Source: Scyliorhinus canicula (lineage: Eukaryota). From it: a stretch of 64,000 nucleotides of DNA. The stretch spans positions 81,075,072-81,139,071 of the forward strand of contig NC_052154.1 of assembly GCF_902713615.1 (NCBI RefSeq), given 5' to 3'. The notes beneath the pieces were generated by a model that saw only the letters and a list, made by a program, of their open reading frames with translations, was not told the DNA's origin and did not search any database. A program made the translations under genes and the position numbers. The first letter of the stretch is position 1. Every line of letters begins with the position of its first letter. This document shows positions 1-64,000 of the stretch, in pieces.

Positions 1-2815
1 CTCCTCACAGGACACATTGCCACCCAGCTTAGTGTCATCTGTAAATTTGGAGATATTGCATGCAATTCCTTTGTCCAAATCATTAATGTTTATTATGAAC
101 AGCTGGGGTCCAAGTATTGAAACCTACGATACCCCACTAGTCACTGCCTGGCGCTCTGAAAGGGGCCCATTTATTCCCACTCTCTGCTTTCTGTCTGCCA
201 ACCGTGTCTCTATCCACGACAATACATTACCCCAATGTCATGAGCTTCAATTCTGCTCATTAAGCTCTTGTGTGGGACCTTGTCCAAAGTTTTCTGAAAG
301 TCCAGGTACACAACATCCACTGGTTCAGCCTTGTACACTCTGCTGGTCACATTCTCAAACAATTCCAGAAATTGTAGCAAGCATGGTTTCCCTTTAGTGA
401 ATCCATGCTGACTTGGAGTGATCGCCCCCGCTTTCCAAATGCTCAGTTATTTAATCCTTACTAATTGACTCCACCATTTCCCCCACATACCGATGTCAGC
501 CTAACTGGTCGATAATTCCCTGTGTTCTCTCTCCCTCGTTTTTTTAAGTGCGTGGTTACCCTTTAATCAATTGGAACACTTCCAGAGTCTATAGAATGCT
601 GGAAAATGATCAGCAATGCGTCCGCTGTATCTCGGGCCACGTCTTTAAGTAATCTGGATGTTGAGCATCAAGCCCTGGGGAAGTATCGGGTTTTAATCCC
701 ATCAATTTCAACAATACATTTTCCTGACTAATATGGATTTCCTCCAGTTCCGCCTTCAAGCTAGACCCTCTGTCTCCTAGTATTTTTGGAATGTTATTTG
801 TGTCTTCCTTGATGAAGACAAATCCAAAGTATTTTTCAACTGGTCTGCGATCTCTTTGTTGTCCATTATTAGTTCACCTGATTCTAACTTTAAGGGACCT
901 ACATTTGGCTTCACCAGTCATTTCCCCTTCACATATCTATAGAAGATTTTGAAGTCAGTTTTTATGTTTTATGCAAGTCTATTCTCGTATTCTGTTTTCC
1001 CCTTCTGAAATAACACTTTTTCCTCCTCTGCTGAATTTAAATTTCTCCCGGTCCTCAGGCTAGCTGCTTTTTCTGGACAATTTATATGCCTCCTCTTTTG
1101 CTTTGGCACTATCCCTGATTTCCCTTGTTATCCATGGTTGAGCCACTTTCCCCATTTTACTGGTGCGCCAGGGATGTACAATTTTTGAAGTTCTTCCATG
1201 TGTTCTTTAATTGTGTGCCATTGTTTATCCCCTGTCAACCCCTTAAGTATCCATTGCCAGCTTATCCTAGCCAACGCACGTCTCATACCATTAAATTTAG
1301 CTTTCTTTAATTTCAGGACCATTGTCTCAGACGTAACTGTGTCACTCTCCATCGTACTGAAGAATTCTACCATATTATGGTCACTCTTCCCCAAAGGATC
1401 TCGCACCACAACATTGCTAATTAATCCTCTCTCATTGCACAATGAGTTGTGCCCTCCAGTTGGCCCCTCGACAAATTGGACGAGAAAACCATCAATTATA
1501 CATTCCAGGAAACCATCCTCCATTCCATTGCTACCAGTTAGTTTTATTAGCCCAATCAATGTACATATTGAAGTCACCCACAATAACTGTTGTACCCTTA
1601 ATGCACACATCTCTAATTTTCTGTTGGATCCATCCCAAACCTCACAACTACTGTTTGGTGGTCTGTACACAACTCCTACGAAGGCGTTTTGCCCTTTGGT
1701 GTTCTACAACTCCTGCATTCAGATTCCACATCATCCAGGCTAAAGCTGTTCCTTACTATTACATTTATCTCATCTTTAATCTGCAACGCTACAAATCTCT
1801 CTTTCCTTTCCTTCTATCTTTCCTGTATATTGAATACCCGTGGATGTTGAGTTCTGATTATTAGTTACCCTGGAGCCAGGTTTTCATGATCCCAATTACA
1901 CCATATCCGTTAATGATTGCCAGCGTAGTTCATTCAACAACCCTATTACAAATACTCCTCGAATTGAGACAGAGAACGTTCAGGCTTTAAAAAAACCCCA
2001 AAACATTTATTGCCCTTGTAGAATTATGTTGTAATGTGACCCTTTTTGATTTTTCTCTTTGGCTTCTCTGCATTTCACTGTTCACTGCCTTTTGTTTCTG
2101 TCCCCACTTTCTTTCCCACCGACTTCCTGCATCAGTTCCCATCTCCCTGTCATATTGCTTTAAACCTTCCCCAATAGCACAAAGAAAGACTCCCCCTCAG
2201 AAATTGGTTCCAGTTCTGGTCCCACGTTCTGCAGAACTGGTTCCAATGTTGCAGGAATTTGAATCCCTCCCTCTTGCACCATCCTTCAAGCCATGCATTC
2301 ATCTTAGCTATCCTACCATTCTTACTCTGACTAGCCCGTGGCACTGGTAGCAATCCTGATATTACTATCTTGGAGGTCCTGCTTTTTATTTTAACTCTGA
2401 AGTCCACAAATTCAGCTTGTAGGACCTCATCTCGTTTTTTTTAACCTATATCGCTGGTGCCTGCATGCACCACAGCAGCTGGGTGTTCATCCGCCCCCTC
2501 CAGAATGCCCTGAAGCTGCTTCTAAATATCCTTGACCCTTGCACCAGGGATGCAACACACCACCCAGAGTCACGTTGCGACCACAGAAACGCCCAACTAT
2601 TCCCCTTACAGTTGAATCCCCTATCAATATAGTCCACGCTTTTTCCAGCCCTCTCATGCAGCAGAGCCTCCCACAGTGCCATGAGTGTGGCTGCTGCCGC
2701 CCTCCTCTGGTGAGCCACCTCCCCCAACAGTATCCAGAAGTGTTGTTTTGGAGAGTGATTACCGCAGGGGAGCTCTGCCAGGTCTTCCTGTTCTCCCTCT
2801 GTCATGTGGTCATCT
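1..2815 (-). mobile_element. Degenerate CR1-clade LINE (older family): RT, AP endonuclease and ORF1 esterase remnants
   Basis: The reverse strand gives (S)KFTDDTKL and KVPH near 1-350, the endonuclease segment YRPPNS...DPLGKSDHNMVEF (ORF 1128-1670), and ORF1 SGNH-esterase fragments ISGLLPVPRAS...NAWLEGWC (2150-2805). Many stops and frameshifts. Confidence 0.85.
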
Positions 2816-2824
2816 ATTCCCTAT

Positions 2825-3968
2825 CTCACATAGCAGATTAATGTGTAAGGTTAATATGTGGGGGATTAATGGTAGTGTCTTGAGATGGTCTTCCTGGTTA
2901 GCAGACAAGAAGCAAAAAATTGGAATAAATAGTTTTTTTCTGATTGCCAGGCAATGATTAGTGACTAGGGATTTGTGCTAGGACCCGAACTGTTCATATT
3001 ATTTATTAATGATTTAGACGACGGGAATAAATGTCTTCTCTCCAAATTTGCAGATGATACAAATTTGGGTGGGCGGGTGAGCTGTCAGGAGGATGCAAAG
3101 ATGGTTCAGTGGCATTTGGACAGGCTGATCGAAGAGACACATGCATGGAAGCTGTAATATAAAGTGGATAAATTTGAGGTTACCCACTTTGGGAGCAAAA
3201 ATAGAAAGGCAGATAATTATTTGAAAGGGTGTTAATTGAGAGAGGTGGGTACTCAATGAGACTTTGGTCTCCTTGTGTATCAGTCACTGAAAGGATGTTC
3301 GCAGGTACATCAGGCAGTAATGAAGGCAAATTGTATTTTGGCCTTCATAGAGAGAGGAGTTAAGTATAGGAATAGAGATGTTTTACTGCAATTGTATGGG
3401 GCATTAGTGAGGACACACCTGGAGTATTGTGTGCAGTTTTGGTGTCCTTATCTGAGGATGGAATTTCTTGCTGTGGAGAGTGTGCTGTGAAGATTTACCA
3501 GGCTTATTCCTGGGATGACGGGACTGTTATATGAGGAGAGATTAAGTCAGTAAGGATTATATTCAATGGTGTTTAGAAGAGTGAGAGGGGATCTCATAGA
3601 AACCTACAAAATTCTAACAGGATTAGACATGGTAGATTGAGAAATAATGTTCCCGATGGTGGGTTATCCAGAACTAGTGGTCATAGTTTGAGGATGAGGG
3701 GTCAACCTTTTAGAACTAAGGTGAGGAGAAATGTCTTCACCCAGAGAGTGGTGAAACTGTGGAATGCGCTACCACAGAAAGTAGTTGAGGTTAAAACACT
3801 CTGTAATTTCAAGAAGGAATTAGATGTAGCTTTGGGGGCTAAAGGGATCAAGGGATATGGGGGAGGTGGTTTCAGGGAATTCAACTTGATGTTCAGCCAT
3901 GATCTTAATGAATGTCAGAGCAGGCGCAAAGAGTTAAATGCGCTCCTCCTGCTTCCATTTTCTATGTT
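2825..3968 (+). mobile_element. 5'-truncated CR1 LINE 3' portion (RT C-terminus and tail)
   Basis: SKFADDTNLGG, RTHLEYCVQFW and RTSGHSLRMRG motifs, ending in a TTCTATG-type tail. Confidence 0.85.
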
Positions 3969-3971
3969 TCT

Positions 3972-4905
3972 ATTGTTCCGTCAATATGGGGACCAAAGGA
4001 GTTCACAGTATTCCAGGTGTGGACTAAATAGTGCCTTGTATACTTTTAACAGGACTTCCCCATTTAGGAGGAGGGAAAAGACAGGGAACAATAGAGGACA
4101 ACCAGGGAGGCGGGGGTGGGGGGGGGGGGGGGGCGGGAGACAGGAAAACGTTAACCAACCTGACATCCACAGGAACAGAGAAAAAGGAGAACACAGGCGG
4201 AGGACGGGAGGGCCGGATGAAGTGGCAGCATGACGAGAAGACAACGGCGGTGAAATCCGACTGGGAGAAGCGACGGGCAACACAAGTACAAGACCCACTT
4301 GAGGATTACCCTCCAGACGTGCCTCGCTGGCATGAACGGCTGCCTACTTACGTATATATAGATATATCATATCCTGTGTAAATAATGGCAAAATATACTC
4401 TGCAAAAATCCAGTAAAAAACTTAATATATATATACGCAATTCCCTTTGAAATAAGGCCAACTTTCCATTGGCCTTCCCAATTTCCTGCTGAACTCACAT
4501 ACTAGATTTTCGTGATTTAAGCACGAGGACCGCCAAATATCTCTGTGCTGTAGTTATCATAGAATCATTGAATCGTAGAATTTACAGTGCAGAAGGAGGC
4601 CATTCGGCCCATAGAATCTGCAGTAGCTCTTGGAAAGAGCAGCATACCGAAGCCCACACCCACATCCTATCCCTGTAACCCCATATCCCCACCTGCAGTC
4701 TTTCTCCATTTAAATAATATTCAACTCCTTTATTCTTCCTACCACGGTGCATAACTTCACATTTTCTGACATTGTATTCCATCTGCCAAATCTTTGGCCA
4801 CTGGCCTATAGTTAGTTGTTTTTTTGTTTCCCTCCCTTTTTAAATAAAGATGCTACATTGGCAGTTTTCCAAACTTCTGGGACATTTTCAGCATTTAAGA
4901 ATCCC
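3972..4905 (-). mobile_element. Mosaic of CR1 RT fragments interrupted by an L1 3'UTR piece and a CR1/SINE tail (4556-4700)
   Basis: PHLEYCELLWSPY on the minus strand (ORF 3981-4298) and MEYNVRKCEVMH (ORF 4582-4782). Confidence 0.6.
4051..4435 (+). mobile_element. L1 3'UTR fragment of the same family as 12984-15159
   Basis: 4150-4310 aligns by eye to the reverse complement of about 13270-13445 (acaggaacagagaa..aggagaa.acaggc...). Confidence 0.7.
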
Positions 4906-7389
4906 TAGAATCTCTGGTTCAGTGCTATGTGCTCAAGTGCATACCTGGATCTGCACCACGCGCGTTTACAAACGGAAATACCAATCTAGTTAAATTGTGA
5001 AGGTGTACATGCGAAACAGTGGGAACAACAAGTTACAGACAGGGTTATGCAATCTCAGAGGCACCCAATTGGAGACAATGCTCGTGCCTGCCACATCCTC
5101 GAGTGAAGGTGCTGGACAATCGACAAGTAATTGGAAGAGAATGCTGCATGGATATTCCCATCCTCGTTCTTCAAACTCTTCATAATCTTCACTGCATGAA
5201 TGGCCGAGAAACAGGGCCTTCTTTTAATTTGAATCACTTCCCGTGACCTAGAAAATAGTTGAATGCACTGTAAAGTACAACATAAGTTCATTTTCCCCAG
5301 CGTCTCATTCAGGTCGTACCCCAATGATGGCGAATCCCTTTAGGAAGTTCCGTTAGAGAACCTTCTACCTTCTTCTGGGCAATTGTGCTGAGGGGCAAAA
5401 AGCGATTTAAAGCTTCAACTTTGGGTTCTGACAGTTTTAGCCTAATAATTACTCGGGAAGACGTAGAGAAAAAAATGATAATTGGCCCATAAGTTCCAGC
5501 TAGGGGCGGAAAGCCACGGGCCTCTGATATTTCTTTTTACTTACCTCGTTGAAAAATCGCGATGGGGCGGAACAGAATGCGTAGGCCACAGTGCTGCAGG
5601 AGGAGTGCACCCTTTTGACGGTGCCAGATTCGGAACGCCCATTCAGGGAGTGCTGTAAAACAGTAGTTTTAAAGTGAAGCCAGGGAAAAGGATTTCCTGT
5701 TTTTATTCGGGAACTTGAATATTATTTTATCGTTCGTTTGGTATGTAAATTAAAAAGTTAATGCTTTGTTACTGGTTCCGTTAAATTGTAATTTTTAGTT
5801 TGATTATTCATGATTAATGTGTAATATTTATAAATGAACATACGTTTTGTTATTTGTTTCAAATCTATGAAACTACTCTGTAAATCGGCCATATTTTATT
5901 CTCTAACTTTAACTGTGGCATGCTTAAAAGTTTTTGCATGTTTTAATTTAAAATTTGGCAACTCCAAATGTTATCGTGAAGTGAAGGCAGAATGGCATGG
6001 GTAATGAGTTGAATACAGTATGTGTATTAACTAATTGTGAAAACAAAAATCCTACTCTCTGACTATAAACTTTAAGAAATGGCATAATAGTGGCTCTGCC
6101 TGCGCAGTATTTGATGCGTCAGATGCAATCTAGACAGCACCCTTTTTTTAAAACTCTTTAAAAAATCTCTTTTAAACTCTTTTTTAAAAGAGTTTATCAA
6201 TTTCGAGACAGTTACATTTATTTTGTCTGTGGAAGTGAGAGGTGAATGATGTACGAAAGCTTTGAATTATTTTAAATCATGTTTTCTTTTTCTTTAAAAA
6301 ATATAGCAAGTCCGTTGAATTGGGGACTTGAGAAGCCTCTGGATAGGTTAGGAGAGGATACTGCCGGTGGCACGAGCCAGAATATGGACCGATAAATATT
6401 ACCAATATTTGTTTAAAGTCTGCTAATTTTCTGAGGTGTCATAAAATGCTGTCACCTTTTTAAATTGTTCTGTGCTGCTGGCCACTGACTTGATGCAAAA
6501 TGTGTTTATAAACATCTGATTTTTTGATGGTGTTTGTCATTAGTATTTTTCTGTCCTGTTTACATGAAATATGCCACTCAATTATAATCTAATATTTCAA
6601 TGTGTCTTGATGTTTGATTAAAAAACTTGCAGCACTTTATATAGTTTAATCGGAAACAGTAATTAGCAAATCTACTGTTATAAATAAAAAACTTTGATAC
6701 AATGTTAACCTATCAGCTGCAGTATGACATTCTGTTTAACAACTGCCCAAAATGTTTCCAAATTTCTTGCAATAAAACATTTTTTTCACTTTGACAAAAT
6801 AATCAATAAATATATATATTTACTTAACACAACGCTTCCTTTTTTGCTTAATAAGGAAGGGACGGAAGGGCAGGAGGGGGGTGGAGGATGAAGGGTTCAA
6901 TGTCCAAAAGCATCTGCTGTCAAATGACCTGGAACACGACAAATCAAAGTTTAAAAATAGCTTGCTCCTGCTGGTGGTTGCAGATGCCTGGAGGCTGCTG
7001 TTTCAGTTTCCTTCCTTCTCTATAGCTAGAAAGAATGACAATTATTTCTAAGATACCTGGGCCATGGAACACGGGACTCAGGGGACCTATGAGTCCAGAA
7101 GCAACAGGACGTGTGGGACCTGGTGCGCAATAGTGTTCCACATTGGCCATCTGCTAACTCCGTGGAAAAAATGTTTAAAAACATATTTCTTTCTTTCACT
7201 TCATATGCATTTTAAACACCTTTATAAACACTGTTATAAAACGTTAACACACCATAAATATGTTCTCCGATACCTTCTGTCTCTCCATGATGACTGTAAA
7301 TGGGAAAATCAGACATTTTGTAACATTACTGTTATGTTTGACTTGTAGGTGATATTCTGAACATATATTTGCAAAGTCAACAAATCTGC

Positions 7390-7895
7390 TAACTTCCATT
7401 GCAAACTCCTCGCTAATCTTATCTCTTCTGTCCCTGCAATCCTCACCCATTTCCTTGTTACATCCAGGCTTGACTACTCCTATGTAATCCGTCCCCTCTG
7501 CAACCCGAATGTTATCGAACAATTTGCTGCAAATTCTCAGATTCTCATCAAAATCTCTTATCGATCACCTCTGTGTTCGCTGATCTACCTCTGTTCCCAA
7601 TCAAGCAATCACATTTAACATGCTTATTTTAGCTGCCCCCTCCTTACCTCCGTGATCTTCTCCAGCCATATGGCTGTCGGAGGCCCCAATTTCGATTACT
7701 CCGAAATTGGCATCCGGCCCCCTGCTTGCAAAGCACCCAGCTCTCTAGTTCCCTGCGTAAACCTTTCCGCCTCTCCACTTCATTTGATGAAATTTAATCA
7801 CCCATGATATCTTCTTATGCGATTCTATAATGGTTCAATGCCTTTGTACATGTTATTGCTTCAAACGCGCCATACAAATCAAGCTGTTGTTGTAA
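7390..7895 (+). mobile_element. Degenerate L2 LINE 3' end
   Basis: VTSRLDYS-like segment (gttacatccaggcttgactactcc), an ITSVFADL-like segment, and a tail 'gcgccatacaaatcaagctgttgttgt'. Confidence 0.6.
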
Positions 7896-7984
7896 ATGAT
7901 CCAAATGAAAGTCAGGTTTTAACCATTACTGTTTTTGTTGGTCGGGCAACAGCTACCGAAGAGAACAAATGACAACTACTTCTG

Positions 7985-8110
7985 AGCCAATGGGTACAGG
8001 ATGTCAAACGTCATTGCGGCAGGCTGATATGAAATGCCCAGCAGATAATTCACACAGACAAACACGCGGTCCGTGCAGCCAGTTATCAGTTATTGAGCCT
8101 TTATCTTGCA
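7985..8110 (+). promoter_or_regulatory. Possible proximal promoter of the V-C1 receptor gene
   Basis: Directly upstream of the leader ATG: CCAAT (7987), CAGGATG ETS-like (7997), ACGTCA CRE half-site (8008), AGATAA GATA (8043). Short motifs only. Confidence 0.2.
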
Positions 8111-8171
8111 ATGTCGTCGAATTCGATCTTTCTCTTCATGTTGCTGACTCTCCCGATGATCATTTCAACAG
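8111..8171 (+). CDS. IgSF V-C1-TM receptor, exon 1: signal peptide MSSNSIFLFMLLTLPMIIST(G)
   Basis: ATG at 8111, hydrophobic core, phase-1 donor G|GTATCG at 8172 that matches the phase of the V exon. Confidence 0.75.
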
Positions 8172-8368
8172 GTATCGGAATATCCTCTATCCCAGAGGTC
8201 ATATTTAATAAAACGTTTTTCACCGTTCGCCCATCAGTTTTATTAGATGTAATCCGTCCGTCTGTTATCGTTTTTCTCCTTTGTGTTTCCCTGCAAATAT
8301 GTGAAAAGTCTCTGGTTTCTTTTTCAATAAAATTAATTAACACAAACCTCAAATATATTTGATAGCAG

Positions 8369-8689
8369 GTGCTCCAGCAACTTCGATCAGCGTGTCTCAA
8401 AGTCCCAAACAGGTATCTATATCAAGGGGGACAAACATCACCTTCTACTGCATAATACCACTTTCTCATGACAATGTCGGGGTCGAAGTGCGTTGGTGGA
8501 AACAAGGTGAGAATAAATATCTCGCAAATGGAGTCGATGGAAGAAAACGATTTGATCTCAAAAGCAAAGGAGGTGGTGTATTTGAGCTGCGAAACGCGAC
8601 TCTCCAGGACTCAGGAACCTATCACTGCGGAGTGATCCGTGACGGAAAATATAGTGGAAATGGGACAGGATCCAGTTTAACTGTTTGGG
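8369..8689 (+). CDS. IgSF V-C1-TM receptor, exon 2: V-set domain with germline-joined J-like strand (NKp30/antigen-receptor-like)
   Basis: CAG acceptor at 8366-8368 and GTAAGT donor at 8690. Translation SVSQSP...FYC...VRWW...LQDSGTYHC...GNGTGSSLTV has the canonical Cys/Trp/DxGxYxC residues. Confidence 0.93.
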
Positions 8690-9161
8690 GTAAGTGAGCG
8701 GAATGGCGGGGAACATCAGATTTGTCATTGTTCTTTTGTACCGCCTTTGATGTTATAAAATATGGTGCACAATGTATAGTTATGCAGCAGAACATGATAT
8801 TTCATTCGGTGTGTTATTCCAAACTGCTGGAAGTACCCAGCAATTCAGGGAATATCTGTGGAGAGGGAGACAATGTTAAACCTCAGGTCTATAACTTTTT
8901 CAAGTGGAATGTTACCGGATTCATTCATAATACAATTTTTACACCAGGTTTAGCCTGAGGGTGGTCCACCGCACTCTAGATACCCCAACCAGAGGAACCA
9001 ACCTCGCCTTGTCTACCCTGGCAACCACTTTAAGAATCTTGTATATTCTAAAGAAAACACCTCTGATTCTTCTTAAACCCGCACTCTGCCTGTGCGAGCC
9101 TCCAGAAATTACGAGAACTTCACTGTTCTTATCAGTGTCGACAGGTTGTTTGTTTCTCTCT

Positions 9162-9348
9162 GGGGGACACGGCTGGCGGACCTTTTGTTACTGGGCTAAA
9201 TAGCTGACTTGGAATGCAGAACAAGACAGCAGGGCGGGTTCAATTCGCCTACCGGCCTCCCCGAACAGGCGCCGGAACGTGGCGACTACGGGATTTTCAC
9301 GGTAACTTCATTGAAGCCAACTTGTGACAATAAGCGATTATTATTATT
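9162..9348 (+). mobile_element. Short tRNA-derived SINE in the V-C1 intron
   Basis: B-box-like GGGTTCAATTC, tail 'ttttcac.gtaacttcattgaagcc.acttgtgacaataagcga(tta)n'; homologous to 15880, 22867 and 38061. Confidence 0.75.
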
Positions 9349-9443
9349 AACATAATGGGAAGAGAATGCGATACCATTTTCCTCTCAATCCTGATGGATA
9401 ACGTCTCTCCACTGACCTGATTTTCCTCATTTTCTGTTCGCAG

Positions 9444-9755
9444 TTGCACCAACTCCGTTAAAGATTCTCCTGAAGCCTCTCGCAAGTAAGCCATCTACGT
9501 CTCTGACTCTTGTGTGTCAAACGGCTGCGTTTTACCCGGATGATTTGACCCTCTTTTGGTATAAAGATGGCACCAATATCACAGCTGAGATGAACCCAAT
9601 TAAACAGCGGAACTCTGAAGGACTCTACGAAGTTTCCAGTTCTTTGGAGGAGCCGCAGCCTGTGCGGGACGACGCTGTTTACATCTGTTTGGTAACTCAC
9701 ATCTCCCTCCCGACTCCCGCCATTGCCATCCACACTGTTACCAACTCCTGCCCAG
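9444..9755 (+). CDS. IgSF V-C1-TM receptor, exon 3: C1-set domain
   Basis: Polypyrimidine tract plus CAG acceptor at 9441-9443 and GTATGA donor at 9756. LVCQTAAFYPDDLTLFWYKDG...YEVSSSL...YICLVTHISL is the classic C1-set signature. Confidence 0.93.
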
Positions 9756-10149
9756 GTATGAGGCCAGCAGGTCAAGAAGCAATCTGCAAATTCTGAAAGG
9801 ACCATTTATTGGAACTTATTGACATTAATAATAATAGATATAATTATAAAATACACTCCGGAAAATATAATATCTAAGGGAATCTTAACGGTTCCATGAA
9901 AACATTTGTTTAAATTGTTTTTTAAAAAGGGAATGAGCAGGCGGATTTTCTCATCCATTCAATCATTTTACATGTTGTACATATAACTAAATTTTGGGCC
10001 ACTTCTTAAACTGATATTATTGATCCCCAGTTTTACTATTCCTCACACGAGTTTACAGAACATGAAGTGTCGATTTGCATCAGCGGCCTCACTGCGAACG
10101 GGTCAGAAGTCTGCTTTGTGGATAGTCCCTAATCTGACCACTTTCTGCA

Positions 10150-10235
10150 GAACGGTCGTTTGGACCCGCAGCATTAACTCTGTTTCTCTCTGCCAGACTT
10201 TCTGAATTTATCCAGCATTTTCTGTTTTTATTTCT
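10150..10235 (+). mobile_element. Possible Penelope-like element terminal fragment
   Basis: 'ttggacccgcagcattaactctgtttctctct...ccagcattttctgtttttatttc' resembles, from memory, fish/shark Penelope ends. Confidence 0.35.
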
Positions 10236-10977
10236 CTCCATTCTTCAGCAGTTTGGAGCTGGGAAGCATTTCATATATTTCATTTCGGATTTGCTACCAT
10301 TAAAAGCGGTAGAACATGTCTGATTACCGTCTAATTAACAGCCAACCGAAATTAAATTTTAGGAAGATTTGTAAGCATTGCTTTTGAAGGGGATTTCCTT
10401 CCCTTTTTGGCGGGGTCTTCAGTTAATAAGCTGCCAATAATTGATTAAAATTAAAAGAATAATTTGTTAAAATTAAATGAAAAACTATTCCGCTCAACCA
10501 TGTCTGATTTGGCCCGATTAATCACCAAAACGTGGAAGAGCGGAAGAAAATTTAAGTGCAAGGAAAGGCCTTTTTGACAATCGGAATGTTAACCCACGCC
10601 AATATTTAGGACATCCGAAACTGGTACTCTTCCTCGGAGATTATTCTGACATTGTGCTATCCTTTCTGAAAACATATTACTTTTACGTGCAAATTATGAT
10701 TGTAAATGTCATTATCCCTGGACTTCTGTAGATGAGTGTTTAATAAGAAGTACAATGCGAAACATAAATGTGTGAAATTTGATCCGGCTGCTTTTATTTG
10801 TTGACATAGAATCTGGAAAAATGAATTAATATTACCTTTAAATTATGCTTTCCCCAGACTGCCCTGCATAGTCGCTGCATAGATGAGCACTGGTTTACCT
10901 AATTCATTATCGCGAGAGCCAGGATAGGTAATGGCCGAAACAAATTAACACTGAGCACCCACCATTTGCAATTGCAG

Positions 10978-11088
10978 ATTCTGCTGGTAAATATCGTTAC
11001 CTCTGGGCTATTAGATGTACCGTGGGTGGATTGGTGTTTCTGGTGCTTATAATCATCATTGGAGCGGAATTCTGTTTGAAGAATAAGG
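10978..11088 (+). CDS. IgSF V-C1-TM receptor, exon 4: transmembrane segment with Arg
   Basis: TTGCAG acceptor and G|GTAAGC donor, phase 1-1. Translation (D)SAGKYRYLWAIRCTVGGLVFLVLIIIIGAEFCLKNK(G). Confidence 0.85.
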
Positions 11089-11164
11089 GTAAGCATTGGT
11101 TTGATTGTTTGATTTTGAGATAAATCTTCAAAATGAAGATAAGGGCGTCCTCATAGCTTCACAA

Positions 11165-11620
11165 GGTCGTTAGAATGCAGAAGGATGATGCTATTCGGCC
11201 CATGGATTCTGCACTGGGTCCCTGAAAGTACATTCTACCTAATCCCACACTCTTCCGTTAGCCCCGTCACATTGCACGTCATTTCATTTCAGAAAACAAT
11301 CTAATTCCCTTTTGAATACCCCGATTGAACCTGCCTCAATCAACCTTTAAGGATGTTCGTTCCAGACATCAAAAATAATCCTCAGGTCACTTCTACTACT
11401 TTTCCCCATTATTTTGCATCTGTGCCCTCTTGTTCTTGTTATACACCTCGAGGAAAACATTTATCTCTATTTACCATGCTATTTACCACCCTCAGGACTT
11501 TGAATGACTTTCCGAACATACCTCTCAGCCTCCTTTTTCCAACGCAAACAGACCCAATCTCTTTAATCTATATTCAAAGCTCCAACTGTGTATCTCTGGA
11601 ATTATTCTTGAGAATGGCCC
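11165..11620 (-). mobile_element. Degenerate CR1 3' fragment
   Basis: RLKRLGLFALEK on the minus strand, with a tail similar to other CR1 ends. Confidence 0.55.
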
Positions 11621-11634
11621 GAGCAGATTGACAC

Positions 11635-11998
11635 TTAAAGGGTACTGCGAGGCCCGGATAGAGTGGACGTGGAGAGGATGTTTCCTCTTGCACGAAAAAC
11701 TGGAACCAGAGGACTCCATCTCAGACTAAAGGGGCGATCCTTTAGAACAGAGATGAGGAGGGATTTCTTCAGCCAGAGGGTGGTGAATCTGTGGAACTCT
11801 TTGTCACAGAAGGTGGTGGAGGTTAAATCACTGAGTGTCTTTAAGACAGAGATAGATATGTTCTTGATTAATAAGGGGATGAGGGGTTATGAAGAGAAGA
11901 CAGGAGAATCGAGATGGGAAAATATCAGCCATGACTGAATGGCGGAGCAGACGCGATGAGCTGAGTGGCCTAATTCTGCTCCTATGTCTTATGGTCTA
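11635..11998 (+). mobile_element. CR1 3' end
   Basis: DVERMFPL...TRGLHLRLKGRSFRTEMRRDFFSQRVVNLWNSL, with tail 'cctatgtcttatggtct'. Confidence 0.85.
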
Positions 11999-12410
11999 AC
12001 AGCCTTCTGTATATGAGAATTGCTCGAATACATATTTGAAGCAAACACAAACATAATTCGCTGAAACTCCCGCCGAATTTAGCATGTTATTATGAAAGAA
12101 TTGTTACACCGTCAGATTATAACGATTCAGATTATCTGACAACACCAACGACAATTTTCACTTTCTGTAAAATGACGTGTGAAATTTGATTAATTGTTTC
12201 ATGTTCTTTGGGTGCCTGTGGAGCTTTTAAGTTAAATACTGTCAATGTCCATTCGTGAGTCGATTTGCATGACTGCTGATGGCCTCACCGACTTGGATTC
12301 CTAATAAAGCCTGGAAAGGATAACACCTCAAACTTACTGCTGATACTAATTTTACTTTCTCCGCCCATAAATGTGGAATTCCCTCTTTAATGTAGAATCC
12401 AAGTTTTACT

Positions 12411-12720
12411 GGGCAGCACGGTAGCACAGTGGTTAACACCGTTGCTTCACAGCGCCAGAGACCCCGCTTCGATTCCCGGCTTGGGTCACTGTCTGTGCGG
12501 AGTCTGCACTTTCTCCCGTGTCTGCCTGGGTTTCCTCCGGGTGCTCTGGCTTCCTCTCACTAGTCCTGAAAGTCGTGCTTGTCAGGTGAATTGGACATTC
12601 TAAATTTTCCCTCCGTTTACCCGACAGGCGTGTAGTGTGGCGACGAAGGGATTTTCACAGTAACTTCATTGCAGTGTTAATAACTGCCTATTTGTCACAC
12701 TATTAAAGATTATTATTATT
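12411..12720 (+). mobile_element. V-SINE-type tRNA SINE with (TTA)n tail
   Basis: Head gggcagcacggtagcacagtggtt...ttcgattccc, V-core gggtcactgtctgtgcggagt...gggtttcctccgggtgctc. Confidence 0.85.
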
Positions 12721-12983
12721 TGTTATGGGATCTGAGAAAGTTCCACACACTTGATCTGCTTGGCAGTTTTTTCAACATATTGTTCTCTGCGAGAAAAACA
12801 GCCACCGGGCATTGTTAGTAAAATTAAAGCTTTTGGTTTGTTTTACCAATGTCCCTAGCCTCTCACTCACAGTTACGCATGTGGTACTATATATGTAGGA
12901 CAATGTGGTGTTATTACAGCAGTAATTCAAGGTGTGGATTTGTAATACTGCGCTAATGGGCGTGCACCACGCAATGGAATTTT

Positions 12984-15159
12984 TAAAAATAAATGTTTTT
13001 TATTGGGTTTTTGAACAAAGTATATTTACCGTTATGTACACAGATTAAGAAATATAGAAGAGAAGGGCACATTTAAACATACCAGAAAAAAGCAATAATA
13101 AAAAAAATAATAAATTAAAAAAAATAGAATAACTGGTAGGGTATTGTGCACCCGCTCAACAGCAGCAACTTTGTACAAGTGGCAAAATTATTTACAATAC
13201 ATAAGTAGGCGACTGTTTGGGGGGGGAGGGGGGGAGGGGGGAGACTGGGGAGTGGTTATACATTTGGGTGCCGGAGAAATAATTAAAGTGGGCAATACTC
13301 GAATGGGTTTTGTGTTGCTTCTCCCGGACAGATCTCACTGCCATTGTCATCTTGCACTCACCTCCACTTCAGCCGTTCCTCCTGTCTTTTGCCTGTATTC
13401 TCCTTGTTCTCTGTTCCTGTAGATGCCAAGTTTGTTATCGTATCCCATGCCCTCCTTTCAGCTATCATTTCTCTGCCTCCCCCCCCACTCCCTGCTTCTC
13501 CACTCTTGTTCCCTGTCCCTTCCCTCCCTCCCCCCCCCCCCCCGCGCTTTTCCCCCCCACCCCTCCTGTGGTTCGACTTTCTTTCCACTTAGGTTTAGCT
13601 GTGTGTCCCCTCTCCCGGGCTATCTACCCCTCTCATGCTTTGGCTACTTTCCCCTGATTCTTGGCTACCTGGCTATCCTTCTGCTTGTTCGTTGGCCACA
13701 AACAGGTCCCAGAACAATTGAGTGAATGGCTCCCACATTCTGTGGAAGTCGTCGTCTGACCCTCGGATGGTGAATTTGATTTTCTCCATTTGGACAGATT
13801 CCGAGAGGTCGGAGAGCCAGTCTGCAGCTTTGGGTGGGGCTGCTGACCGCCAGCCAAACAGGATTCTACGGTGGGCGATCAGGGAGGCAAAGGCAAGGGC
13901 GTCCGCCCTCCTCCCCAGGAATAGATCTGGCTGGTCTGAAACCCCAAAGACCGCCACTTTCGGGCATGGCTCCACCCTCATCCCCATCACTTTGGACATT
14001 GCCTCAAAGAAGGTTGTCCAGTACCCCACATGTCTGGGGCAAGACCAGAAGATGTAGGCGTGGTTGGCCGGGCATCCTTGGCACCGTTCACATCTATCCT
14101 CCACCTCCAGGAAGAACCTACTCATACGGGGTCTTGTTAACGGGCTCCATGTCTCACTTTTAGCTGCGTCAGGCTGAGCCTTGTGCACGTGGAGGTGGTG
14201 TTGACCCTGCGCCGTGCTTCGCTCCAGAGTCCCCACCTATTTTAATCCCCAGGTCCTCCTCCCATTTCTTTCTTGTTGCGTCCAGTATGGTGTTGGCCCT
14301 TTCTACTAGTCGGTCACACATGTCACTACAGTTTCCTTTACCTAATATGCTTGCATCCAGTAACTCTTCCAGTAATTTCTGTCATGGCGGTTGTGGATAC
14401 GTCCTTGTCTACTTTTGTAGGAAGTTTTTGAGTTATAGATAGCTTAGCTCATTCCCCCTGGCTAGCTGTAATTTCTCTATCAGTTTGTCCAGTGATGCGA
14501 TCGTGCCATCCGTGTATAGGTCACTGACTGGCAAGTGTCCCTCCATCCTGTCCCCACCTTTTGAAGGTGGCGTCAGTCATCGCTGGTGTGAACCTATGGT
14601 TGTTGCAGATGGGAGCTTTGTCCAACATTTTGGTCAGGGCAAATTGCTGCCGTAGTTTGTTCCAGAATTGGAGAGTGGCTATCACCACCGGGCTGCTGGA
14701 ATGTTTTTTGGGTGGGGATGGGAGTGCTGCCGTGGCGAGGGCCCGGAGGGAGGTCCCCATGCGGGAGCCGTCTTCTGCGCACACCCGCTCGGCTTTTGGC
14801 TCCTTGATTCATGACCTTATTCGCTTGGCCGTCGCTGCCCCGTGGTATAATTGTAGGTTATACAATTGTAGGCTAGCCCTCCCCCGTATTTTGTTTTTGT
14901 AGGACCTTCTTTGGGATCCTAGCATTCTTCCCCCACCCCGATACGAACGCCATGATTAGTTTGTCTAGTGCTTTGAAAAAGGCCTTGGGGACGTAGATCG
15001 GAATGGATCTGAGTAGGAAGAGGGACCTGGGCAGTACATTCATCTTGATCATCTGGACTCTCCCCACGAGGGAGAGTCAGAGTGTGTTCCATCTTTGCAG
15101 GTCCTTTTTTACTTCCTCCGTCAGACTGCTGAGGATCCATTTGTAGATCCCTTTCCAGT
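12984..15159 (-). mobile_element. 5'-truncated L1-clade LINE with perfect 15-bp TSD
   Basis: TSD acgcaatggaatttt at 12969-12983 and 15160-15174. ORF2 C-terminus MNVLPR..F and CERCQGCPANHAYIFWSCP. AATAAA near the 3' end. Confidence 0.92.
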
Positions 15160-15179
15160 ACGCAATGGAATTTTGAGAG

Positions 15180-15502
15180 TTTTTTTGAGAATTTACGGTG
15201 CATTCGGCCCATCAAGTCTGCACTGGCTCTTGGAAAGAGCACCCTACCCAAGCCCATACCTCCACCCTATCCCCATAACCCAGTTACCCCACCTAATACT
15301 AAGGGCAATTTTTAGCCTGGCCAATCTACCTAACCTGCACATCTTTGGACTGTGGGAGGAAACCAGAGCACCTGGAGGAAACACAGGCAGACATAGGGAG
15401 AATGGGCAGACTCCGCACAGACAGTGACCCAAGCTGGGATTCGAACCTGGGACCCTGGAGCTGTGAAGCATTTGTGCTAACCACTATGCTACCTTGCTGC
15501 CC
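15180..15502 (-). mobile_element. HE1-like V-SINE with CR1-type tail
   Basis: Reverse complement of the gggcagca.ggtagcatagtggttagc head, V-core and CR1-like tail (gggccgaatg). Confidence 0.85.
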
Positions 15503-15879
15503 TGGACTCAGTTAAAAATTATATTCCGCATATTATAAATAAAAGAGCATTCATTTGAGGGATTGGCAACAATGGTAAGTATCTGTTCAATGTCCTACGG
15601 AGCCACAAACTCGGTTTAACGTGATCCTGCTAACGTCTATGTGTCTCCAATCCTAGAGCTGTATGGCTAACTATTAATAGGCTTCTGAAGTAGCCGTGCA
15701 AACTGTTTCCTTTTCTCGAACTGAGGGAATGAAAGATGGAAAATAAATACCTGCGCCAGCTTTAACCACATCCAAAGAATGAATAATGCAAAACTCAATG
15801 TTTTTTGTTGTTGAATTTTTAGTATTCTCATGCATTTCCACAAAAGCCGCCTCCTTTGTTGTTTATAGTATCAAATATA

Positions 15880-16050
15880 GGGGCTGTTTAGCACACAGCT
15901 AAATCGCTGGCTTTGAAAGCAGACCAAGCAGGCCAGCAGCACGGTTCGATTCCCGTAACAGCCTCCCTGAACAGGTGCTGGAATGTGGCGACTAGGGGCT
16001 TTTCACAGTAACTTCATTTGAAGCCTACTCGTGACAATAAGCGATTTTCA
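15880..16050 (+). mobile_element. Short tRNA-derived SINE
   Basis: ggggctgtttagcaca...cggttcgattccc...ttttcacagtaacttcatttgaagcctactcgtgacaataagcg. Confidence 0.8.
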
Positions 16051-16621
16051 TATATTCACGGTATCTGTATAGCTGGATAACCTGACAATAGGAATACATT
16101 TTTGTGCCTTTCTGAAGTGACTTTAGCAAGTGTGACCAAAACTGGTCACAATATCTGTGGTCCACTTCACAATTTGGTTCTCCCCTTGTTGAACCTATAC
16201 CATACTGTATTGCCTTTGTATTTTAATACCCTCTGGCCTTTCTATTTGCTGTGCATTAACTAGGCATGTTTTGCGCCCTGAATCATGTGTCTCTTTGAAT
16301 TCTATCCTTAGATGTTTTAAACATCATCAATTAAGTTTGCATTCTTTATGGTTGGAGAACTCTACTGTTTTCTGCGTTGAATTTCCCTGTCTTGTCTTCC
16401 AAAGCTCACGACTGGAAACTGACTAATTATTAAGCATTGAAGTGTAACAATACTGAAACGTGAGCTGAATCGTGATGCGATCGTGCCATCCATGTATAGG
16501 TTCGGATTATTTACCCAAGAAGAGGATTCCACTTTATATATTTTTGTGGAAATATAAATACTTTATTAAAACCCGTTTCACATTCTCTTTCATGTTTACA
16601 TTGACTCTTACCAATTTTTAG

Positions 16622-17150
16622 ATGCACCATAGAATGCATCCTATCTGGCTGCATCACAGCCGAGTATGGCAAACGCTTGGTCCAAGACCGGAAGAAACTA
16701 CAGAGAGTCGTGAACACAGCCGAGCCCATCACGAGAAAGTCCCTCCCATCTATTGACTGTGTCTTCATCTCCCGCTGCCTTGGGAAAGCGAGCCGCATAA
16801 TCAAAGTCCCCTCTCACCCGGGTTATTCCCTCTTCCAATCTCTTCCATCAGGCAGGAGATACAAAAGTCTGAGAACACGCACTAACAGGTTCAAAAACAG
16901 CCTCTTCCCCGTTGTTACCAGACTCCTGAACGAACCCTAATATGGACTGAACTGATCCCTTCACACATCTTCTCTCATGAGCAGTACTACACTCCGTATG
17001 CTTCACCCTGTGTCTATGTATTTTCTTTGTGTATTTAAATATGTCCTATGTTTTTTCATGTATGGAACGATCTGTCTAGACTGTATGCAGAACAATACTT
17101 TTCACTGTACCTCGGTGCATGGGATGGTAAATCAAATCCAATCCAATATA
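16622..17150 (+). mobile_element. Rex1/Babar-type LINE 3' end
   Basis: KKLQRVVNTA...IIKVPSHPGYSLFQSLPSGRRYKSLRTRTNRFKNSLFP, with an (AATCC)-type tail. Confidence 0.8.
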
Positions 17151-18009
17151 TCCATTCAAAACTTGTTTTGATAATCATTTGATATTTGCTGAGACGTTGG
17201 TGCCGGTGGTTAAAGAAAGAGTGCAAATCACATGGGTAGTTTCTTCAACACATGCAAAATAAAGATATGTCCAATCATCGGAAGGATATTCTTGCGATGA
17301 CATTACACGTCCACGATGCTGAATCTGCCTCCAGTTTTATCCTATCTGCAGCGTTTTACTATAATTCTATGGAATTAAGTGTCAGTTACAATAGGCGCAC
17401 GAATTTCAGGACTCAACATTGACCATCAGTATGTATATTAACTGTAGTGTATGCATTTTTCTAGGGAATGAAGCGTGACACGTTCCTGAGAACACTGAAA
17501 AGATTAACATGTGGAACCCATATGTCGCCTGTGCTTTTGCGAGATTAACAAGTGTTGCGAAATATGGAGTGGCTGGGCAGGTTTAGAAAACTAGGTAAAG
17601 AACATATTCAGTGGCTCATCTCGCTGCAGTAGTACTCGTTTAAATTTAGCTGTTATTGATTTAAATATTAAAATGTACCTCGTGTTCCGCACCTATATTT
17701 ATTCGACACACGGTTCAGTGTAATTACAGAAACAGAGAATCCTCATATTAAACGGACATTCTACATGTTTTCCATTGTGAACTTTTCTTACTCACTGACA
17801 ACTGGAAACCGCAGCCGGATCGCCTGAAGGCGCATGAATTGTTCCTAGTATTTCACATTCCAATATTATGCCACGTGTGTTCTTAAATACATTTTCGGGT
17901 AGTTTGTTAATTTATCTACACACGACTATTAGCGCATCTCCGCTATACACATGCCACTTTCCTTAATGCAAGTACTGTAATGTTGTAATAATGTTCAAAT
18001 TATGGATAA

Positions 18010-18250
18010 CTAGGATTGTAGATACCTGGGAACACCACCACCTGGATGTTCCTCTCTTAGTCATCCACCATCCTGACTTGGAAATATATCGCCGTTCATT
18101 CACTGTGGCAGGGCCAAATTCCTGGGAGTCCCTCCCTAACAGCACTGTGTGTATCTACACCGCAGGAACGGCAGTGATTTAAGAAGGTAGTTCACCACCA
18201 TCTTCCCAAGGCAATTCCAGATAATAAATCCTGGACTCGACAGCGACACA
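18010..18250 (+). mobile_element. Old non-LTR (CR1/L2 supergroup) 3' fragment
   Basis: HTILTWKYIAVHSL-like stretch, 'gggccaaattcctgggagtccctccctaacagcactgtg', and a tail with AATAAA. Confidence 0.45.
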
Positions 18251-19246
18251 CGTAAATTATTCTTTTTTAAAACAATCAATTTGTAAGTTGTGCAGACGTT
18301 TCTCAAATGTCAAGACTATATATCCTGAGTTGTGCAAGTTTTATTCAAACGTCTTTCGATTGCAACAATTTTTATTAGTACCAACTAATCCTGTCCTGGC
18401 ACAGTATTGTATGGAAGAAATGTGATGGGATGTGTTGCTGATCAGTTTCATCCGCAGCACGAACCTGGCACAAGGTGGAAGGTCGTCGTGATGTCACATT
18501 AAGGTAACATCCATGAATATATTGGTTGTTCCGGAATCCCTTTAAGCAACAGCATAGCTTTTTAAGTAGCGAGACAAAACAGCAGCCTGTGTATCGATAA
18601 TCCCCTGTTTAACACTGAGGAGTCTGGTATCATTTAGAACACTGTGCTTTCCCTTTAAGTACTGGCTACATTTTGTTACGATTGCGACAATAGAGGTTAG
18701 TATTGTTATTATAATGCTTAAGAGGCGCCCGAATCCCGCCCAACGCTCAGGCATGAGAACAAAGCCGCAGCATCGAGTGCAAATACACACAAACACCAAA
18801 TGCGATGACATGACGCTGTGAATGCCCAGTGTAAAGATATTTATCACAGAGCACTAAAACGCGTACACCATGCAAAGGGTAAACATATAAATGAAAATGG
18901 ATAGTGGTCTTGGAAAACACAAATATAGCAAAATTAACTATTTAATTCTGTCTTAATTGGTCACGTTGTCCTTTTAATTTCTCACCGATCACTATCAGAA
19001 GGCTACTTACTTAATGATTTTGACGTCATGGCGAGTTGTGCATTTCACAACAGTTATACGGTTGAGAGCGATGAGGCCGGATTTTGTTTAGCCAGTTGAT
19101 TATTTTTAGACCTTTACATCAGCACGTTGGTAAAATGGTTCTCAGATTTACAAATAAATGTTTGTTTCAGGCTTATATCACAAATATTCAAATTAGGCAC
19201 GCATGATACAAACAAACGCTGGAACTTTTCTGAACATTTATATTTC

Positions 19247-19562
19247 GGGCGGCAGGGCGGCGTACTGGTTAGCACTGCTGACTCACAGAGCCAGGGACCT
19301 GAGTCGATTCCAAACTCGGGCAACTGTCTGTGGAGTTTACACATTCTGCCCTTGTCTGCGCGGATTTCCTCCTATTCTTCCAGTTTCCTCCTATAGTTCA
19401 CTGATATACTAGTTGGGTGGATTAGACAGGCTAATTTGTCCCTGGGTGGGGCTATGAGGATAAAGTCGGGGATTACGTCTAGGTTAGGGTGCTCTTTCAG
19501 AGGGTCAGTGCTGACTCGATGGGCTGAATGGCCTCCTTCTGCACGAGAGGGATTCGCTGATT
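19247..19562 (+). mobile_element. Degenerate HE1-like V-SINE
   Basis: tRNA head, V-core and CR1-like tail 'gactcgatgggctgaatggcctccttctgcac'. Confidence 0.75.
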
Positions 19563-19622
19563 TCTTACGACCTTTTGATTATTTCACTTTTTGCGATTTA
19601 ACCTAAATAATAAGAACAGGAC

Positions 19623-20000
19623 TGTAAAATTCTAGGCGAGCGATCACACCAAAGCGATGACTGTTAGAAAACTCAATATTTATTTAACCTACTAGGTACA
19701 ACTCTTATTCCCCGAAGGGTCTCCCTGCGACACAGTTGGGCCAGGGTATTTATGTCCCATGGAATCCTTGCTTAAGTGTGAAGCTCCACGCCCTCATCTG
19801 GGGGTGATCATGGGGATTCTGATGTTGCATACCCCGTGGCCTCCGGCTACAGTTCTTACACCCCTAACCCCCTTCCAAACTCAGAGACCTCGTCCATTTC
19901 GACACCTAGAGGGAAAATATCCTTCATCCTCTTTGCTCGGGCTGGTTTCCAATAACCTGCTGTGCTGGGCCTGGTGGGGTGTAACTGACTGGGTGAACGA
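19623..20000 (-). mobile_element. 3' LTR (19623-19860, about 238 bp) plus PPT and the end of the internal region of an LTR retrotransposon
   Basis: The minus strand reads TGTAAG...TTTACA with a TATA-like cataaata and AATAAA. It is immediately preceded by the purine tract ggaagggggttagggg. No TSD. Confidence 0.6.
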
Positions 20001-20120
20001 CATAAGACCATAAGACTATAAGACATAGGAGCAGAATTAGACCACTCGGTCCGTCGAGTCTGCTGCTCCATTCAATCATGGCTGATATTTTTCTCATCCC
20101 CATTCTCCTGCCTTCTCCTC
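20001..20120 (-). mobile_element. CR1 3' tail fragment
   Basis: cataagaccataagactataagacataggagcagaatt is the reverse complement of the tail at 11960-11998. Confidence 0.75.
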
Positions 20121-20429
20121 TTGCGACTTTTCAATGAAGGTTCCCTCCTCCATGACCAAATTGTGTTTGGGATAAAAAAATAAATACTTCATGAATGTTT
20201 ACATACTCAGCATAATTTATTATTAGACGATGCAATAAGTGTATGTTGAGCGAGTGAGCTAGCATAGTGTGCTGACATACAGTCCCAGGAAAAAGGCACG
20301 AAAGCAGACAACTTGGCTGACGCCATTAATGCTGTGGCACAGTTAAAAAAAGTCACCCTGCAGCTGGTGGCCATTTTGAAAATTACGTAACCAGCGTGGT
20401 GACGTATGCACGTTGTGGCCACGTGCACT

Positions 20430-23215
20430 GAGGAAAAAATGGCGAACTGTGGCAAATTTCATCATTATGCTTCACAGTGTAATTTAAGTACAACAAAGTC
20501 TCAAAGTAATACAAAAAGTTTTTTTTAACAAGGCATGGATTGTTAAAATGGATCAAATGGAGAAACTATTTCTCATTCCGATATTCATGCACAACAATGT
20601 GATTTGGAGTACACATTCTTTGTTGACTAAGTCAACAAGATTGATATTGTTGACAAGCAACATTTAAATCAGATATCATCAGTTCATTTAAAGACAGATT
20701 GGGACATATTAGTAAAGGTAAATGGGTCAAAACTGTTTTTCAAGTTGCATACTGGAGCTTATGCAAATCTGATCACTGAATCAGACTTCTCGAAAATACT
20801 GTGTCCTCCTTCAAGTAAAGCTACTAAATGTCAATTGAGAGACTACGATGGCAACATCTTTAGCACATCTTTAGCAAAAGATGATTGTGTTGTCTAACAG
20901 TAAGCAACAATGAAATCCACCTGTCGGTGCAATTTGAAACAGTTGATGCCAATGAATTCTCTCTGGTGAATCTTCTGAAACAGATTCACAGCGCCAATCG
21001 ATGTGTTGGTTCTCAGCAAGATGACATAAAGCACATTCTTGGTAGGTTTCCAAATATATTCACTGGAATCAGTATGGTACCATTTACCTATAAAATACAG
21101 ATTCAAGAAAATGTTACACCAATTATACATCCTCCAAGAAGTGTACCAGCCCCTTTCAAAGAACGTCTCACACAGGAACTGGATCGAATATATAAACTGA
21201 ACATAATATCCAAGATAACTGAACCTATGGGTTGGGTTAGTTCGATGGTATGTGTATGGAGGCCTAATGGAGATCTTCGAATATGTATGGACCCAAAGTA
21301 TATTAACAAGAATATCAGAAGATTGCATTATCCAATCCTTAACCATGAAGAGATTACAGGAGAGATGACACACGCATTTTTTTTTCTTTGTTAGATGCCT
21401 CAAAAAGATTTTGGCAGCTACAACTTGATAAGTCCAGCAGAAAGCTCTGTCCTTTTAACACGCTGTATGGAAGATATTGTTTTAATCGCATGCCTTTTGG
21501 AATTATCGCTGCCTCAGAAATGCTCCATAGAGCAATGGAAACCATAACAGAAGGTATTGATGGTGTACGGGTGTACGTCAATGATATTATTATCTGGTCT
21601 GTAACACCAGAAGAGCATATTTCTAAACTACTACGAGCGCTATGACGCATTGATTCATGTGGATTGAAGCTCAACATATCCATGTGTCAATTTGCGATTT
21701 CCAAGCTGAAGATTTTGGAAGATCTCATATCTGAGAATGGTTACAACTGTACAGTGATAAAGTAAAAGGAAAGCACAAAATGCCTCTTCCGACAAACAAA
21801 AAAGCAGCATTGAGAATGCTTGGAGTTGTCAACTTTCTTGGAAAACGTATATCGAATCTTTCATCAAGCATGACGGCTCTTCGACAATTGATCAAGAAAA
21901 AGTTTCTTTTTCTTGGACTTCACAATATGAAAAGGAATGGTCCAACCTAAAATCCGCACTGACCACAGCTCCAGATCTCACACTTTCTGATCTGACAAAA
22001 CAGACAAAGATCTCGACGGATGCAAGTCAGGACTGGCTGTTCTTCAACAGAACATGTCAGATAATCTGTGGGGACTGGTAGCATATACTTCTCGAGTCAT
22101 GACACCCACAGAACAGCGCTGTACACAGATTGAAAAGGAATGTATTGGCCTGGTGACGGGTATGGAAAAAAATCACTATTATGTTTGTGGTCTTCCTACA
22201 TTTGTGATCGAGACTGATCATAGGCCACTTGTGCATATAAATCGCAAGAGTCTAAATGACATGTCACCCAGATTGTAAAGAATGTGGATGAGAATAAGAA
22301 GATATGATTTCTGTTAAGTATATACTCCAGGAAAAGATGTGATCCTTGCAGATACCTTATAACGTGTTACTGAACAGGAAGATAAGATACCACATCTTGC
22401 GCAGGTAATCGAACCTCAAGCTGACATGCTAGCTGCCACACTACCTGTTTCTGATGTCAAATTACGACTCATTAAAGAAGAAACTGTAAAGGATGAAGTT
22501 TCGCAGCGAGTGATTCATCACATGATTTATGGTTGGTCAAATGCACTCTCTGTGCTGAATGGAATTTTACTCAAACTAGATAGAATAGTATATCCTGAAA
22601 AGTTGAGAAGACAGATTCTTACCCAGATCCATGAAGGACACCAGGGTATTGAGAAACGTAAGTGAGGCACAAGCAAATCCATGAATTGGCCTGGCACAAA
22701 TTCTGTCAATGAAAATTATGTTTCTGAATGTGCCATTTGTCAAAGAAACCAGTCTTCTCAACAGAAAGGGAACTTCACAAATCTTGATGACAACCCAATC
22801 CTAAACAAGATGAGACAGAAACAGTTAACTCAAAGCTGGTACTACAACAAGGCTGCCAAATTAGCAGGGGTTGTTTTAGCACAGTGGGCTAAACAGCTGG
22901 CATGTAATGCAGACTAATGCCAGCAGCGCAGGTTCAATTGCCGTACTGGCCTCCCACAACAGGCGATGGAATGTGGCGACTAGGGGCTTTTCACAGTAAC
23001 TTGATTGAAGCCTACTTGTGACAATAAGCAATTATTCTAATAATTATTATTATAAACAGCTGATTCCGCTAGTTCCAGGAGATTGTGTACATATCCAGGA
23101 TCCAAACAGTGGATGGTCCTGCACTGCTCGTATTTTAAGTCAGGCAGCTCCACGTTTATATCTTGTAAAAAAATCTGAAGTTTCGATATTCAGGAGAAAT
23201 CATCATGCATTGCTG
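20430..23215 (+). mobile_element. Degenerate Gypsy gag-pol remnant (conventional PR-RT-RNaseH-IN order, integrase core deleted)
   Basis: Zinc-knuckle remnant NCGKFHHYASQC, protease-like LHTGAYANLI, RT WVSSMVCV..PNGDLRICMDP / RMPFGI / VYVNDII, RNase H YTSRVMTPTEQR..QIEKEC / TDHRPL, and integrase Zn finger IHEGHQGIEK...CAIC. Confidence 0.85.
22867..23052 (+). mobile_element. Short tRNA-derived SINE inserted in the Gypsy remnant
   Basis: Same head and tail as 15880-16050. Confidence 0.8.
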
Positions 23216-23224
23216 AAGGCGATG

Positions 23225-24221
23225 TAGCCTCGAACTCTGATTCAATCTCTGAACGGCAATAGGACATCCTGAACTGGAAGGGTGAACAGCCAGAGGTTGT
23301 AGTACACATAAGTACTAACGACATAGGCAGGAAGAGTGATGAGGTCTTGCAGAAGGAGTTCAGGGAGTTAGACAGTAAGCTAAAAAGCAGGACATCTAGG
23401 GTTGTAATCTCAGGATGACTCCCTGTGCCACATGCCAGTGAGGCTAGAAATAGGAATATAGTGCAACTAAATACATGACTAAATTGGTTGTGTAGGAGGG
23501 AGGGATTCAGATTTCTGTAACACTTGGATCTCTTCCAGGGCAGGTGGGACCTTTGCAAAAAGGAAGGGTTGCGTCTAAACTAGAGGGGCATCAATATCCC
23601 GCATGGAGGTTTGCTGGAGTCACTCGGGTGGATTTAACCTAGTATCACAGGGGGGTGCGAACCAGAGCACTAGATTAGAAGGTGTAAAACTGAAGGAGAA
23701 ATAGAGAACAAAAATAGGAAAACAACATCACTCTGCTCAAATGCAGTGGTTTGAAATCTATTTGTTTCAACGCCAGACGTATAGCAGGTAAGGTAGATTA
23801 ACTTAGAGAACTTATTCGTACTTGGAATTATGATGTTGTAGCTATCACAGAAATGCAGTTAAAGGAAGGGCAGGATAGGCAGCTGATTGTTGGAAGGTAT
23901 AGATGCTTCTGGACAGATAGAGGGGGATGTAAAAGGGGTGAGGGAGTAGGAATACTGGTTAAGGAGAATATTACAGCCGTACTGCGGGAGGTCACCTCGG
24001 AGGGCGCATACCATGAGGCAATCTGGGGAGAGCTTAGGAATAGGAAGGGGGCATTCACAATATTGGGCGTTTATTACATGCCCCCAATTACCAGAGAGAG
24101 ATAGAGGAGCAGATAGGTAGAGAGATTTTGGATAGGTGCAAAAGTAACTGCGTTGTTGTCGTAGGGGAATTTAATTTCCCCAATATCGATTTGGACTCAC
24201 TTAGTGCTCGGGGCTTGGATG
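23225..24221 (+). mobile_element. CR1 fragment (ORF1 esterase end to endonuclease start)
   Basis: EQPEVVVHISTNDIG, DVVAITE-like, LGVYYMPP and VVVVGEFNFPNID. Confidence 0.8.
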
Positions 24222-25091
24222 TGTAGCCATCTGGGATGGCCACTTTCAGCATATAAAATGGACATTGCAGAGCATACAGGAAAAATGGAAAATGCAAAGT
24301 GACAAGCAGGCACAGAGCCTGAATGTGTATTTAGATGATCGACTGCAGACAGAACCGAAACACTTGGCCAATTTGCACATTGATGGCCCATCTCCAATAA
24401 ACAAAGACTAGTGCTCAGGTAGCCGATACCATCCCAGACATTCCGGCGCCACAACCCCAGCAAGAAGGTACAAACAAAGCAAGGCCAATGGCCACTTAGG
24501 ACACGCCCAGCCATCAAGACACCCGCCCATTTATTGCCTCAGATCGTTGGCAGTGATCGAGAAGATGCCCAATTGATTGGGCCCAAGTTTAAGGCCCGCC
24601 TAAAAGCGCGCAAAGCCCGCAAGTATAAGAAGGAACCCTGCCATGTGTTTGCTGTCTTGGAACCTGCTCTGAACTGGAGAGACCCGTCCACCCGCACCAC
24701 CAGAAGCCAGTAAGTTTAAGTTCAACGGTCGCTACCAGACGGACGACCATAGCTATACTCCTGCTATCTCTTCGAACCCAACAGCCTCAGATCCGAACAA
24801 CGGCTAATATTCCTCTGACCTAAGTGGGTACCCAAAGTTAAGTATAGGTGTTAGTGATAGACATAGTTTAGCCTGTAGTGTTATTTTGCATGAGTAAGCC
24901 ATACTGTGTGTAAATAAAGTACCATTGACTTTGAACTAACTAACTGGTGTATTGGCTCTTTGATCTATATTCAATTGACCTTGTGGCAGTATCAAGAGAT
25001 ACCTGGCGACTCTGAAAGCATATTCATAATTAAGATAAAGAAAAGTAACCTTATTAACCACCATATTTATAGCCACTAAAAGATAGCAACA
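24222..25091 (+). mobile_element. Probable solo LTR (about 870 bp)
   Basis: Begins TGTAG and ends GCAACA. TATA-like gtataaga near 24622 and AATAAA near 24912. No TSD found. Confidence 0.45.
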
Positions 25092-25659
25092 CCCCTTAAT
25101 TGGATTGATCAGAAATGTCTGAAATCTTGTTCTCCCATTCTGCTATGAAATGAACTATTGACCAGAAATCCATGCCATCATTACCACCATCTATTTCTAA
25201 TTTGTAATATTGCCGGTAGATTCAGTGGCTGCTCCAACTGATGTGCTTCCCAATCCTCATCCACGTCTTTGTTACCTCTGGTAAAGGGCAATTTAATGCT
25301 TAGTTTTTGTTTACTTTGCTCACAATCGAAGTATGCCAACCCAACGAGGTTTATGCTGAATTCTGCGACACAGGCTGATCACATGATTTGGTCTCAGTGT
25401 CACACTCAAAGTAAAAAAAAAGGCAAAGGACAATGATGTCGGACGCCAAGGTTGAACAATCACTGGTAGGAACTATACACGTCCTTAGCAAATTAAGTTA
25501 TCAGCTTGGTTCTGTAAAATCAATTACCTGTTCTGCAAGAACAGCAAGCACTAAAACATTCAGGCTTGTGCATTAAATTAGTGCAGTTTACCTTCTAATG
25601 TTTAGGGGGAAGTAGCTTCATTTCACGCTTGATAACTATATTTGATTTGCTACGTATAG

Positions 25660-26160
25660 AAAGCTGGCTGCATCATAGCCTGATATGCCACTGCTCAGCC
25701 CAAGACGACAAGAAGCAAGAGGGTCGTGAGCACAGCCCAGTCCATCATACGAACCTGCCTTGCATCCATTGACTCCATCTACACCTGCTGCCTGGGGAAA
25801 GCGGGCAGCATAATCAAAGACCCCTCCCACCCGGGTTACTCACTCTTCCAACTTCTTCCATTGGGCAGGAGATACAAATGTCTGAGAACACGCATGAACA
25901 GACTAAAAAACAGCTTCTTCCCCTCTGTTACCAGATGCCTAAACGACCCTCTTATGGACTTACCATGATTAACACTCCACATCTCTATGCTTCAGCAGAT
26001 GCCGGTGTTATGTCTTTACGTTGTGTATCTTGTGTTGCCCTATTATGTTTTTTCTTTGATTTTCTTTTCTTTTGTACTGAATGATCTGTTGAGCTGCTCC
26101 CAGTAAAATACTTTTCACTGTACATCGGTACACGTGACAATAAACAAATTCAATCCAAAT
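25660..26160 (+). mobile_element. Rex1/Babar-type LINE 3' end, second copy
   Basis: IIKDPSHPGYSLFQLLPLGRRYKCLRTRMNRLKNSFFP; homologous to 16622-17150. Confidence 0.8.
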
Positions 26161-26820
26161 CCAAGCTATGCCATTAGTTTTTGTAACTCTTGTTCTTTTA
26201 AATGTTAGTAAATGGTCGTTGAATGTGTTGCGTTCTATTTATCTCACCAATCACTTTCAAGCGTTCCAAGGCTTTGCGTGGCTTCTGTAACGTTGTATGT
26301 TTGGCAAACTATTATGTAAGTTTAATTGCCTTATACCAAGTACCGACAGGTACAACAAAAAATACTTTAGCAAAGCAGTTGTCTTAGCGCAAACACATTG
26401 ATAAGCGCCCGTTTTATTGAATGAAGTCTTTATATCAATTAGGCATCGCATGCTTTCGTATTTTCAAGTAAAAGCAGACATGAAAATATTCTATACATAA
26501 CACTATATATCTCATATTATATTCTGTAAACCTCGTTGTTAGTTTTAAAGTTAGAAACAACTTTACCATTCCATTATTTGTTTTAACAGTAAAGTAAATC
26601 ATTCCACGTTGCAACGGAGAAGAGGAACAGCGACCTTCAAATGATCTGTAGGCTCAAGATATCAATCATGGGGCATGACAGCATATTATCCTCTGGCTGA
26701 ATAAATATGTAATGACGATATCAAAACATTATTTTATCTAAGCAAAAATAATTGACAACTTAGAGGGCCAGTCAGCCGACTGGGGGAGATGATGTCAATA
26801 GATGATCATCACCCTCAAGA

Positions 26821-26935
26821 AACCAATTAGGAACTGATCATGCTCACCTAGACCAATCACAGATTGATCACGCACCTCTTAAGCCAATTAGGAATTGGCA
26901 TTATTTCATTTAGGCCAATTAGAATGCAATAACAA
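26821..26935 (+). repeat. Diverged ~31-bp tandem repeat (4 units), each unit carrying a CCAAT box
   Basis: CCAAT at 26823, 26853, 26884 and 26915; units start aaccaattagg / gaccaatcac / agccaattagg / ggccaattag. Confidence 0.6.
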
Positions 26936-27030
26936 CCCGATGGGTTGTGACTTGGAATGTGTTAGTAAGCAGAAACTGCCATTGAGCAAATTGCGCAGCA
27001 CGTGACTGCTGGCCACAGATAGTCAGAAGA

Positions 27031-27140
27031 TGGGCAGCACAGTGGCACAGTGGTTAGCACAGTTGCTTATAGGTCTAGGGTTCCAGGTTCAATTCCCGGC
27101 CTGGGTCACTGTCTGTGCGGAGTCTGCACGTTCTACCCGT
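27031..27140 (+). mobile_element. Truncated V-SINE head
   Basis: gggcagcacagtggcacagtggttagc...ggttcaattccc...gggtcactgtctgtgcggagt. Confidence 0.8.
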
Positions 27141-27235
27141 GTCTACGTTAGCATTACAACGAAAAATAGCAAGAAACCATTCTCTTTTAATGAGGATATT
27201 GCCTTTGCTGCAATTACACTGATCTCAGGGCATAA

Positions 27236-30200
27236 TGTCATGTGCGAGTACCTTTAAGAAATGGATGTTTGGGCAATGTACGTTTAAGAAAATGAGCAGC
27301 TCATATTACTGAAGTGATGTCAGAGGGTGGGGGTAGCTGAGTTGAGCTCACTTCTGCTTTTAGTTTCAGTTTGAGAGAGCAGCTGAAAAGTGCCTTGCTG
27401 GTTTGCGGAGAGTTGCATGAAGAAAAATAGCTTGGTGTGTCTGTGTTTGCAGTAAGCTGGATCTGCTGTGATCCCTGCCAGGAAAGACTATCTCTGAATC
27501 ATTTGGGTGATTTAAACTCATAATAGTAATGTCTTTAACCGGATGTGTTTCTGTTTCAAGGTGTTAAGTCTTTTGGAGGTTTGAAGGAACATTTTGAGGG
27601 ATTATTTAGTGTTGTATTATTTTCGGGGTTATCTTTGAAGTAAAGGGTGTTAAGGGATCTAATGTTTATTTAAAAAGGGTAAGTTGAATTCATGGAATAA
27701 ACATTGTTTTGTGTTTAAAAACCCACATGTCCATAATTGTAATACCACACCTGGAGACCAAGCCGTGTGCTTCAAAAGCAACAATACATTAAAGGGAGAG
27801 GTTGGTTGAACTCCATGATACATTTTGGGGTTCTGAAAACTCCGCTCCCATAACAATTGGGGGTTCAAGGGGGTTAAAAGTCTATCTATTGGATTGGCTT
27901 TTGTGAACTTAAGACAGTGAAGGATTGTTGCTTTTCCGGTGTGGTATTTTAGTTTAAGTGTGTTGTGGACAATGGCTCTTTCAGAGGCTCAGATGTTTTT
28001 CGGGTGAAGAATGTCACACGCAGTACCTTACGGATAGAGACGAAATGCAGACTGTTAGATTCGGCAAAAACATTGCAGTTAACATTACCTGACAAAATGC
28101 GAAAAGATGAGGTAATTATGGTGGTTGTTAAGCATTTAATGTTGCCTGAGATAGAGTCTGACTCATTGGAAATGGCACAAATTCAGTTGCAAATTAAACA
28201 AATGGAACATGAGAAAGAATTAAAGTGGCTTGAATACGACAGAGAGAGAGAGATATGAAAAAGGAAGAGAGAGAGGGGGGGGGGGGGGAGAGAGAGAGAG
28301 GAAAAAGAAAAGGAGAGAGAAGAGAGGAGAAAAGAAAGAATAGCCCTAGCAGAACAGAAAGAAAACGAAAGGGAGATAAAGATCATGGGAATAGATAAAG
28401 AGAGGGAGTTTGAACTTCAGGAAATGGCCATGAAACGTGAAAGTCAATTATAATTGGCAGGCATAAAGTTGGATGATAGTGATGAGGATAGTGAGAAGGA
28501 GCGCCATAGTCGAAGGCTTGGTGGGAATCTATTTAAATATGTCCAAGCATTGCCAAAGTTTGACGAGAAGGAAGTGGAAGCCTTTTTCATTTCATTTGAG
28601 AAGGTAGCTAAACAAACGAAATGGCCATAGGACATGCGGGTATTACCGATTCAAACAAAGCTGGTAGGTAGAGCCAGTGAAGTGTTTGCATCACTACCGG
28701 AGGAGGTATCTAGAACGTATGAGGAGGTGAAGAAATCCATCTTAAGTGCATATGAGCTAGTGCCTGAAGCTTATAGACAACGGTTTAGAAATTTAAGGAA
28801 ATAATTTGGTCTTACATACATGGAGTTTGAAAGGCTCAAACAGAGTAATTTTGATAGGTGGATAAGGGTTTTGAAAATAGACCAAACGTATGAAGCTCTC
28901 AGAGAAATTATACGTTTGGAGGAGTTTAAAAATTCAATTCCTGATGTAGTGAGAACTTATGTGTAAGAACAGAGGGTTAAAACTGCGAGATTAGCAGCAG
29001 AAATGGCAGATGATTATGAAATAGTTCATAAATCAAAGATTGGTTTCCGATATCAGTTTCAGCCGGTGAGGAATCGAAATTGGGGACATGAGAAATACCC
29101 AAGTGGTAAACGTAAAGGTAATCTGATGGGAGACAATAAAGAGAGTGTACCTCAGATTAAAAAATAAATCCAGGAGGGTAGAAAAGAAATGAAAAGTTTC
29201 AAATGTTTTCACTGTAATAAACTAGGCCATGTAAAGTCACAGTGTTGGTGGTTGAAGAAAAGCACTGGGAAGGCTGATGTGGTAAAACAGGAAAAGACAG
29301 TGGGATGTGTTGGAGTGATAAAGGAAAGCCCAAGGGAAGCGAAGGAGCTGCAAATGATTGCACAACCTGTTCAAGAAGTAATTGTTAAGAAGGTGCCAGA
29401 CGTCTTTAAAGAATTTAATTGTGTGGGTAAAGTTTACTCATGTGTATCAGGAGGAGCAAGTAAATAAGTCACAATTTTAAGAGATACAGGGACTAGTCAA
29501 TCTTCAATGGTAAGAGATGAGTAATTATGTAGTTTGGGAAGAATGTTGCCAGAAAAGGTGGTGATATGTGGAATTCAGAGTGAGAGGTGTAGCGTTCCAT
29601 TATATAATGGAAAGTCCAGTGAAGAGTGGTGAAGTGGTAGTAGGAGTAATAGAGAAACTATCTTGTCCAGGAATACAGTTTATCTTGGGTAATGATATAG
29701 CTGGATCGTAGGTGGGAGTGATGCCTACTGTGGTTGATAGGCCAGCGGAACATCAGACAACTGAAGGGTTGAAAGACGAATATCCTGGGATTTTCCCGGA
29801 TTGTGTAGTAACCCGGTGGCAAAGTCACAGGTTAAGACAAGAGGAGAAATCAAAGAGTGAAGGTGAAGTTGAAGTGCAATTATCAGAAACGTTTTTTGAT
29901 TAGATAGTTGAAAAAGAATAAGAACAGGTGGAGGATGAGGCAGATATTTTCAGTTCAGGAAAATTGGTGGAGTTACAACAGAAAGATGTAGAAATAAAAC
30001 GGATATATCAGAAAGCACTTACGGAAGAGGAATCTGAGTGAATACCAGAGTGTTATTACCGTGAAAGTGATGTCTTGATGAGAAAATGGAGACGTGTACA
30101 TATGCAGGCGGATGAAAAGTGGGCAGACGTTCATCAAGTAGTATTGCCGGTAGGGTATAGAAAGGAGGTGTTGCAAGTTCAACACGAGGTACCAATGGGA

Positions 30201-33200
30201 GGTCATTTGGGAATCAGGAAAACTCAAGCTAAAATCCAGAAACATTTTTATTGGCCTGGACAACATAAAGATGTAGTTATATTTGGTCAATCATGTCACA
30301 CATGTCAAGTGATAGGGAAACCTCAAGCAGTGATAAAACCAGCGCCCTTAATACCCATTCCAGCATTTGAGGAACCTTTTACGAGGGTCCTAATTGATTG
30401 TGTTGTGCCGCATCCTAAAACAAAATGTGGGAATTAATTATTTTGACTATAATGGTTGTGTCTACTATGTTGCCAAATGCCATTCCAGTACATAATATTA
30501 CAGCTAAAAGGATTGTGGAGGAGTTACATGAATTATTTGCCAGATATGGACTACCGACAGAAATTCAATCGGATCAAGGATCAAATTTTACTTCAAAGTT
30601 ATTCAAATAAGTTATGGATTGTTTAGGAATAAAACAATTTAAATCAACTGCGTATCATCCAGAATCGCAGGGAGGTTTGGAAAGGTGGCATCAGACATTA
30701 AAGACAATGTTCAGGGCGTGTTGTCAAGATTATCCAGAGGATTGGGATAAAGGAATTCCATTCGTATTGTTTGCAATTAGGGATACACCTAATGAGTCTA
30801 CCAAATTTAGTCCTTTTGAACTAATTTTTGATCATGAGGTAAGAGGACCATTTAAGTTGATTAAAGAAAAATTTGTGGGTGAGAAATCGGAAATTACACT
30901 ATTGGATTACGTGTCAAATTTTAGGGAATGATTAAATAGAGTAGGTGAATTGGCTGGACAACACTTGAAAGTTGCACAAAATGTGATGAAACGGGTAGTG
31001 GACAAGAAATCCAAAGTTCGTAGTTTTGTCAGTGGGGATAAAGTTTTAGTGTTGTTACCAGTGGTAGGTGAGCCTTTAAAAGCTAGGTTTTGTGGACCGT
31101 ATTAGATGGAAATGAAATTAAGTGAGGTCAATTATGTGGTTAAAAACACCAGATAGAAGGAAGACTCACCGAGTGTGTTATGTGAATATACTTAAAAGGT
31201 ACTTTGTAAGGGAAGGGGAGAAAAAGGAAGTTTTAATGATTCTAACTCAAAGTGACGAACCAAATCCAGATGACTGTGAATTTGACATACCTTAAATAAA
31301 ATTGGAAAATGAGGATGTTCATAAAAATTGGGATAAATTGGTGAGTTACCTTCCAGAGGAAAAACGCACTGACCTGAAAGACTTATTGATATCACATGGG
31401 CAAGTTTGTAGAGATAAATTGGGAAGTACTAAAGTGGCTATACATGACGTAGATGTGGGAAATGCTGTTCCTATCAAACAATATCCATATAAACTTAATC
31501 CTTTGAACTTGGCACAGGTTAACAGAGAACATAAGAACATAAGAACTAGGAGCAGGAGTAGTCCATCTGGCCCCTCGGGTCTGCTCCGCCATTCAATGAG
31601 ATCATGGCTGATCTTTTGTGGACTCAGCTCCACTTTCCGGCCCGAACACCATAACATTTAATCCCTTTATTCTTCAAAAAACTATCTATCTTTACCTTAA
31701 AAACATTTAATGAAGGAGCCTCAACTGCTTCACTGGGCAAGGAATTCCATAGATTCACAACCCTTTGGTTCCTCTTAAACTCAGTCCTAAATCTACTTCC
31801 CCTTATTTTGAGGCTATGTCCCCTAGTTCTGCTTTCACCCGCCAGTGGAAACAACCTGCCCGCATCTATCCTATCTATTCCCTTCATCATTTTAAATGTT
31901 TGTATAAGATCCCCCCTCATCCTTCTAAATTCCAACGAGTACAGTCCCAGACTACTCAACCTCTCCTCATAATCCAACCCCTTCAGCTCTGGGATTAACC
32001 TAGTGAATCTCCTCCGCACAACCCCCAGTGCCAGTATGTCCTTTCTCAAGTGAGGAGACCAAAACTGAACACAATACTCCAGGTGTGGCCTCACTAACAC
32101 CTTATACAATTGCAACATAGCCTCCCTAGTCTTAAACTCCATCTCTCTAGCAATGAAAGACAAAATTCCATTTGCCTTCTTAATCACCTGTTGCACCTGT
32201 AAACCACTTTTCAGTGACTCATGCACCAGGTCTCTCTGCACAGCGGCATGCTTTAATATTTTATCTTTTAAATAATAATCCCGTTTGCTGTTATTGCTAC
32301 CAAAATGGATAACCTCACATTTGTCAACATTTTATTCCATCTGCCAGACCCTAGCCCATTCACTTAACCTATCCAAATCCCTCTGCAGACTTCCAGTATC
32401 CTCTGCACTTTTCGCTTTACCACTCATCTTAGTGTCATCTGCAAACTTGGACACATTGCCCTTGGTCCCCAACTCCAAATCATCTATGTAAATTGTGAAC
32501 AATTGTGGGCCCAACACGGATCCCTGAGGGACACGACTAGCTACTGATTGCCAACCAGAGAAACACCCTTAATCCCCACTCTTTGCATTCTATTAATTAA
32601 CCAATCCTCTATCCATGCTACTACTTTACCCTTAATGCCATTCATCTTTATCTCATGCAGCAACCTTTTGTGTGGCACTTTGTCAAGGGCTTTCTGGAAA
32701 TCCAGATATACCACATCCATTGGCTCCCCGTTATCTACTGCATTGGTAGTATCCTCAAAAAATTCCACTAAATTTGTTAGGCACGACCTGCCCTTTATGA
32801 ACCCATGCTGCGTCTGCCCAATGGGACAATTTCTATCCAGATGCCTCGCTATTTCTTCCTTGATGATAGATTCCAGCATCTTCCCTACTACCGAAGTTAA
32901 GCTCACTGGCCTATAATTTCCTGCTCTGCGCCTACCTCCTTTTTTAAACAGTGGTGTCACGTTTGCTAATTTCCAATCCACCGGGACCACCCCAGAGTCT
33001 AGTGAATTGTGGTAAATCATCATTAGTGCATCTGCAATTTCCATAGCCATCTCTTTTAGCACTCTGGGATGCATTCCATCAGGAGACTTGTCTACCTTTA
33101 GCCCCATTAGCTTGCCCATCACTACCTCCTTAGTGATAACAATCCTCTCAAGGTCCTCACCTGTCATAGCCTCATTTCTATCAGTCGCTGGCATATTATT

Positions 33201-36200
33201 TGTGTCTTCCACTGTGAAGACCGACCCAAAATACCTGTTCAGTTCCTCAGCCATTTCCTCATCTCCCATTATTAAAACTCCCTTCTCATCCCCTAAAGGA
33301 CCAATATTTACCGTAGCCACTCTTTTTTGTTTTATATATTTGTGAAAACTTTTACTGTCTGTTTTTATATTCTGAGCAAGTTTCCTCTCATACTCTATCT
33401 TACTCTTCTTTATACCTTTTTAGTAGCTTTCTGTTGCCCCCTAAAGATTTCCCAGTCCTCTAGTCTCCCACCAATCTTTGCCAAGGTCGATTTTCCCTCT
33501 TTCTACCGTCCTTCCTTTTTGTTGGTATAAACCTTTGCTGAGCACTGTGAAAAATCGCTTGGAAGTTTCTCCACTGTTCCTCAACTGGTACACCATAAAG
33601 CCTTTGCTCCCAGTCTACCTTAGCTAGTTCTTCACTCATCCCATTGTAATCTCCTTTGTTTAGACACAAAACACTAGTATTTGATTGTACTTTCTCGCCC
33701 TCCATCTGTATTTTAAATTCCACCATATTGTGATCGCTCCTTCTGAGAGGATCCCTAACTATGAGATCATGAAACAATCCTGTCTCATTACACAGGACAA
33801 GATCTAGGACTGCTTGTTCCCTCGTAGGTTCCATTACATACTGTTCTAGGAAATTATCGCGGATACATTCTATAAACTCCTCCTCAAGGTTGCCTTGACC
33901 GACCTGGTTAAACCAATCGACATGCAGATTAAAATCCCCCATGATAACTGCTGTACCATTTCTACATGCATCAGTTATTTCTTTGTTTATTGCCTGCCCC
34001 ACCATAACGTTACTATTTGGTGGCCGATAGACTACTTCTGTCAGTGACTTTTTCGCCTTACTATTCCTGGTTTCCACCCAAATGGATTCAACCTTATCCT
34101 CCGTAGCACCGATGTCATCCCTTACTATTGCCCAGATGTCATCCTTAAATTACAGAGCAACACCACCTCCCTTACCATCCACTCTGTCCTTCCGAATAGT
34201 TTGATACCCTCGGATATTTAACTCCCAGTCGTGACCATCCTTTAACCATGTTTCAGTAATGGCCACTAAATCATAGTCATTCACGATGATTTGTGCCATC
34301 AACTCATTTACTTTATTCCGAATACGACGAGCATTCAGCTAAAGTACATTTGTGTTGTTTTTTTTACTTCCTTTTGCTTCTGTACCTTCCAACTGCCTGC
34401 ATCGGTTCCCACGCCCCTGCAACATTAGTTTAAACCCTCCCCAACAGCTCTAGCAAACACCCCCCCCCCCCCCCCCCCCCCAGGACATCGGTTCCAGTCC
34501 TGCCCAGGTGCAGACCGTCCGGTTTGTACTGGTCCCACCTCCCCCAGAAACGGTCCCAATGCCACAGGAATTTGAATCCCTCCCTCTTGCACCATCTCTC
34601 GAGCCATGCATTCATCCTATCTATCCTGACATTCCTACTCTGACTAGCTCGTGGCACTGGTAGCAATCCTGAGATTACTACCTTTGAGGTCCTACTTTAT
34701 AGTTTAACTCCTAACTCCCTGAATTCCGCTTGTAGGACCTCATCCCGTTTTTTACCTATATCGTTGGTGCCTATGTGCACCACGACAGCTGGCTGTTCAC
34801 CCTACCCCCCCCCCCCCCCCCCGGAGAATGTCCTGCAGCCGCTCCGAGACATCCTTGACCCTTGCACCAGGGAGGCAGCATACCATCCTGGAGTCTCAAT
34901 TGCGTCCACAGAACCGCCTGTCTATTCCCTTTACGATCGAGTCCCCTATCACTATAGCCCTGCCATTTTACTTCCTGCCCTGCTGTGCAGCAGAGCCAGC
35001 CACGGTGCCATGAACCTTGCTGCTGCCTTCCCCTGGTGAGCTATCTCCCCCAACAGTATCCAAAGCGGTATATCTGTTTTGAAGGGAGATGACCGCAGGG
35101 GACACCTGCACTGCCTTCCTACTCTTGCTCTGTCTTTTGGTCACGCATTTGCTATCTCCTTCAGTAACTTTCACCTGCGGTGTGACCAACTCACTAAACG
35201 TGCTATCCACGACCTCCTCAGCATCGCGGATTTTCCAAAGTGAGTCCATCCGCAGCTCCAGAGCCGTCAAGCGGTCTAAAAGGAGCTGGAACTGAGCACA
35301 CCTCTTGCACGTGAAGGAGCCAGGGACAGTGGACATATCCCTGAGCTCCCACATCGCACACGAGGAGCATGACACGGGTCTGGGATCTCCTGCCATGTCT
35401 TAAACCCTAGTTAACTGATACAACTACAATTTCAAAATAAAAATTAATAAATTAGACAATGAAAAGAAAAACAACTTAACAGTCACTTACCAGGGTTAAA
35501 AAGCACCTCCGAAAAAGCACCTTCCCTCACTCTGCATCGAATTACCTCACTGCACCAAATTACCAAGTTGCAATTCCCACTCTGGGTGTGCTTACTCCGG
35601 ATGTGTCTCCTTGAAAAGCGCAAGCTTACTGAGTGCCCTTTCTGTCTGTCTTTTATGCAGACCTCAGCTAACCGATGACTCAAAAAATACCTAAACTTCA
35701 AAGAGAAAAATACAATGTGCCCTTTGTGCCCCTAAATAGGCCTCAGGTGACTGACAGATAACTGCCTCTCAGCAATTAATGTGGGGGCAGCTTCAACCAA
35801 TCATACACTAAGCTACACACTGCACTTTTAACTGAAAAACAGCAGAATTAGATTTTCCACTTACCTTTCCTGATTACCTCACTGCACCAAATTACCAAGT
35901 TGCAATTCCCACTCTGGATGTGCTTCACTCCGGATGTGTCTCCCTGAAAAGCGCAAGCTTACTGAGTGCGCTTTCTGTCTGTCTTTTATGCAGACCTCAG
36001 CTAACTGATGACTCAAAAAGTACCTAAATTTACCAGGGTTAAAAAGCACCTCCGAAAAAGTACCTTCTCTCACTCTGCATCGAATTACCTCACTGCAGAG
36101 AAATCGAGAGTATGCTGAAAAATGGCATAATTGAAGTGGGTTGCAGCCAATGGAGCTCACCCATAGTGATGGTACCTGAACCAGACGGTACCCAACCGTT

Positions 36201-37406
36201 GTGTGTGGACTATCGAAAGGTGAATGCAGTTACAAGAACGGACTCTTACCCTATCCCATGTTTGAAGGATTGCATTGAGAAAGTGGGACAATCTGATTTT
36301 ATTTCCAACTTCCAGACGTGGAAAGAACATTTAAAACATCGTATGGAGTTCTTCTATCAACTTCAGGAGGAGGTTTGGTGATGAACCTAGCCGAAAGTGA
36401 ATTTGGAGAAGCCGAAATCACTTTCCTTGACGAATTTCTGATACCCTCAAGATGAAGGGAAATAATGAGATTTCTTAGCATGAATGGATTTGATCGAGCC
36501 TTTGTGCAAATGTTTTGTGGCGTGATTACTCCACTGATGGACTTGCTGAAGAAACATCAAAAATTTCAATGGACAGCGGACTTTCAACAGGCATGTGACT
36601 GCCTGAAAGCTGTGATAACCGATGTTCCTGTATTGGAGAATTGTAAGGGACTCTGTGATCAGATTGAACTGAAGTATCTTACTTTCAAGAGAATTGCTGA
36701 GGCGTAGAGGAATGGACGGATCGTGCACTGACTTTCTAGTTCAAAGAGACTGTCAATCGAGAAGGATTTCCATTGGAGGAAGAAGAACAGGAAATATGGA
36801 CTTCATTATTATGCCTGTTTGCGTGTGTTTTTGTTTGTGAAACGAAAAAGTATATTTACTGTGTACTTTCTTAGTGGATGGTGCAAAAGTGTAAAATGAA
36901 ACCATCTTGAAGTTGATGGGGTTTTGTTCTTGGGGGGCGGTGTCATGTGAGAGTACCTTTAAGAAATGGATGTTTGGGCAATGTACCTTTAAGAAATGGA
37001 ACAGCTCATATTCCTGAAGTGATGTCAAAGGGTGGGGGTAGCTGAGCTGAGCTCACTTATGCTTTTAGTTTCAGTTTGAGAGAGCAGCTGAAAAGTGCCT
37101 GGCTGGTTTGCTGAGAGCTGCATGAAGAAAAAGAGCTTGGGTGTGTCTGTGCTTGCAGTAAGTTGGATCTACGGTGAGCTCAGCCATGAAAGACTATCTC
37201 TGAATCATTTGGGTGATTTAAACTCATAATAGTAATGTCTTTAAAGTGATGTGTTTATGTTTCAAGGTGTTAAGTCTTTTGGAGGTTTGAAGGAACATTT
37301 GAGGGATTATTTAGTGTTGCATTATTTTCTGTGTTATCTTTGAAGTAAAGGGTTGGTTGAACTCCGCGATACATTTTGTGGTTCTGAAAACGCCGCTCCC
37401 ATAACA
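27236..37406 (+). mobile_element. Gmr1-type Gypsy LTR retrotransposon (gag, PR, IN, RT order), decayed and interrupted by a CR1
   Basis: 5' LTR 27236-27855 and 3' LTR 36941-37406, both TG...CA; 4-bp TSD ataa/atag; PBS-like tgggggttc; PPT ggggggcgg. SCAN-like gag LVPEAYRQRFRNL, CFHCNKLGHVKSQC, protease ILRDTG (~29470), integrase GHLGIRKT/IQSDQGSNF/AYHPESQG (30185-30930), RT WSSPIVMV..PDG...LCVDYRKVN (36103 onward). Confidence 0.92.
31530..36095 (-). mobile_element. Near full-length young CR1 LINE (Zn-finger/esterase ORF1, APE-RT ORF2), inactivated
   Basis: 7-bp TSD cagagaa (31523-31529, 36096-36102); removing the insert restores Gmr1 LAQVNREIESML. ORF1 MAGDPRPVSCSSC...CKRC at 35396, (ATAAGAAC)n tail; deletions and frameshifts. 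Confidence 0.93.
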
Positions 37407-37848
37407 ATAGGAACCGTGGCTATGCAACACATGCTATTTTTCAGGTTGTTGCACTCACCATCTAAATCTATTCTGCTGCAGTAGAGATGGACTATTGAAC
37501 CGTGTTCCTTATTTAGCTTTTCAGGCCCAGGCGTCCGTGTCAATATTTAGCAATGTGTGTGTTAGTAACAGCAAAACACCCGCCAACACTTCAGCTTGTC
37601 TCATGAATACGTTGACCTTTCCACTTCTGTTCGTGCATGTGTCCGATGTTGTTGAGAGTTTAATCTATTTTAGTGGACACCAAAATCAGTCTACCTAAAA
37701 TATACTGGATGCTTCAGGAAAGAAAATATACCGTCCTCACCCGCTGTGGTCTATGTGTGACTGCAACGCCGCAGTAATGTGTTTGTCTCTTAGCTGTGGT
37801 CTGAATTGAACAAGTACCCAATAGTATCAAACTACCACAAAAATAGTT
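37407..37848. repeat. Local duplication copy A, right half (left half 27146-27235, split by the Gmr1 element)
   Basis: Colinear with 38213-38598 once the LTR element is removed. Confidence 0.85.
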
Positions 37849-38060
37849 GAGTTGAGTCCGGAACTCTAAAAATTTACAAAGTGTGAAATAAGAACGTACA
37901 GAGCCACGTGGCTCAGTGTCATTGCAGCAAGAGGCGATGTTCTTATTTTGCCATACAAACCTCTATAGCATTTGTGTAATCCAATGCTGATTTCTTCAGC
38001 ATGCCCAATTTGAATTGTGCCTCCATTGGTGACCCTGCCTTCATTGGTATCTCTAAAGCT

Positions 38061-38172
38061 GGCTGGTTTAGCACACTGGGGTAAATCGCTGGCTTTTAAG
38101 GCAGACGAGCAGCACGGTTCAATTCCCATACCAGCCTCGTGACAATAAGCGATTTTCTTTCTTTCTTCTTTC
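38061..38172 (+). mobile_element. Internally deleted short SINE
   Basis: ggctggtttagcacac...cggttcaattccc...gtgacaataagcgattt. Confidence 0.7.
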
Positions 38173-38212
38173 TAAAGCACGGGCATTATCTTCCTAATCC
38201 ATTCCGCCTGCA

Positions 38213-38598
38213 TACGTCAGCATTACAAGCGAAAATATCAAGAAACCATCCGAATTTAATGAGGATATTGCCTTTGCTGCAATTACACTGATCTCGAGGC
38301 ATTGGAACCGTTGCTATGCAACACTTGCTAATTTTCTGGTTGTTGCACTCACCATCTAAATCTATTCTGCTGCAGCAGAGATGAACTATTGAGCCATGTT
38401 CCTTATTTAGCTTTACAGGCCCACGCGTCCATGTCAATATTTAGCAACGTGTGTTAGTAACAGCAAAACACCCGCCAACACTTCAGCTTGTCTCCTGAAT
38501 GCGTTGACCTTTCAACGCCACAGTAATGTGTTTGTCTCTTAGCTGTGGTCCTAATTGAACAAGCAAGTCACCCAATAGTATCAAACTGCCACAAAATG
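38213..38598. repeat. Local duplication copy B (empty-site paralog, lacks about 150 bp relative to A)
   Basis: tacgtcagcattac...gatctcgaggcattggaaccgttgctatgc... matches A at roughly 90% by eye. Confidence 0.85.
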
Positions 38599-38689
38599 AG
38601 TGCAGCAACAATAAAACACGACCAGCGGCTCAACATCTAACTGAGCACTGGAATTAAACATGAGGAAAACACACCCAACTCACTCTAAA

Positions 38690-41600
38690 GCACAAAGAAT
38701 AAAGAACAAAGAAAAGTACAGCACAGCCCTCCAAGCCTGCACCGACCATGTTGCCCGTCTAAACTAAAATATTCTACCCTTCCGGGGTCCGTTTCCCTCT
38801 ATTCCCATCCTATTCATGTATTTGTCAAGATGCCCCTCAAATGTCACTGTCGTCCCAGCTTCCACCACCTCCTCCAGCAGCGATTTCTAGGCACCCGCTA
38901 CCCTCTGTGTGAAAAAGATGCCTTGTACATCTCCTCTAAGCCTCGCCCCTTGCACTTGAAACCTATGCCCCCTAGAAATTGACCCCTCTACCCTGGGAAA
39001 AGGTCTCTGACTATCCACTCTGTCTATAACCCTCATAATTTGGCAGACCTCAACCTCCTTCGTTCCAGTGAGAACAAACCGCGTTTATTCAACTTCTCCT
39101 CATAGCTAATGCCCTCCACACCAGGAAACATCCTGATAAATCTCTTCTGCACCCTCTCCAAAGTCTTCACATCCTTCTGGTGGTGTGGTGACCAGAATTA
39201 ACTCTAACCCTAACTATCCTCCAAGTGTGGCCTAACTAAGGTACAATACAGCTCCAACATGCCTTGCCAATTTTTATACTCAATGCCCCAGCCAATGAAG
39301 GCAAGCATGCCATATGCCTTCTTCAAAACGTCCTCCACCTGTGTTGCCCCTTTCAGTGACCTGTGGACCTGTACACCAAGATCTCTCTGACTGTCAATAC
39401 ACTTGAGGGTTCTACCATTCACTGTATATTCCTTACTTGTATTCGATCTTCCAAATGCATTATCTCACATTTGCCGGATTAAACTCCATCTGTCATCTCG
39501 CCGCATAAGTCTCCAAATGATCTAAATCCTGCTGTATCCTCTGACAGTGCTAATCGCTATTCGCAATTCCACCAACCTTTGTGTCGTCCGCAAACTTACT
39601 AATCAGACCAGTTACATTTTCCTCCAAATCATTGTTATATACTATGAACAGCAAAGGTCCCAGCACTGATCCCTGTGGAACACAACTAGTCACAGCCTTC
39701 CAATCAGAAAAGCATCCTTCCATTGCTACTCTCTGCCTTCTATGACCTAGCCAGTTCTTTTTTTTAAATTATTTTTATTGATGCATTTGGAAAATTGTTA
39801 TAACAGTAACAAACAAAACCATAATAACATAAACATAAACATGATAAACTAGACATTTCCCACCCAACCCCTTCTGTACATCCCTTAACCATATTGCACC
39901 TATCCACACCCCCCCCCCCCCCCCACCCCTTCAGGATGCTGCTTCTGCTGACATTTTAATTGTCCCAGAGAAAGTCAATGAACGGCTGCCACCTCTGGGA
40001 GAACCCCAACATTGCCCCCTTCAAGGCAAACTTTATTTTCTCCAGCTTGAGAAAACCAGCCATGACACTGACCCAAGTTTCCACACTTGGGGTCTTCGAG
40101 TCCCTCCACATTAACAGGATCCGTCTCCGGGCTACCAGGGAGGAAAAGGCCAGAACGTTGGTCTTTTTCACTCCCTGAACTCCCAGGTCTTCTGACCCTC
40201 CAAAGATCGCTATCTCTGGACTCATCACCACCCGCGTACCTAGCACCTTGGACATTGCCTTGGCAAACCCCTGCCAGAATCCTCCAGGCTTCGGGCATGC
40301 CCAGAACACATCAACATGGTTTGCTGGGTTTCCCGCACACCTTGCACATCTACCTTCTACCCCAAAAAATGTGCTCATCCTCGCCGCCGTCATGTGGGCC
40401 CGGTGTACCACCTTAAACTGTATTAGACTGAGCCTGGCACATGTTGACGAGGAATTAACCCTGCTTAGGGTGTCCGCACACAGACCCACCTCTAACTCCC
40501 CACCAAGCTCCTCCTCCCACTTGCCGTTCAGTTCCACCACCGCCTCCGCCTCCAACAACTCCTGTTAGATATCCAACAGTTTCCCCTCCCCCACCCAGGT
40601 ACCGGCCACTACTCTGTCCTGTATCCTCCGTGGCGGGATCAGCGGGAAAGCCAACACCTGTTTCCTCAGAATGTACTGGACTTGTAAATATCTGAAAACA
40701 GTCCCCAACGGCAGCTTGAACTTATCCTCCAGCGCCTTCAGACTGGGAAAACTCCCGTCTATGAATAGATCTCCCATCCGTCTAATTCCTGCTCTCTGCC
40801 AACTTCAGAACCTGCCATCTATCCTGCCTGGCGCGAACCTGTGGTTATTGCAAACCGGGTTCCAGACTGACGCACCCTCCACCTTCCTATACCTCCTTCA
40901 TTACCCCCAGATCCTCAATGCCGCCACTACCACTGGGCTAGTGGTGTAACAGGCTGGCAAGAATGGCAGAGGTGCCGTTACCAGTGCTGCCAAATTGGTG
41001 CTTTTGCATGACTCTGCCTCCATCCGCTCCAATGCCAACCCCTCCCCTATTATCCACTTCCTAATCCACTGCTCAGCAGTAGTTGCAGAAGTTCGGCAGC
41101 GCCAGCCCACCCTCCCCCCAACTGTGCTCCAACAACATTTTCTTCACCCATACAAAGCCCAAAATAATCTTGTTTACCCGCTTGAAAAAGGCCTTAGGGA
41201 TGAAGATGGTGAGGCACTGGAAGATAAACAAAAGTCTGGGGAGCATCGTCATTTTCACGGTCTGCACCCTCCCCGGCAGCGATAGTGGGAGCATATCCCA
41301 TCTTTTAAATTCCCCCTCCATTTGCTCCACCAGCCGGGTTAGGTTGAGCCTGTGTAATGCCTCCCATTTCCGAGGCAGCTGCATTGGCAAGTACCGAAAG
41401 CTCCTCTCTACCATCTTGAGCGGCAGCTCCTTCAGTCTCCTCTCCTGCCCCTTTGCGTGGATCATGAACAATTCATTTTTTCTAATGTTCAATTTGTACC
41501 CTGAGAACCTGCCAAATTCCCCCAAGATCTGCATAATCTCCCCCAACCCCTCCACCGGGTCCGAGATGTAGAAGAACAGATCGTTTGCATACAGCGAAAC

Positions 41601-44600
41601 CCGGTGCTCCACCCCACCCCAAACCAGCTCCTGCCACTTCCTTGATGCTCTCAGCGCCATGGCCAGCGGCTCTATAGCCAAAGCAAACAGCAATGAGGAG
41701 AGGTGGCACCCCTGCCTCATCCCTCGGTGTAGCTTAAAGTACCATGACCTGAGCCGATTTGTGCACACACTTGCTATCGCCGCCTGGTAGAGCAATTGCA
41801 CCCAGTCGATGAAGCCCTCACCAAACCCTAACCTTCCCAGCATCTCCCAAAGATGCTGCCACTCCATCCGATCAAAAGCCTTCTGCGTGTCCACCGCAAC
41901 CACCACCTCCGCCTCCTCTCCTTCTGAGGGCATCATAATTACATTCAAAAGCTCCGAACGTTAGCATTGAGCTGTCTACACTTAATGAATCTGGTTTGGT
42001 CCTCCCCTATCACCCCTGGGACACAGTCTTCTATCCTAGTGGCCAAAATTTAAGCCAACAGCTTGGCATCTACATTCAAAAGTGAGATCTTCCTATATGA
42101 CCTACATTGCTCCGGGTCTTTTTCTCGCTTAAGGATGAGCGAAATCGAGGCCTGCGACATCGTTGGGGGGGGGGGGGGGGGCGGAGGATTGCCCTCTCTT
42201 TAGCCTCATTAAAGGTTCTCATCAGTAGCAGGCACAATACCTCTGAGAACTTCTTATAAAATTCTACCGGGTAACTGTCCATCCCCGGAGCCTTGCCCGA
42301 CTGCATGCCCTCCAGACCTTTAACAATTTCCTCTGCTTCAATCGGGGGCCCCAGCCCCTCGACCAGGTCCTCCTCCACCCTCGGAAACCTCAACTGATCC
42401 AGGAACTTACTCATCCTTTCTACACCCAGCGGGGATTCCGACTCATATAGTTTGCTCTAAAATTCTTTAAAAACGTCATTCACCGCCCCCCCGCCCCCCC
42501 CCCCCCCCCCCCGGGTCCAAGACCATATTACCCTCCCTATTCCTCACTCCCCCAATCTCTCTGGCCACTTCTCTCTTCCTAAGCTGGTGCGCCAACATCC
42601 TGCTCGCCTTTTCCCCATACTCGTAGACCATCTCCCTTGCCCTCCTCAACTGCTCCACCACCCTCCCGTGGTCAACAACTCAAACTCAACGTGTAGTTTC
42701 CGACACTCCCTCAAGAGGCCCGCGTCCGGAGCCTCCGCATATCTCCTATCCACGCGAAGTATCTTCTCCACTAATCTCTCCCTCTCTGCTCGTTCTACCT
42801 TTTCTCTGTGGGACCGAATCGAAATTAGTTCCTCTCTTACAACTGCTTTCAGAGCCTCCCTGCTGATACCTCACCCGTATCGTTTGTATCCAGGTAATTC
42901 TGAATGGACTCACCTGCCTGCAGACTGCTTCCTCCGCTAACAGCCCCACATCCAGCCTCCAGAGCAGGCACTGTCCTCTCTCCTCACTCAACCGCAAATC
43001 CACCCAATGCGGGGCATGATCAGAGAATGCAATCAACGAATATTCTGTCCCCACCACCTTCGGAATTAGTGCCCTATTGGAACAAAATAATCAGTGCAAG
43101 AGTAACTTTTATGGACATGAGAAAAATACGAAAACTCCTTCTCCCTCAGCCGCTCGAATCTCCACGGGTCTACCGCCGCCCCCCACCCCCCTTGCTCCAT
43201 GAAAGCCCTAAACTCCTCTGCCGTGGCAGGTCTCCTTCCGGTCCTGGATGTTGACCGGTCCAGATCAAGATTAATGACCGTGTTAAAGTCCCCCCATGCT
43301 CAATCCATGAGACTCTACGTCTGGGATCTTGCCTAACAGCAGTCTCATAAATCCCACATCGTCCCAGTTCGGAGCATATACGTTTACAAGCACCACCCGC
43401 ACACCGTCCTGCTTCCCACTCACCATAATATATCTACACCCCCTTATCTGCCACAATTCTTCCAGCCTCAAACGCCACCCGCTTGCTAATCAATGTAGCT
43501 ACCCCCCTGGTCTTTGAGTCCAGTCCAGAGTGAAACACCTGACCAACCCGCCCTTTTCCCAATCTCGTCTGATCAATAATCTTTAGATGTGTCGCCTGAA
43601 GCATTGCTATCTCTGCCCTCAGCCTTGCTCAGGTCCAGCGTTTCCTTTTTCAGCTCAGTGAAACAGTCCTTAAAGAGCTTCATCTGCTGCTCTTTAGACC
43701 ACTGAGCCACCACTCCCTGGTCCTGACCCTCAGCCATGCTGCACCGCGATACCAGCTCCGACTGCTTCACTCTATCAGGGCTGAGTCTTTTCACATGGCC
43801 ACTTCTAGTCCAATTAGCCATACACCGGAGAGGGAATCCTTCTTAATATTGTACACTTCACAGATCTATCCCATAAAGTCCGAGAAAGGTCTGGAAAATA
43901 AGTCCAAAAGTCAGTTTCAGGTGGGAGCTATCGAATGTGTGACCTACTCCTCCATGAGCGCCACCGGAAGTCCGACCTAGTTAGTTCTGCATCCATCTAG
44001 CCAGCTCACTCCTGACAACATCCACTACCCTACCTGCACATCTTTGTGACCTCCTCGAAAATCTCTATCAAGCTAGTGAGACACGACCTCCCCTTCACAA
44101 ACCATGCTGCCTCTCGCTAATATGACCGCTTGCTTCCAAATGGGAGTAGATCCTGTCTCAAAGAATTCTTTCCAGTAATTTCCCTACCACTGACGTAAGG
44201 CTTACCGGCCTGTAGTTCCCTGGATTATCCTTGATACCCTTCTTAAACAAAGGAACAATATTGGCTATTTTCCAGTCCTCCGGGACATCATCTGAAGACA
44301 GTGAGGATCCAAAGATTTCCGTCAATGCCTCAGCAATTTCCTCTCTTGCCTCCTTCAGTATTCTGGGGTATATCCCATCAGGCCCTGGGGAGTTATCCAC
44401 CTTAATATTTTTCAAGACGCCCAACACCTCATTTTTTTGGATCTCAATGTGACCCAGGCCATCTGCACACCCTTCTCCAGACTCAACTTCCACCAATTCC
44501 TTCTCTTTGGTGAATACTGATTCATTTAGTACCCCGCCCATTTCCTCAGCCTCCACACATAGACTCCCTCCCCTGTCCTTCAGTGGGCCAACTCTTTCCC

Positions 44601-45230
44601 TGGCTACGCTCTTGCTTTTTATGTATGTGTAAAAAGCCTTGAGATTTTCCTTAACCCTATTTGCTACTGACTTTTCGTGACCCGTCCAAGCCCCTAGCAC
44701 GAAGTGAGTCCCAGTCAATATTGGGGAAGTTAAAGTCTCCCATCACAGCAACCTTGTTGCTTTTAATCCTTTCCAAAATCTGTCTACCTATCTGCTCCTC
44801 TATCTCCAGCTAGCTGTTGGGAGGCCTGTAGTAAACTCCCAACATTGTGACTGCACCCTTCTTATTCCTGATCTCTACACATATAGCCTCACTGCCCTCT
44901 GAGGTGTCCTCCCGCAGTACAGCTGTAATATTCTCCCTAACCAGTCGCGCAACCCCTGCACCCCTTTTACCTCCCCCTCTAGCCCACCTGAAACATCTAA
45001 ATCCTGGAATGTTTAACTGTCAATCCTGTCCTTCCCTCAACCAGGTCCTGTAATGGCAACAACATCATAGTTCCAAGTACTAATCCAAGCTCTAAGTTCA
45101 TCTGCCTTAACTGTTATACTTCGTGAATTAAAACAAATGCACTTCAGGCCACGAGTCCCGCTGTTTTCAGCAACATCTCCCTGTCTGCTCTTCCTCAGAG
45201 CCATAGTGGCCCTATTTCCTAGTTGTACCT
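38690..45230 (-). mobile_element. CR1 LINE (EN-RT-tail) split by an L1 insertion; pieces 38690-39758 and 43974-45230
   Basis: (ACAAAGA)-type tail at 38690, RPHLED, KFADDTK-like segment, PGPDGIYPRIL and NYRPVSLTSVVGKLLE. Confidence 0.88.
39759..43973 (-). mobile_element. L1-clade LINE with intact 5' terminus, most of ORF1 deleted, 15-bp TSD
   Basis: TSD gacctagccagttct / gacctagttagttct (39744-39758, 43974-43988). 5' end ggacttccggtggcgc. EN VNVYAPN and SDHAP, RT DTQKAFDR / GMRQGC / YANDL, C-terminal CARC...H.FWACP, poly(A). Confidence 0.92.
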
Positions 45231-45239
45231 CAAAGGCCA

Positions 45240-46720
45240 GAGGTTCTTCACAGTAATATCAGCGAAATTGTGCCAAACGTTGATAAGCTCTTCCGCAGAT
45301 GAATGAATCAAAATCCTGACATGATCATACTCACAGGACTAGATCTACTTGCCGATGTTTCATACACTTCCAGCACCATTCCCATGAATATACTTTCCCA
45401 CTATCAGTGCGAACGCACTAATGTTGGCAGTACAGTGGTAGAGTGGAGCGGGAGTAGGTCTTAGGTTCTTTATTATTGAGTCTGGACCCAAAGATGACTT
45501 ATGGCATTAGATCACACTTGGGCAAGAAAATATCCTGCAATACCAGCAACCCTCGGTTGATTCATGAATCATCCTCCAGATTGAAAGTAACTAGGAGGAA
45601 ACATTGAGGTCTGCAAATGCAGACAATATCTTTCGGTAGGACAATTCAATGTTCATCAACAAGAGCAGCTGGAGAGCTTCATTATTGAATGAGATCTCTG
45701 AGACTTGAAGGACATAGTTGCCAGGCGTGACTTGTGGCATGTGGTGCAATAAACAACAAAATAAACAGCCTACTCGATCCCTCCTTCATTCATGATTCAT
45801 GTAGAGATGCATCAATTCAGATTAGAATTGTTATTGCACAGTACATGTTAGGCGAAAGTCTCATCTTCCATTGTCTTGTTTAAGTAGCAAGAGTGTGCAC
45901 GATAAGGTAAATTCAGAAGCATAGCCTGTGGTTTCATGATCCACCATATCCCTCATTGTTGCACGCCAGGAGAGCAATCCTGTTTCAGTGAGTAGCATAC
46001 TACAGCATCCAAGATGTTCCTAGAACTGAGATGCAAACGTCGTGAATCTGTACAACAAGCTATGCGTGTATTGGGCAATTGAATCAGCACGGTGTGGCCT
46101 TAGATAAACGATGGCCATAAGCAATCTATTGATAAAAGCTCTGCGGGACATCCACATTGGATCGTGAGTGATTTCGCTCAACCAAAAGCGAACGGAAATT
46201 AACAATGAACTATCCACACTGAGGTGGAAGCCAACAGTTGAGTGCAAAAGTCGAGGCTGTGGCATCAACATCTTTTCCAGTCAGAAATGTCAACTGGATG
46301 ATCCATCTTGGCTTCCTCCAGCCTTCTCCACGGTCACACCAGTTAGTCCTCATCCAATTTAATTCACTCAATATGACATCATGTAATGGTTGAGCCAACT
46401 GGATACCTAAGCGGCCAATAACATCTTCACTGTGCTGCTGAAGAAAGTATTTCAAAATAGGCACATATCTATCCAAGATGTTTCAGTACAGTTACAACAG
46501 CAACATCGACCCAGCAAAGGGCACAAATCGCACAGGCATATCTTTTCCTCGAAAAATAGGGAATTCTGATCGAGCTAGCCATTCCCCATCTGTCTCCGCT
46601 GAATTATCATGAAGCTGATGGGAGATGAGTTCTAACACCACTCGCCTTGATTCAAACAGTGAACAAAAGCTGAATTCCGGAGCTGAGTGCAAGTTCGAGG
46701 CATTATTTGGACGAGCGTGA
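45240..46720 (+). mobile_element. Heavily decayed CR1/L2-supergroup LINE (EN to RT); a further piece lies at about 47560-47700
   Basis: PDMIILT-like start, FNVHQ-like segment, LDT*AANNIFTVLLK-like segment, and TRAGQRLGFL in the downstream piece. Confidence 0.55.
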
Positions 46721-46857
46721 AATCTAAGGACCCAACCTAAGTTGATGCACTAGGATGGAAAAAATCTCCAATGGCTGGAGTCATGCCTGACTCGCGAAAA
46801 TATCGCTGCGGTCGCTAAAAGCCCATCATCGCAGCCCCGAACATGTTTGTGCCCTAG

Positions 46858-47160
46858 CATCCATACAGTGCAGAAGATGGCCATTCGGCCCATCGAGTCT
46901 ACGCCGATCCTCTGAAAGAGCACCCTATCTATACCCATGCCCCTGCCCTACCACTGCAACCCCATCTAACCTTTTGGGCAATTTAGCATATCCAATCCAC
47001 CTAACCTGCACATCTTTGGACTGCGGCAGGAAACTGGAGCACTCAGAGGAAATCCACGCAGAAACGGGGAGAACGTTAAAAGTCCACACAGTCACCTGAG
47101 GTCGGAACTGAACTCATGTTCGTTGTGCTGTGAGGCAGCAGTGCTAACCACCATGCCACC
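46858..47160 (-). mobile_element. HE1-like V-SINE with CR1-type tail
   Basis: Homologous to 15180-15502. Confidence 0.8.
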
Positions 47161-49348
47161 GTCTGATTGCGAAACATGGTCATCTCCTTGATCAGTGACT
47201 GCAGCTTTTCCACGAGCACCTTTGTCAAGATAAATATAATGGGCAAGGAATGGTGGACCTGCCACATGTCATATCCCATCAATGAATAAGAATAATTGAA
47301 AAACTTAGCAATCACAGGATCAGAAGTGCGGATGTTTGATAACAATTGCATCATGTTGTGTTCCCAAATTACTAGAACATTATGTAGTCCGTGCCCACAT
47401 GCAACCTGTATTGGACAATATTTAGGTTTGCTACAATTTCCAAACAATAACCATTTCCAACAAGAGAGAGAGAGCGTAACATTTTCTTTTTTCACAATCA
47501 ACAGCCTCACCCTCGCTAAGCTTTTTCCGATCAAGATTTGGACTTCCGTCAGTGACCGGAACCTGAACGGGACATGTCAGGCAGCCACTATGATGACAAG
47601 AGCAGGCCAGAGGCTTGGTTTCCTGTTGCCAGTGGTTCAAACCCTGTCTTTCCAAAAATGTAAACCACCTAGATGTAGTTAAAGTGTATGATAAATGCTT
47701 ACCCGGAAATAGAGAGTCGGTAGCAGGAGTGGAACTGAGAGGAAGAGGGAACGGGAAAAGATAAAAAGAGTATATCATTTACCTGGAAAGCAACATTGGA
47801 CTTGAGAGGAAGTGGATGCAGCTGGTGGAAAAGAAATCAATACCCAAACTCGGGTCCTACGAGTTATCTGGAGAGGGACGGTCGGCAGCAGGAGGAATAT
47901 GCTCCAGCTTCAAAAAGTTAAAAACAAAAAAAATGTAACTTTACAAGAAATCCATAATTTGAATCATTGGTGAGTTGCAGCTTTCATTCCCTCTCTGCGC
48001 TACCTGAGAATTCCAAGGCTTTTTTCCACATACAGTAAAGCCACAGATGGGCTCCTGCTCCATGTCTTGGAGGTTGAGTTACACCTGACGTCATTGTGAT
48101 CCATCTGCGGTTATGCATTATTCATTGCAACCATGTTTGAGGAGTGATTGCCTCTCAGTTTAAGTGCGTGCAGACAGAGAGAGCCTGGGTACGTGTCAGT
48201 TAGCCAAAAATAAACAAACCGATTAATTAGGTGGGCCGAGGTAGGGGGATCTTTCGGAGATTAGTGCATACTCGGTTGGCCGAATGCTCCCCTTCGACAT
48301 TTTAGGGATTCTATGGACGAGAAATCTCAAGTGAGCAATAGTTACAGGAGAGGAAGGCGTTTCCATGTTATCGGAAGTGATTCAAGGATGTATTGCTTTG
48401 CTAGTGCCTGTTCATGATCTCACTAAACGGATACAGAACCTTCTGAGGGGCAGGGTGAGCAAGCAGAGATCATGTTCCACAGTGATACCAAGAATATAAA
48501 AAGAAAGAAGGATTGCCAATCCCCAGACACATTTTGAGTTGGTACCCAAGAGATGATCAATAATATATTAAATTATCCCGTCACTTACTTAGAGTAGTAA
48601 TCGCCAGATTGCAACTCTCGGTGCATTTGCCCGCGTTTGCAATCCAAAGGTACTGTCTCTCCCTACCTTGTTGTCTCAGTCTGCGGGATCCAGTAGCAGC
48701 ATAGAGCCACCAGCCCCCCCCCCCCCCCCCCCTCCTTCGCGGCTGCATCCGCGTGGACTCGCAGGGAAGAAAGACATGCCCTTTTTAATGATATTTGCTG
48801 CCGTAAAGGAGTTAACAGGGACAATTTAGGGGGAGAAGGTAGGTCTCAAAGGTAAGTGGTCCTGTCAATCGGGATGGGTGAGGTGGGGCGGGGAGGTGGT
48901 GGGGGAAGACCGAGAAGAAGTGGGGACGTGCCGGTCGGGGGTGCTGGTTGAGGGAGCAGGACTGTATGGGGCGGATGTCGGGCCAGAAGTGGGTGGCGGT
49001 CCGCGAAGGGGGGCTGGAGCAGAAAGGATATCGACTGGAGCGGGAGTCAGACCAGAAGGGAGATCAGTCCAGGAGGTGCGCCATTTGACCGGGGGAAGGA
49101 GGGGCTTGGAACGGGAGCAGGAGTCTGGCAGGGAGGGGGAGGGGTTCTATCGGAGGTGGGGGGGGGGGGGGGGATGCCAGATTCGAGTGGATGGGTTCGT
49201 ACAGGAGGAGGGTGTGAGTCTAGGGGTGGGACCGGACCCAGAGGGATGGTTGGACCGGGTAGGGGACAGATTCAAGGAGGACATCAGAGTGGGAGGAAGG
49301 TGGCCAGCCACTGGAGGGATGGGGGTTGGACGGGAAGGAGGGTTACAT

Positions 49349-50008
49349 AGCAACATAAGAACATAAGAACTAGGAGCAGGTTGAGGCCATCTGGCCCTAC
49401 GAGCCTGCACCGCCATTCAATGAGATCATGGCTGCTCTTTTTTGGACTCAGCTCCACTTTCCAGCCTGAACACCATAACCCTTAATCCCTTTATTCTTCA
49501 AAAAAAAACTACCTATCTTTATCTTTAAACCATTTAATAATGGAGCCTCTACTGCTTCACTGGGCAAGGAATTCCACAGATTCACAACCCTCTGGGTGAA
49601 GAAGTTCCTCCTAAACTCAGTCCTAAATCTACTTCCCCTTATTTTGAGGCTATGCCCCCTCGTTCTGCTGTCACCCGCCAGTGGAAACAACCTGCCCGCA
49701 TCTATCCTATCTATTCCCTTCATAATTTTATATGTTTCTATAAGATCCCCCCTCGTCCTTCTAAATTCCAACGAGTACAGTCCTAGTCTTCTCAACCTCT
49801 CCTCGTAATCCAACCCCTTCAGCTCTGGGATTAACCTAGTGAATCTCCTCTGCACACCCTCCAGTGCCAGTACGTCCTTTCTCAAGTAAGGAGACCAAAA
49901 CTGAGCATAATACTCCTGGTGTGGCCTCACTAACACTTTATACAGTTGCAGCATAACGTCCCTAGTCTTAAACACCATCCCTTTAGCAATGAAGGACAGA
50001 ATTCCATT
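49349..50008 (-). mobile_element. 5'-truncated copy of the young CR1 family
   Basis: (ATAAGAAC)n tail; translation nearly identical to the 3' ends of 31530-36095 and 56629-61828. Confidence 0.92.
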
Positions 50009-50619
50009 TGCGTGTGAATCTCTCAGAGGGATTGCCCAGCAGATCATTGGCGTACCCCTAATTGCGACTCTGGGGCACCAGGACGCTCTGGGTTGATGTG
50101 AGAACTACTCCATCCGCCATGCATTAGTGATACAAAAATAAAAGAATAGAACGGGTGTACACATTGCTGGAGAGCTAGTGTAGGTGGGAGAATTTTGAAT
50201 TCTTGGGCCATGTGGATCCTTTCTTGGGAAGCTATTATTTATACATGCTGGATATATTGCATTTTAACAGGGCCAAGGCCGACACAACGGTTATTGCGAG
50301 TAGTTCTGTGAGTACTGTTCGTACAGGGGCTGAGAAGGGGGAGGTACCGGTCCGGGTGGAGGCAGCCATCATGGAGTTCTGCACTTGCTAGGCATGGAGA
50401 AGAGAAGTTGAGTGTAGATTAAGAAGTTGGAAAACAAGCAACAGAGGTTTGAAGGCAGACTAAATAAAGGTTGGAAAATTGCTTTCCAAATATCTGTTTT
50501 TGCTTATTGCTAGATGTCTAAATGCAGGAAAAATAGTGAATAACTATATAAACTGCTCTTGCAGCCATATTGCTTATTTAGTTTGTCCAGTTAACTTCTG
50601 GTCAATGAGGCACATTGGA

Positions 50620-53600
50620 AACAGACCCAGATAATGTCAACAGAAGCTTTGAAGCCTTTTATAAAGGGGTGCACTGAGAGCCCCCAACAGGGGACTAGGG
50701 GATGAAACAGTTCCTCGACGGACTGGACATGCCAGTTGTGGGGAGGACAGAAAATGGGGCTTGGATACACCACTAGAACTGGGAGATATCATGGAGAGTA
50801 TTAGCCCCATGCAGGGGTTGGGGGGTGGGGGGGTGGGGGGGGGGGGTGGCGCTGGGACCAGATTGGTTCCAGGCGGACTTCTACAAAAGATTTGCAGCAG
50901 CATTGCCCCTGTACCTGCGGCAGATGTTCACAGACTCGCTGGCTGGGGGCACACTGCCACCTACACTAGCACAGGCCTCAATCTCGCTGATACCTAAGAA
51001 AGACAAGCACCCAATGGAATGTGGGTCAGACAGACCCATCTCACTACTAAACATAGATGCCAAAATACTCGCCATGATCCCAGCCAAAAGGCTGGAGAAC
51101 TGCTTTCCAGAGGTGGTCGCAGAGGACCAGACGGGCTTTGTCAAAGTTAGACAACTAACATCGAAGATCAGGTGCCTGCTGAACATGATCATGACTCCAT
51201 CCGGGGAGAGAACACCAGAGGTGATCTTCTCCCTGGATGCAGAAAAGGCCTTCAACAGAGTCGAGTGGAAGTACCTCATAGAGGCACTGGAGCGGTTCAG
51301 GCTTGGAACAGGGTTCACCTCCCAAGTGAAGCTCCAGTACAAGACTCCCATGGTGAGCATATGGACAAACAATACTAGCTCGCAGTACCTCCAGCTGCAC
51401 AGGGGCACCAGGCAGGGATGTCCACTGTCTCCGTTGCTGTTCACCCTAGCGATCGAACCACTGGCAATCACTCTCAGAACAGCAAAAAACTGGAGGGGAT
51501 TGAAAGGGGAGGTAAAGAGTACAGAGTCTCACTGGGGTTCCAAATCACTCTTGACTTGGCGAGGAAGTCAAAAAGGACCTGCAAGGATGGAACACAATTC
51601 CACTCACTCTCGCGTGGAGAGGGCAGACGATCAAAATGAATGTGCTGCCCAGGTACCTCTTCTTACTTAGATCCATCCCGATCTATATCGTCAAAGCCAT
51701 TTTCAACTCACTGGACAAGTTAATCATGGCTTTTGATGGGGGTGGAGAGGCGGGGGCGGGGAGGAATGCTAGGATCCAAAAGAATGTCCTACAGAAAACA
51801 AAGTCCAGGGGAGGGATTAAGGAGCCAGAAGCAGAGTGGGTGTGCGCAGAGGATGCCTCCTGCAGAGGGACCTCGCTCTGGGCCTTTGGCATGGCGGCAC
51901 TCCCATACCCACCCAAAAAACACCCCAGCAGCCCAGTGGTGTTAGCCACCCTCCAGAATTGGGAACCAATTATGGCAATATTTCAGCCTGACCGAAATGT
52001 CTGTCAAAGCCCCCATCTGCAACAACTATAGGTTCGCACCAGTCCTCACTGACATCACCTTTAAAAGGTGGAGACAGGACGGGGGGGGGACACTGACAGT
52101 TAGGGACAAATACACCATCGGCAGGATCACAACACTGGATGAGCTGACGGAAAGATTGCAGCTAGCTAAGGGCAACAAACTCAGATACCTGCAGCTTAAA
52201 AACTTCCTACAAAAGGAGACAAGGGCGTACCCACGACCCCCACGACAGGTGCTACTAGAGGAATTGCTGGATGCAAACATTCTAGGTAGAGGATACTGTA
52301 GTGACTTGTACGAACGACTAGTAGAGAGGGCCTGGACCCAACGAGGAGGAAATGGGACGAAGACTTGGGGCTCGCAATAGGGTGGGGACTTTGGCACGAA
52401 GCACTACATAGAGTCAACTCCAGCTCCGCCTGCACAAGACTCAACCTAACGCAACAAAAGAAGGTACATAGAGCCCACTTAACAAGAACCTGAATGAGTA
52501 GGTCTTCCCGGAGGTGGAGGACAGATGTGAACGGTGGCAAGGCGGCCCGGCCAACCATGCCCACATGTTCTGGTCTTGCCCCAGACTTCCTGGATACTGG
52601 ACTGCCTTCTTCGAGGCAATGTCCAATGTGGTGGGGATGAGGGTGGAGCCGTGTCCGAAAGTGGTGGTCTTCAGGGTACCAGACCAGCCAGACCTCTTCA
52701 TGGGGAGGAGGGTGGACGTCCATGCCTTTACCTCCCTGATCGCCCGCCTTAGAATCCTGCTGGGCTGGTAGTCGTCAGCTGCAGACTGGCTGTCTGACCT
52801 TTTGGAATTTCTCTAAATGGAGAAAATCAAGTTTGCCTTCCGGGGGTCAGAAGATTGCTTTCTCAGAAATGGGAGCCATTCACCAAACTGTTCCGCCGCC
52901 TGTTCATGGCCAACGAGCAAAACAAATAGAGAAACAAGTAGCCAAGAGCAAGGGAAAGTAGCCAAGACATGAGAGAAGTGAGGGAAGGGAGGGAGGACCC
53001 GGGGGGGGGGGGTGGGGGGGAGGGGGTTGGGAGCAGTCTAAGAGGAGGTAGCCAAACACAGCTGAAAAGAAAGAGGAGCTGCAGAGAGGGGGTGGGGGTA
53101 GGGGTGAGGAGGGAGGAAAGGGGGCAAGGGGGGCAGGGAAGAGTGAAGGACAAGGGGAGGAGAACAGTAGAGGGGAGCCAGAGGGGAGCAAAGATGGGGG
53201 AACACAAACTGTAAGGAGAACACTGTAAGAGAAACTACATCGACCACAACAAACATAGCAGGGCAAAAGAGAGTAAGAAAGTGCAGGAGGAAGGAATGGC
53301 AGACAGCCAATGCGGAGGCAAGCGCACAAAAACAAAAGTAATCCGACTGGGAGAAGGAAGGGCTACTCAGGCGCTCCTCCCACCTAGTCTTGTTTTCCTT
53401 GTTCTGTATGTATTTTTTATGGACAATAAACAAACAGAAAAGAAGGGAGAGAGAAAGCTCCCCCCCCCCCCCACCCCCATGACATATATAATGGAATGTT
53501 CTCTTCGTTGCTTTTCTGTATATACTCCTCCACTGTTTTTATTTTACCACCCCTTGGTTTTTTTGTTGTATAGTGTTCTTGTTATTTCTTTTTGGTTTCT

Positions 53601-53660
53601 CTCAGATTTCATCTGTAAATATACCTTGTATAAAACCTAATAAAAACATTCTTTAAAAAT
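50620..53660 (+). mobile_element. 5'-truncated L1-clade LINE (same family as 12984-15159)
   Basis: RPISLLNIDAK, DAEKAFNR, GTRQGCPLSP, CERWQGGPANHAHMFWSCP; 3'UTR ends AATAAAaacattctttaaaaa. Confidence 0.9.
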
Positions 53661-53929
53661 ATTGATTTCTGGTCAATGATAACATTTTAAGAAATGTTAT
53701 ATTAAAGGCTTGAGCGTCCTTGAAACCAGATCAATTGTCAGAGCGGGATGAAATATACCCGAGGTGTTGAGTTAATTATGGAGGCTCTAACCATCATATC
53801 TCAAGCCTTCAGAGTTAAAAGAATTCTTCCAGAAGTTGGGACGATTGTCCGATTTTGCCGTTGCTTATAAGAGGGGGGTGGGGGGGGGGGGGCATAACCC
53901 GAGTAATTATAGACGTTTTTCTTCTCGTT

Positions 53930-54145
53930 TTTGGTCAATTTAGAGTACCCAATTAAATTTTTCCAATTAAGGGGCAATTTAATATGGCCAGTCCAGCTAA
54001 CCTGCACATCTTTATGTTGTAGGGGCTGAACCCACACGGACACGGGGAGAACGTGCAGACGGACAGTGACCCAGAGTCAGGATCCAACCTGGGACTTCGG
54101 CGTCATGAAAGAACAGTGCTAACCACTGCACCACCATGCTGCCCC
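53930..54145 (-). mobile_element. V-SINE with short A-rich tail
   Basis: Head and V-core as in other copies; tail ...ttaattgggtactctaaattgaccaaaaa. Confidence 0.75.
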
Positions 54146-55186
54146 CAGTAATTACAGACTTGTTGCGTAACATTGATGGGGAGCAAATTATAGGAGTAAA
54201 TTCTAAAAACGAGTTCCTACTTCATATTGGAAGACATATCTAAATAAAGAAAAATAAACTAATATTGGGATTGGCATAAAATAGGAATTTACAGACACAT
54301 GCAGTAAAGGAACATCTGCAAACATGGATGATTTAAATCTGCATATAGATTGGACAAAACAAATTAATCACAATACCATAAAGAAGGAATTGCTTGAGTG
54401 TTTATGGAATGGTTTCCTGGACCAATACGTTCAGGAACCAATTTGTGGACAGACCATCCTAGACTGGGTGCTGTTTAATGAGAACGCATTCAGTGACAAT
54501 CTAGTTGTAGGAGAAACCTTGGGGATGAGCGACCATAATACCTATTATTTTTCATCAAGATGCAGAGTGACGTAGTCGATTCTGAGACTAGGATCCTTAA
54601 GCTTAATAAAGGAAACGACGATATGTGGCTCGAGTTGGCTATAGTCGATTGGAGAATATTACCTTAAGGGATGATTAGGGGTTGGCAATTCCAAATATTC
54701 AAGTTGCGCATGGAGGAACTGCAACAATTGTTTATTCCAGTCTGACACAAAAGTAAAAACATGCCTTTTCAATGGCTCACAAGGGAAATTAGAGATAGCG
54801 CCTTAAAAATGGTAGGAGCTTACAAATTGTCCAAGAACATCAACAGGTCTGAGGATTGGCAGAATTTAGAATTCAGTAAAGGAGACCAAGGGATTGATTA
54901 ACAAGGGGGAAATAGAGTACGAGCGTCAGCTTGCTCAGAACAAAATAAATGACCAGAATTTTTAATAGGTACGTGAACAGATAAAGATTGGTGAAGATAA
55001 ATGTAGGTCCCTTACAGTCAGAAACGGTAAGTTATAATATAGGAAAAATAAATGGCTGAACAACTGAATACATACTTTGCTTCTGTATTCACAAATGAGG
55101 ACATAAATAAGATACCAAAAATGTTGGGAACAGAGAGTTTATTGAGAGGGAGGAACTAAAGGAGATCAATGTTAGTAGAGAAATGT

Positions 55187-55479
55187 TTTAATAATAATCT
55201 TTATTATTGTCAAGTAGGCTTACATTAACACTGCAATGAAGTTACTGCAAAAAGCCCGAAATCGCCACACTCCGGCGCCTGTTTGCGTACACTAAGGGAG
55301 AATTCAGAATGTCCAAATGAGCTAACAGCACGTCTTTGGAGGAAACTGGAGCACCCGGAGGAAACCCACGCAGAAGCAAGGAGAACGTGCAGACACGGCA
55401 CAGACTGTGGGCCAAGCCAGACCTGGGACCCAGGCACTGTGAAGCAACAGTGGTAGCCAGTGTGCCACCGTGCCGCCCC
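55187..55479 (-). mobile_element. V-SINE with (TTA)n tail
   Basis: Reverse complement of the 12411-12720 type. Confidence 0.8.
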
Positions 55480-56628
55480 TATTGGAGAGATTGATGGGAT
55501 TGAAGGCTGATCAGTCCCAACGGCCTGCTAATCTACATCTCAGCTATTTAAGGAAGTGGGTCTGGAAATAGTGAATGCATTGCTGGTCATCTTCATAGAG
55601 TGTATACACTCTGAAAACTTTCCTCCAGATTGAAGGGTAGCTAATGTGACTCCACTATTTAAATAGAGAGGTATAGAGAACATAGAGAATTATAGACTAG
55701 TAAGCCTGAGGTCAGTAGTGGGGAAAGTTCTAAAATCCATTATCAAACATTTTACAACAGAGCACTTAGAAAACAGTAGCAGGGTTGCACATAGTCAGCA
55801 TAGATTGATGAAGGGGAAATGTTGCTTGCCAAATGTACTGGAATTATTCGAGGATGTTACAAGTAGAGGGGAATACAGCGGATGTGGTCCCTTTGGACTG
55901 TCGGAAGACTTTTGACAAAGTCCCACATAAGCATGTAAACTAAAAAGGCATGGGAATCAGGGTAGTTTATTGAGAGTGATAGAAAACTGTTTGACAGGGA
56001 GGAAACAAAGTGTAGGAATTAACTGGTATTTTTCCAAAGGACAGGCAATGAGTAGTGGGGTGCCACTGGGCTCGGTGCTGGGACACCAGCTATTCACAAT
56101 ATATATATATATATCTTAATGATTTAGATGAGGTAACGAAATGCAAAATGTCCAAATTTGCAGATGGCACAACGTTGGGTGGGAGGGCGAGCTGTGAGGA
56201 GGATGCAGAGATCTTTCATTTTGATTTGGACAAGTTGAGTGAGTGGGCCAATGAATGGCAGATGCAGTATAACTTGGATAAATGAGGGGTTATTCACTTT
56301 GGTAGCAAAAATGGAAAAGCCGACTATTATTGGCATGGCATAAATTTAGAGAGGGGATGTTCAGCCAGACCTGTGTGTCCTCGTACGCAAGTCACTGAAG
56401 GCAAGCATGTAGGTGCAACAGACGGTAAAGCAGGCAAATGGTATGCTTGCCTTCATACCGAGAGGATTCGAGAATAAGCACAGGGATGCCTCACTGCAGT
56501 TATACAGGGCCACACCTGGAATATTGTGTGCAGCTTTGCTCTCCTTATCCGAGGAGGGATGTTCTTGTTCCAGAGGGATTGCAGCAAAATTTCACCAGTC
56601 TGATTCCTGGGATGGCAGGGCGGATGTA

Positions 56629-59600
56629 CTTTCCAGGAGACTCATCCGGAGTGAGACTCATACAGAGTGGAGGATTGAACTTTGGTAATTTGGTGCAGTG
56701 AGGTAATTCGGTGCAGAGTGTGAGGAGGTGCTCTTTAACCCTGGTAAGTGACTGGTAAGTAGTCTCTCTTTTTCTTTTCATTGTCTAATTTATTTATTTT
56801 TATTTTGAAATTGTAGTTGTTTAAGTTTACCAAGGGTTTAAGACATGGCAGGAGATCCCAGACCCGTGTCATGCTCCTCGTGTGCGATGTGGGAGCTCCG
56901 GGACACGTCCACTGTCCCTGGCTCCTTCACGTGCAAGAAGTGTGTTCAGTTGCAGCTCTTGTTAGACCGCTTGACGGCTCTGGAGCTGCGGATGGACTCA
57001 CTTTGGAGCATCCGCGATGCTGAGGAGGTCGTGGATAGCACGTTTAGCCAGTTGGTCACACCGCAGGTGAAGGTTACTGAGGGAGGTAGAAAATGGGTGA
57101 CCAAAAGAAAGAGCAAGAGTAGGAAGGCAGTGCAGGTGTCCCCTGCGGTCATCTCCCTGCAAAACAGATATACCGCTTTGGATACTGTTGAGGAAGATGG
57201 CTCACCAGGGGAAGGCAGCAGCAGCCAGGTTCATGGCACCGTGGCTGGCTCTGCTGCACAGCAGGGCAGGAAGAAAAATGGCAGGGCTATAGTGATAGGG
57301 GACTCGATCGTAAGGGGAATAGACAGGCGGTTCTGTGGACGCAATCGAGACTCCAGGATGGTATGTTGCCTCCCTGGTGCAAGGGTCAAGGATGTCTCGG
57401 AGCGGCTGCAGGACATTCTGGGGGGGGGGGGGGGGGAGGGTGAACAGCCAGCTGTCGTGGTGCACATAGGCACCAACGATATAGGTAAAAAAACGGGATG
57501 AGGTCCTACAAGCGGAATTCAAGGAGTTAGGAGTTAAACTAAAAAGTAGGACCTCAAAGGTAGTAATCTCAGGATTGCTACCAGTGCCACGAGCTAGTCA
57601 GAGTAGGAATGTCAGGATAGATAGGATGAATGCGTGGCTCGAGAGATGGTGCAAGAGGGAGGGATTCAAATTCATGGGGCATTGGGACCGGTTCTGGGGG
57701 AGGTGGGACCAGTACAAACCGGACGGTCTGCACTTGGGCAGGACTGGAACCGATGTCCTAGGGGGGGGGGGGGGGGTTCTAGAGCTGTTGGGGAGGGTTT
57801 AAACTAATGTGGCAGGGGGATGGGAACCAATGCTGGAAGTTGGAAGGTAGTAAAACAGGGACAGAAACAAAAGGAAGTAAGGGGAAAAGTGCAAGGCAGA
57901 GAAGACAGAGTCAGAAATCCATAAGGGCGACAGTACAAGGTACAGTGACTGAGGGGAGCACAGTGAATAGGCCCAGTAATAACAAAAGGAATAAAACTGG
58001 AGATGTTAAGATTCAAAACAGAGGTAAAAAAACCAACATAAGTGTACTTTACCTGAATGCTCGTAGTATTCGGAATAAAGTAAATGAGTTGGTGGCACAA
58101 ATCATCGTAAATGACTATGATTTAGTGGCCATTACTGAAACATGGTTAAAGGATGGTCACGACTGGGAGTTAAATATCCGAGGGTATCAAACTATTCGGA
58201 AGGACAGAGTGGATGGTAAGGGAGGTGGTGTTGCTCTGTTATTTAAGGATGACATCCGGGCAATAGTAAGGGATGACATCGGTGCTATGGAGGATAAGGT
58301 TGAATCCATTTGGGTGGAAATCAGGAATAGTAAGGCGAAAAAGTCACTGATAGGAGTAGTCTATCGGCCACCAAATAGTAACGAGATGGTGGGGCAGGCA
58401 ATAAACAAAGAAATAACTGATGCATGTAGAAATGGTACAGCAGTTATCATGGGGGATTTTAATCTACATGTCGATTGGTTTAACCAGGTCGGTCAAGGCA
58501 ACCGTGAGGAGGAGTTTATAGAATGTATCCGCGATAGTTTCCTAGAACAGTATGTAATGGAACCTACGAGGGAACAAGCGGTCCTAGATCTTGTCCTGTG
58601 TAATGAGACAGGATTGATTCATGATCTCATAGTTAGGGATCCTCTCGGAAGGAGCGATCACAATATGGTGGAATTTAAAATACAGATGGAGGGTGAGAAA
58701 GTAAAATCAAATACTAGTGTTTTGTGTTTAAACAAAGGAGATTACAAGGGGATGAGAGAAGAACTAGCTAAGGTAGACTGGGAGCTAAGACTTTATGGTG
58801 GAACAGTTGAGGAACAGTGGAGAACCTTCCAAGCGATTTTTCACAGTGCTCAGCAAAGGTTTATACCAACAAAAAGGAAGGACGGAAGAAAGAGGGAAAA
58901 TCGATCGTGGATATCTAAGGAAATAAGGGAGAGTATCAAATTGAAGGAAAAAGCATATAAAGTGGCAAAGATTGCTGGGAGATTAGAGGACTGGGAAATC
59001 TTTAGGGGACAACAGAAAGCTACTAAAAAAGCTATAAAGAAGAGTAAGATAGAGTATGAGAATAAACTTGCTCAGAATATAAAAACAGACAGTAAAAGTT
59101 TTTACAAATATATAAGACAAGAATGAGTGGCTAAGGTAAATATTGGTCCTTTAGAGGATGAGAAGGGAGTTTTAATAATGGGAAATGAGGAAATGGCTGA
59201 GGAACTGAACAGGCTTTTTGGGTCGGTCTTCACAGTGGAAGACACAAATAACATGCCAGCGACTGATAGAAATTAGGCTATGACAGGTGAGGATCTTGAG
59301 ACGATTGTTATCACTAAGGAGGGAGTGATGGGCAAGCTAATGGGGCTAAAGGTAGACAAGTCTCCTGGCCCTGATGGAATGCATCCCAGAGTGCTAAAAG
59401 AGATGGCTAGGGAAATTGCAGATGCACTAGTGATAATTTACCGAAATTCACTAGACTCTGGGGTGGTCCCGGTGGATTGGAAATTAGCAAACATGACGCC
59501 ACTGTTTAAAAAAGGAGGTAGGCAGAAAGCAGGAAATTATAGGCCAGTGAGTTTAACTTCGGTAATAGGGAAGATGCTGGAATCTATCATCAAGGAAGAA

Positions 59601-61828
59601 ATTGTGAGGCATCTGGATAGAAATTGTCCCATTGGGCAGACGCAGCATGGGTTCGTAAAAGGCAGGTCGTGCCTAACTAATTTAGTGGAATTTTTTGAGG
59701 ACATTACCAGTGCAGTAGATAACGGGGAGCCGATGGATGTGGTATATCTGGATTTACAGAAAGCCTTTGACAAGGTGCCACCCAAAAGGTTGCTGCATAA
59801 GATGAAGATGCATGGCATTAAGGGTAAAGTAGTAGCATGGATAGAGGATTGGTTAATTAATAGAAAGCAAAGAGTTGGGATAAATGGATGTTTCTCTGGT
59901 TGGCAATCAGTAGCTAGTGGTGTCCCTCAGGGATCCGTGTTGGGCCCACAATTGTTCACAATTTACATTGATGATTTGGAGTTGGGAACCAAGGGCAATG
60001 TGTCCAAGTTTGCAGATGACACTAAGATGAGTGGTAAAGCGAAAAGTGCAGAGGATACTGGAAGTCTGCAGAGGGATTTGGATAGGTTAAGTGAATGGGC
60101 TCGGGTCTGGCAGATGGAATACAATGTTGACAAATGTGAGGTTATCCATTTTGGTAGGAATAAGAGCAAACGGGATTATTATTTAAACGATAAAATATTA
60201 AAGCCATGCCGCTGTTCAGAGAGACTTAGGTGCGCTAGTGCATGAGTCACAGAAGGTTGGTTTACAAGTGCAACAGGTGATTAAGGAGGCAAATGGAATT
60301 TTGTCCTTCATTGCTAGAGGGATGGAGTTTAAGACTAGGGAGGTTATGTTGCAATTGTATAAGGTGTTAGTGCGGCCACACCTGGAGTATTGTGTTCAGT
60401 TTTGGTCTCCTTACTTGAGAAAGGACGTACTGGCGCTGGAGGGTGTGCAGAGGAGATTCACTAGGTTAATCCCAGAGCTGAAGAGGTTGGATTATGAGGA
60501 GAGGTTGAGTAGACTGGGACTGTACTCGTTGGAATTTAGAAGGATGAGGGGGGATCTTATAGAAACATTTAAAATTATGAAGGGAATAGATAGGATCGTG
60601 TCGCGTCTTTTCGTCCGACGTCACTTCGTCCAACGACACTTCGTCCACGTCTTTTGGTCCAACGTCTTTTTGTCCGCCCGTCTTTTGGTCCAACGTCACT
60701 TCGTCCAATTATCCAATTACAAATTAACTCCGTATAAAACCATTTAATTGATAAAATGCAAGTACAATACAGCAAGTGAATTTAATTGTTAAAATGCAAG
60801 TAATTGATAAAATGCAAGTAAAATGCAAGTTGAAAAATGCAGTTAAAAAATCTAAAAGTGCAGTTAAAAAATCTAAAAGTTTACTAATTACATAAAATTC
60901 CCGAAATTACTTAAAATTGATGTAAATTGTAAATTCCCGAAATTCCCTAAAAGTTAGATTTCCAGAACTGTACCCGAGAGAGAATAATGGGGAGAGGACA
61001 AGATGATTTGATATTCTACAATTCCGACAGACACAGATATAAGTGGGAGTCTAATTGGATTTAGACAATGAGTGCAGTTCTGAAAGAAGCAGATTTATTT
61101 CTCGATTTTCGTCGAGTGATTAAAACCTCTGGTTGGCAGTGGGTTCTGACATTACAGGTCTGAAATGATCAAATATTCCATCAGATACAATGGCTCTCAT
61201 CACGCTGGAGCATACATGGGTGAATATCCTGCAGCTTATCTTAATAATGTCTGGAGATCAAGCAGCACAAATGCAGAACTCAACATCAAGAGGCGAAATA
61301 GGTGGAGAGGATCCTTGAGCAGTAACATTGAAAAACTAAATTAAACTTTTTGTAATTGGATAATTGGACGAAGTGACGTTGGACCAAAAGACGGGCGGAC
61401 AAAAAGACATTGGACCAAAAGACGTGGACGAAGTGTCGTTGGACGAAATGACGTCGGACGAAAAGACATAGCACCAGATAGGATAGATGCGGGCAGGTTG
61501 TTTCCACTGGCGGGTGACAGCAGAACTAGGGGGCATAGCCTCAAAATAAGGGGAAGTAGATTTAGAACTGAGTTTAGGAGGAACTTCTTCACCCAAAGGG
61601 TTGTGAATCTATGGAATTCTTTGCCCAGTGAAGCAGTTGACGCTCCTTCATTACATGTTTTTAAGGTAAAGATAGATAGTTTTTTGAAGAATAAAGGGAT
61701 TAAGGGTTATGGTGTTCGGGCCGGAAAGTGGAGCTGAGTCCACAAAAGATCAGCCATGATCTCATTGAATGGCGGAGCAGGCTCGAGGGGCCAGATGGCC
61801 TACTCCTGCTCCTAGTTCTTATGTTCTT
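56629..61828 (+). mobile_element. Near full-length young CR1 LINE (ORF1 Zn-finger + SGNH esterase from 56845; ORF2 APE-RT from about 57807), inactivated
   Basis: 5-bp TSD atgta (56624-56628, 61829-61833). IVIGDSIVRG esterase motif. ORF1 frameshift in the poly-G at 57420, ORF2 stop at 59124, a second stop near 59275, a frameshift near 60205, and a DNA-element insertion. Confidence 0.93.
60597..61475. mobile_element. Non-autonomous foldback/Mutator-like DNA transposon (879 bp, 127-bp TIRs)
   Basis: TIRs 60597-60723 and 61349-61475 (120/127 identical), each with seven ~15-bp subrepeats. Exact 9-bp TSD agataggat (60588-60596, 61476-61484). Confidence 0.9.
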
Positions 61829-62869
61829 ATGTATGAGGTGAGATTAAGTCAGTTAGGAATGTTTTCGCTGGATTTCAGAAGAATGAGGGGAATCTCATAG
61901 AAACCTATACAATTATAACTAGACTAGATAGAGTAGATGCAAGAAAGATGTTTCCGATGAACCAGAACCAGGGGTCACAGTCTGAGGGTACTGGATAGAC
62001 CATTTAGCACAGAGATGAGGAGAAATCCTTTCACTCAGAGAGTGAGCCTATGGATTTCGTACCACAAGAAGTCATTGAGGCTAAAACAATATATGCTTCG
62101 AAGAAGCAGTTAGAAATAGCACATGGGGCGAAGGGGGTCAAAGGATATTGGGGGAAGGCGGAATTAGGCAATTGAGTTGGATGATCAGCCATGCTCATAA
62201 TGAATGGCGGAGCAGAATCGATGGCCGAATGACCTCCTCCTGCTTCGATTTTCTATGATTCTATGTAATGTCGTTAGGAATGTATTGGCTGCATTTTGGT
62301 GTCCAAACTTATTCATTCCTCACGTTCGAATCATTACTTTGTGTGTTAGAAATCTTGCAGATCGAAGGAACGTGTCATAGGCAGATTTCACCGTCCGTGT
62401 TGGGGTGCAACGAGCACATCAGGGACCCAAGACTGTTCTGGAAAGTAACATTAATCTGGGCACTACTGCTGCTCAATCTGGGCTTTAAATTGCGTTTTGA
62501 TCACTTCCATTGCACAGATGCGTTTATTAGTAGCTAAATACTGTTTTACAAATCTGTCTGGAGCAGAGTTCTCCCATTGACATTCGAAGGTCAATACTTT
62601 GCCAGTAAACATCCAGAGCTACTTTATATTTGTCACGCATGCGTAGGTCGGTATATTTGCTTTTATGGCGTTTCCGCATACCCTTTTCAGCCATCTTTAG
62701 AATAATCATTAGTGTGTGCCTTAAAGGGAATGTTATGTGCCCAAAAGAGCTATTTTATATTCCTTGAGTGATGTAGCGGGTAATATCTCTCGAGATGTTA
62801 CTATTTTCCAGGCCGCTTTTTATTGCACACTACTGAGGTTTGTATTCGCAAAACCCGTGACGCAATAAC

Positions 62870-63175
62870 ATCCTCACTGGACGTGCAATCCAGAAAACCA
62901 ATATATATGACCCGGGTCCCGGGTACGAATCCTACCATGGCAGATTGCGAAATTTGAAGTCAATAACAAAAATATGGAATCAGAAAAAGTCGAATGCTGA
63001 TCATGAAACCATTGTCGTAAAAAACACCTATTTGCTTATCCCCTCTGGCGAGCGAAATCTGCCAAACTGGACTGACCTAATGTGACTTCATAGCAATCCG
63101 GTTCAATCTGAAGTGCCCTCAGAAATGGTTGAGCTAGGCACTCAGTTGGGCAATGGCTGGATCCCACGAAATAAT
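62870..63175 (+). mobile_element. Old Deu-domain SINE (SacSINE1/AmnSINE-like), degenerate
   Basis: tRNA-like head (cactggac...gggtacgaatcctaccatggcag) and core 'catgaaaccattgtc..aaaaacacc...gaaatctgcc...tgtgact' recalled as the Deu domain. Confidence 0.5.
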
Positions 63176-64000
63176 TAAAAATAAAAAAATGTCCGGGAAG
63201 AGGGATGTATCACTTGCCTATGAGTTTAAAAATTGGGATGCACTACCGCTTCTGAAAGAAACAGGTTAGCAAGATGACGCATTGGATTTTTCTTTTACGA
63301 ATCTGTTCCTTTATCATCTCCAGGTCCAATTCTATGATATACAACAGGCAGTCAGGAACAATCTTAACGAGAAACCTTCTTCATAAACTGTCCAGAATTA
63401 TGAATTATTTTGCATAAATTGGCTTTATTAGACGTTTTGTGACAAAATGCAAAAGCTACAGTTTATGTGTCAATGAGATCAATAATATAATACTTTAAGG
63501 CGTGAAAAAATGCATTGCACGTGGAGGTTTAAAACTTAACTTTACTAAAGCTTGTGCAATCATCAATAAGAAAAGGCAGACAGTGCATTTACGAAAATGC
63601 GTTTAGTCATATTTGAAAATTGAGTACATAATAGTGGGACAAATGCCATTAGACGAAATATTGATATTTTTTCCCTTTGCAATGATAGTGCGGATCGGAA
63701 AGTTACAGTCACGCTTATACAATAGAACATCGGTTTACGGTAATCATTGGGTGTTGCTATAATTACATATTGAAACACACAATGTAAAACAACTGTGGCT
63801 ATTGAATGTTGGATACGCCCATAGCGTGTTGCAATATTGTTCCATTCTTAGAACCCATCCCTTCACATTTCGAGACGCGCGAGTGATACACGTCCTCTGC
63901 CAAGCTCGAATAAACAATTCACCTTGTCAATATTTAGCAACACGTGTGTAGCTAAGACCAAAACATTACAATCCCTTGATAATGGTTTACACGTTATTAG

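Follow-up and report, generated by a model that had tools for sequence, protein, structure and literature searches.

Explanations of how immunoglobulins (Ig) and T-cell receptors (TCR) arose invoke, as starting material, non-rearranging genes that encode a VJ-type variable domain followed by a C1-set domain, and cartilaginous fishes represent the oldest group having both. A gene of this plan, located in a 64,000-nucleotide stretch of the genome of the catshark Scyliorhinus canicula (hereafter the window), raises the question of whether it is a relic of the receptor that was split by RAG, a member of an NKp30-like lineage, as had been proposed as an alternative in the original prediction, or a receptor of some other kind. 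Our analysis identifies the locus as the catshark 'signal-regulatory protein beta-1-like' gene, an activating-type form within a large non-rearranging V-C1 receptor family, an assignment to which we attach a probability of roughly three in four.

Assembled from five exons, the product of the locus is identical to a 273-aa Scyliorhinus canicula protein in RefSeq, 'signal-regulatory protein beta-1-like isoform X1' (P0162), which is encoded on the 198.8-Mb contig of GCA_902713615.2 by an annotated CDS spanning 9368 bp, i.e., positions 8111-17478 of the window. In view of this identity the gene is already annotated, and the suggestion that it is uncharacterised does not hold in the sense of unannotated. 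Correspondence to an already described shark gene, which had been named as an outcome that would remove its novelty, therefore applies as far as the database record is concerned; among the papers covered by a literature search, none on the V-C1 family was found.

The first four exons, i.e., those encoding the leader, V, C1 and transmembrane (TM) segments, were all found where they had been predicted, each with GT-AG boundaries and in phase 1, and they join in frame into an open product of 268 aa. Exon 1 (8111-8171, + strand, as are all features described here) carries the start codon together with the larger part of the signal peptide (a split leader), ends in phase 1 at the donor gtatcg and matches the N-terminus of P0162 exactly. 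Exon 2 (8366-8689) encodes a Pfam V-set domain with a J-like G strand, and its CDS from 8366 agrees exactly with P0162; its acceptor is of the NAGNAG type, allowing a start at 8366 (as in RefSeq isoform X1, with one Ala more) or at 8369. Exon 3 (9444-9755) encodes the C1-set domain, with C..FYP..W and YxCxVxH as hallmarks, and after it a stalk cysteine (NSCP), while exon 4 (10978-11088) provides the stalk, the TM helix (residues 234-271 in the AF2 model) and the start of the cytoplasmic tail. The predicted size of at least 268 aa thus stood for the four-exon part, to which a V acceptor 3 nt upstream (8366) and, beyond a last intron of 6.4 kb, a coding exon 5 (17465-17478) have now been added, the latter completing Gly270 and contributing Asn-Glu-Ala and a TGA stop codon in exact agreement with P0162. 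With this fifth coding exon (GNEA plus stop), the protein comprises 273 aa or 272 aa.

No other host gene is present in the window. The locus is situated in a transposon-rich region, and the genome contig is the sole record encoding P0162, two observations that would fit an untranscribed or decaying gene copy. However, the 822-nt CDS is intact over its five exons with canonical splice sites, every invariant family residue is retained, the orthologue from Mustelus (P0161) has the same structure and a gene model is present in RefSeq, making decay or silence highly improbable.

The V exon was recognized by the Pfam V-set model with an E-value of 5.8e-11 (43 bits, cut-off 26) and, as anticipated, contains a built-in J-like G strand, GNGTGSSLTV (8656-8685; pattern GxG[S/T]xLxV), of which GNGTGS represents the family consensus. 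Across 46 family V domains G98 is invariant, while G100 and V105 are nearly so. No recombination signal sequence (RSS; heptamer, 12/23 spacer, nonamer) was found beside the gene, in keeping with the reported lack of RSS in its introns, and the matches in the window were confined to repeat copies (three look-alikes versus 0.7 expected). A tblastn search with the four exon peptides returned no additional V, J or C exon within the 64 kb, so that the proposed scan of the flanks for RSS and paralogues, as run on the window, yielded only repeat-borne look-alikes and no paralogous exon. The presence of a C1-set domain was confirmed by Pfam (E-value 4.5e-11, 43.4 bits, cut-off 21). The description of the locus as a non-rearranging, single-exon VJ + C1 + TM receptor gene of an elasmobranch is thus supported.

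Since a VJ domain joined to a C1 domain is the chain plan of antigen receptors, the gene might represent a UrIg/UrIg2-like relic standing near the antigen receptor of pre-RAG times, or else an Ig/TCR gene that is joined in the germline. The best PDB sequence matches of the V exon are amphioxus IgVJ-C2, TCR V-alpha and IgNAR V, those of the C1 exon include, at an equal level, UrIg2 (26.4 bits), Ig lambda C (25.6 bits) and SIRP-gamma (25.3 bits), and the fold matches of the V model include CD79b, IgW VH, TCR V and CD8-beta. However, all scores lie within the generic IgSF range, antibodies numerically dominate the PDB, and the V domain of UrIg2 is missing from the V-exon PDB match list. The gene is furthermore devoid of RSS and of an Ig/TCR-type constant region or TM segment; neither RSS-flanked segments nor membership of a V-C cluster, by which Ig/TCR genes would be recognized, was observed in the 64 kb, and its relatives possess ITIM tails. 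For UrIg or UrIg2 a VJ domain followed by at least three C1-type domains would be expected, and the catshark gene encodes one. UrIg is secreted by the liver, UrIg has three and UrIg2 9-11 C1 domains, and elasmobranchs have a single or few such genes (PMC12227049), as opposed to the single-C1, many-gene family with ITIM tails described below, and we consider a position among or near the antigen receptors unlikely.

When the V exon was searched against 1.84 billion representatives, 85 matches fell below 1e-10. Among the proteins retrieved, V and C1 were found together in at least 77 representatives of clusters formed at 50% identity, all of them from cartilaginous fishes wherever names were looked up. 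Word-indexed searches with full-length family alignments similarly retrieved almost only cartilaginous-fish members, the exceptions being SIRP-beta-1 of bats (two proteins) and multi-Ig proteins of snakes (three). The automatic names of family members are inconsistent, ranging from SIRP-alpha/beta-like to tapasin-related, Ig lambda-like, NCR3LG1-like and CD276 homolog. Two types of family member can be distinguished: inhibitory forms, with an uncharged TM segment and a long tail in which ITIM/ITSM-like tyrosine motifs of the xTYAxLDL and TEYAxxQ types alternate, and activating-type forms, with an Arg in the TM segment and a short tail. Near-twins of the two types occur in other species, as exemplified by the Amblyraja proteins P0024, which has the Arg and a short tail, and P0027, which has tyrosine motifs, their ectodomains being 95% identical. 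A second near-twin pair, with 90% identity, is formed by P0001 and P0160 of Heterodontus. Skate P0027 itself has two C1 domains, which are almost identical to one another.

The catshark product is of the activating type, as Arg245 (codon AGA, 11013-11015) lies towards the outer end of the TM helix, where inhibitory paralogues have Gly in the alignment, and the cytoplasmic tail consists of eight residues without a tyrosine motif. The AF2 model (pLDDT 86) consists of two Ig domains and a TM helix. An odd feature is Glu263, at a position where a basic stop-transfer residue is usual. No relic tyrosine-motif exon was found downstream by tblastn with the tails of seven inhibitory members, nor was a close inhibitory twin found in S. 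canicula, where the best paralogue is 51% identical. In the tree, P0162 groups with Mustelus P0161 (99/85) within a shark orthogroup (100/99), and Arg forms are dispersed among inhibitory forms. The other shark models of this orthogroup, P0001 and P0003, lack a recognisable TM segment, and conservation of the Arg is therefore seen in Mustelus alone. The idea that the gene stands alone as a relic of the earliest antigen receptor was rejected, since it is one member of a large multigene paired-receptor family, and the predicted descent from the receptor split by RAG gives way to an activating-type membership of that family.

Many family members are named SIRP-alpha- or SIRP-beta-like by NCBI, and the locus could in principle encode a true SIRP, i.e., a co-orthologue of tetrapod SIRP-beta/alpha from which one C1 domain was lost. 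The N-terminal V-set domain with its J-like G strand and, at the level of the family, the pairing of ITIM-bearing and basic-TM, short-tailed forms are both SIRP characteristics, and the motifs of the inhibitory tails appear similar to the four tyrosine motifs of SIRP-alpha. In a Foldseek search of Swiss-Prot, SIRP-alpha of rat and mouse takes second and thirteenth place (22-23% identity), and bat SIRP-beta-1 is drawn in by the family profile with 82-86 bits. SIRPs, however, have two C1-set domains after the V domain, versus the one C1 exon found here, and SIRP-beta has a Lys in its TM segment rather than an Arg high in the helix. When single domains are scored with family HMMs, the bat SIRP-beta-1 being that of Myotis, its V domain obtains 15-19 bits versus 50-58 for snake multi-V proteins and approximately 50 for Ig/TCR V domains, while the C1 profile gives 43-45 bits for SIRP d3 and 26-29 bits for d2 versus 50.6 for Ig lambda C; with these HMMs and this Myotis protein, no sequence affinity to SIRP domains above that to other IgSF domains was found. 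When profiles built from the V and C1 alignments of the family are searched against the PDB, multi-domain proteins dominate through summed domain scores, and single domains can be ranked in only a few alignments. True SIRP membership is, on balance, a doubtful proposition, albeit one that merits consideration.

NKp30 (NCR3) has a non-rearranging VJ-type V domain, a TM Arg, a short tail and no C domain, and shark NCR3 is reported to be MHC-linked. The catshark product has the TM Arg and the short tail, and could be viewed as belonging to an NKp30 lineage that retained a C1 domain. One Pristis family member has a V-only isoform that NCBI names 'natural cytotoxicity triggering receptor 3-like', and shark NCR3 is, according to work cited in PMC12227049, a divergent multigene family. 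However, a C1-set exon is spliced in frame in the catshark gene, NKp30 chains are absent from the best 60 PDB sequence matches of both the V exon and its E-F-G strands, and NKp30 does not occur in the 30 top-ranking fold matches obtained with the V model. The sole hint is thus the sawfish isoform, and the predicted NKp30-like origin is improbable.

A B7-family or B7-H6-like molecule, and hence a ligand rather than a receptor, is suggested by the top VIA-align match, B7-H6 (Z-score 14.7 over 193 residues, 22% identity), by a Foldseek list filled by CD276 (E-value 2e-15), butyrophilins and PD-L1/2, by the names NCR3LG1-like or CD276 homolog on some members and by the shared phase-1 L-V-C-TM exon plan. 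These lists are nevertheless flat, with Z-scores of 13-14.7 and E-values of approximately 1e-15 throughout, and searches with the whole and V-only models place B7-H6, SIRP-alpha, CD276, butyrophilins, TCR and IgL together with no clear nearest family, NKp30 being absent from these rankings. Pfam also prefers the C1-set model for the C1 exon over the butyrophilin/CD80 C2-set models (43 versus 14-15 bits), and, as far as is known, the B7 family does not comprise pairs of Arg-TM and ITIM forms. A B7-type ligand is an unlikely reading of the gene.

The preferred reading, that of an activating-type V-C1 receptor, probably entails a type I membrane glycoprotein composed of a signal peptide, V and C1 domains, a short Cys-containing stalk, an Arg-bearing TM helix and the eight-residue tail. 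Such a high position of the Arg within the helix corresponds to the FcR-gamma/CD3-zeta pattern known from NKp30, NKp46 and LILRA. The V domain would bind a putative ligand, Arg245 would form an intramembrane pair with an acidic residue on an ITAM adaptor, and ligation would lead to activation of the cell, an effect that ITIM-bearing paralogues may counteract through SHP-type phosphatases.

The catshark gene is no new candidate ancestor of the antigen receptors. Rather, sharks, rays and chimaeras have a large V-C1 receptor family with activating and inhibitory forms that is poorly named in databases; a family name, a phylogeny and expression data would tidy its annotation and might reveal a paired-receptor system of NK-like or myeloid cells. 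Tentatively, and with the odds clearly against it, the family could be an old and separate lineage, orthologous to none of SIRP, NKp30, B7-H6, UrIg or PRARP, which would constitute a cartilaginous-fish counterpart of NK/myeloid paired receptors that branched near the antigen-receptor stem.

Compared with known systems, the catshark gene shares the VJ-type V domain, TM Arg and short tail with NKp30, from which it differs by its C domain. With B7-H6 (NCR3LG1), B7 proteins and butyrophilins it shares a V + C1-like ectodomain and the phase-1 plan, B7-H6 being the best two-domain structural match; that match does not stand apart from numerous others, and the organisation of the catshark family into Arg-TM and ITIM forms follows the design of receptors. 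UrIg and UrIg2 (PDB 9dmx) resemble it in their non-rearranging single-exon VJ, split leader, C1-type domains and occurrence in cartilaginous fish, but have 3 or 9-11 C1 domains and few genes, whereas the catshark family is large, single-C1 and membrane-bound. The NITRs of bony fish combine a non-rearranging VJ domain with a second Ig domain of I-type rather than C1, and exist in ITIM and charged-TM forms, while PRARP, as a pair, are VJ-C-TM genes of bony vertebrates. In work cited in PMC10751288, PRARP of birds, reptiles and fish appear as VJ receptors that do not rearrange and have an additional Ig domain. Both NITR and PRARP are like the catshark gene in this general plan. The SIRP family (tetrapod SIRP-alpha, SIRP-beta-1 and SIRP-gamma), from which the RefSeq label takes its name, resembles the catshark family in having a VJ-type V domain followed by C1-set and in comprising paired tyrosine-tail and basic-TM members.

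The catshark V-C1 receptor gene is real and intact and follows a non-rearranging VJ-C1-TM plan, encoded by five forward-strand exons. The leader exon (window positions 8111-8171, with a GT donor) is followed by the V exon (8369-8689, or from 8366 with the upstream acceptor), the C1 exon (9444-9755) and the TM exon (10978-11088), the latter three each bordered by an AG acceptor and a GT donor, and all four being phase 1. The original prediction of these four exons, with their coordinates, canonical borders and in-frame splicing, was borne out. Its product of at least 268 aa stands insofar as the joined exons 1-4 give an open 268-aa frame, but a further C-terminal mini-exon at 17465-17478 (acceptor ttttctag, then GG AAT GAA GCG TGA) is needed to supply the missing C-terminal GNEA. 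The V exon is preceded by a NAGNAG acceptor at window 8363-8371 (…gatagcag followed by gt…); use of 8366 adds one Ala at the signal-peptide end, as in RefSeq isoform X1, while 8369 yields the product as first predicted.

A search of the V exon against 1.84 billion cluster representatives returned 85 matches below 1e-10, mostly proteins of 220-400 aa with one matched stretch each. A subsequent word-indexed search recovered P0162, the 273-aa S. canicula RefSeq model ‘signal-regulatory protein beta-1-like isoform X1’, which matches all 268 residues of the four-exon product and adds one Ala and the C-terminal GNEA. The translated five-exon CDS equals P0162 exactly, and the CDS span in its record (assembly GCA_902713615.2) is 9368 bp, i.e., 8111-17478; the gene is therefore already in the public annotation, and is not uncharacterised in the sense of lacking a database record. 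The window contains no other host gene, the remainder being transposon sequence according to Pfam (57807-60245 and 30075-30437 on the forward strand, 32541-34077 and 41073-41948 on the reverse strand), including a LINE ORF2 with endonuclease and reverse transcriptase, more reverse transcriptase fragments and an LTR-element integrase zinc domain.

Pfam assigns V-set to exon 2 (E 5.8e-11, 43 bits, cut-off 26) and C1-set to exon 3 (E 4.5e-11, 43.4 bits, cut-off 21), the butyrophilin and CD80 C2-set models reaching only 14-15 bits on the latter. As predicted, the V exon closes with its own J-like G strand, GNGTGSSLTV, which matches the pattern GxG[S/T]xLxV, and the C1 exon carries the hallmarks C..FYP..W and YxCxVxH. 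A scan of the whole window for heptamer, 12/23 spacer and nonamer found no RSS adjoining the gene, and nowhere in the 64 kb is there a further V, J, C1 or TM exon. Three RSS-like matches occur in the whole window (0.7 expected), all with the heptamer CACAGTA, of which those at 16004 and 22992 (forward strand) share their flanking sequence and look like copies of a dispersed repeat. These two copies, which carry CACAGTA, a 22/23-nt spacer and ACAATAAGC, mimic a 23-RSS, and similar sequence lies near 9296 and 12650; when shark immune loci are scanned for RSS, such copies could be misleading.

Of the proteins retrieved, 77 match the gene's exons in both V and C1. Where names were looked up, they derive from sharks (Heterodontus, Mustelus, Scyliorhinus, Chiloscyllium, Stegostoma, Hemiscyllium, Carcharodon and Heptranchias), rays (Hypanus, Pristis, Hemitrygon, Amblyraja, Mobula, Narcine and Leucoraja) and the chimaera Callorhinchus. 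Two Ig cysteine pairs, Trp residues, GNGTGSxLxV in V, and FYP and VSH in C1 are conserved in the family alignment. Automatic annotation has labelled them in conflicting ways (among others SIRP-alpha-like, SIRP-beta-1-like, tapasin-related, Ig lambda-1 light chain-like, class II beta-like, CD276 homolog, NCR3LG1-like, NCR3-like, uncharacterised), a scatter which suggests that none of the tetrapod genes stands out as the closest match. In a maximum-likelihood (ML) tree of 61 ectodomains, the gene product is sister to Mustelus P0161 (99/85), and the two group with Chiloscyllium P0003 and Heterodontus P0001 in a shark orthogroup (100/99). Rather than a singular relic, the gene is an ordinary member of a large, under-described family, which as a whole merits proper phylogeny and an expression study. 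A literature search turned up no description of this V-C1 family of paired receptors, although some members may figure in shark NCR3, B7-H6/NKp30, UrIg (2023) or PRARP work. For elasmobranchs, UrIg and UrIg2 have been published as genes that do not rearrange and combine a VJ with multiple C1 domains (PMC12227049), and a cartilaginous-fish MHC paper treats VJ-C1 precursors, NKp30 and PRARP (PMC10751288).

Two designs were distinguished among aligned full-length members. In many, the TM is uncharged (…SGC/AGC-A-GG-L…) and a tail of 70-150 residues bears repeated xxYAxLxL, TVYAQ and TEYAxxQ motifs, a combination that, judged by sequence, corresponds to an inhibitory design. The second has a short tail and an Arg at the aligned site where inhibitory forms have Gly, and includes the gene (…AIRC…), Mustelus P0161 (…ISRC…), catshark P0007 and ray P0009 and P0152. 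Near-twins occur: in Amblyraja, P0024 (Arg, short tail) and P0027 (tyrosine motifs) share 95% identity across 213 residues of the ectodomain, and in Heterodontus, P0001 and P0160 share 90% across 166 residues. In the ML tree the Arg forms are interspersed among inhibitory forms, a pattern that fits repeated conversion of one design into the other, as known from other families of paired receptors. Downstream of the gene, the window holds no relic of a tyrosine-motif exon. By its design the gene is of the activating type within a large family of paired receptors that spans sharks, rays and chimaeras. The inhibitory twin P0027 (Amblyraja radiata) has two nearly identical tandem C1 domains, which stem either from a duplication of the exon in the very recent past or from an artefact of annotation or assembly.

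The AF2 model (pLDDT 86) comprises a V domain (31-129), a C1 domain (135-226) and a helix (234-271), with Arg245 four or five residues into the helix from its outer side and a tail beyond it of KNKGNEA. In NKp30, NKp46, LILRA and Fc-alpha-RI, an Arg near the outer end of the TM helix pairs with an Asp of FcR-gamma or CD3-zeta type adaptors. By analogy, Arg245 would pair with the Asp of such an adaptor, ligand binding by the V domain would elicit an ITAM signal, and ITIM-bearing relatives would oppose it; the gene may work like a SIRP-beta or NKp30-type activating receptor. A stalk cysteine (NSCP) common to the gene product, Mustelus P0161 and Heterodontus P0160 might, speculatively, form a disulfide-linked dimer. 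At the inner helix end (…GAEFC…), the gene product has Glu263 (codon 11067-11069) where relatives have Arg or Lys (…IIIG-x-R/K-C…), the Mustelus orthologue having Lys.

In the PDB, the V exon finds its best sequence matches in amphioxus IgVJ-C2, in TCR V-alpha and V-beta and in IgNAR V (25-31 bits), and the best matches of the C1 exon score equally as single domains (UrIg2 C1 26.4, Ig lambda C 25.6, SIRP-gamma d2 25.3 and d3 24.2). Family HMMs gave 15-19 (V), 26-29 (d2) and 43-45 bits (d3) on bat SIRP-beta-1 and 50.6 bits on Ig lambda C, while the family V profile scored at best 50-58 bits on V domains of snake multi-Ig proteins. Turtle and snake proteins (P0005, P0008, P0012, P0029 and P0210-P0212), variously named pIgR-like, titin-like or hemicentin-like by automatic annotation, carry 3-6 V-like domains that score 41-58 (turtle) and 33-58 bits (snake) on this profile, the best V matches seen outside cartilaginous fishes and far above bat SIRP V. 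Foldseek with the whole model returned CD276, SIRP-alpha, butyrophilins, Skint, TCR-beta, PD-L1/2 and NCR3LG1 from Swiss-Prot (~1e-15 to 1e-14) and listed Ig light chains from PDB, while VIA-align placed B7-H6 first (Z 14.7), with rows 2-50 at Z 13-14.7. The V-only model matched CD79b, TMIGD2, horn shark IgW VH, PD-1, TCR V, CD8-beta and CD7, which together are the general set of VJ-type V domains. Among the matches listed, NKp30 is in none of the sequence or fold lists, nor did it appear when the PDB was searched with only the E-F-G strands; the proposed NKp30-like lineage that kept a C1 domain found no support in these lists. The label ‘SIRP-like’ describes architecture and is not demonstrated orthology. 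The gene fails a defining feature of each candidate family: SIRP needs two C1 domains and UrIg at least three, whereas the gene has one; NKp30 has no C domain, whereas the gene has one; and Ig and TCR need RSS, which the gene lacks.
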